A stretch of 64,000 nucleotides of DNA, taken from positions 142,737 to 206,736 of the forward strand of contig JALWXN010000004.1 in the NCBI GenBank assembly GCA_027078545.1. The letters run 5' to 3'. The position numbers and the translations under genes are program-made. The stretch is from Nitrososphaeria archaeon. GTDB taxonomy: Archaea > Thermoproteota > Nitrososphaeria > Geothermarchaeales > JDFR-13. The notes beneath the pieces were generated by a model. That model did no database searches and was not told the origin of the DNA. It saw nothing but the letters and a program-made list of their open reading frames with translations. Positions 1-64,000 of this stretch are shown piece after piece (the stretch's first letter is position 1; the number at the start of each line of letters is the position of its first letter).

Positions 1-23
1 GTCTAGATCCTAATAGTCTTGGT

Positions 24-365
24 ATGGGGATCTACGAGTCAGTAGAGAAGATCCTGAGATATAGGGTAGAGAGAACAGCTAAGAAGGGCATATTAAGTAG
101 GGGCAGGATAGGAAACTTCGTAAAAATTGCTATCTCAGGAATATTTGCACTTCTCCTAACCGGTATAATGAATATCAATCCTAGGAACTTCCCAAACACT
201 ACGCTATTCACCGTGGTTAATCTAGTCTACCTAGTGGCCATGTACATGATTTTAACGACAATCGAGAAGAACTCTAGGGATAGAACATTGTTCTATATTG
301 GCGTAGTGCTTGTAATGATGTTGATGATGTTCTCTTCATGGTTCATAACCTTCGCCATCAGGTAG
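24..365 (+). CDS. hypothetical small membrane protein (2-3 predicted TM helices)
   Basis: ORF track; hydrophobic segments; no recognisable family. Confidence 0.3.
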   Translation: MGIYESVEKILRYRVERTAKKGILSRGRIGNFVKIAISGIFALLLTGIMNINPRNFPNTTLFTVVNLVYLVAMYMILTTIEKNSRDRTLFYIGVVLVMMLMMFSSWFITFAIR

Positions 366-836
366 ATCTTCCCTCAATTTCATCCCTGCTGGGGTGGATA
401 GCTTCACATATATCTTGTCGAAGAAGTTGGACAATAGATCGATAAGGGAGGGATCCAGCCGTTCATAGAGCCAGAAAACAACTCCCTGGCTACTCCACAC
501 GTTATTCAGGAGAAGGAGGAGAATAAAGGGGCAGCTCCTACTAGTTAGAGAAAAAAGCTCGGAGCAGGGAATATTATAAATCAGCTTCAACCCACTCTCC
601 GACCAGTTAAACGAGTCGATTAGTACGCTATCAATTGAGAATGGTTTGAATATCCTTAGATTTGTTCTGGGATCTAGCATTGTGGATAGGTCTATAGCTG
701 TCTCAGGATTGATGATATTCAGTACATCCACGATATAGACATCGGGAATCCCCATGCCTACCTCTCTTATCAACCTAGCCAATGCATCCAACTCTCTACG
801 TGGGGGGAGTAGATCCCCATGGACTAGGATCCTCAA
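336..836 (-). CDS. hypothetical protein, likely translationally coupled to xpd (ATGA overlap)
   Basis: ORF immediately downstream of xpd on the same strand with a 4-nt overlap. Confidence 0.3.
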   Translation of the reverse strand: MRILVHGDLLPPRRELDALARLIREVGMGIPDVYIVDVLNIINPETAIDLSTMLDPRTNLRIFKPFSIDSVLIDSFNWSESGLKLIYNIPCSELFSLTSRSCPFILLLLLNNVWSSQGVVFWLYERLDPSLIDLLSNFFDKIYVKLSTPAGMKLREDLPDGEGYEP

Positions 837-2608
837 GCATCACCACCCTTGTCTCTAGGAAATATTATTTTTTCTCTGAACCATTCAGGAATCAAATTCT
901 CTTCTCTGAAATACTTAAGCGCCCTACGCTCAAGCAGATAGATGTTAATACTCCTACGTGGCCTTACAAACCTCCCTATCACCTGGATTATATAGTTGAT
1001 AGCCGGTACTATGTAGCCGTATAGAAACAGTTTTCTCCTCGACCTTGAGGATAGAATCGTCGACAACCTTACATCGTATAGATCATCAATGGGCAGTATA
1101 GAGAGGCCGTAGATTACTATGGATACCTCGCCCCCAACTGATCTAAACAGGTTAACACCTTCTGAATACCGGCCTCTATGAGTCATAAACACAACCTTCT
1201 TTCGGATCCTGATCATATTTTCTATCTCCTTCTCATCCATGATGTCGATTAGGAACGGTGGTGAAAAACTATCTGTCCCAAGCACATAGGAGAGATATTC
1301 ATCATAGACTTGTCTAGACAGATCCTTTGAAGGTAGGAACACGTATATGTCACCCAAGGTTTTCCTCCTAAGCTCGATGAGAAAGTCAACTATTCTACTG
1401 ATCTGCTCAGGTGAACGTTCAACATATCTGCTTGTGAAGGATCTGAGGAGCTTAACAGATATGTTACACTTATCGAGAGGATCGAATAGATAGGGTTTGG
1501 ATAGCTTTATAACAGGTTTCTTCACCCCAAGCTTGCCGAGCATGTCAACATAGAGATCGGTTGGACTTAGGGTTGCTGACATTAGCATCGTTGATAATGA
1601 GGAATTTATCAATTTGGATAGAAAACCGTGGCGACTTGGGAACTGTAGAATCAATTTGTCCCGTAGGATCTTAAGCTCGCCCTCAAACTTCTTAGGCAGG
1701 TGAATTATATCCTGTAGGACATCCATGTATCCATCAAACACTCGGTTGAGAAGCTCCTCGAAAACTAGTATATTCTCTTCCAGCATTCCCTTGGCGAACC
1801 GTCTGTTCAACTGTTCGCTTAGGAATAGGAGGGTCTCATAAGTTCTCTCCTTATCCTTCGCTCCATTCTGTCTCAGCATATCCATTAGAATGGCGACTGT
1901 CCTCGCCTCCTCCTTCCATCCGACACTCTCAAACTTCGTCTGCAGTAGGCGTAGACTTCTAATGTTGAAAACCTTGATTCTGGAATCGATTAGTAGATCC
2001 ATCAAGTTGTGGGCTTCATCTATGAAAACTACATATCTCATGGGGGTAGTGGCTGTAAAGAGGGAACTATCTGTTAAATGGTTGTAGGTAGCGACGATGA
2101 TTGGCGAGTTTTTAGCAATAAATTTAAGCGAGTAGTAGGGGCAGAACCCCTTCTCGATAAGTTTCTCGACGATCTCATTGAAGACCTTGCCCTTGCTGTA
2201 CTCCTTCATATATGTGCTTAATGGATCGCCGGCTACAGTAGCCCTATAATCAGGGCAGTCAAAGCCGTTTCCCCTAGCCCTGCACACTGAATAAGCTATC
2301 GCCGGATTGTTTGGACTCCCATATAAACACATGAGATCCTTACCCATCACAGGGGCTACCAACACGTCTCTATATTCGTAGGACGCGGCGAGATTACGAA
2401 TACGGCTGAAATATTCCTCGACTAGTGTATGGGTTCTTACGAATATGAAGCTGTTTATCCTGCCAAAGTGCCAGAGCTTCATCGCAAGTACACTAGCTAG
2501 TGTGGACTTACCTGCACCAGTAGGCTGTTCAAGTAGGTATACAGCTGGCGATCTTGTCATCTTCCTGAGATAGTACTCAACTACATTGTCATCGATTCCA
2601 GCTTCCAT
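833..2608 (-). CDS. xpd: XPD/Rad3-family 5'-3' DNA helicase with FeS domain
   Basis: Walker A 'EQPTGAGKST', DEAH box 'FIDEAHNL', four-Cys cluster (LMC...SVC...FDC...GFC) between motifs I and II, C-terminal 'VIGRFVRPRR' motif VI-like. Confidence 0.8.
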   Translation of the reverse strand: MEAGIDDNVVEYYLRKMTRSPAVYLLEQPTGAGKSTLASVLAMKLWHFGRINSFIFVRTHTLVEEYFSRIRNLAASYEYRDVLVAPVMGKDLMCLYGSPNNPAIAYSVCRARGNGFDCPDYRATVAGDPLSTYMKEYSKGKVFNEIVEKLIEKGFCPYYSLKFIAKNSPIIVATYNHLTDSSLFTATTPMRYVVFIDEAHNLMDLLIDSRIKVFNIRSLRLLQTKFESVGWKEEARTVAILMDMLRQNGAKDKERTYETLLFLSEQLNRRFAKGMLEENILVFEELLNRVFDGYMDVLQDIIHLPKKFEGELKILRDKLILQFPSRHGFLSKLINSSLSTMLMSATLSPTDLYVDMLGKLGVKKPVIKLSKPYLFDPLDKCNISVKLLRSFTSRYVERSPEQISRIVDFLIELRRKTLGDIYVFLPSKDLSRQVYDEYLSYVLGTDSFSPPFLIDIMDEKEIENMIRIRKKVVFMTHRGRYSEGVNLFRSVGGEVSIVIYGLSILPIDDLYDVRLSTILSSRSRRKLFLYGYIVPAINYIIQVIGRFVRPRRSINIYLLERRALKYFREENLIPEWFREKIIFPRDKGGDA

Positions 2609-2727
2609 CCCATATAGTTATAATTGTATATAGTTTACGAGGAGACGAAGAGTAAGGTGTAAATATTCGCTATCCATGGGAAAAGAGGATATCTAATACT
2701 GATGGGCAACCTATAGATTAACGGGAG

Positions 2728-4959
2728 ATGGCCTATTTCAACCATCCACTTCTAAAGAAGGACACGTTAGAATATCGTGTTTATCAGGACGAACTGGCTA
2801 AGAAGGCGGCGAAGAAAAACACTCTACTCGTCCTCCCAACGGGAACAGGTAAGACTGTAATAGCCCTACTAACTATACTTAGATGGTTGGATGAAAACCC
2901 TGATGGTAGGGCCTTCTTTCTAGCCCCTACAAGACCCCTTGTACATCAACACTATAAATTCTTTAGATCAGTCCTAGAGGGAGGGGTAACTATAGGTGTC
3001 TTGACGGGTGAACAGAGGCCTGAAAATAGGAGGATCCTATGGAATCAGAAAATAGTGTTTGCTACTCCCCAGATACTCTATAACGATCTAGTTAGGGGTA
3101 CAGTCTCAATAAGTAACAATGATATTCTAGTGTTCGACGAGGCTCACAGAGCAGTTGGCAACTATGCATACGTAAAGATAGTTACGTATCTCAGACTAAG
3201 ATCAATAGAGCCTAGGATACTAGCCATGACAGCATCGCCGGGCGATAAGACGAAGACCATGGAGATCATACGTAACCTAGGACTGGAGAACCTTGAGATC
3301 TATACCCATGACGATCCGCTGATCGAGCAGTACTTCCACGGATATAGCGTGAAACCAGTCTTCATAGAGATGGATCCTGTCCTTAGACACATAATCAACC
3401 TGGTGAAGACTGTTATGGAGAGATATGTCGACAGGGCCAACCTCATGCTCGAACCCTACGAGCTGAGGATCGACAAATCCAGAGTCTCATATAGCCAGAT
3501 AGAGGAGATAAGGACACAGCTAAACGAGAAGATAACACCATTTAACGCCGTAGAGGAGAAGAAGATCAAGATGATAAGGAAGATCCTCTATGAGATCATC
3601 CTCCTAGACAAATTCCTAACATACCTGGAGAGCTATACATACCAAACCGCACACAAATACATCTCTGAACTACTCGGATACTCGGGAAGCTCCAAGAAAG
3701 GCCTCAGCCTTAAAAATGAACGGGAGATCAGGGAAGCGTACTACCTCTTAGACTCACTTATCCGAAACGGCAGGATGCATCCAAAGACACAGAAACTGAT
3801 AAACGTGCTCTCAGAGGAGGAGTTTAGACGTGCACTTGTATTTACGACTCTAAAAGAGAACGCCTATGAGCTGAGCAGTATAATTGCAACTAAGCTCGGG
3901 ATCCCCTCATCCGTACTGGTAGGCAGGGGAAACAATGGGAGCAAGGGTATGAAGCAGAGTCTACAGATAAAGACCTTGGAAGACTTCAGCTCAGGAGCGA
4001 TAAGAGTCCTCGTAGCGACAAACATTGGGGAGGAGGGCCTAGACATTTCAGAGGTAGATCTGGTCATCTTCTACGACAACCCAGTAAGCGTCATCAGAAG
4101 GATACAGCGTATGGGTAGAACGGGACGTAAACAACATGGGAAAGTCATATTCCTAATACTCAGGGGGACCAGGGACGAGAAGAAGTACTATGCAGGGATA
4201 CATAGATATAGGAGACTAGTAAGAGAGTTGAAAGAGCTTAAGAAGGAGCTTGAACTGATGAGCACCTCATCAACACTAGACAACTTCATCTCAAGCGAAC
4301 AGAGAAGGGAGGAGTACGTCGTCATAGTAGATACTAGGGAGCAGGGAAGCATTGTAAACAAGCTAGAGGCCATGAGGATACCCGTGAGGATAGAGTCACT
4401 AGAAATAGGTGACTACATCATCGGCAGAACCATAATCGAGAGGAAGACTGTGAAGGACTTTATGAGATCCCTCTATGAGGGTAGGCTATTCACACAGCTT
4501 AAAGAACTATCCACGCTAAAGGACTATAACAAGATCCTGCTCCTAGAGGGAGATAAAAAGGAGCTCCTAATATCAATGGGAACAAATACAGCAATAGGCA
4601 CCATACTAACCATAGTCAACGACTACAAGATCCCTATCTACTACAGCGAGAATGAGGAGGAGACCGCCAACCTGCTAAAGGTGCTCTACAACAGAGCGGT
4701 TAGAAACAAGGAGAAGACGGAGCGCATAAGGATGGATAAGAAGCCTAAGCAGCTAGAGGAGATACAGCTATATGTACTGGCTGGGATACCCGGGATAGAC
4801 AACAAGATGGCCAGGAGACTACTGGAGAAGTTCGGATCTCTAAAAGCAATAGCTAATGCCTCTCCAAACGACCTTATGAAGGTCCACGGAATCGGACCCG
4901 AGCTGGCTATGAGGATATACCGGGTATTCAATCATCACTACCGTGAGAAGGCTTCCTAG
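2728..4959 (+). CDS. hef: Hef: DEAH helicase fused to XPF/Mus81-type nuclease and HhH2
   Basis: 'LVLPTGTGKT', 'FDEAHRA', nuclease motif 'GDYIIGRTIIERKTVKDF', C-terminal HhH 'GIPGIDNKMARRLLEKFGS'. Confidence 0.85.
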   Translation: MAYFNHPLLKKDTLEYRVYQDELAKKAAKKNTLLVLPTGTGKTVIALLTILRWLDENPDGRAFFLAPTRPLVHQHYKFFRSVLEGGVTIGVLTGEQRPENRRILWNQKIVFATPQILYNDLVRGTVSISNNDILVFDEAHRAVGNYAYVKIVTYLRLRSIEPRILAMTASPGDKTKTMEIIRNLGLENLEIYTHDDPLIEQYFHGYSVKPVFIEMDPVLRHIINLVKTVMERYVDRANLMLEPYELRIDKSRVSYSQIEEIRTQLNEKITPFNAVEEKKIKMIRKILYEIILLDKFLTYLESYTYQTAHKYISELLGYSGSSKKGLSLKNEREIREAYYLLDSLIRNGRMHPKTQKLINVLSEEEFRRALVFTTLKENAYELSSIIATKLGIPSSVLVGRGNNGSKGMKQSLQIKTLEDFSSGAIRVLVATNIGEEGLDISEVDLVIFYDNPVSVIRRIQRMGRTGRKQHGKVIFLILRGTRDEKKYYAGIHRYRRLVRELKELKKELELMSTSSTLDNFISSEQRREEYVVIVDTREQGSIVNKLEAMRIPVRIESLEIGDYIIGRTIIERKTVKDFMRSLYEGRLFTQLKELSTLKDYNKILLLEGDKKELLISMGTNTAIGTILTIVNDYKIPIYYSENEEETANLLKVLYNRAVRNKEKTERIRMDKKPKQLEEIQLYVLAGIPGIDNKMARRLLEKFGSLKAIANASPNDLMKVHGIGPELAMRIYRVFNHHYREKAS

Positions 4960-5281
4960 CAAGGTTAAGAAGCCTGACGAGAGACTCTAGCATAGCCAGA
5001 TCCTCCCTACTCAGCTCCTCCTTAGACAGGAGACCCCTAATCTCATTAACCAGCCTATACCTCAGAGTATTCCTGACCTCCCTCTCAAGCTCATCAACAT
5101 ACTCATCAAAAGTATCCACGACCTTAACATCCCTATCACAGACTGCACAGAAATACCTGTCGTCCTTCTTCAAGAGCGGGGACCCACATGATGGACACTC
5201 CAGATCCGTGAGGATCCATCCCTGCTTCATCAACCTACTTATACGTTTCTCCTCTCCTCCCATCCCAGTTAGAATTAGCAT
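4928..5281 (-). CDS. zinc-ribbon protein (UPF0148-like)
   Basis: 'CPSCGSPLLKKDDRYFCAVCD' CxxC...CxxC ribbon followed by a coiled-coil tail. Confidence 0.5.
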   Translation of the reverse strand: MLILTGMGGEEKRISRLMKQGWILTDLECPSCGSPLLKKDDRYFCAVCDRDVKVVDTFDEYVDELEREVRNTLRYRLVNEIRGLLSKEELSREDLAMLESLVRLLNLARKPSHGSDD

Positions 5282-5354
5282 CCACCCGAATTATAATGAT
5301 GCCTAACCCCTAATTCATCGCCTTATAAATCTTCATATTCCCCAACCCTTTATA

Positions 5355-5648
5355 GTGGGAGGTGGTCCTATGCCCAGAAGAATGAGCAAGACAGAGATCG
5401 AGGAACGATTCAAGAAGGCTAAGGAGATCCTCGGGAAGATAGTCAATAATAGACAGATACCTAGGAACATTAGGAGACTCGCCGAGGAGACCATGGCCAT
5501 ACTAGACGACGAGTCCATGACACCAGCCGCCAGAGCAGCATCAGCCATACAGAACATAGAGAACATGGCATATGACCCCAACATGCCCATATTCGCAAGG
5601 ATGTGGGTATGGTCAGCAGTGGCGATTCTTGAGCCTATAAGAGACTAA
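5355..5648 (+). CDS. small conserved archaeal protein (UPF0147-like)
   Basis: 'IPRNIRRLAEE' motif and ~90 aa helical protein; true start probably an internal Met (MPRRMSK). Confidence 0.45.
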   Translation: MGGGPMPRRMSKTEIEERFKKAKEILGKIVNNRQIPRNIRRLAEETMAILDDESMTPAARAASAIQNIENMAYDPNMPIFARMWVWSAVAILEPIRD

Positions 5649-5685
5649 CCAATATAATGACTAGCCATACAATCTAGATTTTGGT

Positions 5686-5807
5686 GGAGGGGTTCCCCTA
5701 GCCTGGCCAACCCCCCACGGGGGGCTATCGGGGGCGGGCTCAAGGTTGAAAGAGGAGAAACCCGCTGGCGTAGGCCTTCGTGGGTTCAAATCCCACCCCC
5801 TCCACCA
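5686..5807 (+). tRNA. tRNA-Leu(CAA) with two introns (one in the D-loop, one after position 37), CCA encoded
   Basis: Acceptor GGAGGGG/CCCCTCC, A73, long variable arm, T-arm GTGGGTTCAAATCCCAC; ~34 extra nt compared with the intron-free tRNA-Leu copy at 49107. Confidence 0.7.
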
Positions 5808-5815
5808 ATGCATAG

Positions 5816-5934
5816 GCCGGGATGCCCGAGTGGCCCAAGGGGTCGCCGCAGCGGCCTAGGCCTCGAGATCCCCCTGCTCGGGCTAGCCGATGGGGCTCCG
5901 CCCCGCGTGGGTTCAAATCCCACTCCCGGCGCCA
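5816..5934 (+). tRNA. class II tRNA (Ser-like: G73, variable stem GGGGC/GCCCC) with an ~31-nt intron; anticodon not resolved by eye
   Basis: Acceptor GCCGGGA/TCCCGGC, D-arm CCC-GAGTGGCCCAA-GGG, T-arm GTGGGTTCAAATCCCAC, CCA encoded. Confidence 0.6.
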
Positions 5935-5940
5935 ACATAC

Positions 5941-7410
5941 TTGATCCAGGTGCACCTAAAGGTGAGGATTGAGGAGGTAGTACGATACATCAACAGCCAG
6001 GGATACATAGTACCTACAACCGTCATAAAGAGGTTTGAAGGTGTAGAGATAGATCTTGACGAAGACAGGATAACCCAGTTCCTCCTCGAACAGGGAAGCA
6101 TCATAATTGACGAGGAGAGTATAACGTCCTTCCTAGAAAGATACGTAACCAAGACGGGAGAAACCGAGGAGGAACTAGAGATCGATATACTCTTGGAACA
6201 TGATAACACGAGGATAAATGATCCAGCGGTTTTCCAGGAACTCCTCAGGAGCAGATATGAGGACCTGAGAAAAAGGGTCGTCAGATCCATCGGGACATCC
6301 CAGATCTATACTGCGTCATCCCTCTTCACCGACATAGCCCTAAAGAAAGATATTAAAACGGTCTACGTAGCCGGCCTGATATACTCGAAGAGAGTCATGG
6401 AGGACAGAGTAACAATAGAGCTGGAAGATCTATCAGGCATGATAACCGCAACAGTGTACAAGAATACAAGGCCACAGGTATACAATACGGTGGTTAGACT
6501 CCCCCTAGACAGTTTAGTTGGACTCAAACTCAGAGTTGGTAATGAGGGCCGGTTAGCAATAGAGGACGTATATTTACCCAAGACCAAGAGCCTAGGCCAG
6601 ACGAGGAATGTCGATGCATACATAGCCCTTATATCTGATATTCACGTTGGAAGTAAGAAGTTCAACGAGGAGCTCTTCCTAGAATTCATAGACATACTGA
6701 GGGGGGAGACCGACAACACAGTACTCAGGGAGATCGTGAGGAAGACCGAGGCCCTCCTAATAGCTGGAGACCTTGTCGACGGTGTAGGAGTATACCCAAA
6801 CCAAGAGAAGGAGTTGGATATAGATGATCTATGGCAACAATATGAGTATGCATATAGCCTGATATCTAAGATTCCCCGCCGGATCAGGGTCATAATCATA
6901 CCAGGTAACCACGACGCAAGCAGAAACGCCCTGCCACAGCCACCAATCTTCAAAAAATTTGCTGGAAAACTCTATGAAGACACACGTGTTTACATGCTCC
7001 CAAACCCTGTAAACATAGGTTTGCAGGGTGTAAACACGTACATCTACCACGGAGACTATATCCAAGACCTATTAACATCAACGCCTACCGTGGATCTAGA
7101 CGACGTGGCCTCAGCCACAAAGATAATGATCAACACAGGCCACGTAGCCACCAACCTATCGCTAAACACCAAGGTGTTCCCCACACCAAACGACACCCTA
7201 GTACTACCTCCCAATATCGACCTGCTACACTTCGGCCATACGCATAAATTCAGGATCATGAAGATCAACGGCGTACTAGCCATAAACAGTGGGACATTCC
7301 AGGAACAGACAACGTTCCAGAAGATGATGAAGATAGAGCCCGATGTAGGGAAAGTGGCGTTCATACATCTAGACGGCCTGAAACCCTTGACTCTAGACCT
7401 AACCGCCTAG
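5941..7410 (+). CDS. polD1: DNA polymerase D small subunit DP1 (calcineurin-like phosphoesterase)
   Basis: 'ISDIHVGS', 'IIPGNHD', 'GHTH' phosphoesterase motifs; the ORF-track start overlaps the tRNA, so the real start is probably TTG/GTG near 5941-5962. Confidence 0.8.
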   Translation: MIQVHLKVRIEEVVRYINSQGYIVPTTVIKRFEGVEIDLDEDRITQFLLEQGSIIIDEESITSFLERYVTKTGETEEELEIDILLEHDNTRINDPAVFQELLRSRYEDLRKRVVRSIGTSQIYTASSLFTDIALKKDIKTVYVAGLIYSKRVMEDRVTIELEDLSGMITATVYKNTRPQVYNTVVRLPLDSLVGLKLRVGNEGRLAIEDVYLPKTKSLGQTRNVDAYIALISDIHVGSKKFNEELFLEFIDILRGETDNTVLREIVRKTEALLIAGDLVDGVGVYPNQEKELDIDDLWQQYEYAYSLISKIPRRIRVIIIPGNHDASRNALPQPPIFKKFAGKLYEDTRVYMLPNPVNIGLQGVNTYIYHGDYIQDLLTSTPTVDLDDVASATKIMINTGHVATNLSLNTKVFPTPNDTLVLPPNIDLLHFGHTHKFRIMKINGVLAINSGTFQEQTTFQKMMKIEPDVGKVAFIHLDGLKPLTLDLTA

Positions 7411-7413
7411 ACG

Positions 7414-8619
7414 TTAGAGAATATCCTCGATCAATGGATCTTCGGACAACGACTTCAACAATTCCTCCCTATCAACAAGAAGCCTGACAGTGCTAACCCT
7501 CCCACCTCTACGGCCATAGTTGTAGATCCTCCTACTTACAAGACCCATAACAGCCAACTCGGAGACGAGGCTATAGAACCTCCTATAGGAGAGTGGATCC
7601 TCCCCCACCAGTTTACACAACCCGGTATATATGCTGTATAGCTTGGAAGACTGGATATTAGTTGATCCAGCCTTGACTAGAGACACTAGGATGATCTTGC
7701 TGTGGAAGGGAAGCGTCTTGATCACCTCGGCGGTCCTCTCCACATCAATCCTCTCATAAGCCTCCCTAACATGCTCCTCAACAACTCTATGATCACCCCG
7801 TTCCTCAGCGATCTCACCAGCAACCCTGATGATGTCGAGGGCCTTCCTAGCATCCCCATGCTCGGATGCTGAGAGGGCTGCGGCCAGCTTGATACTACCG
7901 TCCTCAACAACGTTCGGCTTGAAGGCAAGCTTAACCCTCTCCCTGATAATCACCTCAAGCTCAGAAGCGGTATAGGGTTTAAACACGATCTCCTCCTCAC
8001 TAAGACTGGAGAGTACCCTAGGATCCATAAGATCCTTAAACCTAAGGTCGTTGGATATCCCGATGATCATGTAGGGAATATCGGCACCCTCATATCCAGC
8101 CCTTGTGAAGGAGTATAGAAGCTGATCACCATACCTAGTAACCAACACGTCTATCTCATCCAGCACTATGACTATCGGAATCCTATCCTCCCTCAGCCTC
8201 AGAAGAACCCTAGAAATACCCTCCTCAACCGATAGGCCGGTGAAGGGTAGATCAACCCCAATATCCGAAGCGATGCTAGCGACGACCCTATACTCGGTTC
8301 CGGCCATCCTACAGTTGACATATGAGATGTAGGCCGGGATACTATTCCTCTCGAGAAAGTCTCTCAGCCGGCCCAGTACATACTTAGTAACCGCGGTCTT
8401 ACCCGTACCTGGCTTACCATAGATAAAGACGTTAGAGCTCTTCTCACCACGTATTATAGGGGAGATCAGCCTACCAAGCCTAGCAATCTCCTCATCCCTA
8501 AACGGTAGGCTACTCGGAATATAGTCGTGGAACAGGACCTTCTTGTCACGGAATATCGGGCTCTCAGACACCGCCCGCTCAAAGATCTTGTCAAGAAAAT
8601 CATCCGACACACCTCCCAC
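7414..8619 (-). CDS. cdc6: Orc1/Cdc6 replication initiator
   Basis: AAA+ 'YGKPGTGKT', Walker B 'IVLDEID', C-terminal winged helix. Confidence 0.9.
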   Translation of the reverse strand: MGGVSDDFLDKIFERAVSESPIFRDKKVLFHDYIPSSLPFRDEEIARLGRLISPIIRGEKSSNVFIYGKPGTGKTAVTKYVLGRLRDFLERNSIPAYISYVNCRMAGTEYRVVASIASDIGVDLPFTGLSVEEGISRVLLRLREDRIPIVIVLDEIDVLVTRYGDQLLYSFTRAGYEGADIPYMIIGISNDLRFKDLMDPRVLSSLSEEEIVFKPYTASELEVIIRERVKLAFKPNVVEDGSIKLAAALSASEHGDARKALDIIRVAGEIAEERGDHRVVEEHVREAYERIDVERTAEVIKTLPFHSKIILVSLVKAGSTNIQSSKLYSIYTGLCKLVGEDPLSYRRFYSLVSELAVMGLVSRRIYNYGRRGGRVSTVRLLVDREELLKSLSEDPLIEDIL

Positions 8620-8939
8620 CTAGTCAATTCAAGTGTTTCAAATGTTCTTTACTCTTCTGTGACTAGTGAGCACATAGGGTTAGATACATACTATGAACAT
8701 CACTCTAGAACTTCATCCGCTTTTCCTACGTTCAGTATATGAAATATCATACTGAAACAGATGAAACCAAGGGGTGGGGAGTTTCACATGTTTCGCAGCT
8801 TTTCACAGGAAAGGCCTAAACCCCTCTGTTTCAAGTGAAACCTGTGAATAGCTATCAAGATTCCTCCAGGAATGTAACCCTTTAGGAGGCTTGCCTAACA
8901 CAAGCTTTATCACTTCACAGATCTACACTATATACAGTC
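8620..8939. promoter_or_regulatory. putative replication origin with ORB-like dyad repeats
   Basis: Repeats GTTTCAAATGTTC, GAAACAGATGAAACC, GTTTCACATGTTTC and the palindrome GTTTCAAGTGAAAC in the intergenic region next to cdc6. Confidence 0.4.
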
Positions 8940-9347
8940 ATGAAGCGAAAAGTGAAGATCGAGGTCGAGGCCGACGATGGTACGAAGATCAGGATAGAGG
9001 TTCCCAACAATGATCCTGAGAAGATATACATGTATCTCAAGGCCCTCAACATGATAACCGGTGGTAAGGATCTCCAAGAGGCCGGATCTGAAAAGGCCGG
9101 ATCCAGGGAAGCCACCCTCATTGTAGACAGGGTACGCGAGATAATCCTATCTGAATTCGGTATGAGCACCTTCACCTTACATGATCTCTACAAGATTTAC
9201 GAGATGAAGTATGGTGAGTCTATCCCGAAGTCGACACTATCGACATATCTATCGCGCTTTGTAGATGATGGGTTGATAGAGAGGATCGGTAGAAGAGGGA
9301 GCTACAGGTATAGGGTAGCATCACCCGCTTTGTTCCATACCCAATAA
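8940..9347 (+). CDS. winged-helix DNA-binding protein
   Basis: C-terminal 'STLSTYLSRFVDDGLIERIGRRGSYRYRV' wHTH-like segment. Confidence 0.4.
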   Translation: MKRKVKIEVEADDGTKIRIEVPNNDPEKIYMYLKALNMITGGKDLQEAGSEKAGSREATLIVDRVREIILSEFGMSTFTLHDLYKIYEMKYGESIPKSTLSTYLSRFVDDGLIERIGRRGSYRYRVASPALFHTQ

Positions 9348-9920
9348 CTCTCTTATCTCGTCAATCCTGTCAGGGTTGACACGATATCTATAGGGCTTGG
9401 ATGTCTCAATCCTAACAACGTATCCCTTACTATACAGCATCTTGAGGACACGGGAAATATGCTCCCTAGACTTTCCTAGACTTGAACTCAGCTCCGATGA
9501 TGTAGCCTCACCCCTATCCATTAGGAGTGATAAGACCTCTACCTCTGCCCTGGATAGTGCTGCCGATCTCCTAGGCCTCCTCTCCATAGCCTCAGTAGGT
9601 CGCATACTACTGGGAACTGGTACTGGTTCAGGTGTAGCCTCACGAGCAGTAGATACTATGGATTCCTTGCCTTCTGATCCTACTCTCCTCTCGTTGGAAA
9701 GTTTGGCCTCTAGTAGTGAGACTCTACTCTTAACAGTCTTCAGATCCTCCCTGAGTCTGGATATGCTTTGTTGGAGAGAATAGATCTCGGAGTAGCTAAG
9801 GCCTTCGATATGCTTCCTTGTATCTGATATTATCCTCATCATCATGATGATGACTAGTGACGTAGAGATGACAAACACTGTAAGCGCTATATCCATGAGT
9901 GATATCATGACAATATACAT
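9321..9920 (-). CDS. membrane-anchored coiled-coil protein with C-terminal winged-helix HTH
   Basis: N-terminal TM helix, central coiled coil, C-terminal 'LSRAEVEVLSLLMDRGEATSSELSSSLGKSREHISRVLKMLYSKGYVVRIE'. Confidence 0.45.
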   Translation of the reverse strand: MYIVMISLMDIALTVFVISTSLVIIMMMRIISDTRKHIEGLSYSEIYSLQQSISRLREDLKTVKSRVSLLEAKLSNERRVGSEGKESIVSTAREATPEPVPVPSSMRPTEAMERRPRRSAALSRAEVEVLSLLMDRGEATSSELSSSLGKSREHISRVLKMLYSKGYVVRIETSKPYRYRVNPDRIDEIRELLGMEQSG

Positions 9921-10034
9921 TTTGTGACGTCATCATTATAAACAGTGATGCGGCTCCTCAATACGGAAATAATAAGATGTGGACCTGGATCACTAGACCA
10001 GCAAAAAGATCCGCATGTCTATATTCTCTCGCGA

Positions 10035-10439
10035 CTATTCAAAGCTCTTCCTGAGATGCTCTCTGATGATCCTAAATAGGTGCTCAGGATCGATATCCTC
10101 ATCTAAGAGTGATGTGATGCGTTGTATGATCGCTATGATGTCATCAAGTGATATCACATCACATGCCACGAGTAGGGATAGTGTCATCATGGATTTCGTC
10201 ACATTGTCGATTCCCTGATTCCTAACCCTATGGAACGTCCCTCGCTTCACCTTTTTACCGAGGATTTGATAGGTCTTGCTTTGTCTCTGCACCGTTAGTG
10301 TGTAGAGTTGTCTCGATGTTATGCTGCTTATCCTGTCTATTTTTTTACCTAGTCGTGTAAATTTGCAGGCCTCCGACATATGCTTTAGCCCCCCTTCTAT
10401 TGTAATACAGAATTGTCTACGGGGGAAGATTATATACAT
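10035..10439 (-). CDS. hypothetical protein
   Basis: ORF only; start uncertain. Confidence 0.25.
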   Translation of the reverse strand: MYIIFPRRQFCITIEGGLKHMSEACKFTRLGKKIDRISSITSRQLYTLTVQRQSKTYQILGKKVKRGTFHRVRNQGIDNVTKSMMTLSLLVACDVISLDDIIAIIQRITSLLDEDIDPEHLFRIIREHLRKSFE

Positions 10440-10467
10440 TGAGTATGGAATAATTGATTAGGTGTAG

Positions 10468-10722
10468 TTGATGGGTCGTAGAAGGAGGAAGAAGGTTGTT
10501 AAGATCTACAAACCTAAGATCCCTAAAATATTCACATGCCCAATATGCGGAGCTACCGCTCTGAATATAACAATAGATAAGAAAAGTAGGAAAGCAGTAG
10601 CCAAATGTGCCGAGTGCGGTCTTCTATGGGAGACAGAAGTAAAGGAGTATGAGGAGAAGATAGACATTTATCACAGGCTCTTCGACGAATACATTGATGC
10701 CGGGGGAGCTGAGGAGACGTGA
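10468..10722 (+). CDS. elf1: Elf1-like zinc-ribbon transcription elongation factor
   Basis: 'MMGRRRRKKVVKIYKPKIPKIFTCPICG...CAECG' matches the Elf1 basic N-terminus plus C4 ribbon. Confidence 0.7.
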   Translation: MMGRRRRKKVVKIYKPKIPKIFTCPICGATALNITIDKKSRKAVAKCAECGLLWETEVKEYEEKIDIYHRLFDEYIDAGGAEET

Positions 10723-11510
10723 AGATTGGGCCTACTGAAAAGTATCTATGGAGTGAGATCGAGTCTAAAGGATCGATACATCTGAGCCTTCTCGACCCTG
10801 AGGAGTTTCAGGATCGTGAAAAGCTTATTGAAACGGTCTCTATAGCCGAAGAAGCAGGTACCTCTGGCTTCATGATAGGAGGCTCTACAGTCTTCGATCA
10901 GAGCCTCGTTGATCGTGTTGTCATGATGATAAAGGAGGTGACGTCACTACCCGTCATATTGTTTCCAAATGACATCACAGGATTGTCACGTCATGCAGAT
11001 GCCTTGTGGTTCATGTCGTTGCTAAACAGCATCAATCCCTACTTCATAACAGGGGTTCAGATGAGGGCCGCCTTCCTTGTGAAGGCTATGGGTCTAGAGG
11101 CCATCCCAATGGCATACCTGATTGTGGGTGAGGGCAAGACGGCGGGATACATGGGATATGCCCATAACATACCCTTAGATGAGCCTAAGATCGCGGCTGC
11201 CTATGCATTGGCCGCCAGATACATGGGGTTTAGATTCGTCTATCTCGAGGCCGGCTCGGGAGCGGGGAACAGAGTAGACACTAGGGTTATTAGGATAATC
11301 AAGAAGGCCGTCGACGAAATCGGACTCGTAGTAGGGGGAGGCATAAAAACCTATGAGGATGCCTTCGACGTAGCTAGTTCCGGTGCAGATATCGTTGTTA
11401 CGGGGAATATCCTGGAGGTGGATCCCAAGAGGATCTTCGACATCGTTAGAGGGGTAAGAGAGGGTGGAAAAGAGAAGCTTAGAACCCTTCATCGAAAAGC
11501 TCAGGACTAA
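10719..11510 (+). CDS. geranylgeranylglyceryl phosphate synthase (PcrB family)
   Basis: 'GFMIGGST', 'YLEAGSGAG', 'VVGGGI' motifs; 3' end overlaps the polD2 start by ~47 nt. Confidence 0.85.
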   Translation: MKIGPTEKYLWSEIESKGSIHLSLLDPEEFQDREKLIETVSIAEEAGTSGFMIGGSTVFDQSLVDRVVMMIKEVTSLPVILFPNDITGLSRHADALWFMSLLNSINPYFITGVQMRAAFLVKAMGLEAIPMAYLIVGEGKTAGYMGYAHNIPLDEPKIAAAYALAARYMGFRFVYLEAGSGAGNRVDTRVIRIIKKAVDEIGLVVGGGIKTYEDAFDVASSGADIVVTGNILEVDPKRIFDIVRGVREGGKEKLRTLHRKAQD

Positions 11511-14500
11511 GGATCTGGATCCAACACTTCAGAGCTATTTCCAATCCATTATAAATGAGGTTCTTAGACAATACGATCTCGCTAATAAGCTGCGATCACA
11601 GGGTTCTGACCACGTACCTCATGTGGAGACTGAGCTTATCTGGGATATGGCTGAACGTGTTGAGAAGCTTATAGGCATAGATGGGATAGCCGAGTTTATC
11701 AGGTCCAATAAGGACTTATCAAGGGAGAGACTGGCGATTAAGGCCATAGACAAGCTTATAGACGGTGAGTTCGGAGATTACGAGCTAGGTAGACTCGTGG
11801 ATCTAGGTGTTAGACTTCCCCTAGCCATCCTAACCGAGGGTATGACTGTAGCCCCTCTAGACGGGATAAAGAAGGTGGTGATTAAGAGGGGGCCTTTCGG
11901 AAACTATCTCTCCATATATTACGCAGGCCCGATAAGATCAGCCGGTGGTACTGAGACCGGTCTATCAATAGTTTTGGCGGACTATCTTAGGAGGAGGCTG
12001 GGCCTAGAGAAATATTATCCAACAAAGATGGAGATCCATCGTTTCATCGAGGAGCTAAGGCTATATGAGAGGAATGTAGCTAGGTTCCAGTACCACCTGA
12101 CGGATGAGATGCTGTTCTACATCCTTAGCAATCTACCTGTAGAGGTTACGGGCGTACCTACTGATAACATCGAGGTGCTTGTGTATAGGGACATCCCCTC
12201 GATAGAGACTAATAGGGTTCGTGGGGGAGCGCTCAGGGTAGTTAATGATGGGATCGGGGGTAAGGCTAAGAAGCTTCTAAAGATCATCGATGAACTGGGT
12301 CTTGAGGGCTGGGAGTGGCTGGAGGAGGTTGCTAAGGGTGTGGCTGGCCAGGGTAAGGGTGACGAGGAGGAGGACAAGGTGCTTAATGATCTCGTCATAG
12401 GTAGGCCGGTCATCTCCCTCAAGTCTAGCACACACGGCCTACGTCTAAGGCTGGGGAGACTGCCCAATACAGGGATCTCAGCCGTAGCTGTCCATCCGGC
12501 CGTCTTCTCCGTATTAAGATACTTTATAGTCCCAGGGTCTCAGCTTAAACTGAACATCCCTGGTAAGGGAGGAATAGTAGTCCCGTCAAGAATAGCAATG
12601 CCACCAATAGTTGAGCTAGATAACGGTGATGTAGTCGAGGTAGAGACGGAGGAGATTGGTGAGGAGCTCTCCCAGAGGATAAAGAGGATCCTTTTCCTAG
12701 GAGACATAATCGTCTCCTATGGAGATTTCCTGGAGAACAACCAGCCGATACCTCCGCTACACTATACCCCTGAGTGGTGGATAGGCGAGCTGGAGGAGGC
12801 CACGGGGAGGAGATATGACACGCAACTCCCTTATCAATTATCATATGGAGAGAGTTTTGAACTCTCCGAGAGGTATGGGATTCCCCTCAACCCCTACTAT
12901 GTACCCTCCTTTGAATACCTAAATGTGGATGAAACTGAGAGTCTCGTCTCCCAATTGAGCGATGGATATGTTAAGCATGGAGAGGGCGAGCTAATAGTCA
13001 GTGGCTCTAGGGAGCTATCCCACCTACTTAAAAAGGCTAGGATCCCCTTCCGACGGAAGGGTGAGCTTATCGAGATCCGGCATAGATACTCCTACATCCT
13101 ACATGACTTGATAAGGGGCTATAGGAGCCAGAGGTTGTATAAGCCTAGATTCACCAATTCCTCCGACGTAGTCTCATTCTACCTAGGCGTTAGGGTTAGG
13201 TGCCTAAGAGGGACCTATGTATCGGCTAGGCTAGGTAGGCCGGAGAAAGCTAAGATGCGGAAGATGAACCCACCGGTACACGCCCTCTTCCCCATAGGAA
13301 GCTATGGGGGTGACCAGAGGAACATCGTCAAGGCATACAAGCAGAACGAAATAGTTGTAGTCCAGCTATCCATCCTCTACTGTGAGACCTGTGGGAAGTA
13401 CACATATAGGAACAGGTGTGAGACATGTGGATCCAGGACTGTCCAGGCCTACTACTGCTACAACTGTAAAGTAGACACCCGATCCGAGAGTTGTCCCAAA
13501 TGTGGGAGAGAGACGAGGCCATACAAGAACTGGTCCATCAACCTTAGAGATCTTGTCAGGGAGATTAGGGAGAGACATGGCCTAAGGATCCCATCCAAAG
13601 TAAAGGGTGTAAAATCACTCCTAAGCGGATATCGGAGATATGAGGAGCTATCCAAGGGAGTACTGAGGGCTAAACATGGCTTATCAGTATTTAAGGACGG
13701 TACATGTAGAATAGATATCACTAACGCTCCTCTCACAAGTGTCTCTCTCAGGGACATAGGGATAGATGTGGATAAGGCAAGAGAATTGGGATACCAGGTC
13801 GACAGTATAGACGATGTTATAGACTTGATGCCTATGGACATACTGATCCCCGAGTCGATAGTCCCAGACCTCATCAACATGTGCAGTTTTATAGACGAGG
13901 AGATAGTGAAGCTGTATGGCGGTGAGCCTATCTACCGGGTGAGGGATAAGACAGACCTCATCGGCAAGTTGGTCGTCGGCCTCTCCCCACATACCTCCTC
14001 AGGAGTTATAGGCAGGATAATCGGCTTCACCAAGGCCAACGTCCTATATGCCCATCCACTCTGGCACGCTGCTAAGCGGCGTGACTGCGATGGGGATCAA
14101 GACGCAATTATGCTGCTTATGGACGTCCTACTAAACTTTAGTAGAGAGTACCTACCCTCCTCATCTGGAGGCCGGATGGATGCCCCCCTCTTCGTCTCCG
14201 TAGTTGTACATCCGGAGGAAGTTGATACACAGGTCCATAACCTAGACGTCGTTGATAGATACCCATTGGTCCTATACGAGAAGTCATTGGAGAACGTGTC
14301 GCCTAAGTTGCTTAGAGAATATATCGCTGTGGTTGAGGACTTCCTTGGAGAATCGAAGGCCTATTATGGCTATGGAGCCCTGGATAGGGCGCCTATCCTA
14401 TCTACAATAAAGAATGTCAACATGTATTCCAAGCTCAAGAGCATAGAGGCTAAGCTGGATAACCAGCTTAAAATAATGGAGAGGATCTTTGAGGGCGACG

Positions 14501-14874
14501 ACAAGGCCCTCATCGTTGAAAACCTGCTTAAGAACCACGTGCTGAGGGATATAATGGGTAACCTGAGGAGCTTCTACCACCAGAGCTTTAAATGCTCCTC
14601 CTGCGGAGCCACATACCGTAGAACCCTGCTCAAGGGGACATGCATAAAGTGTGGCGGAAACCTTAGGCCGACAGTCCACACTAAAAGCGTGGTTAAATAT
14701 CTGCCCCTCGCCAAGAAGCTGTCTAGCTATGTGAGGAGCCGCTACATCTTGTCCTATATCTCCCTTATTGACTCTATACTGGCTTCAACGTTTGAGCTGG
14801 ATACACCGCTTGGTACCAGTATTTTCGACTATGTTGAGAGGGACGCTACTCAACAAGATAGAACTGATCAGTGA
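11464..14874 (+). CDS. polD2: DNA polymerase D large subunit DP2 (intein-free)
   Basis: 1136 aa, Zn fingers 'CETCGKYTYRNRCETCG...CYNCK...CPKCG', C-terminal 'CSSCGATYRRTLLKGTCIKCGG'. Confidence 0.9.
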   Translation: MEKRSLEPFIEKLRTKDLDPTLQSYFQSIINEVLRQYDLANKLRSQGSDHVPHVETELIWDMAERVEKLIGIDGIAEFIRSNKDLSRERLAIKAIDKLIDGEFGDYELGRLVDLGVRLPLAILTEGMTVAPLDGIKKVVIKRGPFGNYLSIYYAGPIRSAGGTETGLSIVLADYLRRRLGLEKYYPTKMEIHRFIEELRLYERNVARFQYHLTDEMLFYILSNLPVEVTGVPTDNIEVLVYRDIPSIETNRVRGGALRVVNDGIGGKAKKLLKIIDELGLEGWEWLEEVAKGVAGQGKGDEEEDKVLNDLVIGRPVISLKSSTHGLRLRLGRLPNTGISAVAVHPAVFSVLRYFIVPGSQLKLNIPGKGGIVVPSRIAMPPIVELDNGDVVEVETEEIGEELSQRIKRILFLGDIIVSYGDFLENNQPIPPLHYTPEWWIGELEEATGRRYDTQLPYQLSYGESFELSERYGIPLNPYYVPSFEYLNVDETESLVSQLSDGYVKHGEGELIVSGSRELSHLLKKARIPFRRKGELIEIRHRYSYILHDLIRGYRSQRLYKPRFTNSSDVVSFYLGVRVRCLRGTYVSARLGRPEKAKMRKMNPPVHALFPIGSYGGDQRNIVKAYKQNEIVVVQLSILYCETCGKYTYRNRCETCGSRTVQAYYCYNCKVDTRSESCPKCGRETRPYKNWSINLRDLVREIRERHGLRIPSKVKGVKSLLSGYRRYEELSKGVLRAKHGLSVFKDGTCRIDITNAPLTSVSLRDIGIDVDKARELGYQVDSIDDVIDLMPMDILIPESIVPDLINMCSFIDEEIVKLYGGEPIYRVRDKTDLIGKLVVGLSPHTSSGVIGRIIGFTKANVLYAHPLWHAAKRRDCDGDQDAIMLLMDVLLNFSREYLPSSSGGRMDAPLFVSVVVHPEEVDTQVHNLDVVDRYPLVLYEKSLENVSPKLLREYIAVVEDFLGESKAYYGYGALDRAPILSTIKNVNMYSKLKSIEAKLDNQLKIMERIFEGDDKALIVENLLKNHVLRDIMGNLRSFYHQSFKCSSCGATYRRTLLKGTCIKCGGNLRPTVHTKSVVKYLPLAKKLSSYVRSRYILSYISLIDSILASTFELDTPLGTSIFDYVERDATQQDRTDQ

Positions 14875-15211
14875 TGTCCACGAATTTGATGGCCCCGTCC
14901 TGGAAGACAAGTTTATAGACGTTGTTAACATTGAAGTTTATGCCGAGGGCCTTCTCCTCCTCGGGTAAGAGGAAGAGGACCATCTTTAGATTCCTAACCT
15001 GTTGGAAGGGCATCACCACCCCCATGTTTCTAAGCTGGTTGACCATCTCCCTAACCATCCTAACCTCGGGCGACTGATACCCCTGCTCCTGCCTAGTCTC
15101 TATAATGGAGAACTCTATCCTCTTCCCCCTCCCACCGCCTCTATTGTCGACGTAGGACTCTATCCTGGTTACTACTACATAGGTCTCTTTATCCATTTGT
15201 CTCGCCACCAT
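14846..15211 (-). CDS. hypothetical protein
   Basis: ORF downstream of the previous one, same strand. Confidence 0.35.
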   Translation of the reverse strand: MVARQMDKETYVVVTRIESYVDNRGGGRGKRIEFSIIETRQEQGYQSPEVRMVREMVNQLRNMGVVMPFQQVRNLKMVLFLLPEEEKALGINFNVNNVYKLVFQDGAIKFVDITDQFYLVE

Positions 15212-15587
15212 CCTCCTTCTTTAGAACCCTAATATCCCTAATACCCGCTTCATATAAGTTTACGATGGTGTTTGGACTAGCCTCTCCAAACAGCTTCCCG
15301 AAATCCTTGTATAGCTGTCTCCACTTCAGACGTGTCCGGCCACTCCTCGATATATACTCGACACCTAGGACATTGTTGACCTCCACCACCACTATATCCT
15401 CTATCTGCTCAAGATCCTTCTTGCTCTCCGCCTCAATGTATACCTTCCCAACGTCATTCCTCCTCTCAAAGAGTATGTTTGGATTGTCCATATACTTCCT
15501 AGGAAACTTGGTCTTCCCTGTGCTCTCCACCAGGAACTTCTTCAGCTCTTCTAGGGTGCAATATACTTCTATCTGCATCTCCCACAA
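15189..15587 (-). CDS. hypothetical protein
   Basis: ORF, coding-like composition; overlaps the next ORF by ~23 nt. Confidence 0.35.
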   Translation of the reverse strand: MWEMQIEVYCTLEELKKFLVESTGKTKFPRKYMDNPNILFERRNDVGKVYIEAESKKDLEQIEDIVVVEVNNVLGVEYISRSGRTRLKWRQLYKDFGKLFGEASPNTIVNLYEAGIRDIRVLKKEDGGETNG

Positions 15588-15816
15588 ATCAGTGATGGGA
15601 GCTTGGTAGGATTTAAACGGTTATTGAGTTGTTAAGCCCTAATAGCTGGTTCCTAATTATTACTAGGTGGGGGCGATGATCGCGTTGGCCGCAACGACGG
15701 CCCTATCAACGGATGACTGAGATCTTGAGTTGTGAGCCCCCACTTCCATGAGATTTTAATATTATTTGCGGCGATTGGTATAGGATTGAAAAGAGGATAG
15801 AATCGCTGGTGACAGG

Positions 15817-17934
15817 GTGATGAGTGCCCAGTCATTATTCTCTAGGCTGAATAGGATCCGCCTCACATCCCTAGTTATCGATTCACAGACCGCGCTGCAC
15901 TATATCTCCCTATCACTCCTCGCGGTCATAGCTTTTCTCATAAGGATCCTGCCAGCTAGGTACGGGATCTACATAAACGAGTTCGACCCATACTTCCAGT
16001 ACTACGCCACCAAGGTAATAATCTCGGGTATCGAGGAGAAGGGGTTACTAGGCCTCTTCGAGTTCTTCAACCATAAGATCGAGCTAACCTGGTACCCATA
16101 TGGAGTCGATATGGGTGAGAAATACTATTTTGGGGTGCCATACTTCGGAGCGTTTACCTATCTCTTCCTAAAGGCCCTAGGCCTCCCTGTAAGCCTATAC
16201 GACGTAGCAGTCTTCATGCCCCCCGTCGTCGGAGTAATAACCACGTTGATAGTCTACAAGATCGCTGAGAGGTATGTCCAGTCGAGATATGTGGCCATGA
16301 TCGGCGCCCTCTTCTTCACCACGGCCTTCAGCGTACTGGCTAGGAGCGACCTAGGATGGTACGACACCGACGGGTTGGGCATGGCTTTCCTCGTGGGATC
16401 CATATATTTCTTTATAAGGGGTATAGAGTCGTCAAAGCCTAGCTTCAAAGCTCTATATGGAGTGTTGGCAGGACTATTCACCGGCCTATTAGGCGCTACA
16501 TGGGGCGCACATCAATATCCCTATCTAGCAGTAGCGATCTTCGTAATACTGGCGGTTATACTGGATCTAGATGTGAAGAATATCGAGGTCCTCTACTTCC
16601 CCTTCTTCGCAGTCTCGACGATAATGCTTCTATCAGTCCCTACAAATGGTCTTAGCTATCTGGTAGGGGCGGTAGCCGTTATCCAGTACCTAGCCGCACT
16701 GATCCTACTCATAAGGAATGTAGTTGATATTAAGGTGTTTACAGGCCACCTTAGTAGGATCATTGGCCTAGGCATATTTGGGATGATAGGCCTCATCTTC
16801 GCCGTGGGTCTACTACCCGATGTAGGCCTAAAATCCAGGCAGATAATAACGGTTCTACCCTTCCTAAAGGAGGCCTTCGTGGTAGCCACAACTGTTCAGG
16901 AGCAGGCCGGATCCACATTCCTAGTCTTCTATAGGGATCTCCACGTAATCATCCCCTTTGCGATCGGTGGCTTCGTTATAGTGGCAAAGAGGTGGAGGGA
17001 TCCGAAGTACCTATACCTACTGATCCTATCGGCTTCCGCAGCCTATGTGGCAAACTCCTTCGTAAGGCTATCCATCATCTTCGATGTATTCGCAGCGGTC
17101 CTAGCTGCAATAGCGTTGAAGGAGCTGATGAGCTACCTGGTCACCAACCTGAAGAAGGGAGACACAAACTATAGGATAGTGGCGTTCACCTTCGTAACTC
17201 TGTTCATACTACTGTCCTCCTCCATGATATACCTATACTCAATAGTCCCCATGTCTAGGACGACGGTCTCACTAATCTCCCATGGATCCCCAATAGCACA
17301 GGAGAGGGTGTCGTACGACTGGATAGAGGCCCTTGAATGGATCCGGAACAACGTTGCCCCTGACGAGGTAATAGCGAGTTGGTGGGACTACGGATACTGG
17401 ATAAGCTTTATAGGTGAGAGGAAGAGCTTGGCTGACAACGGTACACTCAACGCCACCAGGATCAAGGAGCTGGCCGAGATGTTCATGACTACCGATGAGG
17501 ATAAGGCTATAGAGATGTTGAAGGAGATGGGTGCAGACTATGTACTAGTATATATAGGTGTGGCCCCCGTAGCCCCAGACAACAATGACCTAGTCATGCT
17601 CGCAGGCTTCGGCGAAGATGGTAAGTTTGTTGCTATAGCTAAGATAGCGGGTGTGAACTCCTCAGAGTTTATAAACGAGGATGGCCAGGGCCCAAGGCTG
17701 ACCGATGCCTTCTGGGAGACGTTCCTAGGAAGGCTGATCCCCTATGAATACCAGTCTACCCAGCCGGTGGGGGCCTTCTCGGTAGACGTATATGTATATT
17801 CACCGAAGTATCCAGAGGCATGGAACCTAGAGAGCCTAGAGGGTGAGAAGCTGGTCATGGTGTTCAGATCCAGCGACCCAGCACCGGGGGAGGTAGTCAT
17901 ATACAAGATAGTGGATAGTGAGGAGTCAGAGTGA
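15817..17934 (+). CDS. aglB: oligosaccharyltransferase AglB (STT3 family)
   Basis: 13 TM N-domain, 'WWDYGYWI' motif. Confidence 0.85.
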   Translation: MMSAQSLFSRLNRIRLTSLVIDSQTALHYISLSLLAVIAFLIRILPARYGIYINEFDPYFQYYATKVIISGIEEKGLLGLFEFFNHKIELTWYPYGVDMGEKYYFGVPYFGAFTYLFLKALGLPVSLYDVAVFMPPVVGVITTLIVYKIAERYVQSRYVAMIGALFFTTAFSVLARSDLGWYDTDGLGMAFLVGSIYFFIRGIESSKPSFKALYGVLAGLFTGLLGATWGAHQYPYLAVAIFVILAVILDLDVKNIEVLYFPFFAVSTIMLLSVPTNGLSYLVGAVAVIQYLAALILLIRNVVDIKVFTGHLSRIIGLGIFGMIGLIFAVGLLPDVGLKSRQIITVLPFLKEAFVVATTVQEQAGSTFLVFYRDLHVIIPFAIGGFVIVAKRWRDPKYLYLLILSASAAYVANSFVRLSIIFDVFAAVLAAIALKELMSYLVTNLKKGDTNYRIVAFTFVTLFILLSSSMIYLYSIVPMSRTTVSLISHGSPIAQERVSYDWIEALEWIRNNVAPDEVIASWWDYGYWISFIGERKSLADNGTLNATRIKELAEMFMTTDEDKAIEMLKEMGADYVLVYIGVAPVAPDNNDLVMLAGFGEDGKFVAIAKIAGVNSSEFINEDGQGPRLTDAFWETFLGRLIPYEYQSTQPVGAFSVDVYVYSPKYPEAWNLESLEGEKLVMVFRSSDPAPGEVVIYKIVDSEESE

Positions 17935-17937
17935 CTC

Positions 17938-18114
17938 TTAGGGATCTATACGCCTCAGCTCCTCCACCAAATTTTTTACCTTGAGGTCTAGGTAGGGGTC
18001 GTCCGGAGAGAACTTGGCTGGATGGGCTACATTAGTAGATCCTCCACAGATGGGGCACCTCTCCTTCAAAGTGTATCGGCCACATTCTCTACAGATCCTT
18101 ATCCTACTCTTCAT
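17938..18114 (-). CDS. nop10: H/ACA RNP protein Nop10 (58 aa, not in the ORF track)
   Basis: Manual translation MKSRIRICRECGRYTLKERCPICGGSTNVAHPAKFSPDDPYLDLKVKNLVEELRRIDP; the ATG overlaps the aIF2-alpha stop (ATGA). Confidence 0.75.
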   Translation of the reverse strand: MKSRIRICRECGRYTLKERCPICGGSTNVAHPAKFSPDDPYLDLKVKNLVEELRRIDP

Positions 18115-18932
18115 GTCTTAGTCTTAAGATTCTCCTCAAGGATCTCTATATTAACGTCTCCCTTCTTACCCAGCTTCTTAACCACCTGGTTAACGGTTGG
18201 TATGACCTTCTTCTTAATCGTCTCCGGCTTATAGCTCCACGTTGTTAGACGATATCTCGGGCTGCCAATCAACACGATCTCTGTATTCTCCAGCTTGGTG
18301 GCTGATGCCAGCTCTTTATCCAGCTGCCCAAGGGCCTCCTTTATCCTATATACACCTCCCCTTCTAATGCTGCTGACTGAGATCACGGCCTCATAGAAAT
18401 ACTTCTTCAGATGGATCTTCTTGGAGAAGAACTCTATCAGATCATTCTTGATGTCTGATAATCCAACCTCGTCTAGAAGGCCTGGGTTCAGCATTATATT
18501 CTCCAGGGCATCGTAGACAGTCTGCTCCCTATCTATTATTGGTTCTAGCTTCTCCTCCAAGTTAATGTTGATCCCCTTCTCCCTAAGGTGTTTCTCGGCC
18601 TCCTTTATTATCCTGATTCCCCTCTGATTCCTCTTCCAGAGCCTCAGGATCTTGTTCTTCTCAGACTCCGAGACGTCTTTATAGGAGACGTCTACACTCT
18701 TTGTGAACTTGTCTATCCTGATTACCTTGACTACGATCTTCTGGCCCTCCTTTATAACATCCTCAATATCCCGGACAAACTTGGTTGAGACCTCTGTTAT
18801 GGGGAGGTATCCCTCGATGTTATAATCCTCGATATGGAGATATGCGCCGTGACCAACTATCTCCTTTACAGTGGCGACTACTAGTTCTCCCCTCCTCGGG
18901 AATATGATTCTCTCCTCCTTATCCATACTCAT
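18111..18932 (-). CDS. eif2a: translation initiation factor 2 alpha subunit
   Basis: N-terminal S1 domain 'GELVVATVKEIVGHGAYLHIE', typical length. Confidence 0.85.
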   Translation of the reverse strand: MSMDKEERIIFPRRGELVVATVKEIVGHGAYLHIEDYNIEGYLPITEVSTKFVRDIEDVIKEGQKIVVKVIRIDKFTKSVDVSYKDVSESEKNKILRLWKRNQRGIRIIKEAEKHLREKGININLEEKLEPIIDREQTVYDALENIMLNPGLLDEVGLSDIKNDLIEFFSKKIHLKKYFYEAVISVSSIRRGGVYRIKEALGQLDKELASATKLENTEIVLIGSPRYRLTTWSYKPETIKKKVIPTVNQVVKKLGKKGDVNIEILEENLKTKT

Positions 18933-19128
18933 CTATTATCTCACCGAGTATCTCGGCCTTACCACCCGTAGGCCTGGCTAGTGGCTCGCCGCAGACTATA
19001 CAGTACACAACCCTGGAGGCGTGTGAGAATATGATCATCTCATTGCCGCACTCCTTACACTTAACCCTTAGGAACTTGCTTCTAGGCTTAGGCAGGTATT
19101 TGTCCAGCTCACCACTCACCAGGATCAC
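18919..19128 (-). CDS. rps27e: ribosomal protein S27e
   Basis: C4 ribbon 'CKECGNEMIIFSHASRVVYCIVCG'. Confidence 0.85.
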   Translation of the reverse strand: MILVSGELDKYLPKPRSKFLRVKCKECGNEMIIFSHASRVVYCIVCGEPLARPTGGKAEILGEIIDEYG

Positions 19129-19403
19129 CTGGCTATCTCGATCTTCTTAATCCTAATACCCTCCTTATGTAGGATGTATCCACACTCTGTACAGGTGAGT
19201 TTTAGTACCGCCTTCTTGGTGGTCTTAGCCTTCCTCCTAAGGAGTGGCCACTTCTGGCCTCCATAACCCTTCTTCTCCCACTCGTGCTTCCTAACACCCC
19301 ACCTGAATGGGCTGTCCTTCCCCTTCTTATATAGCGATACCTTATGAACAGTGTGCCTCCTACATCTCGGGCAGTATGTCCTAATCTCCTTAGGTACGAT
19401 CAT
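19125..19403 (-). CDS. rpl44e: ribosomal protein L44e
   Basis: 'CPRCRRHTVHKV...CTECG' and a lysine-rich core. Confidence 0.85.
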   Translation of the reverse strand: MIVPKEIRTYCPRCRRHTVHKVSLYKKGKDSPFRWGVRKHEWEKKGYGGQKWPLLRRKAKTTKKAVLKLTCTECGYILHKEGIRIKKIEIAR

Positions 19404-19749
19404 ATGTATCCACCCCTTCGACTACCCCGGTCTCTCTAAGTCTATTATACAGTTCTCTATTTAACCCTACTAGATCCCCCGGCTTGAGGGGGCCTAGGAC
19501 ATCTCCATTGTCAAGGATAGTCTTGAAAGTAGTCTTAACTATTCCCAGGACAATCTTGTCCTTCTCTACATTCTGCTGGGCCGGTGTCTGCGTATCCACA
19601 CCGTCACGTTTCTCCAGGGAGGATGTATGTGGAGGCCTATCCGATGCGTCTCCAGGCTTCTCCCCTGTTTTTATGAATGTTTCTAGCGGTAGCTCTCCCC
19701 TCAGGATCATGTTTATAATCTGCTCCTTGGTGAGGTTGGGTGAGGCCAT
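19390..19749 (-). CDS. hypothetical protein in the ribosomal gene cluster
   Basis: ORF; no recognised motif. Confidence 0.35.
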   Translation of the reverse strand: MASPNLTKEQIINMILRGELPLETFIKTGEKPGDASDRPPHTSSLEKRDGVDTQTPAQQNVEKDKIVLGIVKTTFKTILDNGDVLGPLKPGDLVGLNRELYNRLRETGVVEGVDTYDRT

Positions 19750-19890
19750 AGGTAGACACCTTTATAGAGGGGCTAGGGCATCGGGATACTTAAAGCAGCT
19801 ATATAATATCAACTATCGAGATGGGATTATAATGGTTCAGCGGTGAACATAGTGGCTGGTAACCAGTCTAGGGGGTCAAACACCCACGTG

Positions 19891-20934
19891 ATGGATCTGC
19901 CGGGTCGCGTAGTGATTGGTAAGGGTGTGATCACAAGTATCTCCAAATATTTGGATCCCCTCCTCCCAGATGGTGGTGGGGTATACGTAGTCACTGGACC
20001 CAAGCTTAGAGAGACAATCCTCCATAGACTGACCGAGAACCTTGGGATGGACTACAAGGTTCTAGTGGTTAGACACTCTTCGAAGGAGGAGTATGAGTCC
20101 CTACTAACCTCGTTCCAGGAGATACATGCGTCTCTGGAATATCCTGTAGTTATAGGGTTTGGAGGGGGCAAGTCGATAGATATGGCTAAACTCCTGGCCT
20201 ATAGATATGGACTCACATTTGTAAGCATACCTACAGCGCCCTCGCATGACGGTATAGCAAGTCAATTCGCCTCCCTAAGAGGGGCTAACAAGGCTTTCTC
20301 AGTTAAGACCCTCCCTCCAAAGCTCGTCGTGGTGGATATAGACCTCATAATCGGAGCCCCGATGCGCCTCATAGCCAGCGGCGTCGGCGACGTATTGGCT
20401 AAGTTCACGGCGGTAGCCGACTGGCAGCTGGCTAGGGATGAGGTGGGGGAGTATTACGGGGAGTACTCAGCCAACCTAGCACTAATGTCCGCCAAACTAG
20501 TCCTAGACAACTATGAGGGGATCGCATCCCGCGACGAGGATAGTATCAGAACCCTGGTGGAAGCGTTGATAAGCACTGGTGTAGCCGCAGGTATAGCGGG
20601 TAGTAGCAGGCCCTGTAGCGGGTCAGAACATCTCTTCAGCCATGCCATAGACCTCCTATACCCTGAGAACGCCGCCTATCACGGGGAGAAGGTGGGGCTT
20701 GGGACTATAATGATGGCGTATCTCCATGGGCTCGACTGGGAGGGTATCAGAGAGGCTATCATGGCTGTAGGCGGCCCCGTAGACTATAGATCGGCTAATC
20801 TAACTAGAGAGATGGTTATAACAGCCATAGTGGAGGCCAGGAAGGTTAGGCCGGAGAGATACACCATATTGCATAAATTGATGCCAGATAGGATGGCCGC
20901 CGAGAAGATCGCTAGGGAGACGAAGGTATTATAG
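19891..20934 (+). CDS. egsA: sn-glycerol-1-phosphate dehydrogenase
   Basis: 'GFGGGKSIDMAKL' and 'PTAPSHDG' of the dehydroquinate-synthase-like fold; start likely at MDLPGRVVIG. Confidence 0.8.
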   Translation: MDLPGRVVIGKGVITSISKYLDPLLPDGGGVYVVTGPKLRETILHRLTENLGMDYKVLVVRHSSKEEYESLLTSFQEIHASLEYPVVIGFGGGKSIDMAKLLAYRYGLTFVSIPTAPSHDGIASQFASLRGANKAFSVKTLPPKLVVVDIDLIIGAPMRLIASGVGDVLAKFTAVADWQLARDEVGEYYGEYSANLALMSAKLVLDNYEGIASRDEDSIRTLVEALISTGVAAGIAGSSRPCSGSEHLFSHAIDLLYPENAAYHGEKVGLGTIMMAYLHGLDWEGIREAIMAVGGPVDYRSANLTREMVITAIVEARKVRPERYTILHKLMPDRMAAEKIARETKVL

Positions 20935-20970
20935 GAGCGCCCAAATCCCTAATTATATAGGGTTAGGATA

Positions 20971-21432
20971 ATGGCCAAGGAGCTATACTTCCTAGTCGGC
21001 GAAAATTCAGAGGTCGGGGACAAGTTTCGGATACAATGGAACGAGGTCTGTAGATCCTGTCGCTACAATAAGATATGTTTCAACGAGAAGAAGATCGGCC
21101 ACTACTACAAGATCGTGGAGATAAGGAAGCCTAAGTCCCAAATCTATTGTAAGTTGATAGAAGCCCCAGCTATGCTGGCCGTTGTGGAGGAGACTGCGAT
21201 ACAGATCTCAATGGGCTCGTCCTCAGCTGTTGAAGGGGTCTCAGTACTCTACTCCCCAATAACATGTAGTGAGAGACAGTGTCCCTACATCAAGTACTGC
21301 GTAGATAACGGACAGGCTCTAACGGGTAGGGTTAGGATAGAAAAGGTGATTGAGCGTCTAGACTGCCCTATAGGGCTGGATCTCACCCTTGTTGAGGTTC
21401 GGCCTGAGCCTCCTGAACACTCTCCTCCTTAG
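20971..21432 (+). CDS. Cys-rich small protein (UPF0179-like)
   Basis: 'CRSCRYNKIC' and 'CSERQCPYIKYC' motifs. Confidence 0.35.
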   Translation: MAKELYFLVGENSEVGDKFRIQWNEVCRSCRYNKICFNEKKIGHYYKIVEIRKPKSQIYCKLIEAPAMLAVVEETAIQISMGSSSAVEGVSVLYSPITCSERQCPYIKYCVDNGQALTGRVRIEKVIERLDCPIGLDLTLVEVRPEPPEHSPP

Positions 21433-22189
21433 CGATCACATCCACAAACTTCACGGCCTTTGTGCCCTCGATATACTTTAGGATATCATCAGCCACGTGC
21501 TTCTTCTCCAGGTGTAGCTGAGGCTTCTTGATAGCGAGGTCTCGTAGGTTGAGTACGACCTCTCCATCCACGATCTCTATCGATATCTTCTCGACATCCT
21601 CGTTGATATGCCTCTCCACCAACGCCTTGATCTTACCATTTGTATCAGTGATCTTCTCCCGGATCTTCACCCAGTATTTAAGCCTCTTCCCGGCTAGTGG
21701 TGGGTTGAAATCCAGCATTACCCTGCCCCCAGCTATAGCCCTAACAACTGCGGGGGCCCCATCGACATTTATGACCATTCCAGGGGCGATGTCTCCCTGG
21801 AGCCCGGCTCTCTGTAGCTTCCTAATAGTCGTCGTGACTATCTTCTTACTATCCCTACGGCCAAACCCCTTCTCGGGAGGTATCTCCACCTCGTATTCCT
21901 CACCCACCTTCCTACCTATCAGGCTCTCATCCAGCCCCTCAACTACCCACTTCTCCCCAACCACCACTAGGATAGGCTTGTATCGAGAGTCGTCTCCACC
22001 TAGGCCCGCCTCGACAGCCTTCTCCTTAATAGTTGTGTCGAAAACCTCGCCAGTATCTAAAACCTGGCCTACATAGTCGATCTTTATGAAGTCGCCCTTG
22101 TTAACCACGTCCTCCTTCGGTTTAGATCCAGTCTTCTTAGTCTTTTTAGCCCTAGTCTTCTTAGCTGTTTTACCCGTCTTCTCAGCCAT
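21383..22189 (-). CDS. FKBP-type peptidyl-prolyl isomerase (long type with insert domain)
   Basis: 'GDFIKIDYVGQVLDTGEVFDTT' FKBP core; lysine-rich N-terminus. Confidence 0.8.
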   Translation of the reverse strand: MAEKTGKTAKKTRAKKTKKTGSKPKEDVVNKGDFIKIDYVGQVLDTGEVFDTTIKEKAVEAGLGGDDSRYKPILVVVGEKWVVEGLDESLIGRKVGEEYEVEIPPEKGFGRRDSKKIVTTTIRKLQRAGLQGDIAPGMVINVDGAPAVVRAIAGGRVMLDFNPPLAGKRLKYWVKIREKITDTNGKIKALVERHINEDVEKISIEIVDGEVVLNLRDLAIKKPQLHLEKKHVADDILKYIEGTKAVKFVDVIAKEESVQEAQAEPQQG

Positions 22190-22242
22190 CGGCCAGACAC
22201 CTCTTCAAGAGTATTCATAAATATTCGACTAGCCAAGATTAA

Positions 22243-22779
22243 TTAAGCCTCGGACTTATCGTCCCTCCAAAGCTCAACCAGCCTCTCGATCAGCCCCTCC
22301 CTAATAAGTATCTCCTTCACCGGGGTGGGGATCAGCTCGCTCCACTCCTCTCCAGCCACAACCCTCCTCCTAAACTCCTCACCCGAGAATACTTTCCTCT
22401 GGTATAGGGGGATACGCCTCACCTCGTATCCACTCCTCCTCATGAGGCTCCTCGTCAGGGGGTCGTTGCTATAGACCCTCTTGAAGGGGGGAACTATGGT
22501 CTCTACAATGCTGACCCATGTAGTGTGTATATCGGAGTCTGGGATGGGGAATATGTAGTACCTCGAGCTGTCGATCCCCTCCTCCCTAAGTGTAGATACG
22601 ATCATCCTGAACCTCTCTGCAAAGGTGAAGGGGTTCCTCTTCGTATATGCCTCTAGGGCGCTACCCACACCTATATATACGCCTCCCTCCCTCTCCAACA
22701 CGTATTTAACCGCATGTAGATGACCGTAGTGGAAGGGCTGGAACCTACCAATTATCAACGCCTCGAACTCCATGTCCAA
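22243..22779 (-). CDS. nadM: nicotinamide-nucleotide adenylyltransferase
   Basis: 'IIGRFQPFHYGHL' HxGH nucleotidyltransferase motif. Confidence 0.85.
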   Translation of the reverse strand: MDMEFEALIIGRFQPFHYGHLHAVKYVLEREGGVYIGVGSALEAYTKRNPFTFAERFRMIVSTLREEGIDSSRYYIFPIPDSDIHTTWVSIVETIVPPFKRVYSNDPLTRSLMRRSGYEVRRIPLYQRKVFSGEEFRRRVVAGEEWSELIPTPVKEILIREGLIERLVELWRDDKSEA

Positions 22780-22843
22780 GAAAATTAGTGCTCCCCCTTT
22801 TAATCCCAGCTTTAAGCCGGCCCCCCATAATTCTATATGGACA

Positions 22844-24178
22844 ATGTCTGAGCAGATACAGGAACGCTTCAGAAGACTGATGGATAGGATCAGAGGCGCC
22901 CCCTACATCGATGAGAAGGAGCTAGACAACCTTCTAAGGGAGCTCCAGAAGATCCTTCTACAGTCAGACGTCAACGTAAGGGTCGTCTTCGACCTGACAA
23001 AACGTATAAGGGAGCAGATAAAGGAGGAGAGGAAGCTCTCAACGAGGGTCCCCCTGAAGGACCTTGTGATAAAGGTTCTCTACGAGGAGCTGGTGAAGAT
23101 CCTGGGTGGTGAGCAGAGCCGGCTAGAAATCTCTAGGGATAAGAAGCCCTTCAACATCCTATTCATAGGTTTGGAGGGTTCTGGTAAGACCACTACCGTG
23201 GCTAAACTGGCGAAACTCCTCTCTAACAAAGGGTACAGAGTAGGTGTGGTAAGCCTCGACCTCTATAGACCCGCGGCCATAGACCAGCTTAGACAGTTGA
23301 TAGAGTCTATAGACTCGGAAAACGTGGTCTTCATAGATCCGGATGAATATGGAGACGTTGGCAATAGACTTAGGAAGGCCCTAGACACTGCTAAGACCCT
23401 GGAGATAGATGTCTTACTCATCGACACGGCCGGGAGGCATAAGAATGAGGAGTCCCTACTAGAGGAGTTATCGGAGATTAATCGACTCCTCAATCCGGAC
23501 TACACCATACTGGTTATAGACGCCTACATGGGTCAGAAGGCCTACGACCACTCCAAACACCTATCCGATAGAGTCAGGATAGATGGGATAATAATAACCA
23601 AGATGGATGGGACTGGTAAGGGTGGAGGAGCAATCTCAGCAGCATACGCATCAGGTGGAAAGGTAATCTTCCTAGGGATGGGTGAGAAGCTTGACGACTT
23701 GGAGGAGTATAATCCAAAGAGCTTCGTAGCTAGACTACTAGGCCTAGGCGACCTAGAAGGATTGTTGAAGAGGGTGGAGAGACTAGCTAGACAGGAGGAT
23801 GAGGCAGAGCTACTAAAGAGGCTCTCCAAGGGTAGGATAACCCTCATCGACGTGATAAACCAGCTAGAACAGATCGAGAGTATGGGCGGGCTCTACAAGG
23901 TTCTATCATACCTACCTGGGATAGGCGACAAGGTGAAACGTGAAGAGATAGAGGAGATGGAGAAGAAGCTGAAAAAGTGGAGAGTAGCGGTGGACTCGAT
24001 GACCCTGGAGGAGAAGCTGGACCCGACACTCATAAAGGGGTCGAGACTCACAAGAATCAGCAGGGGCTCGGGAGTCGATGAGAGGACTATAAAGGAGCTT
24101 GTGAAGCAGTATAACCTTATGCGCAAAGCGTTTAGAGACAGGAGGCATAGAAGGCTCCTAAAGGATGTCTTTAGATAA
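22844..24178 (+). CDS. srp54: signal recognition particle protein SRP54
   Basis: 'GLEGSGKTTT', 'DTAGR', 'TKMDG', C-terminal Met-rich M domain; start at MSEQIQERF. Confidence 0.9.
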   Translation: MSEQIQERFRRLMDRIRGAPYIDEKELDNLLRELQKILLQSDVNVRVVFDLTKRIREQIKEERKLSTRVPLKDLVIKVLYEELVKILGGEQSRLEISRDKKPFNILFIGLEGSGKTTTVAKLAKLLSNKGYRVGVVSLDLYRPAAIDQLRQLIESIDSENVVFIDPDEYGDVGNRLRKALDTAKTLEIDVLLIDTAGRHKNEESLLEELSEINRLLNPDYTILVIDAYMGQKAYDHSKHLSDRVRIDGIIITKMDGTGKGGGAISAAYASGGKVIFLGMGEKLDDLEEYNPKSFVARLLGLGDLEGLLKRVERLARQEDEAELLKRLSKGRITLIDVINQLEQIESMGGLYKVLSYLPGIGDKVKREEIEEMEKKLKKWRVAVDSMTLEEKLDPTLIKGSRLTRISRGSGVDERTIKELVKQYNLMRKAFRDRRHRRLLKDVFR

Positions 24179-24234
24179 TCTGAAGTGATATTAAATACTT
24201 TGGCCAGGCCTATACAAGATTGTGGTGGATATAC

Positions 24235-24519
24235 ATGCCCCAGTCCAAGGGATATAGGGTAAAGACTAGGAGATTATTGACTAGGAAGGGTAATCCCGGC
24301 TTCAGCGATAAACTCTTGAGACTGAGAGAGTTGAAGCCAGGGGACAAGGTTCTGATCTATATAGATCCTAGGTTTCACAAGGGGATGCCCCATAGGAGAT
24401 ACCACGGCAAGATAGGGATTGTACAGAAGCGGAGAGGCCGTGCATTCGAGATAGACGTGGGGAAGGGGGATAAGATAGTCCGGCTAATAGTGCCTCCTGA
24501 GCATCTAAGACCCCTCTAG
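24235..24519 (+). CDS. rpl21e: ribosomal protein L21e
   Basis: 'MPQSKGYRVKTRRLLTRK'. Confidence 0.85.
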   Translation: MPQSKGYRVKTRRLLTRKGNPGFSDKLLRLRELKPGDKVLIYIDPRFHKGMPHRRYHGKIGIVQKRRGRAFEIDVGKGDKIVRLIVPPEHLRPL

Positions 24520-24541
24520 AACCTGCCCAGGTGGTCCCGTC

Positions 24542-24901
24542 ATGGAGGAGGAAGTTGGTAGGAAGATACTGGAGCAGAAGCCAATCTCCATTCCCGAGCT
24601 CAAGGAGGAGCTGGAGAATATCGGGGAGGTGGACTACGAACTATTCGCAGTCCCAAAGAGGGTGAAGGAATATCTAAACAGGTTCTCCAAGGTAGACGCA
24701 GAGACGGCGAGAAGGCTGAGGGAGAGGCTGGTGGAGGCTCTGGAGCCCGAGTTTGGCCAGGAAGCAGATGACTATGCCGTACAGATAATAAACATCCTCC
24801 CTCGCTATCCAGAGGAGGTACGCCTAATACTGGGTAGGGCGATAGCCGGAGAGTTGGAGAAACGTGTAATAGAGATTCTGAAGGAGGAAGGAGTGATATA
24901 G
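24542..24901 (+). CDS. rpoF: RNA polymerase subunit F (Rpo4)
   Basis: Position directly after rpl21e, ~115 aa acidic helical protein. Confidence 0.6.
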   Translation: MEEEVGRKILEQKPISIPELKEELENIGEVDYELFAVPKRVKEYLNRFSKVDAETARRLRERLVEALEPEFGQEADDYAVQIINILPRYPEEVRLILGRAIAGELEKRVIEILKEEGVI

Positions 24902-24917
24902 AGAGGCTGGACCAGGG

Positions 24918-25502
24918 ATGTATAGGCCGGGAGCCAGAGAGACGCGAGAGACCTACGGAATCCTACTCGGCCATTCAAGGAGGAGCATAACGGTTAGGAA
25001 GGGAGGAGAGGTAATAAGGGTTCGGGACGGGCTTATCGGGGACGTGGTGGGGGAGGAGCACTTCAAACTCCTAAGGGTACAGCTAGCCAACGACGTGGTG
25101 ATAAACGGTCTAGACCGTGTATCGCTGGAGACTGGGATGCGTAGGAAAGTTGTAAGGATACTAACAACGATAAAGTATGGCGAGCTTCTAGACGAGTCTA
25201 TGGAGATGCTTGAGAACGCAGTTAAGAAGATTGTGTTGATGAGGGAGCCCGAATGGGTAGAGTTCCTCAATAAGGCCGGCTTACTTACCCATAAGGTCCA
25301 TACCCTAGAACTCCTACCCGGGATAAGTAGGAAGAAGGTGGCACTTATCCTGGAGGAGAGGGACTCACGACCATTCACCAGCTTCAAAGACTTCAAGGAG
25401 AGGGTTGGGGTAGACCCTCTGGATAGCATATCCAAGAAGATTGTGGAGGAAATGAGGGGTGAGGCCAAGAAATATATCTTCCTGGAGACACAGCATCCTT
25501 AG
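24918..25502 (+). CDS. DUF655-like HhH protein that usually follows rpoF
   Basis: Conserved archaeal L21e-RpoF-DUF655 gene order; size. Confidence 0.45.
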   Translation: MYRPGARETRETYGILLGHSRRSITVRKGGEVIRVRDGLIGDVVGEEHFKLLRVQLANDVVINGLDRVSLETGMRRKVVRILTTIKYGELLDESMEMLENAVKKIVLMREPEWVEFLNKAGLLTHKVHTLELLPGISRKKVALILEERDSRPFTSFKDFKERVGVDPLDSISKKIVEEMRGEAKKYIFLETQHP

Positions 25503-26560
25503 TGAGTCTTGAGATACACTACATCCCCATCCCTCAACTCATGTGTTGGGCTTACCCGTACCACCTCGCCATCCCTTATAATTAGAGCGTATCTAAGGCT
25601 CTCAGCTACTCTAGAGTGTATATGCCTGGCCAGGTCGGCCACCGTTGCACCACTCCTAAGTATTATAGGTTTAGACGTCTTTTCACGGATATTCCTAACA
25701 GGATAGACCCTTATCAGGCCCAGCTTCTCTACGACCATGTCCCCCATCTTAGATACGTGCCACTCCCTCCCAGTCTGTAGCTCCACTAGACTATCCCCGC
25801 TCCATAGATATGCACCGCCAAGGATGAAGGTCTTAACACCAAGGACAATGTCCTGGAAGAGCTCCGGATCCACGTTCCCATCCACCTTCACCACGGCATT
25901 GTATATCCCATAGTCCCGTAGGATACCCCTAATCTCCTCAATCCATTCCGAGTCGACGCCATAAACCCTTATCCCTCCGGAGGGCGTCCTAGATATCTTC
26001 ACATCAATAGGGTGTGGAGTGATATGTATACCCTCCTCTTCAAGCAGGCCAACCATCCTAGAGACGTCGTCCCTATTCCCAGCTATCAAGAGGGTGTAGT
26101 TAACCTTCTTAGCCAGGTTGATCACCTTCCTATCAACACTCGGATTGATGCCTATGGGTGGGGCCACTATATACTGGATCTCAACATCGTTAACCACCTT
26201 GTTATACATTGTGGGCAGCATCCTCCAATGCATATACCTATCCGGCCTCCCGAAGGTGCTATCCATGAAGCTGGTCAGGATGCTGTAGTCTGTAGATATT
26301 ATCCCAAGTGTGACGTCCCCAGTCTTCTCGAACTCCCAGGGACTTAGATAACCACCCCTCCTCCTCTTTTTAGACTCCTCGATCTCCTCCCTAAGCCTAG
26401 CCATCTGGCTCCTGACGGACCTCACAAGGTTCTTAGTACCCTTGTGCTTGGGGATCAGGCTATAGAACTTCTGTAGCTCCCTAAGCTTCTCCTCAGGGGT
26501 CCTAGCCTCCATAACCCTTCTCCACTGTGCCTTTGCCTCCGCTGGTAGATTCGTTACCAT
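25499..26560 (-). CDS. DRG-like protein with TGS domain and degenerate P-loop
   Basis: N-terminal 'LVRSVRSQMARLREE', C-terminal TGS 'ELRDGDVVYLKTH'; the G1 position reads 'GDVTLGIISTDYS' instead of GxxxxGKS. Confidence 0.5.
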   Translation of the reverse strand: MVTNLPAEAKAQWRRVMEARTPEEKLRELQKFYSLIPKHKGTKNLVRSVRSQMARLREEIEESKKRRRGGYLSPWEFEKTGDVTLGIISTDYSILTSFMDSTFGRPDRYMHWRMLPTMYNKVVNDVEIQYIVAPPIGINPSVDRKVINLAKKVNYTLLIAGNRDDVSRMVGLLEEEGIHITPHPIDVKISRTPSGGIRVYGVDSEWIEEIRGILRDYGIYNAVVKVDGNVDPELFQDIVLGVKTFILGGAYLWSGDSLVELQTGREWHVSKMGDMVVEKLGLIRVYPVRNIREKTSKPIILRSGATVADLARHIHSRVAESLRYALIIRDGEVVRVSPTHELRDGDVVYLKTH

Positions 26561-26629
26561 TCCGCACCCTCCAATTATTTACTATACCGGAGACGACCCC
26601 ATTAGATTTCTAGGCCAAGGGCGGTCAAG

Positions 26630-27343
26630 ATGGATGAGAAGATAGACATAGTCATGGTGGAGCCGGAGGGCGGCGTAAACCTAGGCCTGATATGTAGGCT
26701 CGCAGACAACTTCGACGTGGACAACATCATCCTCGTCAACCCAAACTTCATGGATGAGGATTATGACCTGGCCGAGGTATTCGCCTCAAGAGCGGCGCAC
26801 AGGCTTGAGAAGATAGTCGTCGTAGACAGTCTGGAAAAAGCGGTTGAGAATTCAGACATGGTCATCGCAACCACCGGGATAAGATCGCTGTCGTATCCAT
26901 TCAGGGGTAGCATAGACGTGCGGGAGCTGGGAACAGTCCTGAGAAACGCTTCGCCCAGTAGGATATCAGTAGTCTTCGGGAGGGAGAGTATAGGGCTAAC
27001 CAAGGATGAGCTTGGTCTCGCCGACGTCCTCGTCACCATACCCACGTCCAAGAGGTACCCCTCCATGAATGTGGCTACAGCAGCGGCGATCGTGCTACAC
27101 CACATATATACCTATAGAATAAAGGGTGAGAGGGGTGGGGAGGGTCTAAGAGAAGGGAATGAATATAGGTTGATAAGGAGATATGTCTACGACCTGGCCG
27201 AGAGGGCGCTGGACAGGCCCAATATAGCCTCTACAATCAGCCAGGTAGTGGTTAAATGTGTATACCGGGGCGTGGATAGGAAGGAGGATCTCAAGCTGAT
27301 ACTGACACTATTCCGCAGACTACATACACTACTCGTTGGATAG
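26630..27343 (+). CDS. SPOUT (TrmH/SpoU) RNA 2'-O-methyltransferase
   Basis: 'IVMVEPEGGVNLGLICR' and 'IPT' knot motifs. Confidence 0.7.
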   Translation: MDEKIDIVMVEPEGGVNLGLICRLADNFDVDNIILVNPNFMDEDYDLAEVFASRAAHRLEKIVVVDSLEKAVENSDMVIATTGIRSLSYPFRGSIDVRELGTVLRNASPSRISVVFGRESIGLTKDELGLADVLVTIPTSKRYPSMNVATAAAIVLHHIYTYRIKGERGGEGLREGNEYRLIRRYVYDLAERALDRPNIASTISQVVVKCVYRGVDRKEDLKLILTLFRRLHTLLVG

Positions 27344-27387
27344 GGGTACCGGCTTTAATACTCCTAGTAATACTCAATCTATAGAGG

Positions 27388-27903
27388 GTGGCCGGAGTGA
27401 AGGCGAGGAACTTCAGGGAGATCAAGGGGATGCCATACACCAGGCTGGAATATATCCATGGAGCTCCACAGTCTAGGATCACCAGGTTCAACATGGGTAC
27501 ATGGAAGGAGGACTATGACGTGGTGCTGGAGCTGAAGGCCAAGGAGCAGGCATATGTCAGGGACGTGGCCCTAGAGGCCCTCAGGGTAAACGTGAACCGT
27601 CTACTCCAGAAGAAGCTAGGCACACAGAACTACTACTTCACAATAGTGGTGTATCCCCACCACGTCCTCAGGGAGAATAAGATGATGACCGGCGCCGGTG
27701 CAGACCGTCTACAGGAGGGTATGAGGAGAGCCTTTGGGAAGCCTGTCGGTAGGGCGGCGGCGGTATGGAAGGATCAGGTCATAGCTAGGGTATATACATA
27801 TAGTGGCAACGTGGAGTATGCCAAGCAGGTCTTGAAGGTTGGGGCTTCAAAGATACCTAAAGGGGCCTATATAGATGTCAAACCACTCAATAAGCAGGCT
27901 TGA
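27388..27903 (+). CDS. rpl10e: ribosomal protein L10e (L16 family)
   Basis: 'ARNFREIKGMPYTR...RFNMG'. Confidence 0.85.
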   Translation: MAGVKARNFREIKGMPYTRLEYIHGAPQSRITRFNMGTWKEDYDVVLELKAKEQAYVRDVALEALRVNVNRLLQKKLGTQNYYFTIVVYPHHVLRENKMMTGAGADRLQEGMRRAFGKPVGRAAAVWKDQVIARVYTYSGNVEYAKQVLKVGASKIPKGAYIDVKPLNKQA

Positions 27904-28921
27904 GACAAGCCTATCCACTGTAGTATCAGAAATAATCAAGAGGAACAGGGGTAAGAGGATAGTTATCGAGGGGTCTGAAACCTACATATACAGGCTGATA
28001 AGGGAGGGCCTAGAGGCTCCGCCGGATACCCATGTCGAGATAAATCTAGAGCCTAGGTTTGGGGCCTGCGACATAGATATCCAGCACTACCTCGAGACGA
28101 GGCCCGATATAGTTATCCACCTTGGGCATAACCCATTTCCAAATACCTATGGAGAGCTACGTAGACTACCATTCAAAATATTCTTCATACCCGTTGTAGA
28201 GGAGCCTGACCCTAACCTTATAGAGAGGGTTGTCAGGGACGCTTGGGAGAACTATCTGGCAAACATATCCAACGAAAGGATCGGCCTAGTCTACTCCATC
28301 CAATACTATAGGGTGGCCAGGATAGCCATGGATATGCTTCTCGAGATGGGGATGGACCTATTCGTCCCTAGACAGCCAGGTATGCTCAGCGGCCAGATAC
28401 TGGGGTGTACCACAAAGCCTTTGAGACAGGAAGGGGTAGATAGATTCATAGTAGTGTCTTCTGGCCTCTTCCACGCCCTAGGGGTCAGCCTCTATACCGG
28501 TCTCCCAACACTCCTACTGGATATGCATAACGGCGTGGTTAAGGACATGTACGACGCTACGAGAAGGGTCAGGGCCCTAATCTCGTGGAACGTCTACCAG
28601 GCCAGGGGCTATAGAAGGGTCGCGGTGGTAAGGATAGTTGATAGTCACCAGCCATTGATAGGTGGGTTGACAATAATCGAGAGGATCCTACGCAGTAGGG
28701 GGTGGGCCTACCGTGTATACACCGCCTCGAGGCTGGGCGAGGATATACTCGCCAGGATCCCGGAGGATGAGCTGGTCATCGTCGCTGGGTGCCCCAGGAT
28801 ATCTACTGACGACCTGACACGTTTTGGGAGACCGGTTCTAAACCTCGAGCAGTTATTAATCGCGATGGACGAGAAAGATTTTAATGACGTGTATCCTCCA
28901 CCTAGACGGTGGTCTACATGA
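27875..28921 (+). CDS. dph2: diphthamide synthesis protein Dph2
   Basis: Three-domain repeat with conserved Cys ('GACDI', 'ILGCT', 'AGCPRIS'); conserved neighbourhood with L10e and Csl4. Confidence 0.65.
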   Translation: MSNHSISRLETSLSTVVSEIIKRNRGKRIVIEGSETYIYRLIREGLEAPPDTHVEINLEPRFGACDIDIQHYLETRPDIVIHLGHNPFPNTYGELRRLPFKIFFIPVVEEPDPNLIERVVRDAWENYLANISNERIGLVYSIQYYRVARIAMDMLLEMGMDLFVPRQPGMLSGQILGCTTKPLRQEGVDRFIVVSSGLFHALGVSLYTGLPTLLLDMHNGVVKDMYDATRRVRALISWNVYQARGYRRVAVVRIVDSHQPLIGGLTIIERILRSRGWAYRVYTASRLGEDILARIPEDELVIVAGCPRISTDDLTRFGRPVLNLEQLLIAMDEKDFNDVYPPPRRWST

Positions 28922-29529
28922 AGAAGGATGGTGAAAAAGTCTCTCCCGGCGATCCATTAGCCCTTATAGAAGAGTTCATCGGAGGTAGGAACACCTATAT
29001 AGACGACTCCGTTATCAGGAGCTCCGTAGCAGGGGTTGTGAAGGTAGACTGGAAGAACAGGGTAATAGATGTTGAGCCTATAAAGCAGCCCCTAACCATA
29101 GATGTGGGGGACGAGATACTCGGCAAGATATTCCACATCTCAGGAGTCTTCGGATATGTAGAGATAGAGCTCGTGAGGAAGGAGGGGAAGGGACCATGGA
29201 TACTCCTAAGGGGTAAATACACAGGCGTCGTCTACCCACCCACAAGGGTCACCGACGTAGGATCAACCTACCACATAAGGGACGAGATCCTGGCGAGGGT
29301 TGAGAGCACGCTAAACAGGACCCTACACCTCTCAATAAGGGGTCCGAGATACGGCGTTGTAAGGGCTTTCTGTAAAACCTGTAGAACCGAGCTTGTAAGG
29401 GGCGATGAGCCTGGTAAGCTCGTGTGCCCAACCTGTAGATCTATAGAGACGAGAAAGGTTTCCAGGCTATATGGAAACACAACCATAATCAAGACCCTCC
29501 ACAAAGAGAAAGTTTTAAATACGTGGTAA
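28909..29529 (+). CDS. csl4: exosome cap subunit Csl4
   Basis: S1 domain plus Zn ribbon 'CKTCRTELVRGDEPGKLVCPTCR'. Confidence 0.8.
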   Translation: MVYMKKDGEKVSPGDPLALIEEFIGGRNTYIDDSVIRSSVAGVVKVDWKNRVIDVEPIKQPLTIDVGDEILGKIFHISGVFGYVEIELVRKEGKGPWILLRGKYTGVVYPPTRVTDVGSTYHIRDEILARVESTLNRTLHLSIRGPRYGVVRAFCKTCRTELVRGDEPGKLVCPTCRSIETRKVSRLYGNTTIIKTLHKEKVLNTW

Positions 29530-29546
29530 CTGATGTGTGGTTTAGT

Positions 29547-29852
29547 ATGGAGATTCAGGTACTTAAGGTAGAGGGAGGGAGGCTACGCCTCAAGATAATA
29601 GGGGAGACATTCACATTTGGAAACCTCCTGCAGAAGGCCCTCCTAGAAGATGAGAGGATTCTAGGGGCCGGGTTCCACAGGCCCCATCCATTGAAGAAAG
29701 AAATCGTTTTCGACATATACTTCAAGGATGATGTGAAGCCTGAGGAGTATCGATCAATAATCATCGAGAATGTTGAGCGTATGTATAACTATATCTCCGA
29801 GTTGAAGTCGGAGGTACTCAACGCCCTTGAGAAGGCTGGTGAGAATAAATGA
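29547..29852 (+). CDS. rpoL: RNA polymerase subunit L (Rpo11)
   Basis: 'MEIQVLKVEGGRLRLKIIGETFTFGNLL'. Confidence 0.8.
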   Translation: MEIQVLKVEGGRLRLKIIGETFTFGNLLQKALLEDERILGAGFHRPHPLKKEIVFDIYFKDDVKPEEYRSIIIENVERMYNYISELKSEVLNALEKAGENK

Positions 29853-30163
29853 AGTACTGCCCAAAGTGTAAGGAGATAATGTCTCTTAAACAGATAGATA
29901 ACCAGCTCTTCTACGTATGCGACTCCTGTGGATATAAGGAGCCCTACGACACCTCGAACCTATATGTAGACGTCGTGAGGGAGGAGAGGGTTCTGGTTCT
30001 CCAGAAAGACACGACCGCCGAGCCCACGGTGAAGGTGGAGTGTCCAAAGTGTGGGAATGACGAGGCCTATACATGGATAGTCCAGACAAGATCGGGAGAC
30101 GAGGGTGGCACAGTCTTCTACAGGTGCACCAGGTGTAAGTATACCTGGAGAGTGTATACATAG
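29849..30163 (+). CDS. tfs: transcription factor S (TFIIS/RpoM-like)
   Basis: N-terminal 'CPKCKEIM...CDSCG', C-terminal 'CPKCGNDEAYTW...RCTRCKYTWRV'. Confidence 0.85.
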   Translation: MKYCPKCKEIMSLKQIDNQLFYVCDSCGYKEPYDTSNLYVDVVREERVLVLQKDTTAEPTVKVECPKCGNDEAYTWIVQTRSGDEGGTVFYRCTRCKYTWRVYT

Positions 30164-30229
30164 GCCGGGTCGGAACCGTTATTATAAGCCGTCTATAACA
30201 ATATATCACTATCACACAGGTGGTACCAA

Positions 30230-30994
30230 ATGTTTAGAGGCGTCCTAGACAAGGACAAGCTTAAGAGATGGATAAAGATCGTGACGACTATAGACGCCCT
30301 AGTCGAGGAGGCCTGCTTCAGGATATCCCCCGAGCAATTCATGTTCAGAGAGGTGGACAGCACCAGGGTCTCCATGATAAACTTCGTGGCCGAGAAGGAC
30401 TACTTCGACCTCTATGAGTTCAACGCTGATAGCGACATAACCATATGTGTCCAGAGCGACAGGCTCCTCAAATTCTCCAAGCTACTCTCAAAGGCGGACG
30501 AGCTGATCATAGAGGTGGAGGATGGAAAGTTCATACTTGCTAGTACCAAGCCCTATGAGAAGAGGTTTATACTCCCAGCAGCCCTGGAAGAGAGGGAGGC
30601 CCTGAGAATACCCCAGGTAGACTTCAAAGCCAGGGCTAGGATAGTGGTCCCCACCTTGAAGGACATATTCAACGATGCGAGGGCATTGAGCGAGACGATA
30701 ACGATACATGCTGAGGGCAGCGAGATAAGCTTCATAAGCAAGAGTGAGGAGGGGTTCCAGGCAGAGCATAAGCTTAAATATCCTGACAACGTGGAGATCC
30801 TCGACATAGTGGTGGATGAACCCTCCACATCCATATACTCCCTCGAGTATCTATACAGGGTGGTTAAGGAGCTGGCAAGCATCTCAGGCGTAGTCACCCT
30901 AAGCTTCTCCACGGACTACCCCCTCAGCCTAAACTTCGAGATGCTGGAGTATGAGACCTACCAGTTCATCCATGCACCTAGGAGCGAGGAGTGA
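30230..30994 (+). CDS. pcna: DNA sliding clamp PCNA
   Basis: 254 aa, typical PCNA N-terminus 'MFRGVLDKDKLKRWIKIVTTIDALVEE'. Confidence 0.85.
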   Translation: MFRGVLDKDKLKRWIKIVTTIDALVEEACFRISPEQFMFREVDSTRVSMINFVAEKDYFDLYEFNADSDITICVQSDRLLKFSKLLSKADELIIEVEDGKFILASTKPYEKRFILPAALEEREALRIPQVDFKARARIVVPTLKDIFNDARALSETITIHAEGSEISFISKSEEGFQAEHKLKYPDNVEILDIVVDEPSTSIYSLEYLYRVVKELASISGVVTLSFSTDYPLSLNFEMLEYETYQFIHAPRSEE

Positions 30995-31030
30995 TAATAC
31001 CTCCCCACATCCACACATTTATATTTAGGA

Positions 31031-32041
31031 ATGGTGCGTGACCCGATAGAGGAAGAGTTTCTCTGGATGGCTAGATACCCCTTCCACCCCCTTACGAGGG
31101 AGCGGGTATTCGGCCAGCTCCAGGGGTCCATCGAAGACCTGGAGGAGTTCTACAGCGATGCAGTGTCTAGGCTAGGTAGGGCTCTGGCCGGTGAGAAACC
31201 AGTATTAGACGAGAACCCCCACCGCTCACTCGTAGTATTCTATACTACGGTACTGCTGGTGAAGTATCTAGATAACTGGCTGGTGGAGAGACGGTTCGTG
31301 GAATACGAGGCTGAACGGGCCTACAACTATCTGAGGATGGCTGATAAAGACGAGATCCTCAAGGTTTTCAGGGGTATGGGTATCGATCTCAAGATGATTG
31401 ATAATAGGTATGGGGTATACTTCAGGGACTATATACAGGCGACTAGGGATCTCCCCCCAGGCTGGAAGATGATCTACTTCCCCATGGAGAGGGGATATGT
31501 ATACCTCAACAAAAAGTCACTAGCCAGGATAGGTAAGGAGGTGTTTAAAGACGAGATTATCAAGACGATAGAATTGGTCGAGTCTGTCCCATCCTCCATA
31601 GGGGAGGCGGCCAAGGCCTTGGCGGAGGCCTATTCAGACATACTGGAGAGGCTGAGGCCCGAGACCACGTCTATCCAGACGAGGGATGTGGAGAGGTTCC
31701 CGCCATGTATGAAGTATCTATACGCCAATATTGGAAAGGGCCTCCCACACCCTGGCCGCTTCACCATAGTGACCTTCCTACACAAGATGGGGTTCACGGT
31801 AGATGAGATAATATCGCTATTCGCTAGGACACCCGACTTCAATGAGAGGGTGACTAGGTACCAAGTCGAGCATATACTGGGGATGAGGGGTGGAAAGATA
31901 AAATACGATGTACCCAGCTGTAGAAAAATAAAGAGCTTCGGATTCTGCTTCCCAGACGAGATATGTGTCAAGCATAGGATACGCCACCCACTAACCTATG
32001 TGAAGAAGGTGGCTAGGATTGGCGAGCCAGGTGGATCATAG
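31031..32041 (+). CDS. priL: DNA primase large subunit PriL
   Basis: FeS Cys 'FPPCMKY', 'CRKIKSFGFCFPDEIC'. Confidence 0.8.
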   Translation: MVRDPIEEEFLWMARYPFHPLTRERVFGQLQGSIEDLEEFYSDAVSRLGRALAGEKPVLDENPHRSLVVFYTTVLLVKYLDNWLVERRFVEYEAERAYNYLRMADKDEILKVFRGMGIDLKMIDNRYGVYFRDYIQATRDLPPGWKMIYFPMERGYVYLNKKSLARIGKEVFKDEIIKTIELVESVPSSIGEAAKALAEAYSDILERLRPETTSIQTRDVERFPPCMKYLYANIGKGLPHPGRFTIVTFLHKMGFTVDEIISLFARTPDFNERVTRYQVEHILGMRGGKIKYDVPSCRKIKSFGFCFPDEICVKHRIRHPLTYVKKVARIGEPGGS

Positions 32042-33173
32042 ATATATTGAGAGGCTCTTCAGAGCATACTACAGCGAGGAAGTCGCGGAGAAGATATTCC
32101 ACAGCGCGCCGGAGCCTGAGAAGAGGGAGTGGGCATTCCTAAGACTCGATGGGCCGATGGTGAGGCATGTCAAGCTAACCAGTATAGATGATCTATATAG
32201 CCAGCTAGACCCCCCGCCAAAGGGGATATACTACTCACTATCCACATATGAATACCCCGACTATCCAATGCCTGACAAGCAGAGGATAAAGACCGATGTG
32301 GCGTTCGACCTCGACGCGGATCACATTAGGGGGGCCGTCCTACAGGAGGTCTCTAGATGCAAATCCTGTGGATGGATAGGAGAGGGAGACGTGTGTCGAA
32401 AATGTGGGGGAGAGGTTAAGAAGATCCAGTTGGTCGATGATAGGACTATCGAGAGCATCTCTGGAGAGGTCTCCAGGCTCCTAAACAGGCTGGCCGACTA
32501 TCTAGACGTGGATATAGATAGGCTCCGAATATTCTTCAGTGGGCTTAGGGGTTATCACATACATCTCGAGGAGGAGCCCTACAGGTCGCTAGACTCGGTC
32601 GAGCGTATAGAGCTCAAGGACTTCCTCACCCTCGACGGGGTCGAGATACACCTTGCCAAGGAACCCGACTCAGCTATAATCAGGATCCTGGAGGAGTGTA
32701 GAGACATGCTAAGCGAGGTGGAGGACGTATCGGTTAGACAGGTCCTAGAGAGCCTAGTCAATAATACGGGTGATCCTAGGCTCTACGCCAGTATAAGGAA
32801 GAGGCTGAAGGAGGACAGGGTTCTAAGGGAGCGGGTCTCCAGAACAGTTAGGGAGCTCTGCGGAGTAAACATAGACCCGGTAGTAGTGACCGATATGAGC
32901 AGGCTGATCAGGGCTCCATACTCACTACATGGAAAGTCATCCCTCATCAAGACCCCCCTAGATATCGAGGCTTTAGAGGCTCAGGACCCCCCTGTAATAG
33001 CCTTGGCATCGCCATCTAACAACATGGTTAAGGTCCATGTACACTATGTGCCACGCCTAATCTGGGGAGGTAGGGAGATACCCAGTATCCATGACGAAGA
33101 CGTGATACTCCCGGAGCCCCTAGCCATATACCTGGTGAATATGGGTCTAGCCCAGGGTCTTAGACATGTCTAG
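32019..33173 (+). CDS. priS: DNA primase small catalytic subunit PriS
   Basis: 'FDLDADH' catalytic acidic motif; Zn knuckle 'CKSCGWIGEGDVCRKCGG'. Confidence 0.85.
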   Translation: MASQVDHRYIERLFRAYYSEEVAEKIFHSAPEPEKREWAFLRLDGPMVRHVKLTSIDDLYSQLDPPPKGIYYSLSTYEYPDYPMPDKQRIKTDVAFDLDADHIRGAVLQEVSRCKSCGWIGEGDVCRKCGGEVKKIQLVDDRTIESISGEVSRLLNRLADYLDVDIDRLRIFFSGLRGYHIHLEEEPYRSLDSVERIELKDFLTLDGVEIHLAKEPDSAIIRILEECRDMLSEVEDVSVRQVLESLVNNTGDPRLYASIRKRLKEDRVLRERVSRTVRELCGVNIDPVVVTDMSRLIRAPYSLHGKSSLIKTPLDIEALEAQDPPVIALASPSNNMVKVHVHYVPRLIWGGREIPSIHDEDVILPEPLAIYLVNMGLAQGLRHV

Positions 33174-33260
33174 CCCCGGCCTGAGGATCAGTACATAAAC
33201 TATTTATTAACCCCCTCAATTATTTGATGGTTGGTAATCCCTCATCCTACTGATCTATAG

Positions 33261-33908
33261 GTGTACAAGGAGATGAAGATGAACTATACCACGGGTACGA
33301 CCACCCTAGCCCTTAAATACAGGGACGGGGTGGTACTAGCAGCGGATACCAGGGTGACCGCGGGATACCTGATAGCCCATAAGAAGGGTAGGAAGATCCA
33401 TATGATCAAGCCCTACCTCGCCGTGACCATAGCCGGGGTAGTAGCGGATGCCCAGGTTCTAATCGAGCAGCTTAGGAACCACCTGAACCTCTATGAGAAT
33501 ATGTATGGAAGACCCCTATCACTAAGGGCCGCGGCCAACTATCTAAGTCTACTCATGTATTCACACCGCCTCCTCCCCTTCATAACGGAGATGATACTTG
33601 CGGGTAAGGATCGGGATGGCTACAAGATATTCAAGCTGGACCCCCTAGGGAGCGTGATAAGCGATGACTACATGGTATCCGGATCAGGCTCCATGTTCGC
33701 CCTAGGTGTGTTGGAGAACGAGTATAGGCCCGATCTCACGGAGAAGGAGGCCGTGAAGGTTGCCCTGAAGGCCTTGGCAGCCGCCATGAAGCGTGACATA
33801 GCTAGTGGAGACGACTTCATGATAGCCATTATAGATAATAAGGGGTTTAGGGAGGTGTCCACCCCTGATAAGGCGAAGCTCCTGAGTGAGCTGGAGCTTA
33901 GGACATAG
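33261..33908 (+). CDS. psmB: proteasome beta subunit with propeptide
   Basis: 'TTGTTTLALKYRDGVVLAADTRVTAG'. Confidence 0.9.
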   Translation: MYKEMKMNYTTGTTTLALKYRDGVVLAADTRVTAGYLIAHKKGRKIHMIKPYLAVTIAGVVADAQVLIEQLRNHLNLYENMYGRPLSLRAAANYLSLLMYSHRLLPFITEMILAGKDRDGYKIFKLDPLGSVISDDYMVSGSGSMFALGVLENEYRPDLTEKEAVKVALKALAAAMKRDIASGDDFMIAIIDNKGFREVSTPDKAKLLSELELRT

Positions 33909-33948
33909 ATAGGTGATAGTGGCTCGGAATGGCCCATCCACCTAGGAG

Positions 33949-35925
33949 GTGGTTATATTGAGTGTGACTAAGGATAACAAGAAACTATCAGTCCAGGAGT
34001 TGACTCTCCAGATATACCTCCGCCTACAGCAGGAGGGGGTCACGCCGACGAAGATAGAGTATGAGGGACCCGCACTAGCGATATTCACGAAGAATCCAGA
34101 GGTGTTGATAGAGGATCCGGCCAAGATAAGTAGGATTGCGACTGACTATAAGCGGCGCTTAGTCTTTAGATCCTCCCCCAACTACCGTATGGATGCTAGC
34201 CAGGCCAGGGAGAAGATCCTCGAGATACTTGCCAACGAGGGTATAAACCGGGAGCAGGTAAAGATCTTCTTCGACTCTCTCAGGGGAGAGGTACATATAT
34301 TCTTATCAGGCGTGAACGGCCTAGACTTTAGGCGTCTCAGCTACGTAATAGCGAAGGAGACGAAGTGGATACCCAAGTTTAGAAGCTACTACTCCGACGT
34401 CCCAGACGTCCTTAGGGACATATACTCGTCATACAGGAAGAATGGGACCAAGGGTAGGAGGATACTCTCGAGGATAGGTGAGAGGATCTTCAGGGAGCCC
34501 GTCAGGATGAGTAGGGATATCAGGATAATGGGTCTGGGTGGTGTGCAGGAGGTTGGGAGGTCCGCCATTGTACTCGAGACGTCGGAGAGCAAAGTGTTGA
34601 TAGACTTCGGTGTAAAGGTGAATGCAGATGGACTACTGGACTACGTGCCTAGGATCGACGCTATAGACTATCTCATAAACGACCTCGACGCCATCATCCT
34701 GACCCATGCCCACCTAGACCACTCGGGGATGATACCACTCCTCTATAAATATGGGTATCGGGGCCCGGTCTACATGACGGAGCCCACACTACCACTATCC
34801 GTACTCCTGATCAAGGACTTCATGGAGATCTCGAGGAAGAACGGGTTCCCCTCACTCTACAACATGAATGATGTGAAGGAGATGATTAGACACTCGATCC
34901 TACTGAGGTATAAACAGGTCACCGATGTATCGCCAGACATCAAGCTCACCTTCTACAATGCGGGGCATATCCTAGGCTCGGCCATGCCCCATATACACAT
35001 TAGGGAGGGGGTCTACAACATCCTCTTCACAGGGGACTTCAAGTTTGGTAGGACTAGGCTCCTGGAGACGGCCCATTCAGACTTCGCCCGTGTAGAGACC
35101 CTGGTGATGGAGAGTACATATGGAGCGGATACTGATAAGCTGCCTAGCAGGCCAGAGGTTGAGAGGCGCTTCGTAGAGTTCGTCAACAAGATATATGCCC
35201 AGAAGGGTAAGATCCTCATCCCCACACCAGGCGTTGGGAGATCCCAGGAGATGCTCGCCGTGATCCACCACTACATGAAACGGGTAGATCCGGACAGTAA
35301 GCTTAGGATACCTAGTGACATGAAGATCTATATAGATGGGATGATCGACGAGGCCAACAAGCTCCACCACATCTACTCCGAGTATCTACGGAGCGATATC
35401 CACGCAGCCCTCCGCTCAGACGACAATCCATTCAACAATGAGAATATAATCCCCATAACCAACTCATCCAGGAGGGCCGAGGCAATAGAGGATGAGGATC
35501 CAGCCATAATACTATCCACCTCAGGCATGATGCAGGGCGGGCCCGTGATCGAGTACTTCATAAACCTGGCCGGGTCGGAGAGGAACGCGATAGTCTTCGT
35601 GTCCTACCAGGCGCCGAATACCCTGGGACGTAAGATAGTGGATGGCGCCAAGAAGGTGGATATCCTCTATGAAGGCAGGATAAAGACGGTTGATATCTCT
35701 ATGCAGGTCGTGAAGTTCGACGGCTTCACAGGGCATAGTGATAGGAACCAGCTGGTAGGCTTCGTCAGCAGGCTGAAGAGCAAACTGGGTAAGACGTTTA
35801 GAAACGTGTATCTAGTCCATGGAGAGCCGAGTAAGATAGACTCACTATCAAGATTCCTAACAAGGAGGGTTGGCATATACTCCGAGGGGATGAAGCTTCT
35901 ATCGACGGTCCTGCTGAAGGAGTAG
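33949..35925 (+). CDS. aCPSF1/FttA (KH + metallo-beta-lactamase + beta-CASP RNase)
   Basis: 'LTHAHLDHSG', 658 aa, directly after psmB as in most archaea. Confidence 0.9.
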   Translation: MVILSVTKDNKKLSVQELTLQIYLRLQQEGVTPTKIEYEGPALAIFTKNPEVLIEDPAKISRIATDYKRRLVFRSSPNYRMDASQAREKILEILANEGINREQVKIFFDSLRGEVHIFLSGVNGLDFRRLSYVIAKETKWIPKFRSYYSDVPDVLRDIYSSYRKNGTKGRRILSRIGERIFREPVRMSRDIRIMGLGGVQEVGRSAIVLETSESKVLIDFGVKVNADGLLDYVPRIDAIDYLINDLDAIILTHAHLDHSGMIPLLYKYGYRGPVYMTEPTLPLSVLLIKDFMEISRKNGFPSLYNMNDVKEMIRHSILLRYKQVTDVSPDIKLTFYNAGHILGSAMPHIHIREGVYNILFTGDFKFGRTRLLETAHSDFARVETLVMESTYGADTDKLPSRPEVERRFVEFVNKIYAQKGKILIPTPGVGRSQEMLAVIHHYMKRVDPDSKLRIPSDMKIYIDGMIDEANKLHHIYSEYLRSDIHAALRSDDNPFNNENIIPITNSSRRAEAIEDEDPAIILSTSGMMQGGPVIEYFINLAGSERNAIVFVSYQAPNTLGRKIVDGAKKVDILYEGRIKTVDISMQVVKFDGFTGHSDRNQLVGFVSRLKSKLGKTFRNVYLVHGEPSKIDSLSRFLTRRVGIYSEGMKLLSTVLLKE

Positions 35926-35929
35926 CGGC

Positions 35930-36592
35930 ATGGCTATGGAGCGTCTAGTGGATCATCTAGTCGCCATAGGGGCTCTGAAGACGGAGAAGTATATCGAGGT
36001 CTTTAGACGGCTGGATAGGAAGCTATTCATGTGGCCCGGATATGAGGACGAGGCATATCTAGACTCGCCCTCACTCCTCGGGGAGACTGGCCAGACCATA
36101 TCGGCTCCACATATGCATGCATACTACCTCGAGTATAGCGGCGTGTCTGAGGACGACGTAGTCATGGAGGTGGGTGTAGGGAGCGGCTACCTATCAGCCC
36201 TGATAGGCCTATTGATAAAGATGTATGGGGGACGGGGCCACGTATATGGCCTGGAGTATGACCCCCGTCTATACAGCTTCGCAAGGACAAACATATCTAG
36301 GGTGGGCCTCGAGGACCAGGTAACCGTTATACTGGCCAATGGCTACTGGGGCTGGCCACCTAGGGAGGAGAGGGAGCTCTACGACGTCATACTGGTATCA
36401 GCAGCAGTTGATACCCCGCCTCAATACCTACTGGCCCAGCTCAGGGAGGGTGGGCGGATGGTAATACCGGTCGGCCCAGCCCTATACCAGGAGCTCAGGC
36501 TATACATGAAGAGGGGTGGAGCCATAGAGTATAAACCCCTCTTCCCCGTATCCTTCGTGAAGATGAAGGGCTATGAAGGAGGTAGTCTTTAG
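35930..36592 (+). CDS. pcm: protein-L-isoaspartate O-methyltransferase
   Basis: 'VMEVGVGSGYLSA' SAM motif. Confidence 0.85.
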   Translation: MAMERLVDHLVAIGALKTEKYIEVFRRLDRKLFMWPGYEDEAYLDSPSLLGETGQTISAPHMHAYYLEYSGVSEDDVVMEVGVGSGYLSALIGLLIKMYGGRGHVYGLEYDPRLYSFARTNISRVGLEDQVTVILANGYWGWPPREERELYDVILVSAAVDTPPQYLLAQLREGGRMVIPVGPALYQELRLYMKRGGAIEYKPLFPVSFVKMKGYEGGSL

Positions 36593-36992
36593 GGCAAGGG
36601 GGCATCCAAACATATCGGCAACACATAGATCCACATTCGAGATAACCAGGGAAGACTTCCTAACCCCCAGGGGAGACTGTATAATAGGAGTCGAGGCAGA
36701 GCTGGCCTGCAGAGACCTACCAACCACGTTCAAAGAGGCTCTACGAAGTGGAGAAGCCTCACTAGTGATAGAGCTGGAGGTGGAGGGTGTAAAGGAGGTA
36801 GTCAATGCGAGGGGCTCACCCAGGCTGAGCCTAGCATCACCCACATCAATGGTCATCAGAAGGTCGGACTACATAGACGACAGGACACTAGCTATCAAGG
36901 CGGACAAGGCCGCCAGAGACCTCAGCAGAGAACTGGTAAACAGGCTAAAGAATCGAGACGCAACCCTCACCATAAGGCTCAGGATCATTTAA
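36573..36992 (+). CDS. conserved archaeal protein (DUF371-like)
   Basis: ORF, 139 aa; weak family assignment. Confidence 0.4.
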   Translation: MKEVVFRARGHPNISATHRSTFEITREDFLTPRGDCIIGVEAELACRDLPTTFKEALRSGEASLVIELEVEGVKEVVNARGSPRLSLASPTSMVIRRSDYIDDRTLAIKADKAARDLSRELVNRLKNRDATLTIRLRII

Positions 36993-37056
36993 GACCACTC
37001 AATAGATAATCATCTTTAAGTGGGGAATACCCATCAAATATAATATCTATAGAAGT

Positions 37057-37154
37057 GGGCCCGTGGCCTAGCCTGGTCAGAGCCCCTGCCGGGCGGCTAG
37101 GGCGCCCGGCTGATAACCGGGAGGTCGCCGGTTCAAATCCGGCCGGGCCCACCA
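37057..37154 (+). tRNA. tRNA-Ile(GAU) with ~20-nt non-canonical intron between D-stem and anticodon stem (about 25/26)
   Basis: GGGCCCG acceptor, D-arm GCCT-AGCCTGGTCA-GAGC, insert CCTGCCGGGCGGCTAGGGCG, anticodon arm CCCGG-CTGATAA-CCGGG, T-arm, CCA. Confidence 0.7.
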
Positions 37155-37354
37155 ATTAATTCCTTTTTGGTCGCGCTCCTTTTCTTCCCATTCCTTCCCG
37201 AGAAGTTAATCAATATTCGGAAAAATGTAAAGAAAAAGAGGACGTGATGGGTTACAAGTATTGCATAAGTCATGCCTCCCGGGGGGCGCTGAGTTAAGTA
37301 AAAATAGACTGCAATCAGTTTATAACGATTGTGACTTAACTTACATTTTTAAGC

Positions 37355-37948
37355 TTGAAAGGGAGAATGAGATTTGTAAGTGAAATGAGTCTCGGAAGAG
37401 AGACGCAACTTATGACCTATAAAGATAAGGGTAAAACCATTAGGCCTATAAGCGTAACAATGATTAATGACAGTTTTATAGTTGCAGTCTATAAGGGTAA
37501 GAAAAGCGCAGCAGATATAGTAGTAAGATATAGACAAAGATTAAAAAACGGTGGTTGGTCTAGGATTCGAACTCCAAAACATATACACTGGACTGTGGAC
37601 ATTTTATTGAAGATGCTAAAATGTGACAAACTTACTAAAAAATTTCTAGACGAGCTAATAAAAATCTGGGAGAAAGATGTTCATCCACTATCAGAAGAAG
37701 ATGTAAAGAAATTAGACCTTAATCAATTGGTAATCAGTAAGAAAGATATATTGGAAAGGTTTAAAGAACTAAATAGATATGGAGAATATAGTGTTGATTT
37801 CCTCTTATTAATAGCAGAACTTCTCATGTTACAAGAAAAAACAAACTATCCAAGTGGAAAACTATTCCTCATATTGCTAAAAAAACTAAAGGAAGGTGAA
37901 GATCTGTTCAGTATTGTTCAAACAGCTTCACTTCGAAGACTTCAGTGA
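37355..37948 (+). CDS. hypothetical protein in the AT-rich islet
   Basis: ORF in low-GC DNA; no motif. Confidence 0.3.
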   Translation: MKGRMRFVSEMSLGRETQLMTYKDKGKTIRPISVTMINDSFIVAVYKGKKSAADIVVRYRQRLKNGGWSRIRTPKHIHWTVDILLKMLKCDKLTKKFLDELIKIWEKDVHPLSEEDVKKLDLNQLVISKKDILERFKELNRYGEYSVDFLLLIAELLMLQEKTNYPSGKLFLILLKKLKEGEDLFSIVQTASLRRLQ

Positions 37949-38098
37949 GGATAATTGTTGCTTCCTCTACTAGTTAAAAAGGCCAAGCCTGAATAGTTAT
38001 GTTAAAGGCCCTCGTTACAAAAACTGAGTTTATGGTTTCGACTACATTTACTTAGTCTATGAATGGCTCGATAAGGCAGCCTAGTTGTCTATGTTTAA

Positions 38099-39784
38099 TT
38101 ATTTAATTATATTTGCTAGTATGCCCGCTAACAGACTCGTTCTTTTCTCTATTTCTTCTCCGCTCCATTTCTTATATTTATCAACTAAGTATTTGGTGTT
38201 TAATGCTAAACCCGATTTTTTATAAGTCTCTTCCTTTTCATTATAGTTTTTAGAACCTAACTTGATGTTTTCATCCTCCTCTAAGAGAGTTAAATTTCCT
38301 ATTTTATAAACTAATTCAGGATTATCTAGTTTATCACGACGACTAATTGGATAAATATGCTCTAGTGTCAGGTCTTTTGAGGGGCGTTTCGTGTTCTCAG
38401 AGCTCTCAATTTCAAACAGCAAAGCTTTAGCTAATCTTTCATGTTTTCTTTCCTTAAATAAGAATTTAAGTAAACTTTGCTTAAACTCGTTATCCTCTGG
38501 AAATAGGTTACGCAGTTCTTGGTAATATTTTTCAGTGTTATTATTCTCAATAAGCTCTATCAATCGTCGTATTTTCTTTTCAAATTCACTTGGTGATTTA
38601 GAACATATTGTTCGTCTTATAAGTGTATAATATAAAGGTTTTAGTTTCTTCTCTATCTCTTTGTCGTTTATATTTCCTTTAGGATCTGCATATTTTTCAA
38701 GAAGAGCAAACATAATGGGAATGTGTTGTCTTATACCGATGGAGAAAAGAGTAGTTAAATAATCCACTATTGTCTCTTTCTTCCAATATATTTTCGATGG
38801 TGCTGAGATGTTCCTGTAATATATATTAAGAAATCGTTCTAGTTCGTCGAAAAATTGTCTGACATCATCAAGATTATTAATCCTCTTTTTTATTTCTTTA
38901 AAAATATCCTTTTCTCTTACAAAGTCATATTTGTATATAAGATAATATCTTATAACATATTTCAGTTCTCTACTTTCATATTCTGAGAGGAAGCTATTCC
39001 ACTTTTCATCAAAACGTATAACCTGTGTTTGATCCTCAGAATTACTTAGAATACCTAGAAGATAGTTTTTTATAAGGTCTAGTGGAGCTAAGGTAAGCCC
39101 TCTAGCGTTTAAAGTTTCGAAAATTAGAAAAGCGTTATGTTCAGAGTCCACTTCTACTACTACAGTAATTATATTCTCTTTTATCCCGATGTCAACAATC
39201 TTACTTAACCATTCTTCAATTTTCTGATTATTTTTCTTTATTTCTCTATCTATAATTTTATAGGACTCTACATAAGTTGTTAACATATTATTCCATGATG
39301 TATATTTTTTATCGTTTAGAAGTTTTCGCAGTTCCCTTTCCTTTTTCTGTAAAGAACCTTCTTTGATTGTTATAATTTTTTCGTAGAATTGTCTATCAAT
39401 CTTATTAGGAATGACACTTAGTTTCTCATTGCCTACAACATCATGATGACGCATAAGAAACAGTGAATGGATCCTATTGCTAAATTTTGTATAATTCATA
39501 TTAATAAGGTAGTCTCTTAGAGCAGCCAAGAAGAGACAGGTAGTTATTAGTCGTTGTTGACCATCGATTACAACATATTTATTCCTACCCTTTGATGTTA
39601 GAACCATCGGACCAATAAAATATTCCTCTCTAGACCCTTGCTCTATGATATCTAAAATAAATTCCTTTGCTTCCTCTTTCCAAGAATAGCTTCTCTGATT
39701 AATAGGAACTTCAAAATCTCTTGTCTGCAACAACTGTCCTAATGTTTCACTCCTAACATCTGTTACAACTTTTTTGTTACTCAT
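38099..39784 (-). CDS. GmrSD-like DUF262 (ParB/Srx-like NTPase) + DUF1524 (His-Me finger nuclease) defense protein
   Basis: 'KYVVIDGQQRLITT' DGQQR motif at the N-terminus; C-terminal 'TLEHIYPIS...NPELVYKIGNLTLLEE' H..N..H-like motif; low-GC context. Confidence 0.75.
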   Translation of the reverse strand: MSNKKVVTDVRSETLGQLLQTRDFEVPINQRSYSWKEEAKEFILDIIEQGSREEYFIGPMVLTSKGRNKYVVIDGQQRLITTCLFLAALRDYLINMNYTKFSNRIHSLFLMRHHDVVGNEKLSVIPNKIDRQFYEKIITIKEGSLQKKERELRKLLNDKKYTSWNNMLTTYVESYKIIDREIKKNNQKIEEWLSKIVDIGIKENIITVVVEVDSEHNAFLIFETLNARGLTLAPLDLIKNYLLGILSNSEDQTQVIRFDEKWNSFLSEYESRELKYVIRYYLIYKYDFVREKDIFKEIKKRINNLDDVRQFFDELERFLNIYYRNISAPSKIYWKKETIVDYLTTLFSIGIRQHIPIMFALLEKYADPKGNINDKEIEKKLKPLYYTLIRRTICSKSPSEFEKKIRRLIELIENNNTEKYYQELRNLFPEDNEFKQSLLKFLFKERKHERLAKALLFEIESSENTKRPSKDLTLEHIYPISRRDKLDNPELVYKIGNLTLLEEDENIKLGSKNYNEKEETYKKSGLALNTKYLVDKYKKWSGEEIEKRTSLLAGILANIIK

Positions 39785-40291
39785 TAGAATAACCTCCTAA
39801 CGACTCTGAATATGTTACCTACTAGCTTGTAATATCTGTTAAATATTTGCTTCAATTACATATATAAGTCGATTCCTTACACAAACACTGGGAAGAAAGT
39901 TCAAAGACTATATTAATTCCTTTATGTAAATAATTATTTCGAACAAGTTCCTCATTTAAGAACATGGGTGGGAAACCTATTATAAACCTGAGTTTGCAAC
40001 ACTTTGTCTTATAGGTGTTCAGCTACGAGAAATATAGTATATTATATGCATATGAACATCTCCATTGACAATAGTGATAATAATGATGTAAAAGTTTGAA
40101 TGAATCTTCAAGAACATCCAGGACTTTCAGATAAATTGTGAAGGGGGAAAGGGTAGTCTGATATATATTCTACTTTCAATTAGATACTTCCAACCAAGAC
40201 TTATCTATAACAAGTTAAAAAAATCAATGAAGAGGCCATAGAAAACCGGACAAACTTTATAAAACCGGAGTCTGAAAATATAGAGTTGACT

Positions 40292-40389
40292 GCCCCGGTG
40301 GTGTAGCCCGGCCAGCATACCGGCCTGTCGACAAGTATCCACGGGCGGTCAGCCGGTGGACCCGGGTTCAAATCCCGGCCGGGGCGCCA
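40292..40389 (+). tRNA. tRNA-Asp(GUC) with ~20-nt anticodon-loop intron
   Basis: GCCCCGG/CCGGGGC acceptor, G73, anticodon stem CCGGC/GCCGG enclosing CTGTCG+intron+A, CCA encoded. Confidence 0.75.
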
Positions 40390-40459
40390 AAAGTCCTAAT
40401 TATAACGGAAGGATTGAGAATACCTATGAGTCTAGCCCCTAGGATCTCTGATTCATTTT

Positions 40460-41860
40460 TCACTCTTCTACTCGGGTTATGGAGTTTCTTATTATCTTTA
40501 TAAGCTCATTATCCGTCACCCGTTCGTCTCTCAGGTTCTTGAAGTCGTATCTGGTGATGATCAGTTTGTTTATGCCTCTTCCATCTATTATGAATTCGAA
40601 CTCGAATTGGGGGTGGTCATCAAACACCTCGTTGAAGACCCCCTCTAGATAGGGATATATAAGAATAGTATTGGGTATAGGGGCTTTCCCATCATCCTTG
40701 CCCTCCAAGACCCTATTTACCTTATGAGCCAGCCTCGAGTAGACATACATCTGCCTGACATCATTAACATCTATCGGGATCTTGTCATACCCCTCCTTAT
40801 CCTGGTCCTTAGATCCCTTCAGCTCTTTGTACTTTACATCCACTACCAGTAGGATCCTACGGTTCTTGGATACCGTGATGTCCGGATACTGTGCAAAGAC
40901 TTCACTGTCCCTATTGATGCTCATGTCTCGTAACAGCTTACCGATGGGCCTTTGATGCACCACGTCATACCCAGTGAGCTCACGCTTCAGCAGTTGATAG
41001 ATGAATCGTTCGAAGAGATCGTTCATCTTGATGAAGAATCCATAGACCTCCCTGCCCCTCCCCACCTCTATCCTGTGGAGGAGTAGTCTCGCCAGATTGT
41101 ATGGCCTCCTAAACCTCTCATTTAACCTGTTGAAGACCGGTTCCCGATTAGTTGCTAACACCTTTGTATCCCTGTACATTGTTACTTCGCTCAACATATG
41201 TGATATCAGCTTTGCATAGGTCACCGTATCCCTATGTCTAGACATCTGTTCACATAGAGCGGCTGCCAGACGGAGAACCCTATTTAGTTCGTTATCCATG
41301 GACAGTGTATACTGCTCCTGTGTAAAGGTTATGAGCTGGTGTGGAAGCTTCCTAATCTGTCTAGAGACCAGTAGCTTCCCCCTAAGGAATGGCTCATCAT
41401 AAACCCTCCTAATGTATCTACGGTATACCCCGTTCTGAAGCTCCCTATAGAGCATGAACGTATATAGATACATTAGAACCTCGTGCAACGCCCTCTCAGA
41501 CACCCCTCTCTTCCTGAGCATAGCATGGGACTCCTTCAACTCCAGCTGTAGCGCTGTGTCGAGCATCCTAATGAACGCGATAGCCTCATCCTGTGTATCG
41601 AACAACCCTCTATCCCTAGCCCTCTTAAAAACCTTGGGGAATATGGTGAGGTTTATCCCATCTACATGTCCAAACCCGACATACTGGTTAGTATAGATGT
41701 TGACCTCTCCCCCCAGCCCAAGCTGGATCCTCAATATTCTCTCACGATTGATTACAACCCTCTCCTCTATCAGGGCTAACTCCCTCTCCGATACTCCTAG
41801 CTCCTCCTTCTTAAACGTAGCTCCTGGCTCGTAGATCGCTAAATCCTTAGCTCTCCTCAT
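40460..41860 (-). CDS. mcrC: McrC-like PD-(D/E)xK nuclease partner of McrB
   Basis: Start overlaps the mcrB stop; C-terminal 'YPDITVS...ILLVVDVKYKEL' D...D.K motif. Confidence 0.6.
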   Translation of the reverse strand: MRRAKDLAIYEPGATFKKEELGVSERELALIEERVVINRERILRIQLGLGGEVNIYTNQYVGFGHVDGINLTIFPKVFKRARDRGLFDTQDEAIAFIRMLDTALQLELKESHAMLRKRGVSERALHEVLMYLYTFMLYRELQNGVYRRYIRRVYDEPFLRGKLLVSRQIRKLPHQLITFTQEQYTLSMDNELNRVLRLAAALCEQMSRHRDTVTYAKLISHMLSEVTMYRDTKVLATNREPVFNRLNERFRRPYNLARLLLHRIEVGRGREVYGFFIKMNDLFERFIYQLLKRELTGYDVVHQRPIGKLLRDMSINRDSEVFAQYPDITVSKNRRILLVVDVKYKELKGSKDQDKEGYDKIPIDVNDVRQMYVYSRLAHKVNRVLEGKDDGKAPIPNTILIYPYLEGVFNEVFDDHPQFEFEFIIDGRGINKLIITRYDFKNLRDERVTDNELIKIIRNSITRVEE

Positions 41861-43845
41861 CAGCCCTCCTCTTCTTTTCTGGCCTGTGACGAGCCGCTAC
41901 CCTTCAACCTCTCCCGGAATTTTTCAAGACCTTCTATATTGTTGAGCTCTTCCATCCACTCTCTTGGATCCTTCAGATGGTACTTACCACCCCTTTCACT
42001 GAGGAAAACACTTGATAGGCCTCCCAATACAACGGCGAGGTCATCCCACCTATTATAGAAATACTCCTGTAAAAGAGGCATTATCCTATACACCCATACC
42101 TCTTTAAACGTCTCAAATGCATCATTTTCGTTTTTGGATCCAGCTAAGACCTCGAGGAAATAGCTATGCCCAATCCTATGATCCCTATCCAAGTAACTCT
42201 CAATTCTCTCGTTCAAAACCTCCAGGATCTCCTTCAGATGCTTTGCCAGCTCCTCCTTCTCCTCGCCAATCTTTCTAGCCACTTCTACCAGGGTATCGGG
42301 ATCGGGGGGTATCTCGAGGAATGCAAACCGTCTCCTCAATGCATAGTCGACAAGGGCGATACTCTTATCCGCAGTATTCATGGTACCGATAATATAGAGG
42401 TTTGGAGGAACCGCGAATAGCTCCTTTGAATAGGGCAGGGTTACCAACACGTAATTCTCTCCAAACAGCCTCTTATCCATCTCCAGGCAAGTAATCAACT
42501 CACCAAGTATCCTAGCCAAGTCACCCCTGTTTATCTCATCAATAACCAGATAGAACTTGCGAACAGACTCACCTGATTCGTCATATTTTTTCTTATACTC
42601 ATTAAGATCATCTGGGTTTTTAAGAATCTCACTAACGCCTTTCTTATAGCCTAGATCTTCAAGTAGGGCTTCTAAGGCCCTACGAGCCAGATCCTTAAAC
42701 ACACCATCCTCAACCTTATACATTATTCTACCCTTTTCATCGGTCACGGCTCTATAGCCCTCAACAAACTCCTCATAACTATATGATGGATGGAAAGTGA
42801 CAACCTCATAGAGATCTTTATTGCCACAAGTCACCCCATCCACGTATTTCAGAGCAAGAAAAGTCTTACCCGTACCAGGAGGACCATACAAAACAACCTG
42901 TCCATACATCTTTAGAAGATTATCAATATCTGAATATCTTTCCTCCTCTCTTAAGTTATCCTTCTCTTGATCATTATGGTTGCCATTGTGGTTACCCTCT
43001 TCCTTCGAGTGTTGGCCATTATTGTGTGTATAGAGATATATGAAACCAGAAAACCAAACAGTTTTGTATTTCACCCTACAAATCATATTTTTATTCAGTA
43101 TTTCGTTGAAATTCAAATAATGAATTTCCATAAGATATTTTCTCACATAAATTTCGGGTTCATTTTCAATTTCTTTCACCTTTGGAAGATGGTTACATGT
43201 TTTTGAAAAGGCTATGGCATTACTATCATATGGACAAAATATCTTCGGATTAATCAAAAATAATCCTTGAGTTAATTTTGGTACTCTTATCCCAGGTTCT
43301 GATCGTATTTCCTTAAATCTTTTAGAAAAGTAGCTTATGTCATTAACAAGATCCTCTATGGTATCATAATTACTTATTCTTTCCCCAAATTCCCATAACT
43401 TGGGGACGATGTCCTCGATGTTATTGCTATCGGGATCAAAGAAGAATCTTCGCTTTGGGGAGGGTTGTAATGGCTGCCCGGTTCCAACTGGTAAATCATA
43501 TTTTTTGCTAGTTCTTTTAATGCGTATCTCTTCTGGACGGATAGGTTTTTTACTTCTTCCTGCAGTATGGATAGAATAAATTATCGTAAATGGATCAATT
43601 AAATATTTTCCTTCTTTACTCTTAAACTTCTCCTTTTCCATTTTAATGCTTACTATTGATGTTAGTTCATCCACTAGTTCTTCATAAAACAATGCTTCTT
43701 CCTCGGGATCGGTCTTGACCTTCCTCCATTCGTCGAACAAATCTTTCCAGAACTCTAAGTATTTCTCGACCCAGTTATCATTATAACCTTTCATTAATGC
43801 CCTAATTTTTTGGTCGTGTTTCTTAATGCATTCCTCTAATGGCAT
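41860..43845 (-). CDS. mcrB: McrB-like AAA+ GTPase (type IV restriction) with novel ~300-aa N-terminal domain
   Basis: 'LYGPPGTGKTF', 'FHPSYSYEEFVEGYR', 'VIDEINRGD', 'IIGTMNTADKS...ALRRRFAF'. Confidence 0.85.
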   Translation of the reverse strand: MPLEECIKKHDQKIRALMKGYNDNWVEKYLEFWKDLFDEWRKVKTDPEEEALFYEELVDELTSIVSIKMEKEKFKSKEGKYLIDPFTIIYSIHTAGRSKKPIRPEEIRIKRTSKKYDLPVGTGQPLQPSPKRRFFFDPDSNNIEDIVPKLWEFGERISNYDTIEDLVNDISYFSKRFKEIRSEPGIRVPKLTQGLFLINPKIFCPYDSNAIAFSKTCNHLPKVKEIENEPEIYVRKYLMEIHYLNFNEILNKNMICRVKYKTVWFSGFIYLYTHNNGQHSKEEGNHNGNHNDQEKDNLREEERYSDIDNLLKMYGQVVLYGPPGTGKTFLALKYVDGVTCGNKDLYEVVTFHPSYSYEEFVEGYRAVTDEKGRIMYKVEDGVFKDLARRALEALLEDLGYKKGVSEILKNPDDLNEYKKKYDESGESVRKFYLVIDEINRGDLARILGELITCLEMDKRLFGENYVLVTLPYSKELFAVPPNLYIIGTMNTADKSIALVDYALRRRFAFLEIPPDPDTLVEVARKIGEEKEELAKHLKEILEVLNERIESYLDRDHRIGHSYFLEVLAGSKNENDAFETFKEVWVYRIMPLLQEYFYNRWDDLAVVLGGLSSVFLSERGGKYHLKDPREWMEELNNIEGLEKFRERLKGSGSSQARKEEEG

Positions 43846-44386
43846 CTTAAAATAAATTATAACACCCTATTTCCTTAAATAGATGTTTTAGGGTCTCTAA
43901 CAACTAGCTGATTATACAATAGTTTTCAGTTTTCACCGCTATTCTTAAGAAATGTTGCATGGGAGAAAAAATTCGCTATTAGTTCTTATGTTGAGTTGTT
44001 TAGTTGCTTTCTATAGACAGGATGTGGTTCAAGTGAGTATATGAGATCATCTTAATTTATATTTTATTGAATTAGTATGTTTAACTGATAACATTATATG
44101 TTTCATTTACTCAAATAGTTCTCGGAAGCTATTCATGGAGAATATCCATTATATCATCGTTTCTGTCATATATAGTCACTCGTTATATAGCGTGAGGTTG
44201 TCTTTATAACAACAGGTTAGAGATAACGGTCCTCCTGTTTTTGAATGTCTAGGAACTAGCTCTCAGCTTTGTAACACGTGTACCATACACAGATCTGGAG
44301 GGTGCATAGCATTAAGCAATGCATGTGGAGATTTCTAAGTCCGATGTAAGTTTTAAAAGTTTCTTGTGGGGTAGAATATTGGTGGG

Positions 44387-44543
44387 CCCCCCGTAGCTCA
44401 GTGGCTAGAGCGGCCGGCTGTAGCTGTCTCGGCCCACGGATGACTGGGCGTATGCCTTGGGTTGAGTCCGTGGCGGCCGGCGGAGACAGGGCGATGTCCC
44501 CTCCAGCGGCAGGTCGTGGGTTCAAATCCCACCGGGGGGACCA
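44387..44543 (+). tRNA. tRNA-Tyr(GUA) with C1-G72 and two introns (~52 nt after position 37 and ~29 nt in the variable/T-arm region)
   Basis: CCCCCCG/CGGGGGG acceptor with A73, D-arm GCTC-AGTGGCTA-GAGC, anticodon stem GCCGG...CCGGC enclosing CTGTAG, T-arm GTGGGTTCAAATCCCAC, CCA. Confidence 0.55.
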
Positions 44544-44630
44544 GGCCTCCTACTCCTCCCATGGATTAATAACCACGTTTGTGTAATCGATTATCCTATT
44601 ATGTATTCCTAGTATATCCGGTGGTGGGTA

Positions 44631-47039
44631 GTGTCTAGCCAGGTGGATTTCAGGCCGAGGCTTAGGGATAAGCGTTGGGACAAGTCTAGGGAGGAGGAGC
44701 TCCTTAGGAAGTGGGTGGAGGAGGGTCGGTACGAGTTTAGGCTGGATCCTTCTAAGCCAGTATTCTCTATAGATACTCCCCCGCCATATGCCAGTGGGAC
44801 GTGGCATGTGGCTGCTGCCGCCCACTATGTGCAGTTCGATGTGTTCGCTAGGTACTATATGATGAAGGGGTATAACGTCCTCTTCCCCATGGGGATCGAT
44901 AGGAATGGCCTCCCGGTCGAGATGAAGGTTGAGCAGGAGTATAGGGTCCGGGCGAGGGATGTGGAGAGATCCGAGTTTATAAGGCTCTGCCGAGAGCTCC
45001 TGGACAGGTATGAGAAGTATATCTTGGAGGTTATCCGTAGAACCGGTATGCTGGCCAACTATCTCGAGCCCTATAGGACTGATGCCCCCGACTATAGGGC
45101 GCTTACCCAGGCCACCTTCATAGAGCTGTGGAGGAGGGGTCTGATCTATGAGGATGACCGGCCCACTATATGGTGCCCCGTATGCTACACCCCCATAGCC
45201 GAGGCGGAGATCAACTATGTAAAGAGGATGGGTAAGCTGTACAAGGTGAGGTTCCCACTGAAGGACGGCTCAGGATACCTAGTCATAGCGACCACCAGGC
45301 CGGAGCTGATAGGCGCCACGGGCGCCGTCCTATTCCACCCTGACGACGAGAGGTATAAGAAGTATGAGGGTAGGGAGGTGGTTATCCCGCTCTATGGATA
45401 TACAGTCCCGGTGCTGGCCAACCCCATCGTGGATCCTGAGTATGGGACCGGCGTCATGATGCTCTCAAGCTATGGAGACCTGGACGATGTAAGGCTCTTC
45501 AGGGAGCTGGGCCTGAAGCCCAGGGTACTCATCACCCCTGACGGCAGGATGAACAGTCTGAGCGGTAGGTATGAGGGGATGTCCGTCGAGGAGGCTAGGG
45601 AGGCCATTGTGAAGGATCTTGAGAGGGAGGGCTATCTAGAGGGTGTGGAGGAGGTTGAGCAGAACGTACCCACATGCTGGAGGTCTAAGAATCCTGTCGA
45701 GTTCATAAATGTGAGGGCCTTCTACCTGAAGCAGCTGGAGTATAAGGATGCTATCCGGAGGATAGCCGATGAGATAGTCTTCTACCCCGAGTTCCATAAG
45801 CAGATCCTACTGAACTGGCTAGACTCGATCTCTATAGACTGGGCCATAAGTAGGGATAGGGTCTATGGGACCGAGATCCCTATCTGGTACTGTAAACGCT
45901 GTGGCCACCCGAATCTCCCGGAGCCTGGGAGGTACTACGTCCCCTGGAGGGATCCGCCCCCCTTCGATAAGTGTGAGAAGTGTGGGCACAACGAGTTTAG
46001 GGGTGAGGAGAGGACCTTCGACACCTGGATGGACTCCAGCATCTCCTGCCTCTACATAAGTGGATATATGAGGGATAGCCAGCTATTCGAGAAGGCCTTC
46101 CCAGTATCTGTCAGGCCCCAGGGAATCGACATAGTCAGGACGTGGCTCTACTACACCCTGCTCAGGGTCTACCAGCTCACCGGTAAGCCGGCCTTCAAAT
46201 ATGTGAGGCTCTCAGGGATGGGTCTCGACGAGAAGGGTAGGCCGATGAGTAAGAGCCTCGGCAACGTCGTGGAGCCCATACCCATACTGGATAAGTGGGG
46301 GGCCGACGTCTTCAGGCTATGGGCCTGTGGAGACACTAAGCTGGGCTACAACTACCGCTTCTCTGAGAATAGGCTCGTCCCGGCCCAGCAGTTCATAACC
46401 AAGCTGTGGAACATAGCCAGGTTCATATCCAACTTCCCCGACACTAGTGGGGAGCTCGGGGTGGACGGCCTGATAGAGGCTGACAAGCATATGATAGAGG
46501 CTCTGAACGAGGTTATCGACCTGGCTAATGAGGAGTACTCCAGGCTGGACAGCTTCGAGACGGTAACCAGGACTAGGCACTTCACCTGGGAGGTCTTCGC
46601 ATCCAACTATCTAGAGCTGGTTAAGAAGCGGGCCTACAACAGGGATGGTGAGTTCACCCTGGAGGAGCAGAGGTCTGCATGGGCAGCTCTACACATTGTC
46701 CTGAAGAATATCCTCCTGATCCTACACCCCGTGATACCCTTCGTGACCGACTATATATGGAGGGAGCTCTACGGCGCCTCTGCCCTCGACCAGCCCTTCC
46801 CCGAGAGGATGGATACCGGGCTTGGGAGGAGCCTTATACCCATGGTTATGGAGCTGAACTCGGCGATATGGAGGTATAAGGAGATGAATGGGCTGAAGAG
46901 AAAGGACCCGATATCCCTGGTGGCTATCCCTAGGGAGCTGGAGCCCTTCGCCAAGGATATCAAGGCTCTCCACAACATTGGCGAAGTGGTTATAGACGAC
47001 TCGATAAGGAGTGTAGAGGAGGTTAGGATAGAGAGGTAG
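44631..47039 (+). CDS. valS: class I aminoacyl-tRNA synthetase, most likely valyl-tRNA synthetase
   Basis: 'PPPYASG', editing-domain-like 'WCPVCYTPIAEAEI', KMSKS as 'MSKSLGN', C-terminal 'LHPVIPFVTDYIW'; the HIGH region is atypical (TWHVAAAAHY). Confidence 0.65.
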   Translation: MSSQVDFRPRLRDKRWDKSREEELLRKWVEEGRYEFRLDPSKPVFSIDTPPPYASGTWHVAAAAHYVQFDVFARYYMMKGYNVLFPMGIDRNGLPVEMKVEQEYRVRARDVERSEFIRLCRELLDRYEKYILEVIRRTGMLANYLEPYRTDAPDYRALTQATFIELWRRGLIYEDDRPTIWCPVCYTPIAEAEINYVKRMGKLYKVRFPLKDGSGYLVIATTRPELIGATGAVLFHPDDERYKKYEGREVVIPLYGYTVPVLANPIVDPEYGTGVMMLSSYGDLDDVRLFRELGLKPRVLITPDGRMNSLSGRYEGMSVEEAREAIVKDLEREGYLEGVEEVEQNVPTCWRSKNPVEFINVRAFYLKQLEYKDAIRRIADEIVFYPEFHKQILLNWLDSISIDWAISRDRVYGTEIPIWYCKRCGHPNLPEPGRYYVPWRDPPPFDKCEKCGHNEFRGEERTFDTWMDSSISCLYISGYMRDSQLFEKAFPVSVRPQGIDIVRTWLYYTLLRVYQLTGKPAFKYVRLSGMGLDEKGRPMSKSLGNVVEPIPILDKWGADVFRLWACGDTKLGYNYRFSENRLVPAQQFITKLWNIARFISNFPDTSGELGVDGLIEADKHMIEALNEVIDLANEEYSRLDSFETVTRTRHFTWEVFASNYLELVKKRAYNRDGEFTLEEQRSAWAALHIVLKNILLILHPVIPFVTDYIWRELYGASALDQPFPERMDTGLGRSLIPMVMELNSAIWRYKEMNGLKRKDPISLVAIPRELEPFAKDIKALHNIGEVVIDDSIRSVEEVRIER

Positions 47040-47045
47040 TGGGGC

Positions 47046-48314
47046 TCAGTAGCTCAGGGGGTATCTAAGCAGGGCTGCCACGCCTCCGAACTGGCTGAAG
47101 ATCTTGCCATGCTCCGTCTCGGGGGTTATCAGGACTACCTTGAACCCCATCTCCTCACCCTTATCGGCGAGGTAGTCTATCAACCCCTTCTCCTCAGCTA
47201 TGGACATCTCGGCGCCGCACTTGTCGCACTTGGGTGGGCGGTACTCAAGCTTCAATGCATCTGAGGGGTCGAGGATCAACTCCTTCTCATATCCACATTT
47301 TGGGCATCTAAGCCTTACATACCTCTTGTCGATATCCTCCATCACCAGTACCGTGTCTATGGCCCCGCTGTATATGTTCCTAACCACCTCGTCGATGCCG
47401 TAGAGAACCATGTTGTGCCTCTTGCTCAGCCTTGTTAGGAACTCGTCGACCAGCCTCTTCTCCCTGACATACTTCATCCCCGATAGGATGTCCCTAGCCC
47501 TGTCGAGGATCTCCCTGAGCCCCTCCTCCCCCGAGTAGTTCGTGTCTATGACAGCCACGATCTTGTTCTTGATCCTATAGTCTAGATCCGCCTCCTCGAT
47601 GAACTCGTTCTTAGTAAAGCCTGGCCCACCGACTATGACCCCCCTCAGCCGGGGATAGACATCATCCCTGAGGAACTCTTCATTCACGTGTTTAGCCACC
47701 CTGTCGAAGTATTGGTGGACAGCCATCTCCCTCAGCCGCTCGAACCTCCTGGCCGACTGGCCACCTGCCCTATGCTTACCGGGTATCCCAGAGGTGTATT
47801 TACCCAGCACCTTGATCCTACTCCCCTCCAGTAGGCCTATCGCCGCCTCGTTCACATCTATCGATATGAGGCCGAAGACCTCCTTCTCCCTGAGGGTCTC
47901 CTCTAGATACTCGGTGTGGAAATGGTCGTCACACCTGTAGAGGTTGACGTTCACCGGCTCGGGGGGCTCCACCACGTATATCTCCATCTTCTCAGTCCCC
48001 GGGCCCGATACGGGTATGGCTCCACAGAAGACTACGAGCCCGTTCTCAGGGGCCTCGTCATAGTACTTGAGCCTCTCAATAACCTTGGTTATAGCGTCCT
48101 TCACATGTTTACGGGTCGTGTCGGACTTTATGTTCTCGGCGGTGGCATACTCCTGCCTAAGATAGTTTATCACGTCGGACATCCTCTTCCTAGGAGGTAT
48201 GTATAGGGAGATAAGCTCGGTCCCCCTACCCTTCTTCCTCTTAATCTCCTCAATCATCTTCTTTATCCTATAACGCCTGAGATCCCGCTCCTCAACCTTC
48301 TCCTCTCTAGCCAT
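47046..48314 (-). CDS. prf1: peptide chain release factor aRF1
   Basis: 'GIPGKHRAGGQSARRFERLR' GGQ motif; NIKS-like region; start taken at MAREEKV rather than the 559-aa ORF. Confidence 0.85.
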   Translation of the reverse strand: MAREEKVEERDLRRYRIKKMIEEIKRKKGRGTELISLYIPPRKRMSDVINYLRQEYATAENIKSDTTRKHVKDAITKVIERLKYYDEAPENGLVVFCGAIPVSGPGTEKMEIYVVEPPEPVNVNLYRCDDHFHTEYLEETLREKEVFGLISIDVNEAAIGLLEGSRIKVLGKYTSGIPGKHRAGGQSARRFERLREMAVHQYFDRVAKHVNEEFLRDDVYPRLRGVIVGGPGFTKNEFIEEADLDYRIKNKIVAVIDTNYSGEEGLREILDRARDILSGMKYVREKRLVDEFLTRLSKRHNMVLYGIDEVVRNIYSGAIDTVLVMEDIDKRYVRLRCPKCGYEKELILDPSDALKLEYRPPKCDKCGAEMSIAEEKGLIDYLADKGEEMGFKVVLITPETEHGKIFSQFGGVAALLRYPLSY

Positions 48315-48354
48315 ACCAATTATATTTCGAGGCGGCCTCCATAATAACCTCTGG

Positions 48355-49044
48355 ATGGTCGGGATGGCCGGGTATGTAGTCAAGCTGACCGGCTCACTAT
48401 TCGAGGAGGAGAACTGGGAGACACTGGTATCGATAGCCGAGACAGCCCGCCTCGCCAGGGGTAGGGCGAGGCTACTCTTCGTATGTGGAGGTGGGAGGCT
48501 ACTTAGGAAGTGGCTATCCCTCCTGAGGAGGGAGGGCGGGGCGAGTGAATACGACCTGGACATGCTCGGCATAATGTTTACAAGGGTCAACGCAAGGATA
48601 TTCAGCCTCCTCCTCAAGCCCGAGTCGGAGGAGAGGATACCCGAGACCGTGGAGGAGGCGGTGATGCTGGCTCGGAACACTGATAGACACATCGTCATGG
48701 GAGGCGTATCCCCAGGCTTCTCCACAAACGCGGTGGCAGCCTTCCTAGCAAGGGAGCTGGGCTACAGCTTCATAAACATGACTGGCGCCGGAGGCGTATA
48801 TGACAAGGACCCCACGATACACAGCGACGCGAAGCTCTTGAGAAGGGTCGACACGGAGAAGCTGGCGGAGATACTGGGAGCAACATCCGAACATGCGGGG
48901 CACTACCCACTCCTCGACAAGACCTCCCTAGGGATAATAAGGAGGTACAGGGTCAAGACCTACATAATCCCACCCGACCCTGAATCCCTAGGAGACATAC
49001 TGAGCGGCAGAGAGCCGAGGAGGGGGAGCATAGTCACCCCATAA
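48355..49044 (+). CDS. pyrH: uridylate kinase (amino-acid kinase fold)
   Basis: 'LFVCGGG', 'GVSPGFSTNAVAAFLA', ~225 aa. Confidence 0.75.
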   Translation: MVGMAGYVVKLTGSLFEEENWETLVSIAETARLARGRARLLFVCGGGRLLRKWLSLLRREGGASEYDLDMLGIMFTRVNARIFSLLLKPESEERIPETVEEAVMLARNTDRHIVMGGVSPGFSTNAVAAFLARELGYSFINMTGAGGVYDKDPTIHSDAKLLRRVDTEKLAEILGATSEHAGHYPLLDKTSLGIIRRYRVKTYIIPPDPESLGDILSGREPRRGSIVTP

Positions 49045-49106
49045 GACGGGCCAAACGTTAATAAAAACCGGGGATCCAAATACCTATTGACAGCCCCACC
49101 ACCCGT

Positions 49107-49195
49107 GGAGGGGTTCCCCTAGCCTGGCCAACGGGGCGCGGTTCAGGCCCGCGTGGCGTAGGCCTTCGTGGGTTCAAATCCCACCCCCTCCACCA
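49107..49195 (+). tRNA. tRNA-Leu(CAG), intron-free
   Basis: Same acceptor and D-arm as the 5686 copy; anticodon arm CGCGG-TTCAGGC-CCGCG; long variable arm; CCA. Confidence 0.8.
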
Positions 49196-49380
49196 CCCCT
49201 ATCAACACTCCTAGACACCCAACCACCAACACAGTAAACCATTTACAGACACCAGACTTGCAAAGCTAGACTAAACAATTATTCACCACTTCGAATCCGA
49301 AATAGAAATTTTATATAAGAAGACTTAGGAAATAGCTTATATAGAAAAGAAATATGCTAGGTCAGTGAAGGTGGAACGAG

Positions 49381-49734
49381 ATGAAAATGTCTAGCCGGAA
49401 CTACAAGGTATTCGCGTTGATCCTGGGCAACGCCCTACTAGTCCTAGCAATATTCCTAGAAACCAGCTTCAGACCCGAAGCCGTCATAGTATTCTCATCA
49501 TACTTCGTAATATCATCCATACTATCCAGGTACATAGAAAGCCCTGGATCCCTATTCCACATCACAGTCTCCCTCCTCGTACTATCAATCGTAATATACA
49601 ACAGGCTCATCGGAGACACGAGAAACATACACATAGACATCGCAGTCTTATCAACATACATGGCAGTCACAACAGCAAGAGAAATATACCACGAAGCAAG
49701 GAAGAGACGGCAAACCAACAAACCAAAGCCATAA
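49381..49734 (+). CDS. small membrane protein (3 TM helices)
   Basis: Hydrophobic ORF. Confidence 0.35.
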   Translation: MKMSSRNYKVFALILGNALLVLAIFLETSFRPEAVIVFSSYFVISSILSRYIESPGSLFHITVSLLVLSIVIYNRLIGDTRNIHIDIAVLSTYMAVTTAREIYHEARKRRQTNKPKP

Positions 49735-49967
49735 AACCCCCGGCATAAATACCGAGGGACACCAAGCCACCCAAAAACATCAACAATACAGATAAACAAC
49801 ACCCTCCACCCTTGAGACAGGACAACCAATAGAGGATCGAGGCACGAATCCACAAAGCTGTTGATGGGTTGCTAGGATAATGGAAGCCGTCTGATGATTC
49901 GGTAGGGGGATTTTAGACAGGTTGTTAAATAAATAATGCCATTATAGTTATTTGGGGGCTAAAACCC

Positions 49968-51068
49968 GTGTATAAGCAAGGTATTCCCCTAATACTTATA
50001 GCAATACTCGTAACCGGGTTAACTCCCATCCAGGCCGTGTCGATTGATGATGATCCTCCCGTAAGGGTGTTGCTGAAGTATATTGATGAGGGCTTCACCC
50101 ATATAGGGGATGGGGTCTATGTCATCGACTACATGGAATATCTAAAGCCTCGTAACAGGACTGTATTAGTAAATGGCGAGAAGCTCCCCCGCGAAGCGGA
50201 GGAGTTCATGAGTAACCACGTACTGAATTCCCAGATCATGAAGATGTATGAAAAATACGTGTCTAGCATAAAGTCCCTAGTGGTCACGGCCCTCGAGATC
50301 GAGCAGAGCGTCACCGTGATACCCACGATACACCACTACAACGAGAAGAAGGATATAGTCCTCCTGAGATACCGTATAAACCTCTTCATGGACGACAAGT
50401 ATAGAGACTTTGTAGAGGCCAAGATAAAGGAGCTCTACCCAGTCCTGATCAGACACTTCAGGGCATGGTCGTCAAAGGCAGCTGAACAGTTCTACTACAT
50501 GACGGGGATAGACATCAGCGGCGAGTATAGGAACGAGACCATCATAGTCCTCATAGCAGACATGAAGACGGAGCCCCACTACATAGTGGGGAGGGAGGTA
50601 TATATCCCCAAGGGCTCCAGAGTAGTCGAGGACCCGATCAACGTCACCCACCTAAAAGAGGTGCTGAGAGACGCCATGAATAGATGGCCAGAGCTGGTGG
50701 GCCATGACTACTCATTCGGAATACTCAGGATATTCCTCACAGCATACGACAACCCCCCAACAGAGGAGATACTGGCGAAGGCAACCATGCTGAGGAGGGA
50801 GATACTGGGGAGGGACGACCTACCCATACAGGTAGTCCTCTTCAGAAAAATTCGCATCACCGACATAGAGATAGCCCCATACAGACCAGCAGAGACATCG
50901 CTACAGCCCCCCACAGACCCTGAGACCCAGCCCCAAACCCAGGAACAGCAAGACCCAGCGGCCGAGGAAGACCCGAGCCCAATCACCGCCATAGCCATAA
51001 CAGCCACCACAGCCACGATACTAGCAGCACTAACCCACATACTGAGACGCATCAGGAGAACAGGGTAG
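49968..51068 (+). CDS. secreted surface protein with Pro/Thr/Gln-rich linker and C-terminal membrane anchor
   Basis: N-terminal signal peptide; 'PPTDPETQPQTQEQQDPAAEEDPSP' linker then 'ITAIAITATTATILAALTHILRRIRRTG'. Confidence 0.5.
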   Translation: MYKQGIPLILIAILVTGLTPIQAVSIDDDPPVRVLLKYIDEGFTHIGDGVYVIDYMEYLKPRNRTVLVNGEKLPREAEEFMSNHVLNSQIMKMYEKYVSSIKSLVVTALEIEQSVTVIPTIHHYNEKKDIVLLRYRINLFMDDKYRDFVEAKIKELYPVLIRHFRAWSSKAAEQFYYMTGIDISGEYRNETIIVLIADMKTEPHYIVGREVYIPKGSRVVEDPINVTHLKEVLRDAMNRWPELVGHDYSFGILRIFLTAYDNPPTEEILAKATMLRREILGRDDLPIQVVLFRKIRITDIEIAPYRPAETSLQPPTDPETQPQTQEQQDPAAEEDPSPITAIAITATTATILAALTHILRRIRRTG

Positions 51069-51104
51069 GAGCCAAGAACCAGCCGGACAACCCCCCACTA
51101 AACA

Positions 51105-51125
51105 AGGTAAAACTTATATACCCAC
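51105..51125 (+). promoter_or_regulatory. candidate BRE/TATA box of the 16S rRNA promoter
   Basis: 'AAGGTAAAACTTATATA' about 200 nt upstream of the mature 16S 5' end. Confidence 0.3.
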
Positions 51126-51263
51126 CCCCATAAACATAAAGATGGAACACCAGTCCGTGTGGCGGTATCCAGGCGACAGAGGCGCCCGCCTCGAATGACC
51201 CCTGGATCTCCACACACGGACACACCACCAGATGTCGGTCCAACCGAGGAAAAGATGGTTGGG

Positions 51264-51303
51264 CCGGAGGAGGGACACGCACAGACAACCCACCAACCCC
51301 CCG
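51264..51303 (+). other. 16S pre-rRNA processing stem, 5' strand
   Basis: CCGGAGGAGGGACAC and CAACCCACCAACCCCCC are exact reverse complements of 52866-52880 and 52841-52857. Confidence 0.8.
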
Positions 51304-51325
51304 CACAGGCTATACTCCCCGCCAA

Positions 51326-52824
<1,499 letters not shown>

Positions 52825-52840
52825 AGGTGTTCTGGGTGGT

Positions 52841-52880
52841 GGGGGGTTGGTGGGTTGGTGTTGGGTGTCCCTCCTCCGGT
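52841..52880 (+). other. 16S pre-rRNA processing stem, 3' strand
   Basis: GGGGGGTTGGTGGGTTG ... GTGTCCCTCCTCCGG pairs with the leader. Confidence 0.8.
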
Positions 52881-53300
52881 TTTGTTATGTTGTTTGTTGT
52901 GCTATTGTTTTGATTGTTGTTTCTAGGTGTTTGTTGAGTTGTTGTGTTGTTTTTGGTGGGTTGGTTGTTTCTATTCTGTTTTTTCGGGTTTGTTTGTAGT
53001 TGTGGGGTTTTAGTGTTTTTTTGAGTTTTTGTAGGGTTTTTTGTTTGTTGGTTTCGATTCTTATTATGTATCCTTGTGGTTCGTCGTAGATCATTAGGGT
53101 TATGTGTGTGTCTGGCTGGGGTTTGTAGTGTGCCTCTATTTGTGGCCATCCCCAGTTCTGTGTTGATTCTAGGATTGGTGGTAGGTTGTTTTTGAGTGAT
53201 TCTTCGAGTATTTTTCGGGCTATGTCTAGGTATGTCCTCATCTTCTCCCTCTTTGTTTGTTGGCGTGGGCGGGTGTGTCTTGTTATTCGTTCTTGTGTTA
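52881..53300. repeat. extreme strand-asymmetric low-complexity tract (plus strand G+T rich, almost no A, few C; degenerate TTG/GTTT-like repeats)
   Basis: Direct reading, e.g. 'gttttgttatgttgtttgttgtgctattgttttgattgttgtttctaggtgtttgttgagttgttgtgttgttttt'. Confidence 0.8.
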
Positions 53301-53820
53301 CTTGTTTGAGTGTGTCTATTCCTTGTCTGACTAGGTTTTTTATGTGGGTTGTGTCGAGGGTTTCTAGTCTGTATCTGAGGATGGTGAATGCTACTCCGTC
53401 TGGGTGGATCTGTTCCTCTATGTCTAGTCCTTGTTGCCGTAGCTTCTCCGCGTTTTTTCTGCGTATGTGGTGGTATTTGAAGGCTTCTGGGTATTTCTGC
53501 ATTAGTTGTTGTAGGAATTCTCCTTTCCATGCTCCTTCCATTGGTTTTACTTCTTCCCATTCCTGGTCTAGGTCGAAGAGGATTGTTTCGAAGATCTTCT
53601 CTTTTGGTGTCTCGAGGGCTAGGATCATGTTGTCCATGTCTATCCAGATGGCTTCTATGGAGTAGTCCTCGATCAGGCTTACGGTTACTGATCGGTGGTC
53701 TATGGCTGTGGCTATCTCTGGGGGTATGGTCTCGTCCTCTAGTACTAGCTCGGTTATGACCCTCATCAGGTCGTATGCCTTTGTTAGGCTCCTCATAACT
53801 CCCCCCTCTTCTCCTCCCAA
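52885..53820 (-). CDS. hypothetical protein, paralog of 54557..55486; the C-terminal third is a Q/T/K/N/P low-complexity tail encoded by the T-depleted strand (possibly decaying)
   Basis: Shared 'YPEAF(K/R)...LR(Y/L)RL' segment with the 309-aa ORF; the tail lies in the tract where stop codons cannot occur. Confidence 0.4.
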   Translation of the reverse strand: MGGEEGGVMRSLTKAYDLMRVITELVLEDETIPPEIATAIDHRSVTVSLIEDYSIEAIWIDMDNMILALETPKEKIFETILFDLDQEWEEVKPMEGAWKGEFLQQLMQKYPEAFKYHHIRRKNAEKLRQQGLDIEEQIHPDGVAFTILRYRLETLDTTHIKNLVRQGIDTLKQVTQERITRHTRPRQQTKREKMRTYLDIARKILEESLKNNLPPILESTQNWGWPQIEAHYKPQPDTHITLMIYDEPQGYIIRIETNKQKTLQKLKKTLKPHNYKQTRKNRIETTNPPKTTQQLNKHLETTIKTIAQQTT

Positions 53821-53929
53821 TGTAAGATGTAATCTTGGGGTATGGCTGTTTTAACTTATTTCTTGACTAGGTTATCTGTGTCTGGAGAGTGTATTGGTTA
53901 AATTTTGATTTAGATATCTATTTTTTGGA

Positions 53930-54595
53930 ATGAGGCTTGCTTTACTGTCTCTCGCTTTGGGAGCCATATTTCTATATGTTGTCCTTAGTTATCCTCTGGT
54001 CTATCCTCTAGCTGAAAAAGATGGTAGAAGGGTATGTCTCGACTTAGAGGCGCTGGAGATAGATATGACGATTATCGTTGTTGGTGAGACTAGTGCCTAT
54101 GTAGATGGGGTTATAGAGGTGTATATAGATAGGGGTATGGGGGTTGTACGTCTAGAGCCTGATGATCTAGATGATTTTGACTGGATGGAGGTTGATGGGC
54201 TCGGCATAGTCGTGTTCTATGGCGATTGGCTGGCCAGCCATGTGTCAGACCCGAGGATAGCAGGCTTTATTGCTGAAATCGAGTTTGATAGGATAGGTCT
54301 TGTAGCGATCGATGGCAATACATCTAGCCTCTTTACCCTTCTGGATATGGTGGGTATCTATAAACTTGTACAAGAGGGTGGTGTAAAGTGGAACCCTGCA
54401 TATTCAAATCCTCATGTGGTGGGGTATATGCATCTTGAGGGGGTGATGCCTAATGGAAGCATATACTACTTCCCCTCGATCTTAATGTCGAATAGTAGGC
54501 TTGAGATAGATGCGGCTATCGCGATTGCCAATTGGATGGCTGGTGAAGACTACGAGTCAGAGCTGGACTGTGAATGGGTCCAGCTCCCGGGGTAG
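53930..54595 (+). CDS. secreted/membrane-anchored hypothetical protein
   Basis: N-terminal hydrophobic 'LALLSLALGAIFLYVVLSY'. Confidence 0.4.
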   Translation: MRLALLSLALGAIFLYVVLSYPLVYPLAEKDGRRVCLDLEALEIDMTIIVVGETSAYVDGVIEVYIDRGMGVVRLEPDDLDDFDWMEVDGLGIVVFYGDWLASHVSDPRIAGFIAEIEFDRIGLVAIDGNTSSLFTLLDMVGIYKLVQEGGVKWNPAYSNPHVVGYMHLEGVMPNGSIYYFPSILMSNSRLEIDAAIAIANWMAGEDYESELDCEWVQLPG

Positions 54596-55486
54596 TGTAT
54601 CCCTAATCCACTGCCTCAGTCTTAGTGTTCCTATGAATACTTCTCTGTATAGTAGCTTCTCTGTATGGAGTGTCTCTTTATACCTGCCCGTCTCTAGTAG
54701 TTCCCGGCGTTTCTCGGGTGTCGCGGGCCTCATCACTACATGGTATTTATGGCTGTCCATCTCTATCTCTAGGGCTTTGACCAGCCTGCTCTTCTCCGTT
54801 CTGATATGGATCGCCGTGGGGGTCAGGTTGGATAGGTATACTGCCTGGGGTGTCTCGCCGATCCTGAGTAGGCTCTTCAGAGCAGTCTTCGCGGTCTCGT
54901 ATAGCTCGTCTGTCGTCCTGGTCTCCCCCCTCCTATAGTAGGGATCGGCGGCGTCTCGATCCCTACCCATCTCCCTACACCATCTCTGGAATGCCTCGGT
55001 GGCCTCCCTTGTCCTTGCGAGTATCTCGCCCGGCCCCCACCTGGCTATACGGAGCTTTAGCCTCGTATATGTATAGCTGTTCCGATCCACAATCGTCTCC
55101 AGCCTAATATTCATCTCCCTCGAGACTTTCTGAGCCGCCTCACGGGACATATCTAGATGTCTGAAGGCCTCGGGATACCTCTCCCTAAGGCTCTCTAGGG
55201 TGCTGGGGCTACTCCAGTCATCCACGTCCGAGAACTCGTCCTCCGCCCCGGGGTATAGCTGGGCTATCATCTCGGCTAGCTCATAGCCACCGCTCCTCGC
55301 CTCTAGCAGCCTGCCCTGCCGCCTAAGCTCCAGCTCCTCCAGCCTATCATCATCTAGGGTGATGAGGACCCTCCCCTCGTTTATGGATATGGAATAGTAT
55401 GGGGCGAATATCGTCTCCCCGATTAGGTGCTTGGCGGCCAGATACGACATATCCAGGTTCTCCCGGATCTTCCCATGTCTAGTCAT
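54557..55486 (-). CDS. hypothetical protein, last gene of the TGT-like operon
   Basis: Start overlaps the stop of the upstream 408-aa gene by 8 nt. Confidence 0.45.
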   Translation of the reverse strand: MTRHGKIRENLDMSYLAAKHLIGETIFAPYYSISINEGRVLITLDDDRLEELELRRQGRLLEARSGGYELAEMIAQLYPGAEDEFSDVDDWSSPSTLESLRERYPEAFRHLDMSREAAQKVSREMNIRLETIVDRNSYTYTRLKLRIARWGPGEILARTREATEAFQRWCREMGRDRDAADPYYRRGETRTTDELYETAKTALKSLLRIGETPQAVYLSNLTPTAIHIRTEKSRLVKALEIEMDSHKYHVVMRPATPEKRRELLETGRYKETLHTEKLLYREVFIGTLRLRQWIRDTLPRELDPFTVQL

Positions 55487-56705
55487 CTCGATCCCTCCAA
55501 AGGATTATGTATCCCTTATTACTCCTATGGTCGTAGCCAATTATTACGACAATTCTGGATAGTTTTTCCACCCGCCGATTCAGTAGGTCCTTTCCAACTA
55601 CTCGTGTCAGCAGATCATAGTATTCACTGACTTGTTTAACGGCATTCTTTAAGGATCTCCTCCCTTCCCTTTCTTCAAACCTATACTTTATCTCTGCTAC
55701 ATACATCTCATTCTCGATAAATCCTATTATATCGGGTCTGCGATTAGCGAGGATCTCCCTTAATACATCTTTATAGGGATCGTGTTTAGTGGGCTCAACA
55801 TACACTTCACGTATTCCGATGCTGTACAGGAAATTGATGGCTAAACTCTTCCCCAGGACGTCTCTTTTAGTCATGAACCCATCATTCCTTCCTTCTAGAC
55901 GGTCTTTATGACTCTCCCTCATTATGGTGTCGGCTAGACTTCTAAGATTTTCATCCCTTATCCTGTATGTATACCTCTCTACTTCCAAGCCCGCTATTCT
56001 GGTTTTCTCTTTTTCGAGTATCTCCAACGAATCCGAAATAGGTTTAAAAAGCTTCTTCTTAACATTCTTCTCGACGTCAAGAGACGTCTTCTTAAGCTTC
56101 TTTCCATGTCTGTAGTATAGATCGATGCTATATAGGGAGCTCTCTAACTTCTCGACTCTGTAAACTGCTGGTCTAGATCCTCGCCTAGGTTCTACTATCC
56201 ATAAATTAGCTTTTCCAAGTTTCATCTGAAACTTGAGTGTTACTACTTGACCTGCACGTGTTTTGCTGGGATACTCAGCTAGTAGTGCCACTCCACATCC
56301 TCTCTCCTTTTCATAGCTCCATCTCTCAGTGGATAGATATACGTCTCCCATCTTGACTACTATCTGGTTTATGTTGATGCTTAGAACTATTGGTAAGGTT
56401 TTCCTTATCGCTTCGTTAAAGTCTTTTATAAAATTGTAGACGTTGAAGGGTTTGATATTTACCCAATATTCCCCAGGCTTAAGGCCGCTAAACATTATTT
56501 CCTTCTCTTTCTCGCCCCCAAGGTGTCTCCAGTAGTAGATATACTGTTCTCCATCGTGGATCTCTAATTTGAAGACATCTGTACCCAGCATGTCGCGGGC
56601 ATATTCAAATGTCAGACCGTGAATAACCAGTGTAGGGTATTTACCTCTCCTAATGACCGCGTTTGCAAGTATCTCAATGGACTCAGGCCTTATAGTTTCT
56701 CCCAC
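55479..56705 (-). CDS. hypothetical protein with C-terminal PD-(D/E)xK nuclease-like motif
   Basis: 'EVYVEPTKHD...RRPDIIGFIENEMYVAEIKYR' (D325...E338.K340). Confidence 0.5.
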   Translation of the reverse strand: MGETIRPESIEILANAVIRRGKYPTLVIHGLTFEYARDMLGTDVFKLEIHDGEQYIYYWRHLGGEKEKEIMFSGLKPGEYWVNIKPFNVYNFIKDFNEAIRKTLPIVLSININQIVVKMGDVYLSTERWSYEKERGCGVALLAEYPSKTRAGQVVTLKFQMKLGKANLWIVEPRRGSRPAVYRVEKLESSLYSIDLYYRHGKKLKKTSLDVEKNVKKKLFKPISDSLEILEKEKTRIAGLEVERYTYRIRDENLRSLADTIMRESHKDRLEGRNDGFMTKRDVLGKSLAINFLYSIGIREVYVEPTKHDPYKDVLREILANRRPDIIGFIENEMYVAEIKYRFEEREGRRSLKNAVKQVSEYYDLLTRVVGKDLLNRRVEKLSRIVVIIGYDHRSNKGYIILWRDRDD

Positions 56706-56708
56706 GGT

Positions 56709-58301
56709 TTACACACCGTGTTCCTTAGATTTTCCAAATAGTTGGAATGGATTTACACCCTCTAGGATCTCCACTTCTCCGCTATGGGTGATGTATACTC
56801 CTCCGGGTCTTAGTAGTCTGGCTGGTTCTCTGTAGGATCCCCACCTCCCAGGCGTGGCTATCCTCCTCTCCCTGTCTATGTAGGGCTCTTCGATATAGTC
56901 TGTTACTAGCCATCCATCCTCACCTATCCCCCTGCCTAGATCCTCGATGGCCGCCTCCCTGGGTTTTCCACTGGGGCCTAGAAGCCTAATAGTCACGTCG
57001 AAGCCTCCTCCCCAGGTCTCCTTCCTTATGGTCATGGATCCCCATCTAGCTGTTAGGACTAGTCTGGTGACTAGTTCTCTAACCTGGGCTTCACCCTGGT
57101 CAGGACTCTCCTCTACTAGGTCTATACCCCTGTATAGGAGGCTGTCGAGTAGGCGGCCTATGTTGGCCCTGCCTGGCGGCATGTCCCATACCAGGATTAT
57201 CCTGGTGTCCCGATGTGTATCTATCCATGCTCTAAACTCTTCCAGCACTTGTATGGATATCCGGCTGGTGTCGAATACCCGGCCCGTCAGGACTAGGTAT
57301 CTAGGCCTATGCTCACCAGCCATCTTGAGGCCCAGTCTCCATAGGCTGTGCCTCCCACCTATCATGAGGTCGTTTAGTATCAAGAGGTCGTCATACGTCT
57401 CTAGGATGAGGTCGTATCTCTCCACCCTGTAGTCCCTACTCTCCTCCCCAGCGTAGTGCCTAATCAGTTCACGGCTTATCATGAGGTTGTGGAGGGATAT
57501 GTACCGCCTCTCCCTCCTGAGCCTAGGCCCCGTGGCCAGGCACACATCGCAGTTACAGTGGTAGAACCCCCTCCTAATGTCTATGGCCTCGCCCAGCCCT
57601 CCATACACCGTCATCCTAGTGGCGTCGATAAACCATGAGTATCCAGCCAGCCTTATCCTCTCCGGATCCAGAGCCATCAGGTCGGGGATGTGCCTAGGCC
57701 CGGCCCCACCAAGTACCAACACCTCCTTGAATGGGTATTCGAGGATGAGCTCTAGGAGGTGCTTCAGATATTCATGGGTGTATCTGATGCCTGCTAGCCC
57801 AGCCCTCCTGAGGTAGGGCTCTATATACTGGTTTGTGGATAGGTAGGGAGACGCATGTATAGCCACGGTCTCGAAGCCCAGCTCAGCCAGCCTCTCACAT
57901 GCATATCTCTTATGCTCGGGGTAAGCCCCCTTTACAAGGGGTATTATGTTGAACCTCCCCCTAAGCCTCTCCACCACCTCTAGAGACTTCAATGTGTTTC
58001 GCCAGCTGGCCTCCTCATCGTCTAGATATGTGGGGGTGTCCCAGGCTATTATATAGTCGAAGCCATGCTCCGAGGCGAATCCTAGGAAGTCTTGTAGCGT
58101 CTCCTCCCTCTCCAGATACTCGTCAGGCATGATGCTTGAGAGTATCAGCTTTATACCGGGGTTGGCCTCCCTAATAAGACGTATATCCTCCGGGCTTATC
58201 ACCACCTCGTAGTATGGTAGGACTGCATATCCAAAGTGGTGGGCCGCCTCGGCGAAGATCCTCAACGCGTCTCTACCGACTATGGGGATGAAGTGGTCCA
58301 T
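56709..58301 (-). CDS. divergent tRNA-guanine-transglycosylase-family protein (DpdA/ArcTGT-like) with extra ~230-aa C-terminal domain
   Basis: Zn subdomain 'YHCNCDVC...(x19)...ISLHNLM', 'VLVLGGAGPRHIPDL' resembling the TGT 'LFGAGHP' region. Confidence 0.6.
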   Translation of the reverse strand: MDHFIPIVGRDALRIFAEAAHHFGYAVLPYYEVVISPEDIRLIREANPGIKLILSSIMPDEYLEREETLQDFLGFASEHGFDYIIAWDTPTYLDDEEASWRNTLKSLEVVERLRGRFNIIPLVKGAYPEHKRYACERLAELGFETVAIHASPYLSTNQYIEPYLRRAGLAGIRYTHEYLKHLLELILEYPFKEVLVLGGAGPRHIPDLMALDPERIRLAGYSWFIDATRMTVYGGLGEAIDIRRGFYHCNCDVCLATGPRLRRERRYISLHNLMISRELIRHYAGEESRDYRVERYDLILETYDDLLILNDLMIGGRHSLWRLGLKMAGEHRPRYLVLTGRVFDTSRISIQVLEEFRAWIDTHRDTRIILVWDMPPGRANIGRLLDSLLYRGIDLVEESPDQGEAQVRELVTRLVLTARWGSMTIRKETWGGGFDVTIRLLGPSGKPREAAIEDLGRGIGEDGWLVTDYIEEPYIDRERRIATPGRWGSYREPARLLRPGGVYITHSGEVEILEGVNPFQLFGKSKEHGV

Positions 58302-58453
58302 TCCACTTAATACTATGGCCTCGTGAGAGATTCATATCCTCGGCGTTTCTGCAACACCCCTAGACTGGTGAAACTGTTCATGAATCAGCCTAGTATCCGG
58401 GTCTCCACACTATTTATTTCTGGATCTACCCATGTATACCTTGGTGTACCAAT

Positions 58454-58705
58454 GTGCTGGTAACGGTGTCTATAAAGGTTAGGAGGGAGGTCGTGGATCT
58501 GGCTGATAAGATGGTCCGCCTCGGCCTGGCTAGGAGTAGGTCCCACGCCTTCAACAGGATGATTGAGAAGGGTCTGGATAAGATTCGGGAGGAGGTGGGC
58601 TTCTGGGAGGATACGCTCATTAGGCTTGAGGATCTCTCCAGATCTGGTTATAGGATCAGGCATGGAGGCCTCTCGAGGCTTTTGGTGGAGGGTAGGAGCA
58701 GGTGA
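58454..58705 (+). CDS. vapB: VapB-like ribbon-helix-helix antitoxin
   Basis: 'VSIKVRREVVDLADKMVRLGLARSRSHAFNRMIEKG'; 4-nt overlap with vapC. Confidence 0.6.
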   Translation: MLVTVSIKVRREVVDLADKMVRLGLARSRSHAFNRMIEKGLDKIREEVGFWEDTLIRLEDLSRSGYRIRHGGLSRLLVEGRSR

Positions 58706-59103
58706 TATGTCTAGACACAGATATAATTATCTCCTACCTCGACGAGCTGGATCCTAACCATCAAACAGCTGTGGAGCTCCTATCAGGGATACGTGGCAGG
58801 AGAGTGGTGAGCTGGTTGACCATAGTCGAGCTATCCAGCGTCTATTCACGGGCGGGTATGGAGTCTCCAGCAGCGCTGGCCCTATACTCCATCGAGAAGG
58901 TAGGAGCCGAGCTGGTCGACCTAGACATGGAGACGGTCATTAGGGAGGCCCTCAAACTATCCAGCCGGCTACGCCTTAAGACACTCGACCTGCTACACAT
59001 ATCTGCCTCCCTACAGGCCGGGTGTAGGTTCTTCATGACGCTGGACAAGGAGATTAGGAAGGCGTCTGATGAGATTGGGAAGATGGGGATTAGGATAATA
59101 TGA
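58702..59103 (+). CDS. vapC: VapC PIN-domain toxin
   Basis: 'CLDTDIII', 'TLDLLHISAS', C-terminal acidic residue. Confidence 0.8.
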   Translation: MICLDTDIIISYLDELDPNHQTAVELLSGIRGRRVVSWLTIVELSSVYSRAGMESPAALALYSIEKVGAELVDLDMETVIREALKLSSRLRLKTLDLLHISASLQAGCRFFMTLDKEIRKASDEIGKMGIRII

Positions 59104-59215
59104 ACTCGTGTAAGGCTTGCTGACTACTCCTCATGGTTTGGGGGACTGGGTTCTCGGCGCCAGAATATGTGGATAAGAGATTTATTAGAGATGTGTGGAT
59201 TATAGACAGTTGGAT

Positions 59216-59292
59216 GGGCCCGTAGCTCAGCCTGGCGGAGCACCGGGCTCATAACCCGGGGGTCGTGGGTTCAAATCCCACCGGGCCCACCA
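59216..59292 (+). tRNA. tRNA with CAU anticodon; the acceptor stem is identical to tRNA-Ile(GAU), so probably tRNA-Ile2 (agmatidine) rather than tRNA-Met
   Basis: GGGCCCG/CGGGCCC acceptor, anticodon arm CCGGG-CTCATAA-CCCGG, CCA encoded, no intron. Confidence 0.85.
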
Positions 59293-59337
59293 GGGATATC
59301 TACATATCTCCCTTGGCTGTGAATAGTTTTCCTGGCT

Positions 59338-59886
59338 ATGGTTCTCAGGGTGGGGCTCTACACCAATAATAGGGCTAAGATAGAGGGTGTCTATAGGGTC
59401 TTCGAGGAGCTCTATAGGGATGTCGAGCTGGTGACTAGTGGATCCGGGCTAGTCTTAAAGGATCAGCCCACATCCCTCGAAGAGATTGTGGAGGGAGCTG
59501 TTGCTAGGGCTAGGCATATGATACACAACTTCGATGTGGACTATGGCGTGGGTGTGGAGGCCGGTGTCTCCCCCCTAGGGCTATATGGTGTATACATAGT
59601 TCTACAGGTAGCCGCTGTGACGAGGGATGGGATAGGCTTTGGGCTGGGCGGCTCCTCAGCCTATTTCATAGACCATAGCCTAGGCTCCAGGATCGTTAGT
59701 AGCTCCATGGCGCGTGTACTGGAGAGTATAACTGGTGATCCTAGCATGAGGGAGTCGAAGGGCTTCATAGGCTACCTGACCCGGGGAAAGGTTGATAGGG
59801 CTGTGCTGACATATGAGGCTACCCGGAACGCGCTCCACACCTTTCTAAATGGCCATGTATTCAAGATGCCTAGTAAGGATCTCTAG
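59338..59886 (+). CDS. YjjX-like non-canonical purine NTP phosphatase
   Basis: 'VGLYTNNRAK', 'SGSGLVLKDQPTSLEE', 'GVGVEAGV'. Confidence 0.45.
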   Translation: MVLRVGLYTNNRAKIEGVYRVFEELYRDVELVTSGSGLVLKDQPTSLEEIVEGAVARARHMIHNFDVDYGVGVEAGVSPLGLYGVYIVLQVAAVTRDGIGFGLGGSSAYFIDHSLGSRIVSSSMARVLESITGDPSMRESKGFIGYLTRGKVDRAVLTYEATRNALHTFLNGHVFKMPSKDL

Positions 59887-60630
59887 GAGGGCTGTCTCCA
59901 CCGCTCCGCCATAGATGAGTAGGGCTGTGGCTATGGATAGGGAGGCCGCCACGTAGATCACATCCCAGAACCCTATCTTCATGGTGGTGAAGGGGGTGTG
60001 TCTAGCCCCCTCCCTGAAGCCCCGTAGCTCGAGGGTCTCGGCCACGCTTATACTCTTCCTTACACTTATGATGATGAGTGGTATGAGGATCGCTGTATAG
60101 TTCCTTATCCTCGTGGTTATGCCGCCAGTATCTAGTCTATGGCCACGGGATAGCTGTGCCTCCACTATCTCTGTCAACACCCTTGCCAATACATGTATGA
60201 AGCGGAGTGAGAGTGAGAATGCTAGGGTGATGGTTAGGGGCATACCCATCTTCTCCAGTGTTATGGCGAAGTCGTCGGGATTGGTGGTTAGGAAGAACGT
60301 GTTTAGGCTCATGACTAGGTTTAGGAGCTTCTGGGTGGGTAGGAGACTCGCCATCGGGTCTCCGGAGACTAGGTAGTTGGCTAGGAAGACTAGGGTCATG
60401 AGTGGAGCCAGGGTCACCAGGTTTTTCACCAGTTTTCTCCCTAGCCGCCCCAGTAGTAGTAGCGTGGCTAGTAGGAGGGCTGTTATGAGTAGCTGGATCG
60501 CTTGGCTGTTAACCAGTATGGTGAGGACCATATAGATGAATGCTACTAGTAGCTTGGCCCTAGGATCCAGCCTGTATAGGGCTGCGTCTCGCTCCTCGAA
60601 TCTGAAGGCCTCTAGCCCGATCCTATACAT
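59845..60630 (-). CDS. ecfT: ECF transporter transmembrane T component (CbiQ/EcfT)
   Basis: Multi-TM protein with 'ARAMESRGF'-like 'ETLELRGF' signature; downstream of two ABC ATPases. Confidence 0.7.
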   Translation of the reverse strand: MYRIGLEAFRFEERDAALYRLDPRAKLLVAFIYMVLTILVNSQAIQLLITALLLATLLLLGRLGRKLVKNLVTLAPLMTLVFLANYLVSGDPMASLLPTQKLLNLVMSLNTFFLTTNPDDFAITLEKMGMPLTITLAFSLSLRFIHVLARVLTEIVEAQLSRGHRLDTGGITTRIRNYTAILIPLIIISVRKSISVAETLELRGFREGARHTPFTTMKIGFWDVIYVAASLSIATALLIYGGAVETALLEILTRHLEYMAI

Positions 60631-61438
60631 TGTCGAGCACCCCCGCCACCTCGGCGAATACTCCGCAGTATCCGTGATAGTCCCTGATGACGCCGCTGGT
60701 CTTCATGTAGCTTGTTGAGCGGGCATATGTAGGCTTGACCAAGCCATACCTTCCCAGCTGGCCGGGATCTAGGTCTATGAGCTCCTGTGTATAGCCCCTA
60801 TACACGACTTGGCCGCCGCTGAGTATGACTACCCTCCCCTCCCTCTCTAGAACCAGCTCCATGTCATGTGTCACTATGACTACGGCCCCTCCTCTTGAGA
60901 GGTGTCTATCTATGGCCCATTGGAGCCTCCTCCTATAGTCGCCGTCGAGCCCTATTGTGGGCTCGTCCAGGACTAGGTATCGGGGGCTCCAGCCAGTCAT
61001 TATGGCTATGGATAGTATCCTCTTCTCTCCCCCGCTGAGGGTGAAGGGTGATCTGTCCCGGTATCTTGATAGGCCGTACTCCCTTAGGATCTCCTCGGCC
61101 CGTTGGTCAGGGTTCTCCACGCCGAAGTTCCTGAGTGTCGTGGATATCTCCTCGATTACTGTGGGCATGTAGAACATCTTCTCGGGGTTTTGGAATACTA
61201 TGGAGACCTTCTCGGCCAGTCTGGATACTGGTGTCTCCCTTGTGTCTAGGCCGTCCACCAATACTCTTCCCCTACTCGGTTTTAGGAGGCCGTTTAGATG
61301 TCGTATCAGGGTTGTCTTGCCCGAGCCGTTGTCCCCGAGGATATAGTATATCTCCCCCTCCACTATCTCGAGGGAGACGTCTCTAAGGACGTAGTTCCCG
61401 CCGTCATAGGTGTACCAGAGGTTCTCCACCCTTATCAA
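60623..61438 (-). CDS. ecfA: ECF transporter ATPase
   Basis: Walker A 'GDNGSGKTT', signature 'LSGGEKR', Walker B 'LVLDEPT'. Confidence 0.85.
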   Translation of the reverse strand: MIRVENLWYTYDGGNYVLRDVSLEIVEGEIYYILGDNGSGKTTLIRHLNGLLKPSRGRVLVDGLDTRETPVSRLAEKVSIVFQNPEKMFYMPTVIEEISTTLRNFGVENPDQRAEEILREYGLSRYRDRSPFTLSGGEKRILSIAIMTGWSPRYLVLDEPTIGLDGDYRRRLQWAIDRHLSRGGAVVIVTHDMELVLEREGRVVILSGGQVVYRGYTQELIDLDPGQLGRYGLVKPTYARSTSYMKTSGVIRDYHGYCGVFAEVAGVLDNV

Positions 61439-62259
61439 CTGTTTACACCCCTGGTGTTGACCACCTGTTTAAGGTCGTGGCTCAGGCGGATGTGTAGGGG
61501 TATGTTCAGCCTATGTTCCTCCGAGCCTAGGAGGTTGAGTAGCCTCCCCGGACTACCCGTGTATCTGACCACTCCCCTGTCTATGTAGATCACTGTGTCG
61601 ACGAATCCTATCCAGTAGTCTAGTCTATGGTCTATGACGAGGAGTGTGCTCTGGCCCGGGATATAGGTGTCTAGGAGGCTCTGGAGGTTCTTCACCGCCA
61701 TTGGTGATAGGTATGCCGAGGGCTCGTCGAGTATAAGCATCTTAGGCTCTAGCACCAGCATACTGGCTATAACCACCTTCTGTAGCTCGCCTCCCGAGAG
61801 TGTGTCTGTGGTTCTCCCCCATAGATGTGATATTCCTAGGTTCTCCATCACCCGCCTAGTTATCCTCTCCATCTCCTCTGTGGTCAGCCCCCTAAACTCT
61901 AGGGAGAAGGCTATCTCCCTCTCGACCTTGGTCATCAGGACCTGCTCCTCAGGGTTCTGCCTGAGATAGCCCACTGTCTCGGCCAGCCTCTGTATAGGTG
62001 TCTCTGACACCTTCATCCCGTCCACCACGACCTCGCCGGAGTATTCCCCCTGGTAGAAGTGGGGTATTAGGCCGGTGATGCACCTGGCCAGAGTGGTCTT
62101 ACCGGATCCGCTGGCCCCTACAAGTAGGTATCTCCTCCCCCGCTCGAGTCTCAGGTCTATCCCTCTGAGGGCTTTATCCCTGGCCCCTAGATACTTGAAC
62201 TCTAGGTTCTCTATGGATACTATCTCCTTCATCACGCCTCTCCTAGCTAAGCCTTTCAA
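61435..62259 (-). CDS. ecfA: ECF transporter ATPase (second)
   Basis: 'GASGSGKTT', 'LSGGELQ', 'LILDEPS'. Confidence 0.85.
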   Translation of the reverse strand: MKGLARRGVMKEIVSIENLEFKYLGARDKALRGIDLRLERGRRYLLVGASGSGKTTLARCITGLIPHFYQGEYSGEVVVDGMKVSETPIQRLAETVGYLRQNPEEQVLMTKVEREIAFSLEFRGLTTEEMERITRRVMENLGISHLWGRTTDTLSGGELQKVVIASMLVLEPKMLILDEPSAYLSPMAVKNLQSLLDTYIPGQSTLLVIDHRLDYWIGFVDTVIYIDRGVVRYTGSPGRLLNLLGSEEHRLNIPLHIRLSHDLKQVVNTRGVNS

Positions 62260-63265
62260 TTCTATAGCCGAGGTCTTTAACCGTTTCCCCCAGGCTTTCG
62301 ATAATTATCTCCCTCAGCTCCTCCCTATCCATCTTCCCAAATTCGATGTTGTAGATCGTTTCGTGCCCCCCTCCTGACGCCGTGATCCCCCTCTCCCTCA
62401 GTTTCTCGCCCAGCTTCTCCACCAGACGTTTAACCAGTCCGCCCTTCCCGTCGACCGCCCTGATATGGATCTTACCCCTCTTCTTGTATCCATATACTAT
62501 TGCTACGTCCCCGCCTATGGATAGTAGCTGTCTAGAGACCTTGTTGTGGTGGGAGCTTACATCGGTCAGGAGTATTATGGTCCCATCCGCCTTCCACCCC
62601 TCCAGCCTGAGCATGGCCTTGACTATAGCCATCCTCTCCGAACTGTCCCTCTCCTCCCTGGGTAGCTTGGCGTAGATGTCCTTGATCGTGTAGCCTGTAA
62701 GCTCCATGAGCCTAGCCACCCTATACATCGTCATCGGGGTGGCTAGTTGGAGGAACCTGGTCTCAACGTATATAGCTGCGAGTGCCATGACTAGGAGGTT
62801 GTCATCCATCTCTTCCATTCCGAGGATCTGGTCTACTATGTCTAGGACGATCTCGATTGTGGAGGACGCGTCTACACCATGTATGAAGCATCGGCCCGGG
62901 GGCTTCTCCATGGCTAGGTGATGGTCTATCCAGACGACCCTATCCCTGATCTCATGGATCTTCTCGGCCAGATCCCCCAGTAGCTTTGGGTTCGAGGTGT
63001 CTACCATGATGTAGAGGTCGTAGTCCGGCGATGCTTCAGTGATATACTCTATCCCCACGTCTAGGTTGTCTAGGAGGCTTAGGGTTATGCCGGAGAGACC
63101 CTCCGGCACGTATATATCAACCCTCTCAACCCCCCTCCTTAGGAGGAGTGTTCTAAGTAGTTCTGCCGATGCCACTGCATCTATATCCGCGTGTCTATGG
63201 GTTGTGATTAGGGCTGAACCGGCCTTCTCGAGCAGGCCTGTTAGACAGTCTACCCCCATCACCAT
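62243..63265 (-). CDS. DHH/DHHA1 phosphoesterase (NrnA-like)
   Basis: 'ITTHRHADIDAVAS', 'DHH', DHHA1 'GGGH' motifs. Confidence 0.7.
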   Translation of the reverse strand: MVMGVDCLTGLLEKAGSALITTHRHADIDAVASAELLRTLLLRRGVERVDIYVPEGLSGITLSLLDNLDVGIEYITEASPDYDLYIMVDTSNPKLLGDLAEKIHEIRDRVVWIDHHLAMEKPPGRCFIHGVDASSTIEIVLDIVDQILGMEEMDDNLLVMALAAIYVETRFLQLATPMTMYRVARLMELTGYTIKDIYAKLPREERDSSERMAIVKAMLRLEGWKADGTIILLTDVSSHHNKVSRQLLSIGGDVAIVYGYKKRGKIHIRAVDGKGGLVKRLVEKLGEKLRERGITASGGGHETIYNIEFGKMDREELREIIIESLGETVKDLGYRIERLS

Positions 63266-63303
63266 CTAAGATGACTGGTGATCCATCGTTATATCTGGCT
63301 AGT

Positions 63304-63663
63304 CTATGACACCTGTGCCGGCCCTCCCCCCATCAACTTCCTTATCTCGGCCTCAGCCTTCTTCATATCTTCTAGGAGCTTCTTCTCCTGGTCCTCCAGG
63401 ATCTTTATCCTGGTCTCTAGGAGCTTTATCGACTCTTCAAGCTCCTTAGCCACGTCCTCCTTCTTGACCTTTATGAATACTCCTCCCACTAGTCTATATA
63501 CATATTCGTCCTCACTGTTCTTCATGGCCTCGTAGGCGTTCTTGTTCTCTAGGAGTGTTACCTGTAGCTGCTGTTTCTGTAGGGCTATGCTCTGATAGGT
63601 CTTCTGCATATCGTTGAGCTGTTTGAGGAGCTGCTGCACCTTCGGGGGTATCTCTCTGCTCAC
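63304..63663 (-). CDS. pfdB: prefoldin beta subunit
   Basis: 119 aa coiled-coil protein 'QQLLKQLNDMQ...LETRIKILEDQEKKL'. Confidence 0.8.
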   Translation of the reverse strand: MSREIPPKVQQLLKQLNDMQKTYQSIALQKQQLQVTLLENKNAYEAMKNSEDEYVYRLVGGVFIKVKKEDVAKELEESIKLLETRIKILEDQEKKLLEDMKKAEAEIRKLMGGGPAQVS

Positions 63664-63702
63664 CGCTTCTCACCTCGCCGTGCTGTTTATGTAAGGGTCT
63701 CT

Positions 63703-63936
63703 CTATAGATTCTCCTTCTCTGGTAATAAATTCTCAAGCATCGCGACTCCTCGTAGAATGCTGTTTATTATGCCTCGGAACTCGGTCTGGCTTTTGCTCT
63801 CGACCTCGAGGACGACTTCTCCATCGATCCTAACAATCCTTATCAGTGGGTCGTCGACAGCTATCGCCGTGGCTATACGTATCTTCTCCTCTCCCCTGCC
63901 TAGGAAGATTCTCGCTCTATATCTACACCCCTCCAT
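63703..63936 (-). CDS. pcc1: KEOPS subunit Pcc1-like
   Basis: ~77 aa, 'AIAVDD...VLEVESKSQTEFRGIINSILRGVAMLENL', conserved position upstream of pfdB. Confidence 0.5.
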   Translation of the reverse strand: MEGCRYRARIFLGRGEEKIRIATAIAVDDPLIRIVRIDGEVVLEVESKSQTEFRGIINSILRGVAMLENLLPEKENL

Positions 63937-64000
63937 CTCCTCACCCTTATAACTGGGTATAGCTCCTCCTCCCCATGTCTAAACACTATCCTGTGCTCCT

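Follow-up and report, generated by a model that had tools for sequence, protein, structure and literature searches.

How defence-type genes came to lie between three tRNA genes of an archaeal chromosome is the question raised by positions 37155-44386 of the window, by which we mean the whole 64,000-nucleotide stretch of DNA analysed here. A sequence-only reading of the window envisaged two AT-rich islets inserted into a tRNA gene cluster and subsequently deprived of their mobility genes or, in its second option, acquired by another route. Our analyses make it likely that we are dealing with a defence hotspot of the replacement type, with two slots set within a frame of a DUF371 gene, tRNA-Ile, tRNA-Asp, tRNA-Tyr and a valyl-tRNA synthetase (ValRS) gene. 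The anatomy of the locus, its domain content, intact catalytic motifs, composition, presence/absence pattern and exact breakpoints are direct observations, and we present them below together with the scenario that they suggest.

A conserved frame of tRNA genes and core flanks

The order DUF371, tRNA-Ile, tRNA-Asp, tRNA-Tyr, ValRS is common to nine related contigs, with the cargo in between varying. The DUF371 gene (36573..36992, forward strand; Pfam DUF371, 1e-52), situated downstream of FttA and PCMT, is the conserved left core flank and immediately precedes tRNA-Ile in all relatives examined, with 75-98% nucleotide identity. The genes for tRNA-Ile(GAU) (37057..37154; Rfam RF00005, 59.3 bits over 37057-37151), tRNA-Asp(GUC) (40292..40389; 51.1 bits over 40292-40386) and tRNA-Tyr(GUA) (44387..44543; 48.9 bits over 44387-44540) are all on the forward strand, and the first two encode the CCA end; the anticodons were assigned by reading the anticodon loops. 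The sequence-only reading had placed three tRNA genes at exactly these positions, and the Rfam matches and anticodon loops agree with it. ARAGORN detects only the first of them, miscalling it as Ala(ggc).

tRNA-Ile, the left anchor of slot 1, has a 27-nt intron that Rfam locates within the D-loop and an anticodon loop reading CUGAUAA; its exons are identical among relatives and all differences are confined to the insert. tRNA-Asp, which divides slot 1 from slot 2, has a 23-nt intron after the anticodon and likewise invariant exons. It is preceded by a conserved block (40231..40291, forward strand) that serves as the right anchor of slot 1, is alignable in the window, L168, L183, L169, L173 and L174, and holds a TTTATAAAA box, presumed from its TATA-like sequence and position to be the tRNA-Asp promoter. 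The right anchor of slot 2 is tRNA-Tyr with its 84-nt intron after the anticodon, and this gene is kept in L169, L173 and L162, differing in the intron alone. The frame is closed by the conserved right core flank, a class I aminoacyl-tRNA synthetase gene (44631..47039, forward strand; Pfam tRNA-synt_1 and Anticodon_1) whose domains and length suggest ValRS, with 85-95% nucleotide identity in L169, L173, L162 and L002.

Content and composition of the two islets

Islet 1 (37156..40230), the strain-specific slot 1 cargo of the window, measures 3,075 bp; its breakpoints were set by blastn and by aligning it with L168 and L169. It comprises orf197 (37367..37948, forward strand; 193 aa when translated from the ATG at 37367, with the mechanical ORF starting at the TTG at 37355) and, convergent with it on the reverse strand, the gene for a single-chain, 561-aa member of the GmrSD family of type IV restriction enzymes, HEC-06 type (38099..39784). 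Islet 2 (40390..44374), which fills slot 2 with 3,985 bp, consists of a reverse-strand operon for McrC, the nuclease subunit (40460..41860), and McrB (41860..43845), plus an AT-rich spacer upstream of McrB (43846..44386; 541 nt, 33.5% GC) in which we found no ORF and no RNA family match. The last ~12-45 nt of this spacer are a conserved region before tRNA-Tyr with a TTTTAAAA box, aligning in L173 and L169. Beyond these four genes, no ORF of at least 60 aa is present in the islets save frames overlapping the genes or the tRNAs. The gene content is thus what the sequence-only reading had described, namely a 197-aa unknown with a GmrSD-like DUF262+DUF1524 enzyme in islet 1 (supported by Pfam and PADLOC) and a McrB-McrC pair with overlapping stop and start in islet 2 (supported by Pfam and by the shared single base of TG[A]TG). 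The further statement that only defense-type genes are encoded holds for GmrSD, McrB and McrC, but orf197 is itself unannotated, its family being linked to restriction-modification genes.

The composition was evaluated against a background of the 39 other window ORFs (GC 0.507 +/- 0.032, GC3 0.614 +/- 0.068). Islet 1 as a whole has 31-38% GC, and its two genes are ~5-6 SD below the window ORFs (orf197: GC 0.330, z -5.5; the GmrSD gene: GC 0.310, z -6.1), which upholds the earlier characterization as markedly AT-rich for islet 1 only. That characterization does not extend to McrC, which is native-like in both GC (0.467, z -1.2) and GC3 (0.587, z -0.4), and the McrB gene is intermediate (GC 0.396, z -3.4). 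The intergenic spacers have 31-39% GC.

These figures bear on the possibility that all the genes are native and vertically inherited, their AT-richness reflecting proteins rich in Lys, Asn and Ile or low expression. The native composition of McrC fits such a view, as does the fact that homologues of the GmrSD gene are AT-richer than their own hosts (28.7% versus 38% GC in L165-L167). The GC3 of islet 1 (0.27 versus 0.61 in the background) is, however, beyond what amino-acid content explains, and the top non-self homologue of the GmrSD enzyme in a search of 5.8 billion proteins is only 42% identical. The distribution of the genes among relatives, described below, makes wholly native ancestry very improbable.

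Variation of the cargo among relatives

All relatives available for comparison are metagenome contigs, and L002, L162 and L168 are among those ending at or near the hotspot, with some configurations incomplete; L171 stops at tRNA-Asp and L172 before slot 1, so that slot 2 is included in neither. The window and L001 have GmrSD and orf197 in slot 1 and McrBC in slot 2. Slot 1 of five relatives is occupied by a gene for a NucS_C-like PD-(D/E)XK nuclease: L169 and L170 combine it with an empty slot 2 (both slots being visible), L173 combines it with McrBC, and L174 and L182 carry it in slot 1. Two more relatives, L168 and L183, retain a deletion scar of this gene in slot 1 and McrBC in slot 2, and L162 has McrBC in slot 2. 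The same scar is found in lineages with 98% (L168) and 92% (L183) flank identity, and L182 and L183 differ in slot 1 despite having an identical DUF371 protein, pointing to polymorphism at the strain level. The assignment of the NucS_C-like protein as a defence gene is at most suggestive, as it comes from a 29.9-bit match to PF01939 and a single, weak PADLOC match.

The DNA of islet 1 is absent from all eight relatives covering the site, including L168 with its 98%-identical flank, and this absence combined with a GC content so far below that of the window ORFs indicates a strain-specific acquisition. For islet 1, the empty and alternative alleles refute native origin. Since only the last ~8 nt and the stop codon of the NucS_C-like gene are left, within the conserved block before tRNA-Asp, islet 1 is not a simple insertion.

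Because the source sequence is metagenome-assembled, we also considered whether islet 1 could be an assembly chimera formed through near-identical tRNAs of co-occurring organisms. Its junctions do lie at or near tRNA genes, and several related contigs break at the same borders. The right junction is nevertheless located 61 nt upstream of tRNA-Asp, in lineage-specific sequence bearing the window's own SNPs, and both junctions would need to be chimeric, each with the correct tRNA introns. Moreover, a 280-kb ENA scaffold and a 1.14-Mb NCBI contig show this arrangement as well, these two assemblies being possibly not independent. We regard a chimera as extremely unlikely.

Slot 2 has a different history. 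In five lineages the interval from tRNA-Asp to tRNA-Tyr is occupied by McrBC, with colinearity along the entire system and 72-96% nucleotide identity. McrBC has diverged in step with the flanks, its identity being lower than theirs in L168 (96.4% versus 98.1%), L183 (85-88% versus 92%) and L173 (~72% versus 75-85%), and the McrBC of L162 is also ~72% identical to that of the window; L173 and L162 are related to the window at ~97% (16S) or 85% (ValRS) identity. At the protein level, McrC and McrB are 70% and 60% identical, respectively, to their counterparts in L173 and colinear with them, the N-terminal domain of McrB included. Between the window and L168, identity inside McrBC is uneven (90.8% to 100% per 400 nt), a pattern that is compatible with recombination and non-diagnostic. 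In L169, L170 and their kin, slot 2 contains an unrelated 123-nt spacer. Judging from these comparisons, McrBC is evidently an old resident of slot 2 that was at the site before the sampled lineages split, evolves faster than the flanks and was lost in one lineage. Its inheritance at the site across the genus speaks for native genes, and its absence in the L169 lineage speaks against them. The sequence-only reading had itself named related genomes carrying the same genes at the same place with native composition as evidence against insertion; for islet 2 this is what we see, the site being the same in five lineages and McrC near-native, and the notion of a recent insertion has to be abandoned there.

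Borders of the islets and the mode of exchange

Homology with L168, L169, L173 and L174 stops at 37155, just past the CCA of tRNA-Ile, and homology with L169 stops at 40389, exactly at the CCA end of tRNA-Asp; homology is regained 61-69 nt ahead of tRNA-Asp and 12 nt ahead of tRNA-Tyr. It should be mentioned that exact borders at tRNA 3' ends are also expected from tRNA-targeting integrases, and that old att repeats could have decayed.

The borders invite an explanation whereby one or two integrative elements (a virus, a plasmid or an island) entered tRNA-Ile and tRNA-Asp site-specifically at their 3' ends and later lost the integrase and the att repeats, so that the defence cargo alone was left. 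Integration classically targets tRNA genes (Williams 2002, cited by PMC10250203 and PMC10121019), the first base of each islet directly follows the CCA of the preceding tRNA, and islet 1 is both specific to the strain and strongly AT-rich. The integrase that the sequence-only reading could not see is, however, indeed missing from the ORF list and the Pfam results: no integrase, integrase fragment or tyrosine or serine recombinase is encoded in 37155-44386 or the neighbouring genes, and no recombinase or mobile-element genes occur across the nine related contigs. The partial tRNA 3'-end repeats suggested as a check are likewise not there, the direct-repeat search at the islets having returned only the T-arm shared by the three tRNAs, local alignments for tRNA-end repeats scoring no higher than the shuffled mean + 2 SD, and a permissive Rfam scan (E <= 1) revealing no extra tRNA-like fragment at or inside either islet. 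In addition, the earlier slot 1 occupant and its 5' leader were precisely removed, where a simple insertion would keep the old gene, and islet 2 is older than the split of lineages at ~72-85% nucleotide identity, so any insertion there would be ancient. Integrative elements thus appear an unlikely source, though less so than the two alternatives considered above. What survives of the proposed insertion into the tRNA cluster is that the segment contains accessory, variable defence DNA without mobility genes and that islet 1 is specific to the strain; the integrase-type signs are lacking and islet 1 replaces an ancestral gene, which leaves acquisition by another route as the better half of the earlier interpretation.

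Under the replacement-type hotspot that we favour, the ancestral occupant of slot 1 would have been the NucS_C-like nuclease gene, and in the window strain a 3.1-kb cassette of 31-33% GC would have displaced it. The exchange was probably mediated by homologous recombination via the invariant tRNA exons and the tRNA promoter blocks, with the cassette DNA presumably taken up from related cells, a route on which a site-specific integrase would not be needed. A donor bearing islet 1 was not found, and searches of viral, plasmid and phage sequences gave nothing.

Comparison with known defence hotspots

Fixed loci holding short defence cassettes that are not homologous to one another have been reported from Vibrio and Escherichia coli, and the core defence hotspots (cDHS) of Pseudomonas aeruginosa are flanked by tRNA or tmRNA genes (PMC10250203; PMC10121019). 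The locus described here resembles the bacterial replacement-type hotspots in its conserved core flanks, a tRNA at the border, AT-rich cargo, assemblies breaking at the site, and a site that close relatives fill with unrelated defence cargo or leave empty. As a defence hotspot it is of an ordinary kind, here in a little-studied lineage of uncultured archaea from hot environments. It differs from the bacterial ones in its archaeal host, in its tiny slots of one or two genes (3-4 kb), in having two adjacent slots split by a single tRNA gene, and in the stability of the McrBC cargo across the genus. The P. aeruginosa cDHS are described as 'additive' and abound in mobile elements (PMC10250203; PMC10121019), unlike the present hotspot, which is without mobile-element genes in the nine contigs. 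With tRNA-targeting integrative elements of archaea and bacteria, as far as they are represented by the citations of Williams (2002), it shares accessory AT-rich cargo starting at a tRNA 3' end but not an integrase, att duplication or tRNA fragment, and its occupant was replaced.

Predicted functions of the encoded proteins

The GmrSD enzyme combines GmrSD_N (PF03235, DUF262; 7e-33, residues 16-243) with GmrSD_C (PF07510, DUF1524; 1.7e-18, residues 428-553) and matches the PADLOC model HEC-06 (PDLC04155) over its full length (1.3e-89, residues 10-557 of 561). Among solved structures, the DUF262 protein 9jfl is the closest (8e-17). By its sequence, the protein is a predicted type IV restriction enzyme for modified DNA, with a DUF262 NTPase and a DUF1524 HNH nuclease. 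Its motifs DGQQR (residues 74-78) and EHIYP (475-479) are intact; the corresponding nuclease motif is EHICP in HEC-06 and DHIYP in BrxU, and HEC-06 has been proven antiphage by experiment, with both the DGQQR and EH motifs required (10.1101/2024.01.29.577857). The DUF262 + DUF1524 architecture and the DGQQR and (E)HxxP motifs are those of the HEC-06/GmrSD family (10.1101/2024.01.29.577857; PMC4619093), from whose known members the window enzyme differs in being archaeal, standing outside any Hma system and being at most 42% identical to any other protein.

McrC is recognized by Pfam (PF10117, 1e-49) and NCBIfam (McrC, 3e-10), and its PD...VVDVKYK (PD...DVK) motif is visible in the sequence. 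In McrB, a DUF8425 domain makes up the N-terminal ~270 aa and precedes an AAA+ GTPase motor (Pfam AAA_5, PF07728, 7e-16), with DUF8425 and McrB_lid among the precomputed Pfam assignments; the match of McrB to NCBIfam McrB (5e-42) is under the equivalog cutoff. In the PDB it matches McrB of Thermococcus gammatolerans (6ut3/6ut5, 1e-78) and of E. coli (1e-40), with the motor domain alone covered. The Walker A and Walker B motifs GPPGTGKT and DEINR are present together with MNTADKS, the last being the signature loop, which has a K where the relatives P0003 and P0020 read MNTADRS. By homology, McrB would act as a GTP-driven AAA+ motor whose N-terminal domain reads DNA modification (mechanism in PMC7680126), recruiting the PD-(D/E)XK nuclease McrC so that modified invader DNA, the putative substrate, is cut. 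The AAA+ GTPase McrB, the PD-(D/E)xK McrC and the overlap of the two genes in one operon are shared with the T. gammatolerans system (6ut3/6ut5; PMC7680126; census in PMC10542128). The N-terminal domain, in contrast, is unlike that of E. coli or T. gammatolerans: Pfam and the PDB disclosed no reader domain of a characterized type in these ~270 aa, the sole assignment being DUF8425, which is without functional annotation, and the AF2 model of the domain is unusable (pLDDT 46).

We conclude with orf197, for which Pfam, NCBIfam, PADLOC and PHROGs provided no match. Its fold is predicted with confidence (AF2 model, pLDDT 94.3), and Foldseek returned no match in the PDB and at most a marginal one in BFVD. 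An orf197-family gene adjoins GmrSD in the window and is absent beside the closest homologues of the enzyme. We tentatively raise the possibility, which we would not call probable, that orf197 belongs, as a stand-alone protein, to an undescribed family of defence proteins linked to DNA modification. The family would be a new restriction or sensor component, perhaps a reader or nuclease responding to how GATC-type sites are methylated, and in this archaeon it would work beside GmrSD with no cognate methyltransferase. The family has 245 cluster representatives at E <= 1e-3, none of which has a match in Pfam, NCBIfam, PADLOC or PHROGs, and the conserved motifs RTPKHIHWxVDLLxK and LLMxQEKTN. In each of four independent neighbourhoods examined, the member adjoins a methyltransferase of the Dam (D12) or N6_N4 type, and in one of the four it is inside a DpnII cassette, and two proteins represent fusions, one with a D12 methyltransferase and the other with a TIR domain.

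A two-slot defence hotspot in a conserved tRNA array

The locus is an integrase-free defence hotspot with two slots, set within a conserved tRNA array and holding a recent cassette (a GmrSD gene and the unannotated ORF orf197) together with an ancient McrBC pair. The slots are delimited by three plus-strand tRNA genes: tRNA-Ile(GAU) at 37057-37154 (Rfam span 37057-37151) with a 27-nt insert in the D-loop, tRNA-Asp(GUC) at 40292-40389 (Rfam span 40292-40386) with a 23-nt insert after the anticodon, and tRNA-Tyr(GUA) at 44387-44543 (Rfam span 44387-44540) with an 84-nt insert likewise after the anticodon. Rfam places them at the positions originally read from the sequence, and the identities are also correct, as shown by the GAU, GUC and GUA of the anticodon loops. 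An encoded CCA trails all three genes. In the alignment of relatives the exons are invariant and all differences are confined to the inserts, a pattern that fits the interpretation of the inserts as introns. Misled by the non-canonical position of the D-loop intron, ARAGORN called tRNA-Ile(GAU) an Ala(ggc) tRNA, and it left tRNA-Asp and tRNA-Tyr undetected; annotation of this lineage based on ARAGORN will under-count tRNAs.

The genes flanking the array on the left (FttA, PCMT and DUF371) and on the right (ValRS and aRF1) are all housekeeping genes according to Pfam. The window's ValRS protein is 98% identical to that of a MAG labelled 'Candidatus Geothermarchaeota archaeon', and an archaeal 16S rRNA gene lies at 51327-52825 (Rfam).

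Two further regions, 5690-5808 and 5811-~5935, resemble intron-bearing tRNA genes, with neither ARAGORN nor Rfam at its gathering threshold reporting a tRNA there (a weak hit to the tmRNA clan of Rfam was the only match). The former is identical to tRNA-Leu(CAG) (49107-49195) over its first ~25 nt and its last 43 nt and has an extra insert of ~35 nt. An att repeat was suspected at 5766-5808, where 43 nt exactly repeat the end of tRNA-Leu; we rejected it, since inspection by eye shows these nucleotides to form the 3' end of the tRNA-Leu-like gene at ~5690-5808.

Genes in the two slots

Islet 1, the cargo between tRNA-Ile and tRNA-Asp, encodes orf197 (37367-37948, plus strand, 193 aa) and a single-chain GmrSD (38099-39784, minus strand), the latter already recognized as GmrSD-like from the sequence and now matched by GmrSD_N (7e-33) and GmrSD_C (2e-18). 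The PADLOC model HEC-06 covers this protein over its full length (1.3e-89), and its motifs DGQQR (residues 74-78) and EHIYP (475-479) are intact; HEC-06 provides phage defence experimentally, with the DGQQR-type and EH motifs both needed (10.1101/2024.01.29.577857). Among 5.8 billion clustered proteins we found no GmrSD relative of more than 42% identity. An identical protein is encoded both by a 280-kb metagenome scaffold in ENA (JOHN19-1, SAMN10217877) and by a 1.14-Mb contig at NCBI.

Islet 2, between tRNA-Asp and tRNA-Tyr, carries McrC (40460-41860; PF10117, 1e-49) and McrB (41860-43845; AAA_5), both on the minus strand; the stop/start overlap noticed earlier in this pair amounts to one base. 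McrC has a PD...DVK nuclease motif, and McrB, which matches the proteins of Thermococcus gammatolerans (1e-78) and E. coli (1e-40), has the motifs GPPGTGKT, DEINR and MNTADKS. The sole assignment for its N-terminal ~270 aa is DUF8425, and a structure model of this domain built from four sequences is unusable (pLDDT 46).

The locus in related genomes

We recovered nine related contigs by looking up the DUF371 flank and McrB homologues, and a scan of JGI metagenomes with ValRS returned no close relatives. The order DUF371, tRNA-Ile, tRNA-Asp, tRNA-Tyr, ValRS is kept in all relatives as far as their contigs reach, with the slots occupied differently. Orf197 and GmrSD in slot 1 with McrBC in slot 2 are found in the window and in contig L001, whose DUF371 gene is 100% identical (nucleotide identities to the window here and below). 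L168, from another JOHN19-1 sample (DUF371 98%), and L183 (92%) have McrBC in slot 2 and spacers of 163 nt and 148 nt, respectively, in slot 1. In L169 and L170 (both 93%) slot 1 holds a gene for a 326-aa NucS_C-like PD-(D/E)XK nuclease and slot 2 is a 123-nt spacer without McrBC. The NucS_C-like gene also occupies slot 1 of L171 (93%; contig stops at tRNA-Asp), of L182 (92%, with the same DUF371 protein as L183) and L174 (75%), both of which end before slot 2 is covered, and of L173 (DUF371 75%, ValRS 85%), which has McrBC in slot 2. L162 (16S 97.3%; DUF371 beyond the contig) ends in tRNA-Asp and carries McrBC of 72-75% identity with apparent frameshifts. L172, which groups with L169-L171 (DUF371 93%), stops right after DUF371 and covers neither slot.

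The NucS_C-like gene (L169 10646-11626, L173 10723-11628, L174 8334-9326, L182 3022-3747) is the ancestral occupant of slot 1. Its product of 301-330 aa consists of an unannotated N-terminal part of ~200 aa and a C-terminal NucS_C-like PD-(D/E)XK domain (29.9 bits against a gathering threshold of 24), its GC3 of 0.47-0.48 is below that of the host, and it is possibly a further defence gene of the nuclease type. In L162 (9247-12390) gene calling divides both McrB (254+363 aa) and McrC (112+334 aa) into two ORFs, and McrB is fragmented in L183 (2408-3474), reflecting either decay of the system or assembly frameshifts.

Three independent metagenome contigs of relatives stop at the hotspot borders or inside McrB, namely at the start of L002 and the ends of L162 and L168 (window ~44614, 40340 and 43047, respectively), which points to strain polymorphism making the assembly graph branch here. 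Because metagenome assemblies break at the locus, hotspots of this kind can easily go unnoticed in MAGs.

Breakpoints and replacement in slot 1

Homology with L168 and L169 stops at 37155, the base after the tRNA-Ile CCA, and restarts at ~40223-40231, 61-69 nt before tRNA-Asp, so islet 1 spans 37156-40230 (3,075 bp). For islet 2, homology with L169 stops at 40389, at the tRNA-Asp CCA, and restarts at 44375, 12 nt before tRNA-Tyr, which delimits it to 40390-44374 (3,985 bp). Conserved in all lineages, the block upstream of tRNA-Asp combines the 3' end of the NucS_C-like gene (its final codons and stop) with a TTTATAAAA box. What looks like an 'empty' slot 1 in L168 and L183 is an internal deletion of the same gene that retains the leader and the last ~60 nt, and the deletion scar is identical in these lineages (98% and 92%). 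In the window strain, islet 1 has replaced the earlier occupant and did not insert beside it.

Age and composition of the two cargos

The divergence of McrBC tracks that of the flanks, somewhat exceeding it: nucleotide identities of McrBC and flank are 96.4% and 98.1% for L168, 85-88% and 92% for L183, and ~72% and 75-85% for L173. Compared with L173, the proteins are colinear, with 60% (McrB) and 70% (McrC) identity, the N-terminal domain included. The simplest history would have McrBC at the site in the common ancestor, followed by a single loss in the L169 lineage.

Restricted to one strain and compositionally raw, islet 1 is recent. Against the 39 other window ORFs (GC 0.507 +/- 0.032, GC3 0.614 +/- 0.068), orf197 has GC 0.330 and GC3 0.273 (z -5.5 and -5.0), GmrSD 0.310 and 0.265 (-6.1 and -5.1), McrB 0.396 and 0.415 (-3.4 and -2.9), and McrC 0.467 and 0.587 (-1.2 and -0.4). 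By these scores the label 'markedly AT-rich', applied originally to the whole region between the tRNA genes, fits islet 1 and the spacers, holds in part for McrB, and fails for McrC. Within McrB, GC3 climbs from 0.33-0.37 in the first 300 codons to 0.49-0.55 in the C-terminal part (~0.35 in the DUF8425 domain, ~0.52 in the motor and lid), reaching 0.59 in McrC. The gradient suggested a recent swap of the N-terminal domain, which we rejected, as McrB of L173 is colinear over that domain and McrB of L162 likewise aligns over it.

GATC sites exceed expectation in the window (observed/expected 1.55) and in islet 2 (1.79) and fall short of it in islet 1 (four sites, 0.44; small numbers). Islet 1, poor in GATC, carries a gene whose family is associated with Dam and DpnII.

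Probable turnover without an integrase

The sequence-only observation as a whole is real and mostly accurate, and its interpretation half right: the tRNA array does harbour accessory defence DNA, with a recent insertion not applying to islet 2, since McrBC is old. No integrase had been visible, and indeed none is present in the islets, which leave no ORF unexplained; nor did we find a recombinase gene in any of ten versions of the locus. The tRNA 3'-end repeats expected at the islet borders were absent, as was any tRNA fragment, in a repeat search, in local alignments compared with shuffles, and in a permissive Rfam scan. If islet 1 came from an old integrase event, its traces would since have decayed, an origin we consider improbable. 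In all locus versions each slot has, on either side, tRNA exons and promoter blocks that are perfectly conserved, and homologous recombination through these blocks probably carries cassettes from one related genome to another. Identity between the window and L168 is uneven within McrBC (90.8% to 100% per 400 nt), which is compatible with recombination without proving it. To find a vector or donor of islet 1, we searched plasmids and phages by tblastn with orf197, and viral contigs with both GmrSD and orf197; none of these searches gave a match.

Work on bacteria names loci of this kind 'replacement islands', as opposed to 'additive' tRNA islands rich in MGEs (PMC10250203; PMC10121019). The locus adds an archaeal case to a known kind of organization and is assembled from known enzyme families. 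It extends the logic of bacterial hotspots, fixed core-flanked sites that exchange, lose or retain short defence cassettes, to a barely studied archaeal lineage. The archaeal slots are unusually compact, bounded by tRNA genes and free of mobile-element genes. A single locus here offers a contrast in age, with old, partly ameliorated McrBC beside a fresh GmrSD cassette of 31% GC. The archaeal HEC-06-type GmrSD, the orf197 family and McrB with its uncharacterized DUF8425 reader domain are targets for experiments, and the last two add somewhat to the interest of the locus.

The orf197 family

Orf197, first noted as a 197-aa unknown, has no match in Pfam, NCBIfam, PADLOC or PHROGs. An exhaustive HMMER search recovered 245 cluster representatives of its family at E <= 1e-3, mostly 150-200 aa long, with the conserved motifs RTPKHIHWxVDLLxK and LLMxQEKTN; two members are fusion proteins, in which the family's sequence follows a D12 (Dam-type) methyltransferase and precedes a TIR domain, respectively. 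Adenine or N6/N4 methyltransferases occur in all four independent neighbourhoods examined. A D12 methyltransferase gene precedes the orf197-like gene in L175, in the phage-like contigs L177-L180 (followed by DpnII and an N6_N4 methyltransferase) and in L181 (followed by an N6_N4 methyltransferase, with a MutH-like gene nearby), and in L176 fragments of N6_N4 methyltransferase flank it on either side. The window has no Dam-type methyltransferase. The confident AF2 model of orf197 (pLDDT 94.3) pairs a beta-sheet at the N-terminus with a helical domain; Foldseek found no PDB match and only a marginal one in BFVD.

We rejected the possibility that orf197 is a remnant of the displaced NucS_C-like gene, there being no similarity (E = 0.2). 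A role as a conserved GmrSD partner is likewise unsupported: a functional link is unproven because the two genes are convergent in islet 1 and orf197 does not neighbour the closest GmrSD homologues.

Other variable or unusual regions

A second small variable spot lies ~5 kb from the hotspot, at 49381-51068 (16923-19675 in L169), where, in the L169 lineage, an extra gene for a 209-aa SAM-dependent methyltransferase separates the two genes homologous to window ORFs 49381-49734 and 49968-51068. The remaining 11 kb of the window after the 16S gene contain no 23S rRNA. Five consecutive ORFs without a Pfam match (311, 221, 309, 408 and 530 aa) follow that gene at 52885-58301; the ORF at 55479-56705 is rich in AT (GC 0.418, z -2.8). 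AT skew is strong, at -0.52, in the 53-54 kb bin.

What the first reader, a model, noticed from the sequence alone, without database searches (positions are those of the whole stretch)
52885..55486. Two paralogous unknown genes flank a secreted-protein gene; one copy looks like it is decaying into the low-complexity tract
ORF 52885..53820(-) and ORF 54557..55486(-) share clear similarity. For example, 'LMQKYPEAFKYHHIRRKNAEKLRQQGLDIEEQIHPDGVAFTILRYRLETL' aligns with 'LRERYPEAFRHLDMSREAAQKVSREMNIRLETIVDRNSYTYTRLKLRIARW', and both N-termini are acidic. The copy nearer the 16S gene ends in a ~100-aa Q/T/K/N/P tail encoded entirely by the T-depleted strand of the GT-rich tract. The copy inside the operon has an ordinary C-terminus. 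This suggests a duplicated component of the island, with one copy possibly a degenerating pseudogene.
Basis: seen in the sequence. Interest (0 to 1): 0.55.

Follow-up and report, generated by a model that had tools for sequence, protein, structure and literature searches.

The report
Diverged cassette paralogs beside the 16S
The two genes are real but ancient paralogs, each the third gene of a little-known three-gene cassette, and the odd-looking copy next to the 16S rRNA gene is an intact, selected gene whose tail has been re-coded by an extreme local base-composition bias, not a decaying pseudogene.

Summary
The paralogy is real, but it is old and covers a whole operon. ORF B (54557..55486) is gene 3 of cassette 1. 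Gene 1 is a TGT-like enzyme of 530 aa. Gene 2 is a PD-(D/E)xK nuclease-like protein of 408 aa. ORF A (true start 53796, 303 aa) is gene 3 of a second cassette. Related contigs still carry that cassette's genes 1' and 2' (39% and 27% identical to cassette 1). In this genome a deletion removed them and left 12 codons of gene 2' in front of A.

A is not a pseudogene. All six alleles recovered are intact. dN/dS is 0.075-0.094 (p about 1e-16 against neutrality). A aligns end to end with distant family members, tail included. AlphaFold places the tail in a confident helix-hairpin-helix.

The Q/T/K/N/P character is strongest in the last 54 residues, not 100. It is the end point of a composition gradient. 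A has no T at any of its 304 third codon positions, and G also disappears from them toward the 16S gene. The tail keeps its conserved hydrophobic core, while 82% of its surface positions use amino acids spelled by A/C-only codons. The cause of the gradient and the function of the cassette remain inferred.

The parts
52885..53796 (-). Gene A: gene 3' of cassette 2, 303 aa, ATG at 53796, stop at 52885-52887
   Evidence: The exact 303-aa product is in public gene calls. It is 28% identical end to end to P0022. Omega is 0.075-0.094 against five other alleles. AF2 gives pLDDT 92 and pTM 0.88. T at codon position 3 is 0/304.
52888..53049 (-). Tail of A (codons 250-303). Predicted helix 252-265, beta hairpin 267-277 and helix 284-300. 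74% K/N/T/Q/H/P. Third positions are 74% A and 26% C.
   Evidence: All 5 of the most conserved family hydrophobic columns are kept, and 82% of surface columns are K/N/T/Q/H/P. The tail aligns to the family C-terminus.
53793..53831 (-). Remnant of deleted gene 2' (last 12 codons, YILHWEEKRGEL, plus a stop that overlaps A's ATG). This is the deletion scar.
   Evidence: Homology to L002 begins at window 53831 = L002 4449, inside the 420-aa gene 2'. L018 has the identical junction.
53832..53929 (.). Intergenic region between A and the divergent membrane/secreted-protein gene. It replaces the roughly 3 kb that holds genes 1' and 2' in L002, L003 and L015.
53930..54595 (+). It is a highly divergent allele, 46% aa identity to the L002 version.
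54557..55486 (-). Gene B: gene 3 of cassette 1, 309 aa. Its start overlaps the end of gene 2 by 8 nt.
   Evidence: It is 32% identical over its full length to P0019.
55479..56705 (-). Gene 2 of cassette 1, 408 aa. Beta-rich N-terminal half plus a C-terminal PD-(D/E)xK (AHJR-like) nuclease-type domain with invariant P324-D325...E338-x-K340.
56709..58301 (-). Gene 1 of cassette 1, 530 aa. TGT-family (tRNA-guanine transglycosylase-like) barrel with an invariant C249-x-C251-x-x-C254...H271 zinc motif, plus a roughly 240-aa C-terminal region of unknown type.
   Evidence: PADLOC TGT model E=4e-12. Profile vs ArcTGT 1iq8 E=7.5e-4. Invariant columns.
51327..52825 (+). Archaeal 16S rRNA gene, convergent with A. 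No 23S gene lies in the window.
   Evidence: Rfam RF01959, 1457.9 bits.
52841..52879 (+). 3' arm of the 16S processing stem (pairs with 51264-51302). It ends 5 nt before A's stop codon.
   Evidence: Inverted repeat I1: 39 nt, 87% complementary.
52950..53042 (+). Five runs of T5-T7 on the 16S-sense strand (starting at 52950, 52979, 53016, 53026 and 53037). All lie inside the tail-coding region. They are candidate archaeal oligo-T terminators for the 16S transcript.
   Evidence: 20 runs per kb here against 0.70 per kb for the window. The terminator function is inferred, not shown.

Best explanation
A and B are the third genes of two anciently diverged copies of one three-gene cassette. Gene 1 is a TGT-family enzyme, gene 2 is a protein with a C-terminal PD-(D/E)xK nuclease domain, and gene 3 is a roughly 300-aa alpha+beta protein of an unannotated family.

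Cassette 1 (530-408-B) is complete here. Cassette 2 sits convergent on the 16S gene, as in related genera. In this genome it lost genes 1' and 2' through one deletion, which left 12 codons of gene 2' fused in front of A's start codon.

A remains a functional protein-coding gene. Its unusual tail is the family's normal C-terminal helix-hairpin-helix. An extreme local strand-composition pressure, strongest next to the 16S gene, removed every T and then every G from synonymous sites. It also pushed nearly all solvent-exposed residues to amino acids spelled with A/C-only codons (K, N, T, Q, H, P). Selection kept the buried hydrophobic positions.

Inferred, not shown:
1. Gene 3 proteins work as partners of the gene-2 nuclease. 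The two genes overlap by 4-8 nt and recur as pairs.
2. The cassette acts on nucleic acid in a conflict-type or modification-restriction-type role.
3. The composition pressure is mutational (strand-specific deamination-type transitions) and may be reinforced by selection for oligo-T terminators of the 16S transcript on the opposite strand.
For: Operon-wide paralogy:
- L002 carries B | secreted | 517 aa | 420 aa | A.
- 517 aa vs 530 aa: 39% identity, E=6e-102. 420 aa vs 408 aa: 27%, E=2e-49.

Deletion:
- Window 53793-53831 encodes YILHWEEKRGEL*, the C-terminus of gene 2'.
- L018 has the same junction.

Ancient split:
- A is closest to P0022 (28%) and B to P0019 (32%).
- Cassette-2 genes are closest to the L011 cassette (46%, 44%, 24-26%). 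That cassette is also convergent on a 16S gene.

A is functional:
- Six alleles are intact. Omega is 0.075-0.094, p about 1e-16.
- T at codon position 2 is normal in the body (0.29), while T at position 3 is 0.
- AF2 gives pLDDT 92 and pTM 0.88, and 90-96 in the tail.

Tail is homologous:
-.
- The 5 most conserved hydrophobic columns are all kept. 82% of surface columns are K/N/T/Q/H/P, against 27% in B.

Gradient:
- In L002, T3 runs 0.19 at 3.6 kb, 0.13, 0.02-0.08, then 0.00 next to the 16S. G3 runs 0.34-0.43 down to 0.07. A3 runs 0.06-0.15 up to 0.61.
- In other genes of the window, T3 in 100-codon bins averages 0.194 (sd 0.083).
- The AT-rich relative L011 lacks the gradient in gene 3 (T3 0.23-0.28).

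Domain assignments.

Gene 2 + gene 3 pairs recur in L008, L009, L006 and L011.
Against: - The direct A-B alignment is significant only over about 70 residues.
- The tail has 3 synonymous and 3 non-synonymous differences (omega 0.26, p=0.12). Selection on the tail alone is not demonstrated.
- AF2 confidence leans on the family alignment and does not prove that this particular sequence folds.
- No function is established. Gene 3 matches no PDB fold at E<=1e-3 and no Pfam, NCBIfam, PADLOC or PHROG family.
- In the ArcTGT alignment, the catalytic nucleophile Asp of 'LFDSASY' falls on 'RLAGYSW' in gene 1, so transglycosylase activity is uncertain.
- A simple 16S read-through mutation model does not explain the mirror-image gradient upstream of the 16S promoter.
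- It also does not explain why the secreted gene's GT-richness is independent of its distance from the 16S.
- How A is transcribed after losing its operon promoter is unknown.
Confidence: 0.72

Rival explanations
1. A is a degenerating pseudogene. Its C-terminus is dissolving into the low-complexity GT-rich tract.
For: A has lost its two upstream operon partners. The tail has fewer family-core hydrophobic residues (7 of 12) than the body (76-79%). A relative (L005/L010) has lost A except for a 74-nt remnant. A is more diverged from the L011 ortholog (24-26%) than genes 1' and 2' are (46%, 44%).
Against: All six alleles are intact and 912 nt long, with the same stop. Omega is 0.075-0.094, p about 1e-16. 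The tail aligns with distant homologs. AF2 gives pLDDT 90-96 in the tail. T at the second codon position is kept while T at the third is zero. Two genomes that differ by 6% in nucleotide sequence share the deletion and both keep A intact.
Confidence: 0.05
2. The tail's composition is mainly selected, not mutational. A's stop codon lies 5 nt from the 16S processing stem, so the 16S transcript must terminate inside A's coding region. Selection for oligo-T runs on the 16S-sense strand forces oligo-A (Lys/Asn/Gln/Thr codons) into the tail.
For: Five T5-T7 runs lie in the 245 nt after the 16S gene, 20 per kb against 0.70 per kb for the window. In L011 the equivalent gene ends 229 nt before the 16S, with a T-rich (16S-sense) spacer, and has normal composition. 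The A-less L005/L010 lineage keeps a 270-nt spacer of the same composition.
Against: T3=0 and the G3 decline extend over the whole 912-nt gene. In L002 they extend a further 1.3 kb into gene 2', far beyond any terminator. A mirror gradient lies upstream of the 16S, where no terminator is needed.
Confidence: 0.2
3. A and B arose by a recent tandem duplication in this genome. A is the redundant younger copy.
For: The two genes are adjacent, in the same orientation, and of similar length.
Against: The paralogs are only 24-39% identical. Each has closer relatives in other genomes. The A-type cassette next to a 16S gene is shared with a roughly 35%-GC relative whose 16S is 96.7% identical.
Confidence: 0.03
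4. The cassettes are cargo of an integrated archaeal virus or mobile element, not a chromosomal system. Their variable content reflects mobile-element turnover.
For: The only confident structural relatives of A are two 'uncultured archaeal virus' proteins (BFVD A0A1S5Y2T8, E=1.5e-12, TM 0.74/0.68; A0A1S5Y2W4, E=1.4e-8). Genes 2, 1', 2' and A are present in some strains and absent in others. Modules are arrayed in L008. A PIN-domain gene is adjacent.
Against: The position between conserved housekeeping genes and the 16S is the same across lineages. There are no relatives in IMG/VR viral contigs and no PHROG hits. No integrase or repeats were seen in the fetched loci.
Confidence: 0.15

Closest known systems
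tRNA-guanine transglycosylase family (ArcTGT, PDB 1iq8; bacterial and phage DpdA DNA transglycosylases of the Dpd system)
   Same: Gene 1 matches a TGT model (PADLOC, E=4e-12) and ArcTGT (profile, E=7.5e-4). It has the C-x-C-x-x-C...H zinc motif in the aligned position. As in Dpd, the TGT-like gene is linked to a nuclease-type gene.
   Different: No Pfam TGT hit at E<=10. The nucleophile Asp is not aligned. There is an extra 240-aa C-terminal region of unknown type. No DpdB/C-like partners or helicase genes are adjacent. No DpdA structure was hit by sequence.
Cap10, the TGT-family protein of type IV CBASS (bioRxiv 10.1101/2025.04.06.647259)
   Same: It is a TGT-fold enzyme recruited into a conflict system. 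It acts on a partner protein rather than tRNA, which sets a precedent for a non-tRNA role. From my own knowledge, the PADLOC 'TGT' model is probably the CBASS type IV component.
   Different: According to the paper, Cap10 lacks the zinc site, whereas gene 1 keeps it. No cyclase, QueC-like or effector genes are present here.
PD-(D/E)xK nucleases of the archaeal Holliday-junction-resolvase-like group (Pfam PF18743 AHJR-like, PF01870 Hjc)
   Same: The gene-2 homolog P0048 passes the AHJR-like gathering score (27.9 vs 26.1 bits). P-D...E-x-K is invariant. The predicted alpha-beta-beta-beta-alpha-beta topology fits.
   Different: The window protein itself has no Pfam hit. A 230-aa beta-rich N-terminal half has no known relative. 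The whole-model Foldseek search found nothing significant.
Uncharacterised proteins of uncultured archaeal viruses (UniProt A0A1S5Y2T8, A0A1S5Y2W4; BFVD models)
   Same: Full-length fold match to the A model (TM 0.74/0.68, E=1.5e-12).
   Different: 13-16% sequence identity, no annotation, and genomic context not examined.
Directional mutation pressure reshaping protein composition (for example strand-asymmetric deamination in animal mitochondrial DNA, or transcription-associated A>G/C>T asymmetry). This comparison rests on my own knowledge.
   Same: One strand becomes G+T-rich. Synonymous sites go to fixation. Amino-acid usage follows codon availability, while buried positions resist.
   Different: The effect here is confined to about 2-3 kb on each side of a single 16S gene, is mirror-symmetric, and is complete (T3 = 0/304). 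The process behind it has not been identified.

Membership tests
Gene-3 family (unnamed, about 300 aa, core motif K/R-Y-P-x-A-F) | Significant full-length sequence similarity to other members | tested here: met
   A vs P0022 E=6e-35 (residues 4-299). B vs P0019 E=3e-57. A profile of A+B finds 31 cluster representatives at E<=1e-3.
Gene-3 family (unnamed, about 300 aa) | Position immediately downstream of, and overlapping, a roughly 400-aa gene-2 homolog | tested here: met
   B overlaps gene 2 by 8 nt. A's orthologs in L002 and L015 overlap gene 2' by 4 nt. In the window only the last 12 codons of gene 2' remain.
Pseudogene | Disrupted or truncated reading frame relative to functional homologs | tested here: not met
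   The 303-aa ORF is collinear with the family to the last helix. Six alleles have no stops or frameshifts.
Pseudogene | Neutral evolution (dN/dS near 1) | tested here: not met
   Omega is 0.075-0.094, binomial p about 1e-16. For the tail alone, omega is 0.26 from only 6 substitutions, p=0.12, which is inconclusive.
Intrinsically disordered low-complexity tail | No stable predicted structure and no positional conservation | tested here: not met
   AF2 pLDDT is 90-96 for residues 250-300, with helix-hairpin-helix. Core hydrophobic columns are kept. Caveat: this is a prediction that depends on the alignment.
TGT / DpdA transglycosylases (gene 1) | TIM-barrel TGT homology with the C-x-C-x-x-C...H zinc site | tested here: met
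TGT / DpdA transglycosylases (gene 1) | Catalytic Asp nucleophile in the 'F-D-S/C' motif | tested here: inconclusive
   The HMMER alignment puts ArcTGT 'LFDSASY' against 'RLAGYSW'. An invariant D226 lies 8 residues downstream, and alignment accuracy there is low.
Dpd 7-deazaguanine modification-restriction system | DpdA together with DpdB/DpdC and the DpdD-K restriction genes | tested here: not met
   PADLOC gives only the TGT hit. No other Dpd component was found among the cassette proteins.
PD-(D/E)xK nuclease superfamily (gene 2) | The (P)D...(D/E)-x-K motif on an alpha-beta-beta-beta-alpha-beta core | tested here: met
   P324, D325, E338 and K340 are invariant. The strands carrying D325 and E338/K340 appear in the AF2 model. 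AHJR-like Pfam hit for homolog P0048. Catalytic activity was not tested.
Type IV CBASS (Cap9/Cap10) | CD-NTase plus QueC-like Cap9 plus TGT-like Cap10 | tested here: not met
   No cyclase or QueC homolog was found among neighbours in the Pfam and PADLOC scans.

The most novel reading that the evidence does not exclude
Two linked possibilities.

1. The TGT-like / PD-(D/E)xK / new-fold trio is an undescribed archaeal nucleic-acid modification-and-cleavage (conflict) system. Its gene-3 proteins would be nucleic-acid-binding or specificity partners, and A would still work as a solo subunit with cassette 1 in trans.

2. The 16S locus is the centre of a very local, mirror-symmetric, strand-specific mutational process. 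Candidates are a replication origin beside the rRNA gene, or outward transcription from the rRNA promoter region. The process would be strong enough to purge every T from 304 synonymous sites and to rewrite the surface of a folded protein without destroying it.
Probability: 0.25. Interest if true: 0.7.

Novelty: new variant of a known kind. Interest (0 to 1): 0.45.

Why it matters
For annotation, A should stay a gene. Its start should move to 53796, and the 39-nt scar upstream explains why it is isolated.

For biology, three points stand out:
- The locus gives a clear natural series for one operon: a complete cassette, a solo third gene, and a 74-nt remnant. This shows that gene 3 can be kept without its own partners.
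- It is a clean example of base-composition pressure rewriting a protein's surface while purifying selection holds the buried core. That is useful for separating low-complexity sequence from junk.
- It brings to light an uncharacterised, hot-spring-archaeal cassette that joins a TGT-family enzyme to a PD-(D/E)xK nuclease, in a genome that also carries GmrSD and McrBC-type restriction genes (Pfam hits).

The unexplained mirror gradient around the 16S gene could mark an origin or an unusual transcription-associated mutational regime in a hyperthermophile.

Tried and rejected
**Searches that found nothing**
- Pfam, NCBIfam, PADLOC and PHROGs on A and B. The weak SRP9 hit on A (E=0.003, below cutoff) was dismissed.
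- The PDB sequence profile of the family.
- Foldseek of the A model against PDB: no hit at E<=1e-3, and the top hits (aminotransferases, MotA C-terminal domain, type III secretion chaperones, ARPC2) have TM<=0.25.
- Foldseek of the gene-2 model against PDB. Only a weak cap-snatching endonuclease match, consistent with PD-(D/E)xK, was seen.
- A genome-contig scan with the B family.
- A metagenome-contig scan with the A family.
- A viral-contig scan with the gene-2 profile.
- A literature search for the assembly accessions.

**Searches that failed or returned little**

**Ideas tested and set aside**
- An extended leader-trailer helix formed by the AC-rich upstream and GT-rich downstream flanks. 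Beyond the 39-nt processing stem, the inverted-repeat hits are not nested.
- A distance-dependent read-through mutation model as the whole story. The secreted gene has the same GT bias at 0.3, 1 and 3.9 kb from the 16S, and the upstream gene shows a mirror gradient.
- The first MAFFT alignment of A with the B family alone. It mis-registered the tail and made A look truncated. The 28-sequence alignment corrected this.
Full report
**Setting.** The window carries an archaeal 16S rRNA gene at 51327..52825 (+), with no 23S gene downstream. Its processing stem is a 39-nt inverted repeat, 51264-51302 against 52841-52879. To the right, in order, lie:
- ORF A (-)
- a 221-aa gene with a hydrophobic N-terminus (53930..54595, +)
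- ORF B (54557..55486, -)
- a 408-aa ORF (55479..56705, -)
- a 530-aa ORF (56709..58301, -)

The public gene call for A starts at the ATG at 53796 and gives 303 aa, not the upstream TTG.

**Checking the observation.** BLASTP of A against B gives one significant segment: 24% identity over 76 aa, E=9e-6. Profile-profile comparison of the two shallow families gives E=2e-4 over 67 columns. On its own this is modest.

A full HMMER scan of 1.84 billion cluster representatives with an A+B profile found 31 representatives at E<=1e-3, mostly 280-330 aa. Through them the homology is secure and covers the full length:
- A vs P0022: 28% identity over residues 4-299, E=6e-35
- B vs P0019: 32% over the full length, E=3e-57
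- B vs P0022: E=2e-15
- A vs P0019: E=4e-11

So A and B are paralogs, but they belong to different old subfamilies.

**Operon-scale paralogy and a deletion.** The only close relatives of A (95% identity) come from hot-spring metagenome contigs. In L002 the order is B-ortholog, secreted gene, a 517-aa gene, a 420-aa gene, then the A-ortholog, which overlaps the 420-aa gene by 4 nt. The 517-aa protein is 39% identical to the window's 530-aa protein (E=6e-102). The 420-aa protein is 27% identical to the 408-aa protein (E=2e-49). A is therefore gene 3' of a second three-gene cassette.

In the window, homology to L002 begins at 53831. The 39 nt from 53793 to 53831 encode YILHWEEKRGEL*, the C-terminus of the 420-aa gene. 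Genes 1' and 2' were therefore deleted here. L018 (GCA_027060065.1) has the identical junction and is 93.6% identical to the window over 54962..52700. Its A allele, however, is 99.2% identical to that of L002, which implies recombination among haplotypes.

Other states of the locus exist:
- L003 and L015 keep cassette 2.
- L003 and L004 lack gene 2 of cassette 1.
- L005 and L010 (16S 97.3% identical to the window's) have only a 270-nt AC-rich spacer between the secreted gene and the 16S stem. The spacer contains a 74-nt remnant of A. Its local alignment score is 52, against a maximum of 45 in 300 shuffles.
- A roughly 35%-GC relative, L011 (16S 96.7% identical over 546 nt), has a complete 518-413-297 cassette convergent on its 16S gene. 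Its genes are closer to cassette 2 (46%, 44%, 24-26%) than to cassette 1.

The A-type cassette beside the 16S is therefore ancestral, and the duplication is ancient.

**Is A decaying?** No.
- All six recovered alleles are 912 nt with no internal stops.
- Nei-Gojobori omega between the window allele and the others is 0.075-0.094: 13-17 non-synonymous against 40-43 synonymous differences, binomial p about 1e-16 against neutrality.
- T at the second codon position, which encodes hydrophobic residues, is normal in the body (0.29), even though T at the third position is zero.

For the tail alone there are only 3+3 substitutions (omega 0.26, p=0.12). Selection on the tail is therefore argued from homology and structure rather than from rates.

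**What the tail is.** In the 28-sequence family alignment, A runs to the same C-terminal column as the other members. Against P0022, the last 24 residues match at P-KT-QQL-KH-ET-IK-I. AlphaFold2 with this alignment gives mean pLDDT 92 and pTM 0.88. The tail forms helix 252-265, strands 267-271 and 274-277, and helix 284-300, at pLDDT 90-96.

Of 12 family-core hydrophobic columns in the tail, A keeps 7, including all 5 of the most conserved. Of 22 surface columns, 82% are K/N/T/Q/H/P, against 27% in B. These six amino acids are exactly the ones that have codons made only of A and C. The strongly biased stretch is the last 54 residues (74%). Residues 201-250 (44%) form an ordinary beta sheet.

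**The composition gradient.** A has 0 T at its 304 third positions, and the other alleles have 1-2. G at the third position falls 0.24, 0.12, 0.12, 0.00 along the gene. The last 54 codons end only in A (74%) or C (26%).

In L002 the gradient runs through the whole cassette. T3 goes from 0.19-0.20 at 3.3-3.6 kb from the 16S stem, to 0.13, to 0.02-0.08, to 0.00. G3 goes from 0.34-0.43 to 0.07, and A3 from 0.06-0.15 to 0.61. In other genes of the window, T3 in 100-codon bins averages 0.194 (sd 0.083). L011's gene 3 is normal (T3 0.23-0.28), so the bias arose in the higher-GC lineage.

Among synonymous differences listed, my own count is that the window allele has A where L002 has G about 14 times, against 3 the other way. 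This suggests continuing G-to-A change on the coding strand, but the direction is not polarised.

On the 16S-sense strand this corresponds to loss of A and C and gain of G and T. That is the signature expected from deamination of an exposed strand (an inference from general knowledge).

Read-through transcription from the rRNA promoter is an attractive cause but cannot be the whole story:
- The gene upstream of the 16S (49968..51068, +) shows a mirror-image gradient, with T3 falling from 0.28 to 0.02 toward the 16S.
- The secreted gene is equally GT-rich at 0.3, 1 and 3.9 kb from the 16S in different genomes.
- Third-position TA skew of the + strand is mostly negative left of the 16S and positive in every bin to the right, regardless of gene orientation.

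The region may therefore sit at a polarity switch. I leave the cause open.

A selective contribution is also plausible. A's stop codon is 5 nt from the processing stem, and five T5-T7 runs, typical of archaeal terminators, lie in the next 245 nt on the 16S-sense strand (20 per kb against 0.70 per kb). L011 keeps a separate 229-nt spacer.

**What the cassette may do.**
- *Gene 1.* It matches a TGT model (PADLOC, E=4e-12) and archaeosine TGT 1iq8 (profile, E=7.5e-4). The C-x-C-x-x-C...H zinc motif is aligned and invariant, but the nucleophile Asp is not clearly aligned.
- *Gene 2.* It has an invariant P-D...E-x-K motif on an alpha-beta-beta-beta-alpha-beta core. A homolog passes Pfam's AHJR-like threshold. 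Its N-terminal beta-rich half is unassigned, and Foldseek found nothing significant.
- *Gene 3 (A/B).* It is built of repeated helix-sheet-helix modules. It has no significant PDB neighbour. It does have a full-length fold match to two uncharacterised proteins of uncultured archaeal viruses.

Genes 2 and 3 overlap by 4-8 nt and recur as pairs, sometimes arrayed, without gene 1 (L008/L009). Gene 3 also occurs alone.

My working model, held with low confidence, is a nucleic-acid-directed conflict or modification-restriction-type module in which gene 3 partners the nuclease. TGT-family enzymes are known both in the Dpd DNA-modification system and, remodelled for a protein substrate, in type IV CBASS. 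The defining partners of both systems are absent here.

**Verdict.** The 'duplicated component' reading is right and can be widened to the whole cassette. The most unusual feature is the complete purge of T from synonymous sites and the composition-driven rewriting of a still-conserved protein tail beside the 16S gene.

Noticed in passing
window 49968..51068 (+) and 52885..53796 (-), with 16S at 51327..52825: A mirror-image synonymous-site gradient surrounds the 16S gene. T at codon position 3 falls from 0.28 to 0.02 along the upstream gene toward the 16S, and it is 0 throughout A on the other side. On both sides, the strand that runs 5'->3' away from the 16S is G+T-rich.
   Followed up: partly
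window 1..64000, third codon positions mapped to the + strand: TA skew of + strand third positions is mostly negative left of about 51 kb (exceptions include 43.5-48 kb). It is positive in every 1.5-kb bin from 52.5 to 63 kb, regardless of gene orientation. This is a polarity switch at the 16S locus, which could mark an origin or terminus. No Orc1/Cdc6 gene was found among the ten neighbouring proteins scanned.
   Followed up: partly
window 38099..43845 (-): A lower-GC island (third positions AT-rich) encodes a GmrSD-type restriction enzyme (38099..39784), an McrBC-component protein (40460..41860) and an AAA_5 McrB-like ATPase (41860..43845). By my own knowledge these are modification-dependent restriction systems.
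   Followed up: no
window 53832..54612: The secreted-protein gene plus the last 18 or so codons of B form a highly divergent allele. It shows about 68% nt and 46% aa identity to L002-L005, while the flanks are 83-98% identical. All alignments to those loci break at 54612. L018 shares the window-type allele. This looks like a recombination-exchanged variable segment.
   Followed up: partly
L003 9943..10001 and L004 5445..5503: In two related genomes cassette 1 lacks gene 2 (the nuclease-like gene). Gene 1 is followed by B after a 58-nt gap.
   Followed up: no
L008 121..1434 and L011 831..2144: A 437-aa protein is made of two tandem copies of the gene-2 N-terminal beta-rich domain, without the nuclease domain. 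It is encoded near gene 2 + gene 3 arrays.
   Followed up: no
L008 2876..3004: An A/C-only tract lies directly upstream of a gene-2 homolog in an AT-rich relative. It translates as MRHQQETTTKTQTRSNTHNPKRRNQNNQTRK when read from a TTG. Similar AC-rich spacers occur in L005 and L010, so such tracts recur around these cassettes.
   Followed up: no
window 58702..59103 (+) and 59216..59292 (+): A PIN-domain (VapC-like) gene and a tRNA-Met gene lie immediately beyond cassette 1. A PIN gene also precedes the gene-1 homolog in L014.
   Followed up: no
window 37057..37151, 40292..40386, 44387..44540 (+): Rfam tRNA hits of 95-154 nt, presumably intron-containing. ARAGORN reported only the first of these three.
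   Followed up: no
L010 9384..11237: The JGI contig shows gene 2 and B split and fused into several ORFs (166, 320 and 103 aa). These are probably frameshift errors of that assembly, or real decay in that lineage. P0018 is such a fusion product.
   Followed up: no

Follow-up and report, generated by a model that had tools for sequence, protein, structure and literature searches.

Two strand-composition skew islands of opposite sign flank the 16S rRNA gene and extend over its protein-coding neighbors in a Candidatus Geothermarchaeota genome

In a 64,000-nt stretch of a Candidatus Geothermarchaeota genome (hereafter, the window), the tract of almost pure G and T that follows the 16S rRNA gene is coding sequence seen on the opposite strand: its complement carries the final ~140 codons (the last third) of a conserved 303-aa gene. 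The skew is strongest in this tract, which belongs to a pair of islands of about 2 kb each and of opposite sign that flank the 16S gene on both sides. The 16S-sense strand is A/C-rich upstream of 16S and G/T-rich downstream of it; on either side, the strand running 5' to 3' away from 16S is the G+T-rich one. The bias goes with the DNA strand and with location relative to 16S; it does not track gene family or gene orientation. Taken as a whole, the islands are best explained by a local strand-specific transition pressure with outward transcription as its most likely driver, a reading to which we assign a probability of roughly 0.55.

Results

Composition and extent of the G+T tract

The + strand of positions 52881-53300 is composed of 8.8% A, 10.5% C, 29.0% G and 51.7% T, and in its first 190 nt A and C account for only 7.4% and 3.7%. 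The G+T content of 0.807 (80.7%) corresponds to z=7.0 against the rest of the window, for which all other 420-nt windows were used as the baseline (mean 0.496, sd 0.044, maximum 0.671); the extreme composition described in an earlier note on this DNA was thus confirmed. Among 200-nt windows, G+T reaches its peak of 0.895 in 52833-53032, directly after 16S. The tract was found in seven independent assemblies, which excludes an assembly artefact. Its location directly downstream of 16S, as given in the earlier note, was also confirmed, whereas the end proposed at 53300 was not: the skew runs from 52826, where the 3' arm of the 16S processing stem is located, and decays gradually to about 54600, the G+T tract itself starting immediately past this arm. 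The complementary strand had been described as lacking T and therefore incapable of containing stop codons. Its measured T content is 7-10%, and the three frames of this strand contain 0, 1 and 16 stops in 52826-53300, in agreement with the description for two frames and in conflict with it for the third.

Table 1. Coordinates of the features discussed, as positions of the window
Feature	Position	Strand	Evidence and remarks
orc1/cdc6 and PolD subunits	5.9-14.9 kb		
Intergenic region with GTTTCA/TGAAAC repeats	8620-8939		Beside orc1/cdc6
tRNA-Leu (CAG)	49107..49195	+	ARAGORN; outer limit of the upstream island
Upstream island, mirror image of the downstream one	49196..51326	+	From the tRNA-Leu end to 16S; 16S-sense strand A/C-rich
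117-aa gene in the upstream island	49381-49734		Third-position T.02
366-aa gene in the upstream island	49968-51068		Third-position T.28,.13,.08,.05,.03,.02 towards 16S
TATA-like element aaacttatatac, presumed 16S promoter	51110..51121	+	Read from the sequence; equivalent element conserved in relatives
5' arm of the 16S processing stem, A/C-rich	51264..51302	+	Inverted repeat I1, 39 nt, 87% complementary to 52841-52879
Archaeal 16S rRNA gene, unlinked, center of the skew pattern	51327..52825	+	Rfam RF01959, 1457.9 bits, full length
Spurious overlapping ORF, 247 aa	52817..53560	-	ORF list; by-product of T-free third positions
3' arm of the 16S processing stem, G/T-rich	52841..52879	+	Inverted repeat I1; conserved in L001 and L077
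303-aa gene, function without assignment by database search	52885..53796	-	ATG at 53796, TAA at 52887-52885; converges on 16S
Codons 244-303, K/T/Q/N-rich "low-complexity" tail, most extreme part of the tract	52888..53067	-	Conserved helix, beta-hairpin and helix at the C-terminus
Nine oligo-T runs (T5-T7), potential intrinsic terminators for 16S read-through	52950..53458	+	Densest T5+ cluster in the window
221-aa gene in the outer downstream island, a real gene	53930..54595	+	Coding strand is the G/T-enriched one; third positions T.36, C.18
Three-gene cluster (309, 408 and 530 aa), normal codon usage	54557..58301	-	BLASTP

The 303-aa gene behind the tract

Between the stop codon of the minus-strand gene and the base of the 16S processing stem there are 5 nt. 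Its reading frame is uninterrupted from 52885 to 53796, three-base periodicity is present inside the tract, and the gene is under purifying selection. In comparison with the L001 orthologue, 40 synonymous and 16 non-synonymous codon differences were counted (5 and 3 in the tail alone), and no indel occurs within the ORF, the first one being located just past the stop codon. Conservation of the orthologous sequences as a protein, which the earlier note had itself named as an observation that would contradict its interpretation, was thus found.

At the third codon positions of this gene A accounts for.53, C for.33 and G for.14, while T is absent (0/304), an outcome with a probability of about 2.5e-25 given the window's usual third-position T frequency of 0.17. 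Over the whole gene, T occurs 24, 80 and 0 times at codon positions 1, 2 and 3, respectively. The tail is more extreme: its third positions are occupied by A (.72) and C (.28) with neither G nor T, pure A/C codons constitute 68% of its codons, and 11 of its 12 T's are found at codon position 2, in Ile and Leu codons. At third positions the coding strand has been stripped of all its T and of most of its G, residues that can be replaced have shifted towards K, T, Q, N, P and H, which can be encoded by A and C alone, and the hydrophobic core positions hold Ile or Leu, with T at codon position 2 only; in combination, these three features make the + strand almost pure G and T. Long low-complexity ORFs in this region had been interpreted as by-products of composition. 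This holds for the 247-aa ORF, the frame of which begins at the real codon position 3, so that no codon starts with T and no stops arise; the 303-aa frame on the minus strand is a real gene.

The exhaustive HMM search for the 303-aa family resulted in 27 representatives, mostly of 290-330 aa; a first scan of the genome collection with the 303-aa protein as the query had returned no relatives. The tail can be aligned with the distant homologues P0007, P0009 and P0013 (P0007, a protein of 296 aa, matches positions 4-299 of the profile, and P0009 positions 1-297), and it contains the conserved motif P-x-K-T-x-x-[QE]-L-x-K-[HW]-[LI]-E. Residues 230-300 are the best part of the AlphaFold model (pLDDT 65-84). 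The mean pLDDT of the whole model is only 52.8, too weak for a fold search. For the function of the protein, no significant match was obtained in Pfam, NCBIfam or PADLOC.

A paralogue of the 303-aa gene is located at 54557-55486. Third-position T is.13 in this paralogue and.28 in the homologue P0007, and hence the family as such does not carry the bias. The 309/408/530-aa cluster and the 303/420/517-aa cluster located beside 16S in relatives are paralogues (BLASTP identities of 24%, 27% and 39%), and the former was used as the same-genome control for the 303-aa gene; third-position T in the three control genes is.13,.24 and.14, respectively. For the 530-aa protein, a match to the PADLOC TGT model was obtained (4e-12).

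The 16S rRNA locus

No 23S gene follows 16S, as had been noted before, and no LSU rRNA gene was found in the whole window. The TATA-like element lies ~215 nt upstream of the 16S gene and, judged by its sequence and its conservation, probably serves as the 16S promoter. No complementarity between the two flanks was found beyond the 39-nt stem, and a long-range processing helix joining the 16S flanks was rejected on this basis. Oligo-T runs are the intrinsic termination signal of archaea. The previous statement that no terminator follows 16S is doubtful for an archaeon, given the nine T5-T7 runs (putative terminators) on the + strand. Their number is in line with composition (5 observed vs 5.8 +/- 1.6 in shuffles). 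In total, the + strand carries ten T5+ runs between 52826 and 54600, and it has none over the 2.1 kb of the upstream island. The metagenome collection was also scanned with the pattern GCGGCTGGATCACCTCC-N{30,60}-CTCCTCCG, aimed at the 16S 3' ends of Geothermarchaeota together with the stem; every locus obtained was a bacterial 16S spacer that continues with TT (with TTTCT in all cases but one), the pattern having carried no archaeal-specific base after CACCTCC.

Mirror-image islands on the two sides of 16S

Downstream of 16S, third-position G+T on the 16S-sense strand takes the values 1.00,.80,.97,.78 and.75, then stays at about.65, and reaches the baseline beyond ~1.9 kb. The upstream flank has the mirror-image profile, in which third-position T decreases along the 366-aa gene towards 16S. 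This profile is not monotonic: the bias is stronger in the 117-aa gene, 1.7-1.9 kb away, than at 1.0-1.3 kb, where the 5' half of the 366-aa gene is located.

The 221-aa gene of the outer downstream island differs from its L077 counterpart by 20 synonymous and 7 non-synonymous changes. The ratio of Thr to Thr plus Ala residues, T/(T+A), is.20 in the 221-aa protein vs.73 in the 303-aa protein, and the corresponding Lys and Glu ratio, K/(K+E), is.16 vs.48. The two proteins are thus shifted in opposite ways, which implies that the bias is independent of gene orientation. Most island genes are orphans that have no match in Pfam. No skew islands were found at the tRNA genes of the window.

Comparison with related lineages

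The loci compared were L001, L002, L004, L077, L083, L087 and the Ca. Geothermarchaeum rappei-like loci; six further orthologous contigs were added for the analysis of substitutions in the tract. The tract orthologues all fall into a single tight clade, at a distance of 54-60 nt from the window sequence, and no outgroup for them was found among the contigs fetched. In two further lineages the upstream island is present as well, and it extends over genes of both orientations. L083 and L087, which have complete 16S loci, possess the upstream island and have no comparable downstream island (G+T.47-.56), so that strong 16S transcription alone is not sufficient; in the Ca. Geothermarchaeum rappei-like loci not even the upstream island was found. 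In L004/L083, the 16S-sense methyltransferase gene has third-position T of.09 and G of.11, and the adjacent antisense gene has T of.50 and G of.30. In L087, the values are.12-.27 for the divergent gene and.15 at the 3' end of the PALP gene, which is convergent. The flanks are hypervariable, with two gene arrangements upstream of the 303-aa gene and a 1.1-kb methyltransferase insertion in L002.

Two methyltransferase orthologues with 75% identity are located at different distances from 16S, one at 260 nt and the other at 1.9 kb. Their synonymous codons, read on the A/C-rich strand, differ by 33 T>C vs 3 C>T and by 19 G>A vs 2 A>G, in a comparison that has no outgroup and involves two lineages of different genomic G+C. 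This spectrum points to a strand-specific transition bias that would be tied to position. The deamination proposed in the earlier note is therefore supported in part: the bias is bound to strand and position, and both transitions at the methyltransferase are of the deamination type. As the sole cause, 16S read-through or R-loops are insufficient, because a mirror-image island lies upstream of the promoter and because L083 and L087 do without the downstream island despite the same 16S.

Discussion

Proposed origin of the islands

The islands would represent the equilibrium of a local pressure for A>G and C>T changes on the outward-running strand, the changes that deamination would be expected to cause in DNA with frequent single-strand exposure. 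The candidate drivers are outward transcription with R-loops and replication-linked strand exposure, of which transcription directed outward from the very strong rRNA unit appears the most likely. On the downstream side it would consist of read-through beyond 16S, weakening over successive oligo-T stops, and on the upstream side of antisense initiation at a bidirectional TATA; the outward strand would then be the exposed non-template strand on both sides. R-loops may strengthen the effect once the outward strand has become G-rich. As a side effect, T-runs able to stop 16S read-through would now be located in the antisense of a coding sequence. Several observations count against this proposal: A>G looks closer to saturation than C>T, although spontaneous deamination rates would give the opposite order; the many T-runs should halt read-through early; the tRNA genes of the window are island-free; the upstream profile is not monotonic; and the downstream island is missing in L083 and L087, and even the upstream one in the Ca. 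Geothermarchaeum rappei-like loci.

A further reading, which we hold tentatively and at somewhat less than even odds, is a 16S-anchored zone of strand-specific hypermutation present in some Geothermarchaeota. R-loops, outward transcription or replication conflict would expose single strands, and A>G and C>T changes on the outward-running strands over ~2 kb to either side would in the course of evolution rewrite the neighboring genes, giving T-free wobble positions and K/T/Q/N-rich (or V/G/F-rich) proteins. Such a zone may reinforce itself, which would account for its being on in some lineages and off in others.

Three other candidates were rejected. Resection of a double-strand break from within 16S, as well as forks stalling outside 16S with the lagging-strand template exposed, predict the opposite polarity, as judged by reasoning only. 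Translational codon selection disagrees with the conserved housekeeping genes of the window (aRF1 and the ValRS-like tRNA synthetase), which prefer G and C at third positions, not A.

Alternative explanations

Strand exposure could arise instead from replication, through forks or strand-displacement synthesis starting at 16S (e.g. R-loop-primed), or through forks that stall at this heavily transcribed gene and leave the leading-strand template single-stranded for 1-2 kb. The switch of sign across 16S does have an origin-like polarity, with G+T-rich outward strands, the pair of transitions is the same as in the mitochondrial gradient, and the tRNA genes, which have no long RNA polymerase arrays, would be expected to be island-free. 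Third positions on the + strand are also more T-rich and G+T-rich to the right of 16S than to the left of it, even outside the islands (t=4.4-4.7, with orientation controlled), although this effect is weak and the regression includes only nine right-side genes. Of the features of an origin, only the local switch of strand composition was found at 16S; an adjacent orc1/cdc6, repeats, an unwinding region and replichore-wide skew were not found there. The strong skew disappears within ~2 kb, no long non-coding origin-like region adjoins 16S, and the canonical origin neighborhood, with orc1/cdc6 (7414-8619) and the PolD subunits, is 43 kb away, which disfavors a replication origin at 16S. Replication by itself also gives no account of a downstream island restricted to one lineage, and we regard it as an unlikely source of the islands.

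It is improbable that the composition was selected for a function of the flanks, either as a stack of oligo-T terminators insulating the convergent gene, with T-run-free strands towards 16S, or as an A/C leader and a G/U trailer pairing the pre-rRNA ends. The uneven distribution of T5+ runs between the two islands agrees with the former, and the compositional complementarity of the flanks, including the A/C-rich and G/T-rich stem arms themselves, with the latter. However, the T-runs are as many as composition predicts, and terminators would explain neither T-free third positions over 900 nt nor a bias in both orientations; pairing ends with the 39-nt stem, the position of the TATA places the 2-kb upstream island outside the pre-rRNA, and L083 and L087 do without the downstream tract.

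The chance that no local process is involved, and that accessory genes with A/C-rich codon usage were horizontally acquired (e.g. from a single-stranded or rolling-circle replicon) into a variable island beside 16S, is similarly small. The hypervariable flanks, their two arrangements and the L002 insertion would fit acquisition, as would the preponderance of orphans among island genes and the 117-aa gene, which is biased wherever it is located. The same cannot be said of ordinary genes: the SAM-methyltransferase is biased only in the copy that abuts 16S, and the last 60 codons of the PALP gene are biased where they face the island. Acquisition also leaves unexplained the smooth drop of third-position T within one gene towards 16S, the sign reversal across 16S, and the upstream island shared by three lineages with different island genes.

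It is most improbable that the tract is a non-coding scar free of constraint, a degenerate microsatellite or a G/U-rich spacer RNA with a defined structure. These readings agree with the raw composition only, and the codon phase, the purifying selection seen in orthologue substitutions and the homologues that align through the tail contradict them. Tandem Repeats Finder detected in the tract only 21-35-nt scraps with 1.9-3.3 copies of 8- or 11-nt units (scores 35-42), and the direct-repeat families are low-complexity composition matches, on which grounds a tandem repeat was rejected. A 16S-23S spacer or trailer RNA was rejected because the minimum free energy of -12.9 kcal/mol for 220 nt is worse than that of shuffles (z=+1.06; 173/200 fold at least as well), Rfam had no match to the tract at E<=1, and the window has no LSU rRNA gene.

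Comparison with known systems

An excess of G+T on the non-template strand has a known precedent (PMC10030826). In transcription-associated strand asymmetry, the sign is reversed on the upstream side of promoters with bidirectional firing. As in that asymmetry, the G+T-rich strand would be the non-template strand for transcription leaving the rRNA unit, the changes on this strand would be C>T and A>G, the effect decays with distance, and its sign flips across the unit. The islands differ from that asymmetry in magnitude (third-position T of 0/304 vs skews of a few percent elsewhere) and in being located outside the transcribed gene, on neighbors of either orientation, in an archaeon; moreover, amino-acid composition is rewritten here, and the downstream island is absent in sister lineages.

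In mitochondrial DNA, gradients of G>A and T>C have been ascribed to single-strand deamination (PMC8565317). The vertebrate heavy/light asymmetry likewise comprises one G+T-rich strand and genes on the other strand with A/C-rich third positions, and the gradient shares with our islands the probable G>A and T>C changes on the A/C-rich strand and the grading with distance from a fixed point. Unlike that gradient, the islands are mirror-symmetric and, within a chromosome of ~1.1 Mb, confined to ~2 kb to either side of a single gene, their rarest third-position base is T rather than G, and no strand-displacement replication is known here.

Eukaryotic promoters and terminators contain G-rich R-loop-prone regions, in which RNA:DNA hybrids could be stabilized and termination helped. 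The tract resembles them in having a G-rich non-template strand just beyond the 3' end of a highly transcribed unit; it differs in being more T-rich (52-60% T) than G-rich, with few G clusters, and in coding on the other strand. Archaeal intrinsic terminators share with it the T5-T7 runs after an RNA gene on the sense strand, although here such runs are no commoner than composition predicts. Initiation from a single archaeal TATA box is widely bidirectional, with the starts about 50 nt apart (PMC6640164); an antisense start at the 16S promoter described here is putative only.

Significance of a possible mutational origin

If the islands are mutational in origin, they represent a rare case of genome position reshaping a protein, by a process strong enough to saturate synonymous sites. 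They would then also be a natural record, of unusual clarity, of how DNA is damaged or repaired in a strand-specific manner in a thermophilic archaeon outside cultivation, with an internal control at hand in the same genome and gene family a few kb away. It would then be testable from sequence and metagenome reads how much archaeal rRNA-gene transcription or R-loops damage the neighboring DNA, and likewise which strand is exposed and how far a fold tolerates a six-amino-acid alphabet. Should the hypermutation zone be real, it would parallel, on the chromosome of an archaeon, the heavy-strand gradient known from mitochondria; if the genes merely carry the odd codon usage of acquired sequences, the finding is ordinary. 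Extreme skew next to rRNA genes can yield long spurious overlapping ORFs, as a frame without T-initial codons has no stops.

As a separate observation for genome annotation, extreme skew beside rRNA genes can mask real genes.

Composition of the tract adjoining the 16S rRNA gene

Immediately 3' of the 16S rRNA gene (see the table), the plus strand is nearly pure G and T starting at position 52826, with a G+T content of 89.5% in segment 52833-53032. For 52881-53300, the interval singled out in the earlier note, G+T is 80.7%, compared with 49.6 +/- 4.4% in other 420-nt windows (z=7.0), where the highest value is 67.1%. The skew fades gradually further 3' and reaches background level near 54600. 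The same tract is carried by seven independent assemblies; its composition is real and highly non-random. No LSU rRNA gene is present in the window.

Features of the window discussed in the text
Feature	Position	Strand	Remark
Replication-gene neighbourhood	2728-14874		includes a Hef/XPF-like helicase-nuclease
PolD small subunit	5890-7410
orc1/cdc6	7414-8619	-
PolD large subunit	11464-14874
117-aa gene	49381-49734
Insertion site in the near-conspecific genome L002	49837-49880		corresponds to L002 (reverse complement) 5245-6355
366-aa gene	49968-51068
16S processing stem	51264-51302 and 52841-52879		39-nt inverted repeat, 87% complementary
Archaeal 16S rRNA gene	51327-52825	+	full-length
303-aa gene	52885-53796	-	ATG at 53796, TAA at 52887-52885; stop 5 nt from the processing stem
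221-aa gene	53930-54595	+

The tract encodes a conserved protein on the opposite strand

Comparative evidence identifies the minus-strand ORF as a real gene, and the tract is the coding sequence of this conserved gene. ENA contig L001 carries an orthologue at 94% nucleotide identity; relative to it, the gene contains zero indels and shows 40 synonymous and 16 non-synonymous codon differences. An exhaustive HMM search placed the 303-aa protein in a small family, whose 27 representatives mostly have 290-330 aa; 0.8 kb from the gene lies a paralogue whose codon usage is ordinary. Codon phase is the decisive evidence: the third positions of the 304 codons have no T, against 24 T's at first and 80 at second positions, and the third-position composition is A.53, C.33, G.14, and T.00. 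In the tail (codons 244-303; 52888-53067), 68% of codons are pure A/C, and 11 of the 12 T's occupy position 2 within Ile/Leu codons. The homologues P0007, P0009, and P0013 align through this tail and share with it the motif P-x-K-T-x-x-[QE]-L-x-K-[HW]-[LI]-E...I-K-x-I; its predicted helix, hairpin, helix fold (pLDDT 65-84) has the highest confidence within an otherwise weak AlphaFold model. Judged by this alignment and model, the "low-complexity" tail is not a run-on.

The second long ORF (52817-53560) overlaps the 303-aa gene in a frame starting at its codon position 3. This ORF exists because the third positions of the gene are T-free: no codon in that frame begins with T, and stop codons are thus impossible there. 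The remaining minus-strand frame has 16 stops in 52826-53300. The degenerate microsatellite and structured spacer RNA suggested in the earlier note, as well as a known RNA family, were rejected as identities of this coding tract, for which Tandem Repeats Finder reported nothing, folding gave no stable structure (z=+1.06), and Rfam had no match at E<=1.

Strand-skewed islands on both sides of the 16S rRNA gene

The tract belongs to a larger, two-sided pattern, of which it forms one half. The upstream 2.1 kb (49196-51326) is A/C-rich on the plus strand, a mirror image of the downstream side; third-position T is.02 in the 117-aa gene and drops toward the 16S gene along the 366-aa gene (.28,.13,.08,.05,.03,.02). 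Downstream, third-position G+T on the 16S-sense strand is 1.00,.80,.97,.78, and.75 through the 303-aa gene and about.65 in the oppositely oriented 221-aa gene, with baseline values past about 1.9 kb. In the alternative arrangement of L001, it is.65-.98 through a 420-aa gene to about 2.0 kb and is back at baseline one gene further on. In amino acid composition, the 303-aa protein departs one way and the 221-aa protein the other, for example in T/(T+A).73 vs.20, I/(I+V).79 vs.44, and K/(K+E).48 vs.16.

The neighbouring aRF1 gene, 99% identical to that of L002, assigns the organism to Candidatus Geothermarchaeota, and the order aRF1 then 16S is kept across the group. The listed aRF1 ORF (47046-48725) encodes 559 aa from a GTG start about 150 residues ahead of Pfam domain 1; since aRF1 of relatives has 422 aa, the true start is probably internal. 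Complete 16S loci were available from two other lineages, L083 (the lineage of L004) and L087. In both, the upstream A/C-rich island is present (1.2-1.8 kb, across genes of both orientations), and a downstream island comparable to that of the window is absent (G+T.47-.56). In L004/L083, third-position T and G are.09 and.11 in a SAM-methyltransferase gene directed toward the 16S gene; for the gene beside it, directed away, the values are T.50, G.30, A.11, and C.09. The divergently transcribed L087 homologue of the latter has G+T.12-.27 on the 16S-sense strand, and the convergent L087 PALP gene is normal except for its last 60 codons, which have.15. Oppositely oriented genes in these loci and in the window all fit one strand pattern; the bias therefore tracks DNA strand and distance from the 16S gene, not the gene. 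The downstream half is specific to the lineage of the window, and in the Ca. Geothermarchaeum rappei-like loci L005 and L007 the upstream island is missing as well.

The L004 PALP gene (3636-4631) has A/C-rich third positions in codons 241-332 (T.09-.10). This 3' end is now separated by 3.3 kb, including an unbiased 381-aa gene, from the 16S gene, and in L087 it is the end of the gene that borders the island directly; the biased end seems to be left over from an earlier arrangement.

Mutation spectrum and possible causes of the skew

The SAM-methyltransferase gene occurs in two positions: 260 nt from the 16S gene in L004, where it is strongly biased, and 1.9 kb away in L002, as a 1.1-kb insertion with ordinary, AT-rich codon usage (75% protein identity). 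In codons for identical residues, L002 to L004 changes are T>C 33 vs C>T 3 and G>A 19 vs A>G 2, with 19 transversions in total; the direction is taken, without an outgroup, from the ordinary composition of the distant L002 copy. On the complementary G+T-rich strand they read as A>G and C>T, which is what deamination of single-stranded DNA should produce; the mitochondrial DNA gradient is built of the same pair (PMC8565317).

Local strand-specific transition pressure around the 16S gene is the best explanation for the extreme composition, with outward transcription with R-loops and replication-linked exposure as its candidate drivers. On both sides, the G+T-rich strand is the one whose 5'->3' direction leads away from the 16S gene, which fits transcription leaving the 16S unit both ways. 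Downstream, 16S read-through would make the plus strand the non-template strand, and G+T excess is known for such strands (PMC10030826); upstream, antisense initiation would send transcription out of the rRNA unit the opposite way, and bidirectional initiation from a single TATA box is widespread in archaea (PMC6640164). DNA synthesis or unwinding starting at the 16S gene fits equally well, and third positions outside the islands differ between its two sides (t=4.4-4.7, with only nine genes on the right). However, a canonical origin there is unlikely, as orc1/cdc6 is found 43 kb to the left, together with both PolD subunits and a repeat-bearing intergenic region. The deamination proposed in the earlier note is partly borne out, but 16S read-through alone does not account for the pattern: it cannot explain the mirrored island upstream of the promoter, and a comparable downstream island is lacking in L083 and L087. 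No islands occur at the tRNA genes of the window. Literature searches found no description of rRNA-flanking skew islands; among known phenomena, transcription-associated strand asymmetry and the mitochondrial heavy-strand gradient come closest.

On the plus strand, 52950-53458 contains nine T5-T7 runs, a count predicted from composition, that could be stops for archaeal RNA polymerase. The gene at 33949-35925 codes for a protein homologous to the archaeal transcription termination factor FttA/aCPSF1, with KH, beta-lactamase, and beta-CASP domains; this bears on a possible T-run-independent ending of 16S read-through.

Divergence between the window (52280-54962) and L077 increases steadily away from the 16S gene, from 0-1 substitutions per 150 nt inside it to 5-7 across the tract and 9-19 beyond, which suggests either compositional equilibrium with favoured transitions exhausted or recombination anchored in the conserved 16S gene. 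The flanks vary structurally, with two arrangements upstream of the 303-aa gene and the insertion in L002. This variability may underlie the non-monotonic upstream third-position profile of the window, provided that genes inserted recently are still short of equilibrium.

Other features of the window

The 320 nt upstream of cdc6 (8620-8939) contain repeated GTTTCA/TGAAAC motifs and one G-run and are a candidate chromosomal origin; third-position skew also switches sign near 8.7 kb.

A three-gene cluster (about 530, 410, and 305 aa) occupies 54557-58301, L001 1660-5395, and L081 6339-11759. It is present in relatives as two diverged tandem copies; in the window, loss of the two larger genes has left only the smallest in the copy nearest the 16S gene. 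The PADLOC TGT (DpdA-like transglycosylase) model picks up the largest protein at 4e-12, and the middle one has a terminal motif resembling a PD-(D/E)xK nuclease; the cluster may be a DNA-modification or defence system, unassigned to known types.

In the AT-rich island at 37355-43845 (third-position A+T about.6-.7 vs.35 elsewhere), restriction genes of the GmrSD and McrBC types lie between tRNA genes; the island is probably horizontally acquired defence DNA. The tRNA-Leu gene at 49107-49195 was called by ARAGORN and not by Rfam. Two Rfam tRNA genes absent from the ARAGORN output, at 40292-40386 and 44387-44540, are presumably intron-containing, given their lengths of 95 and 154 nt.
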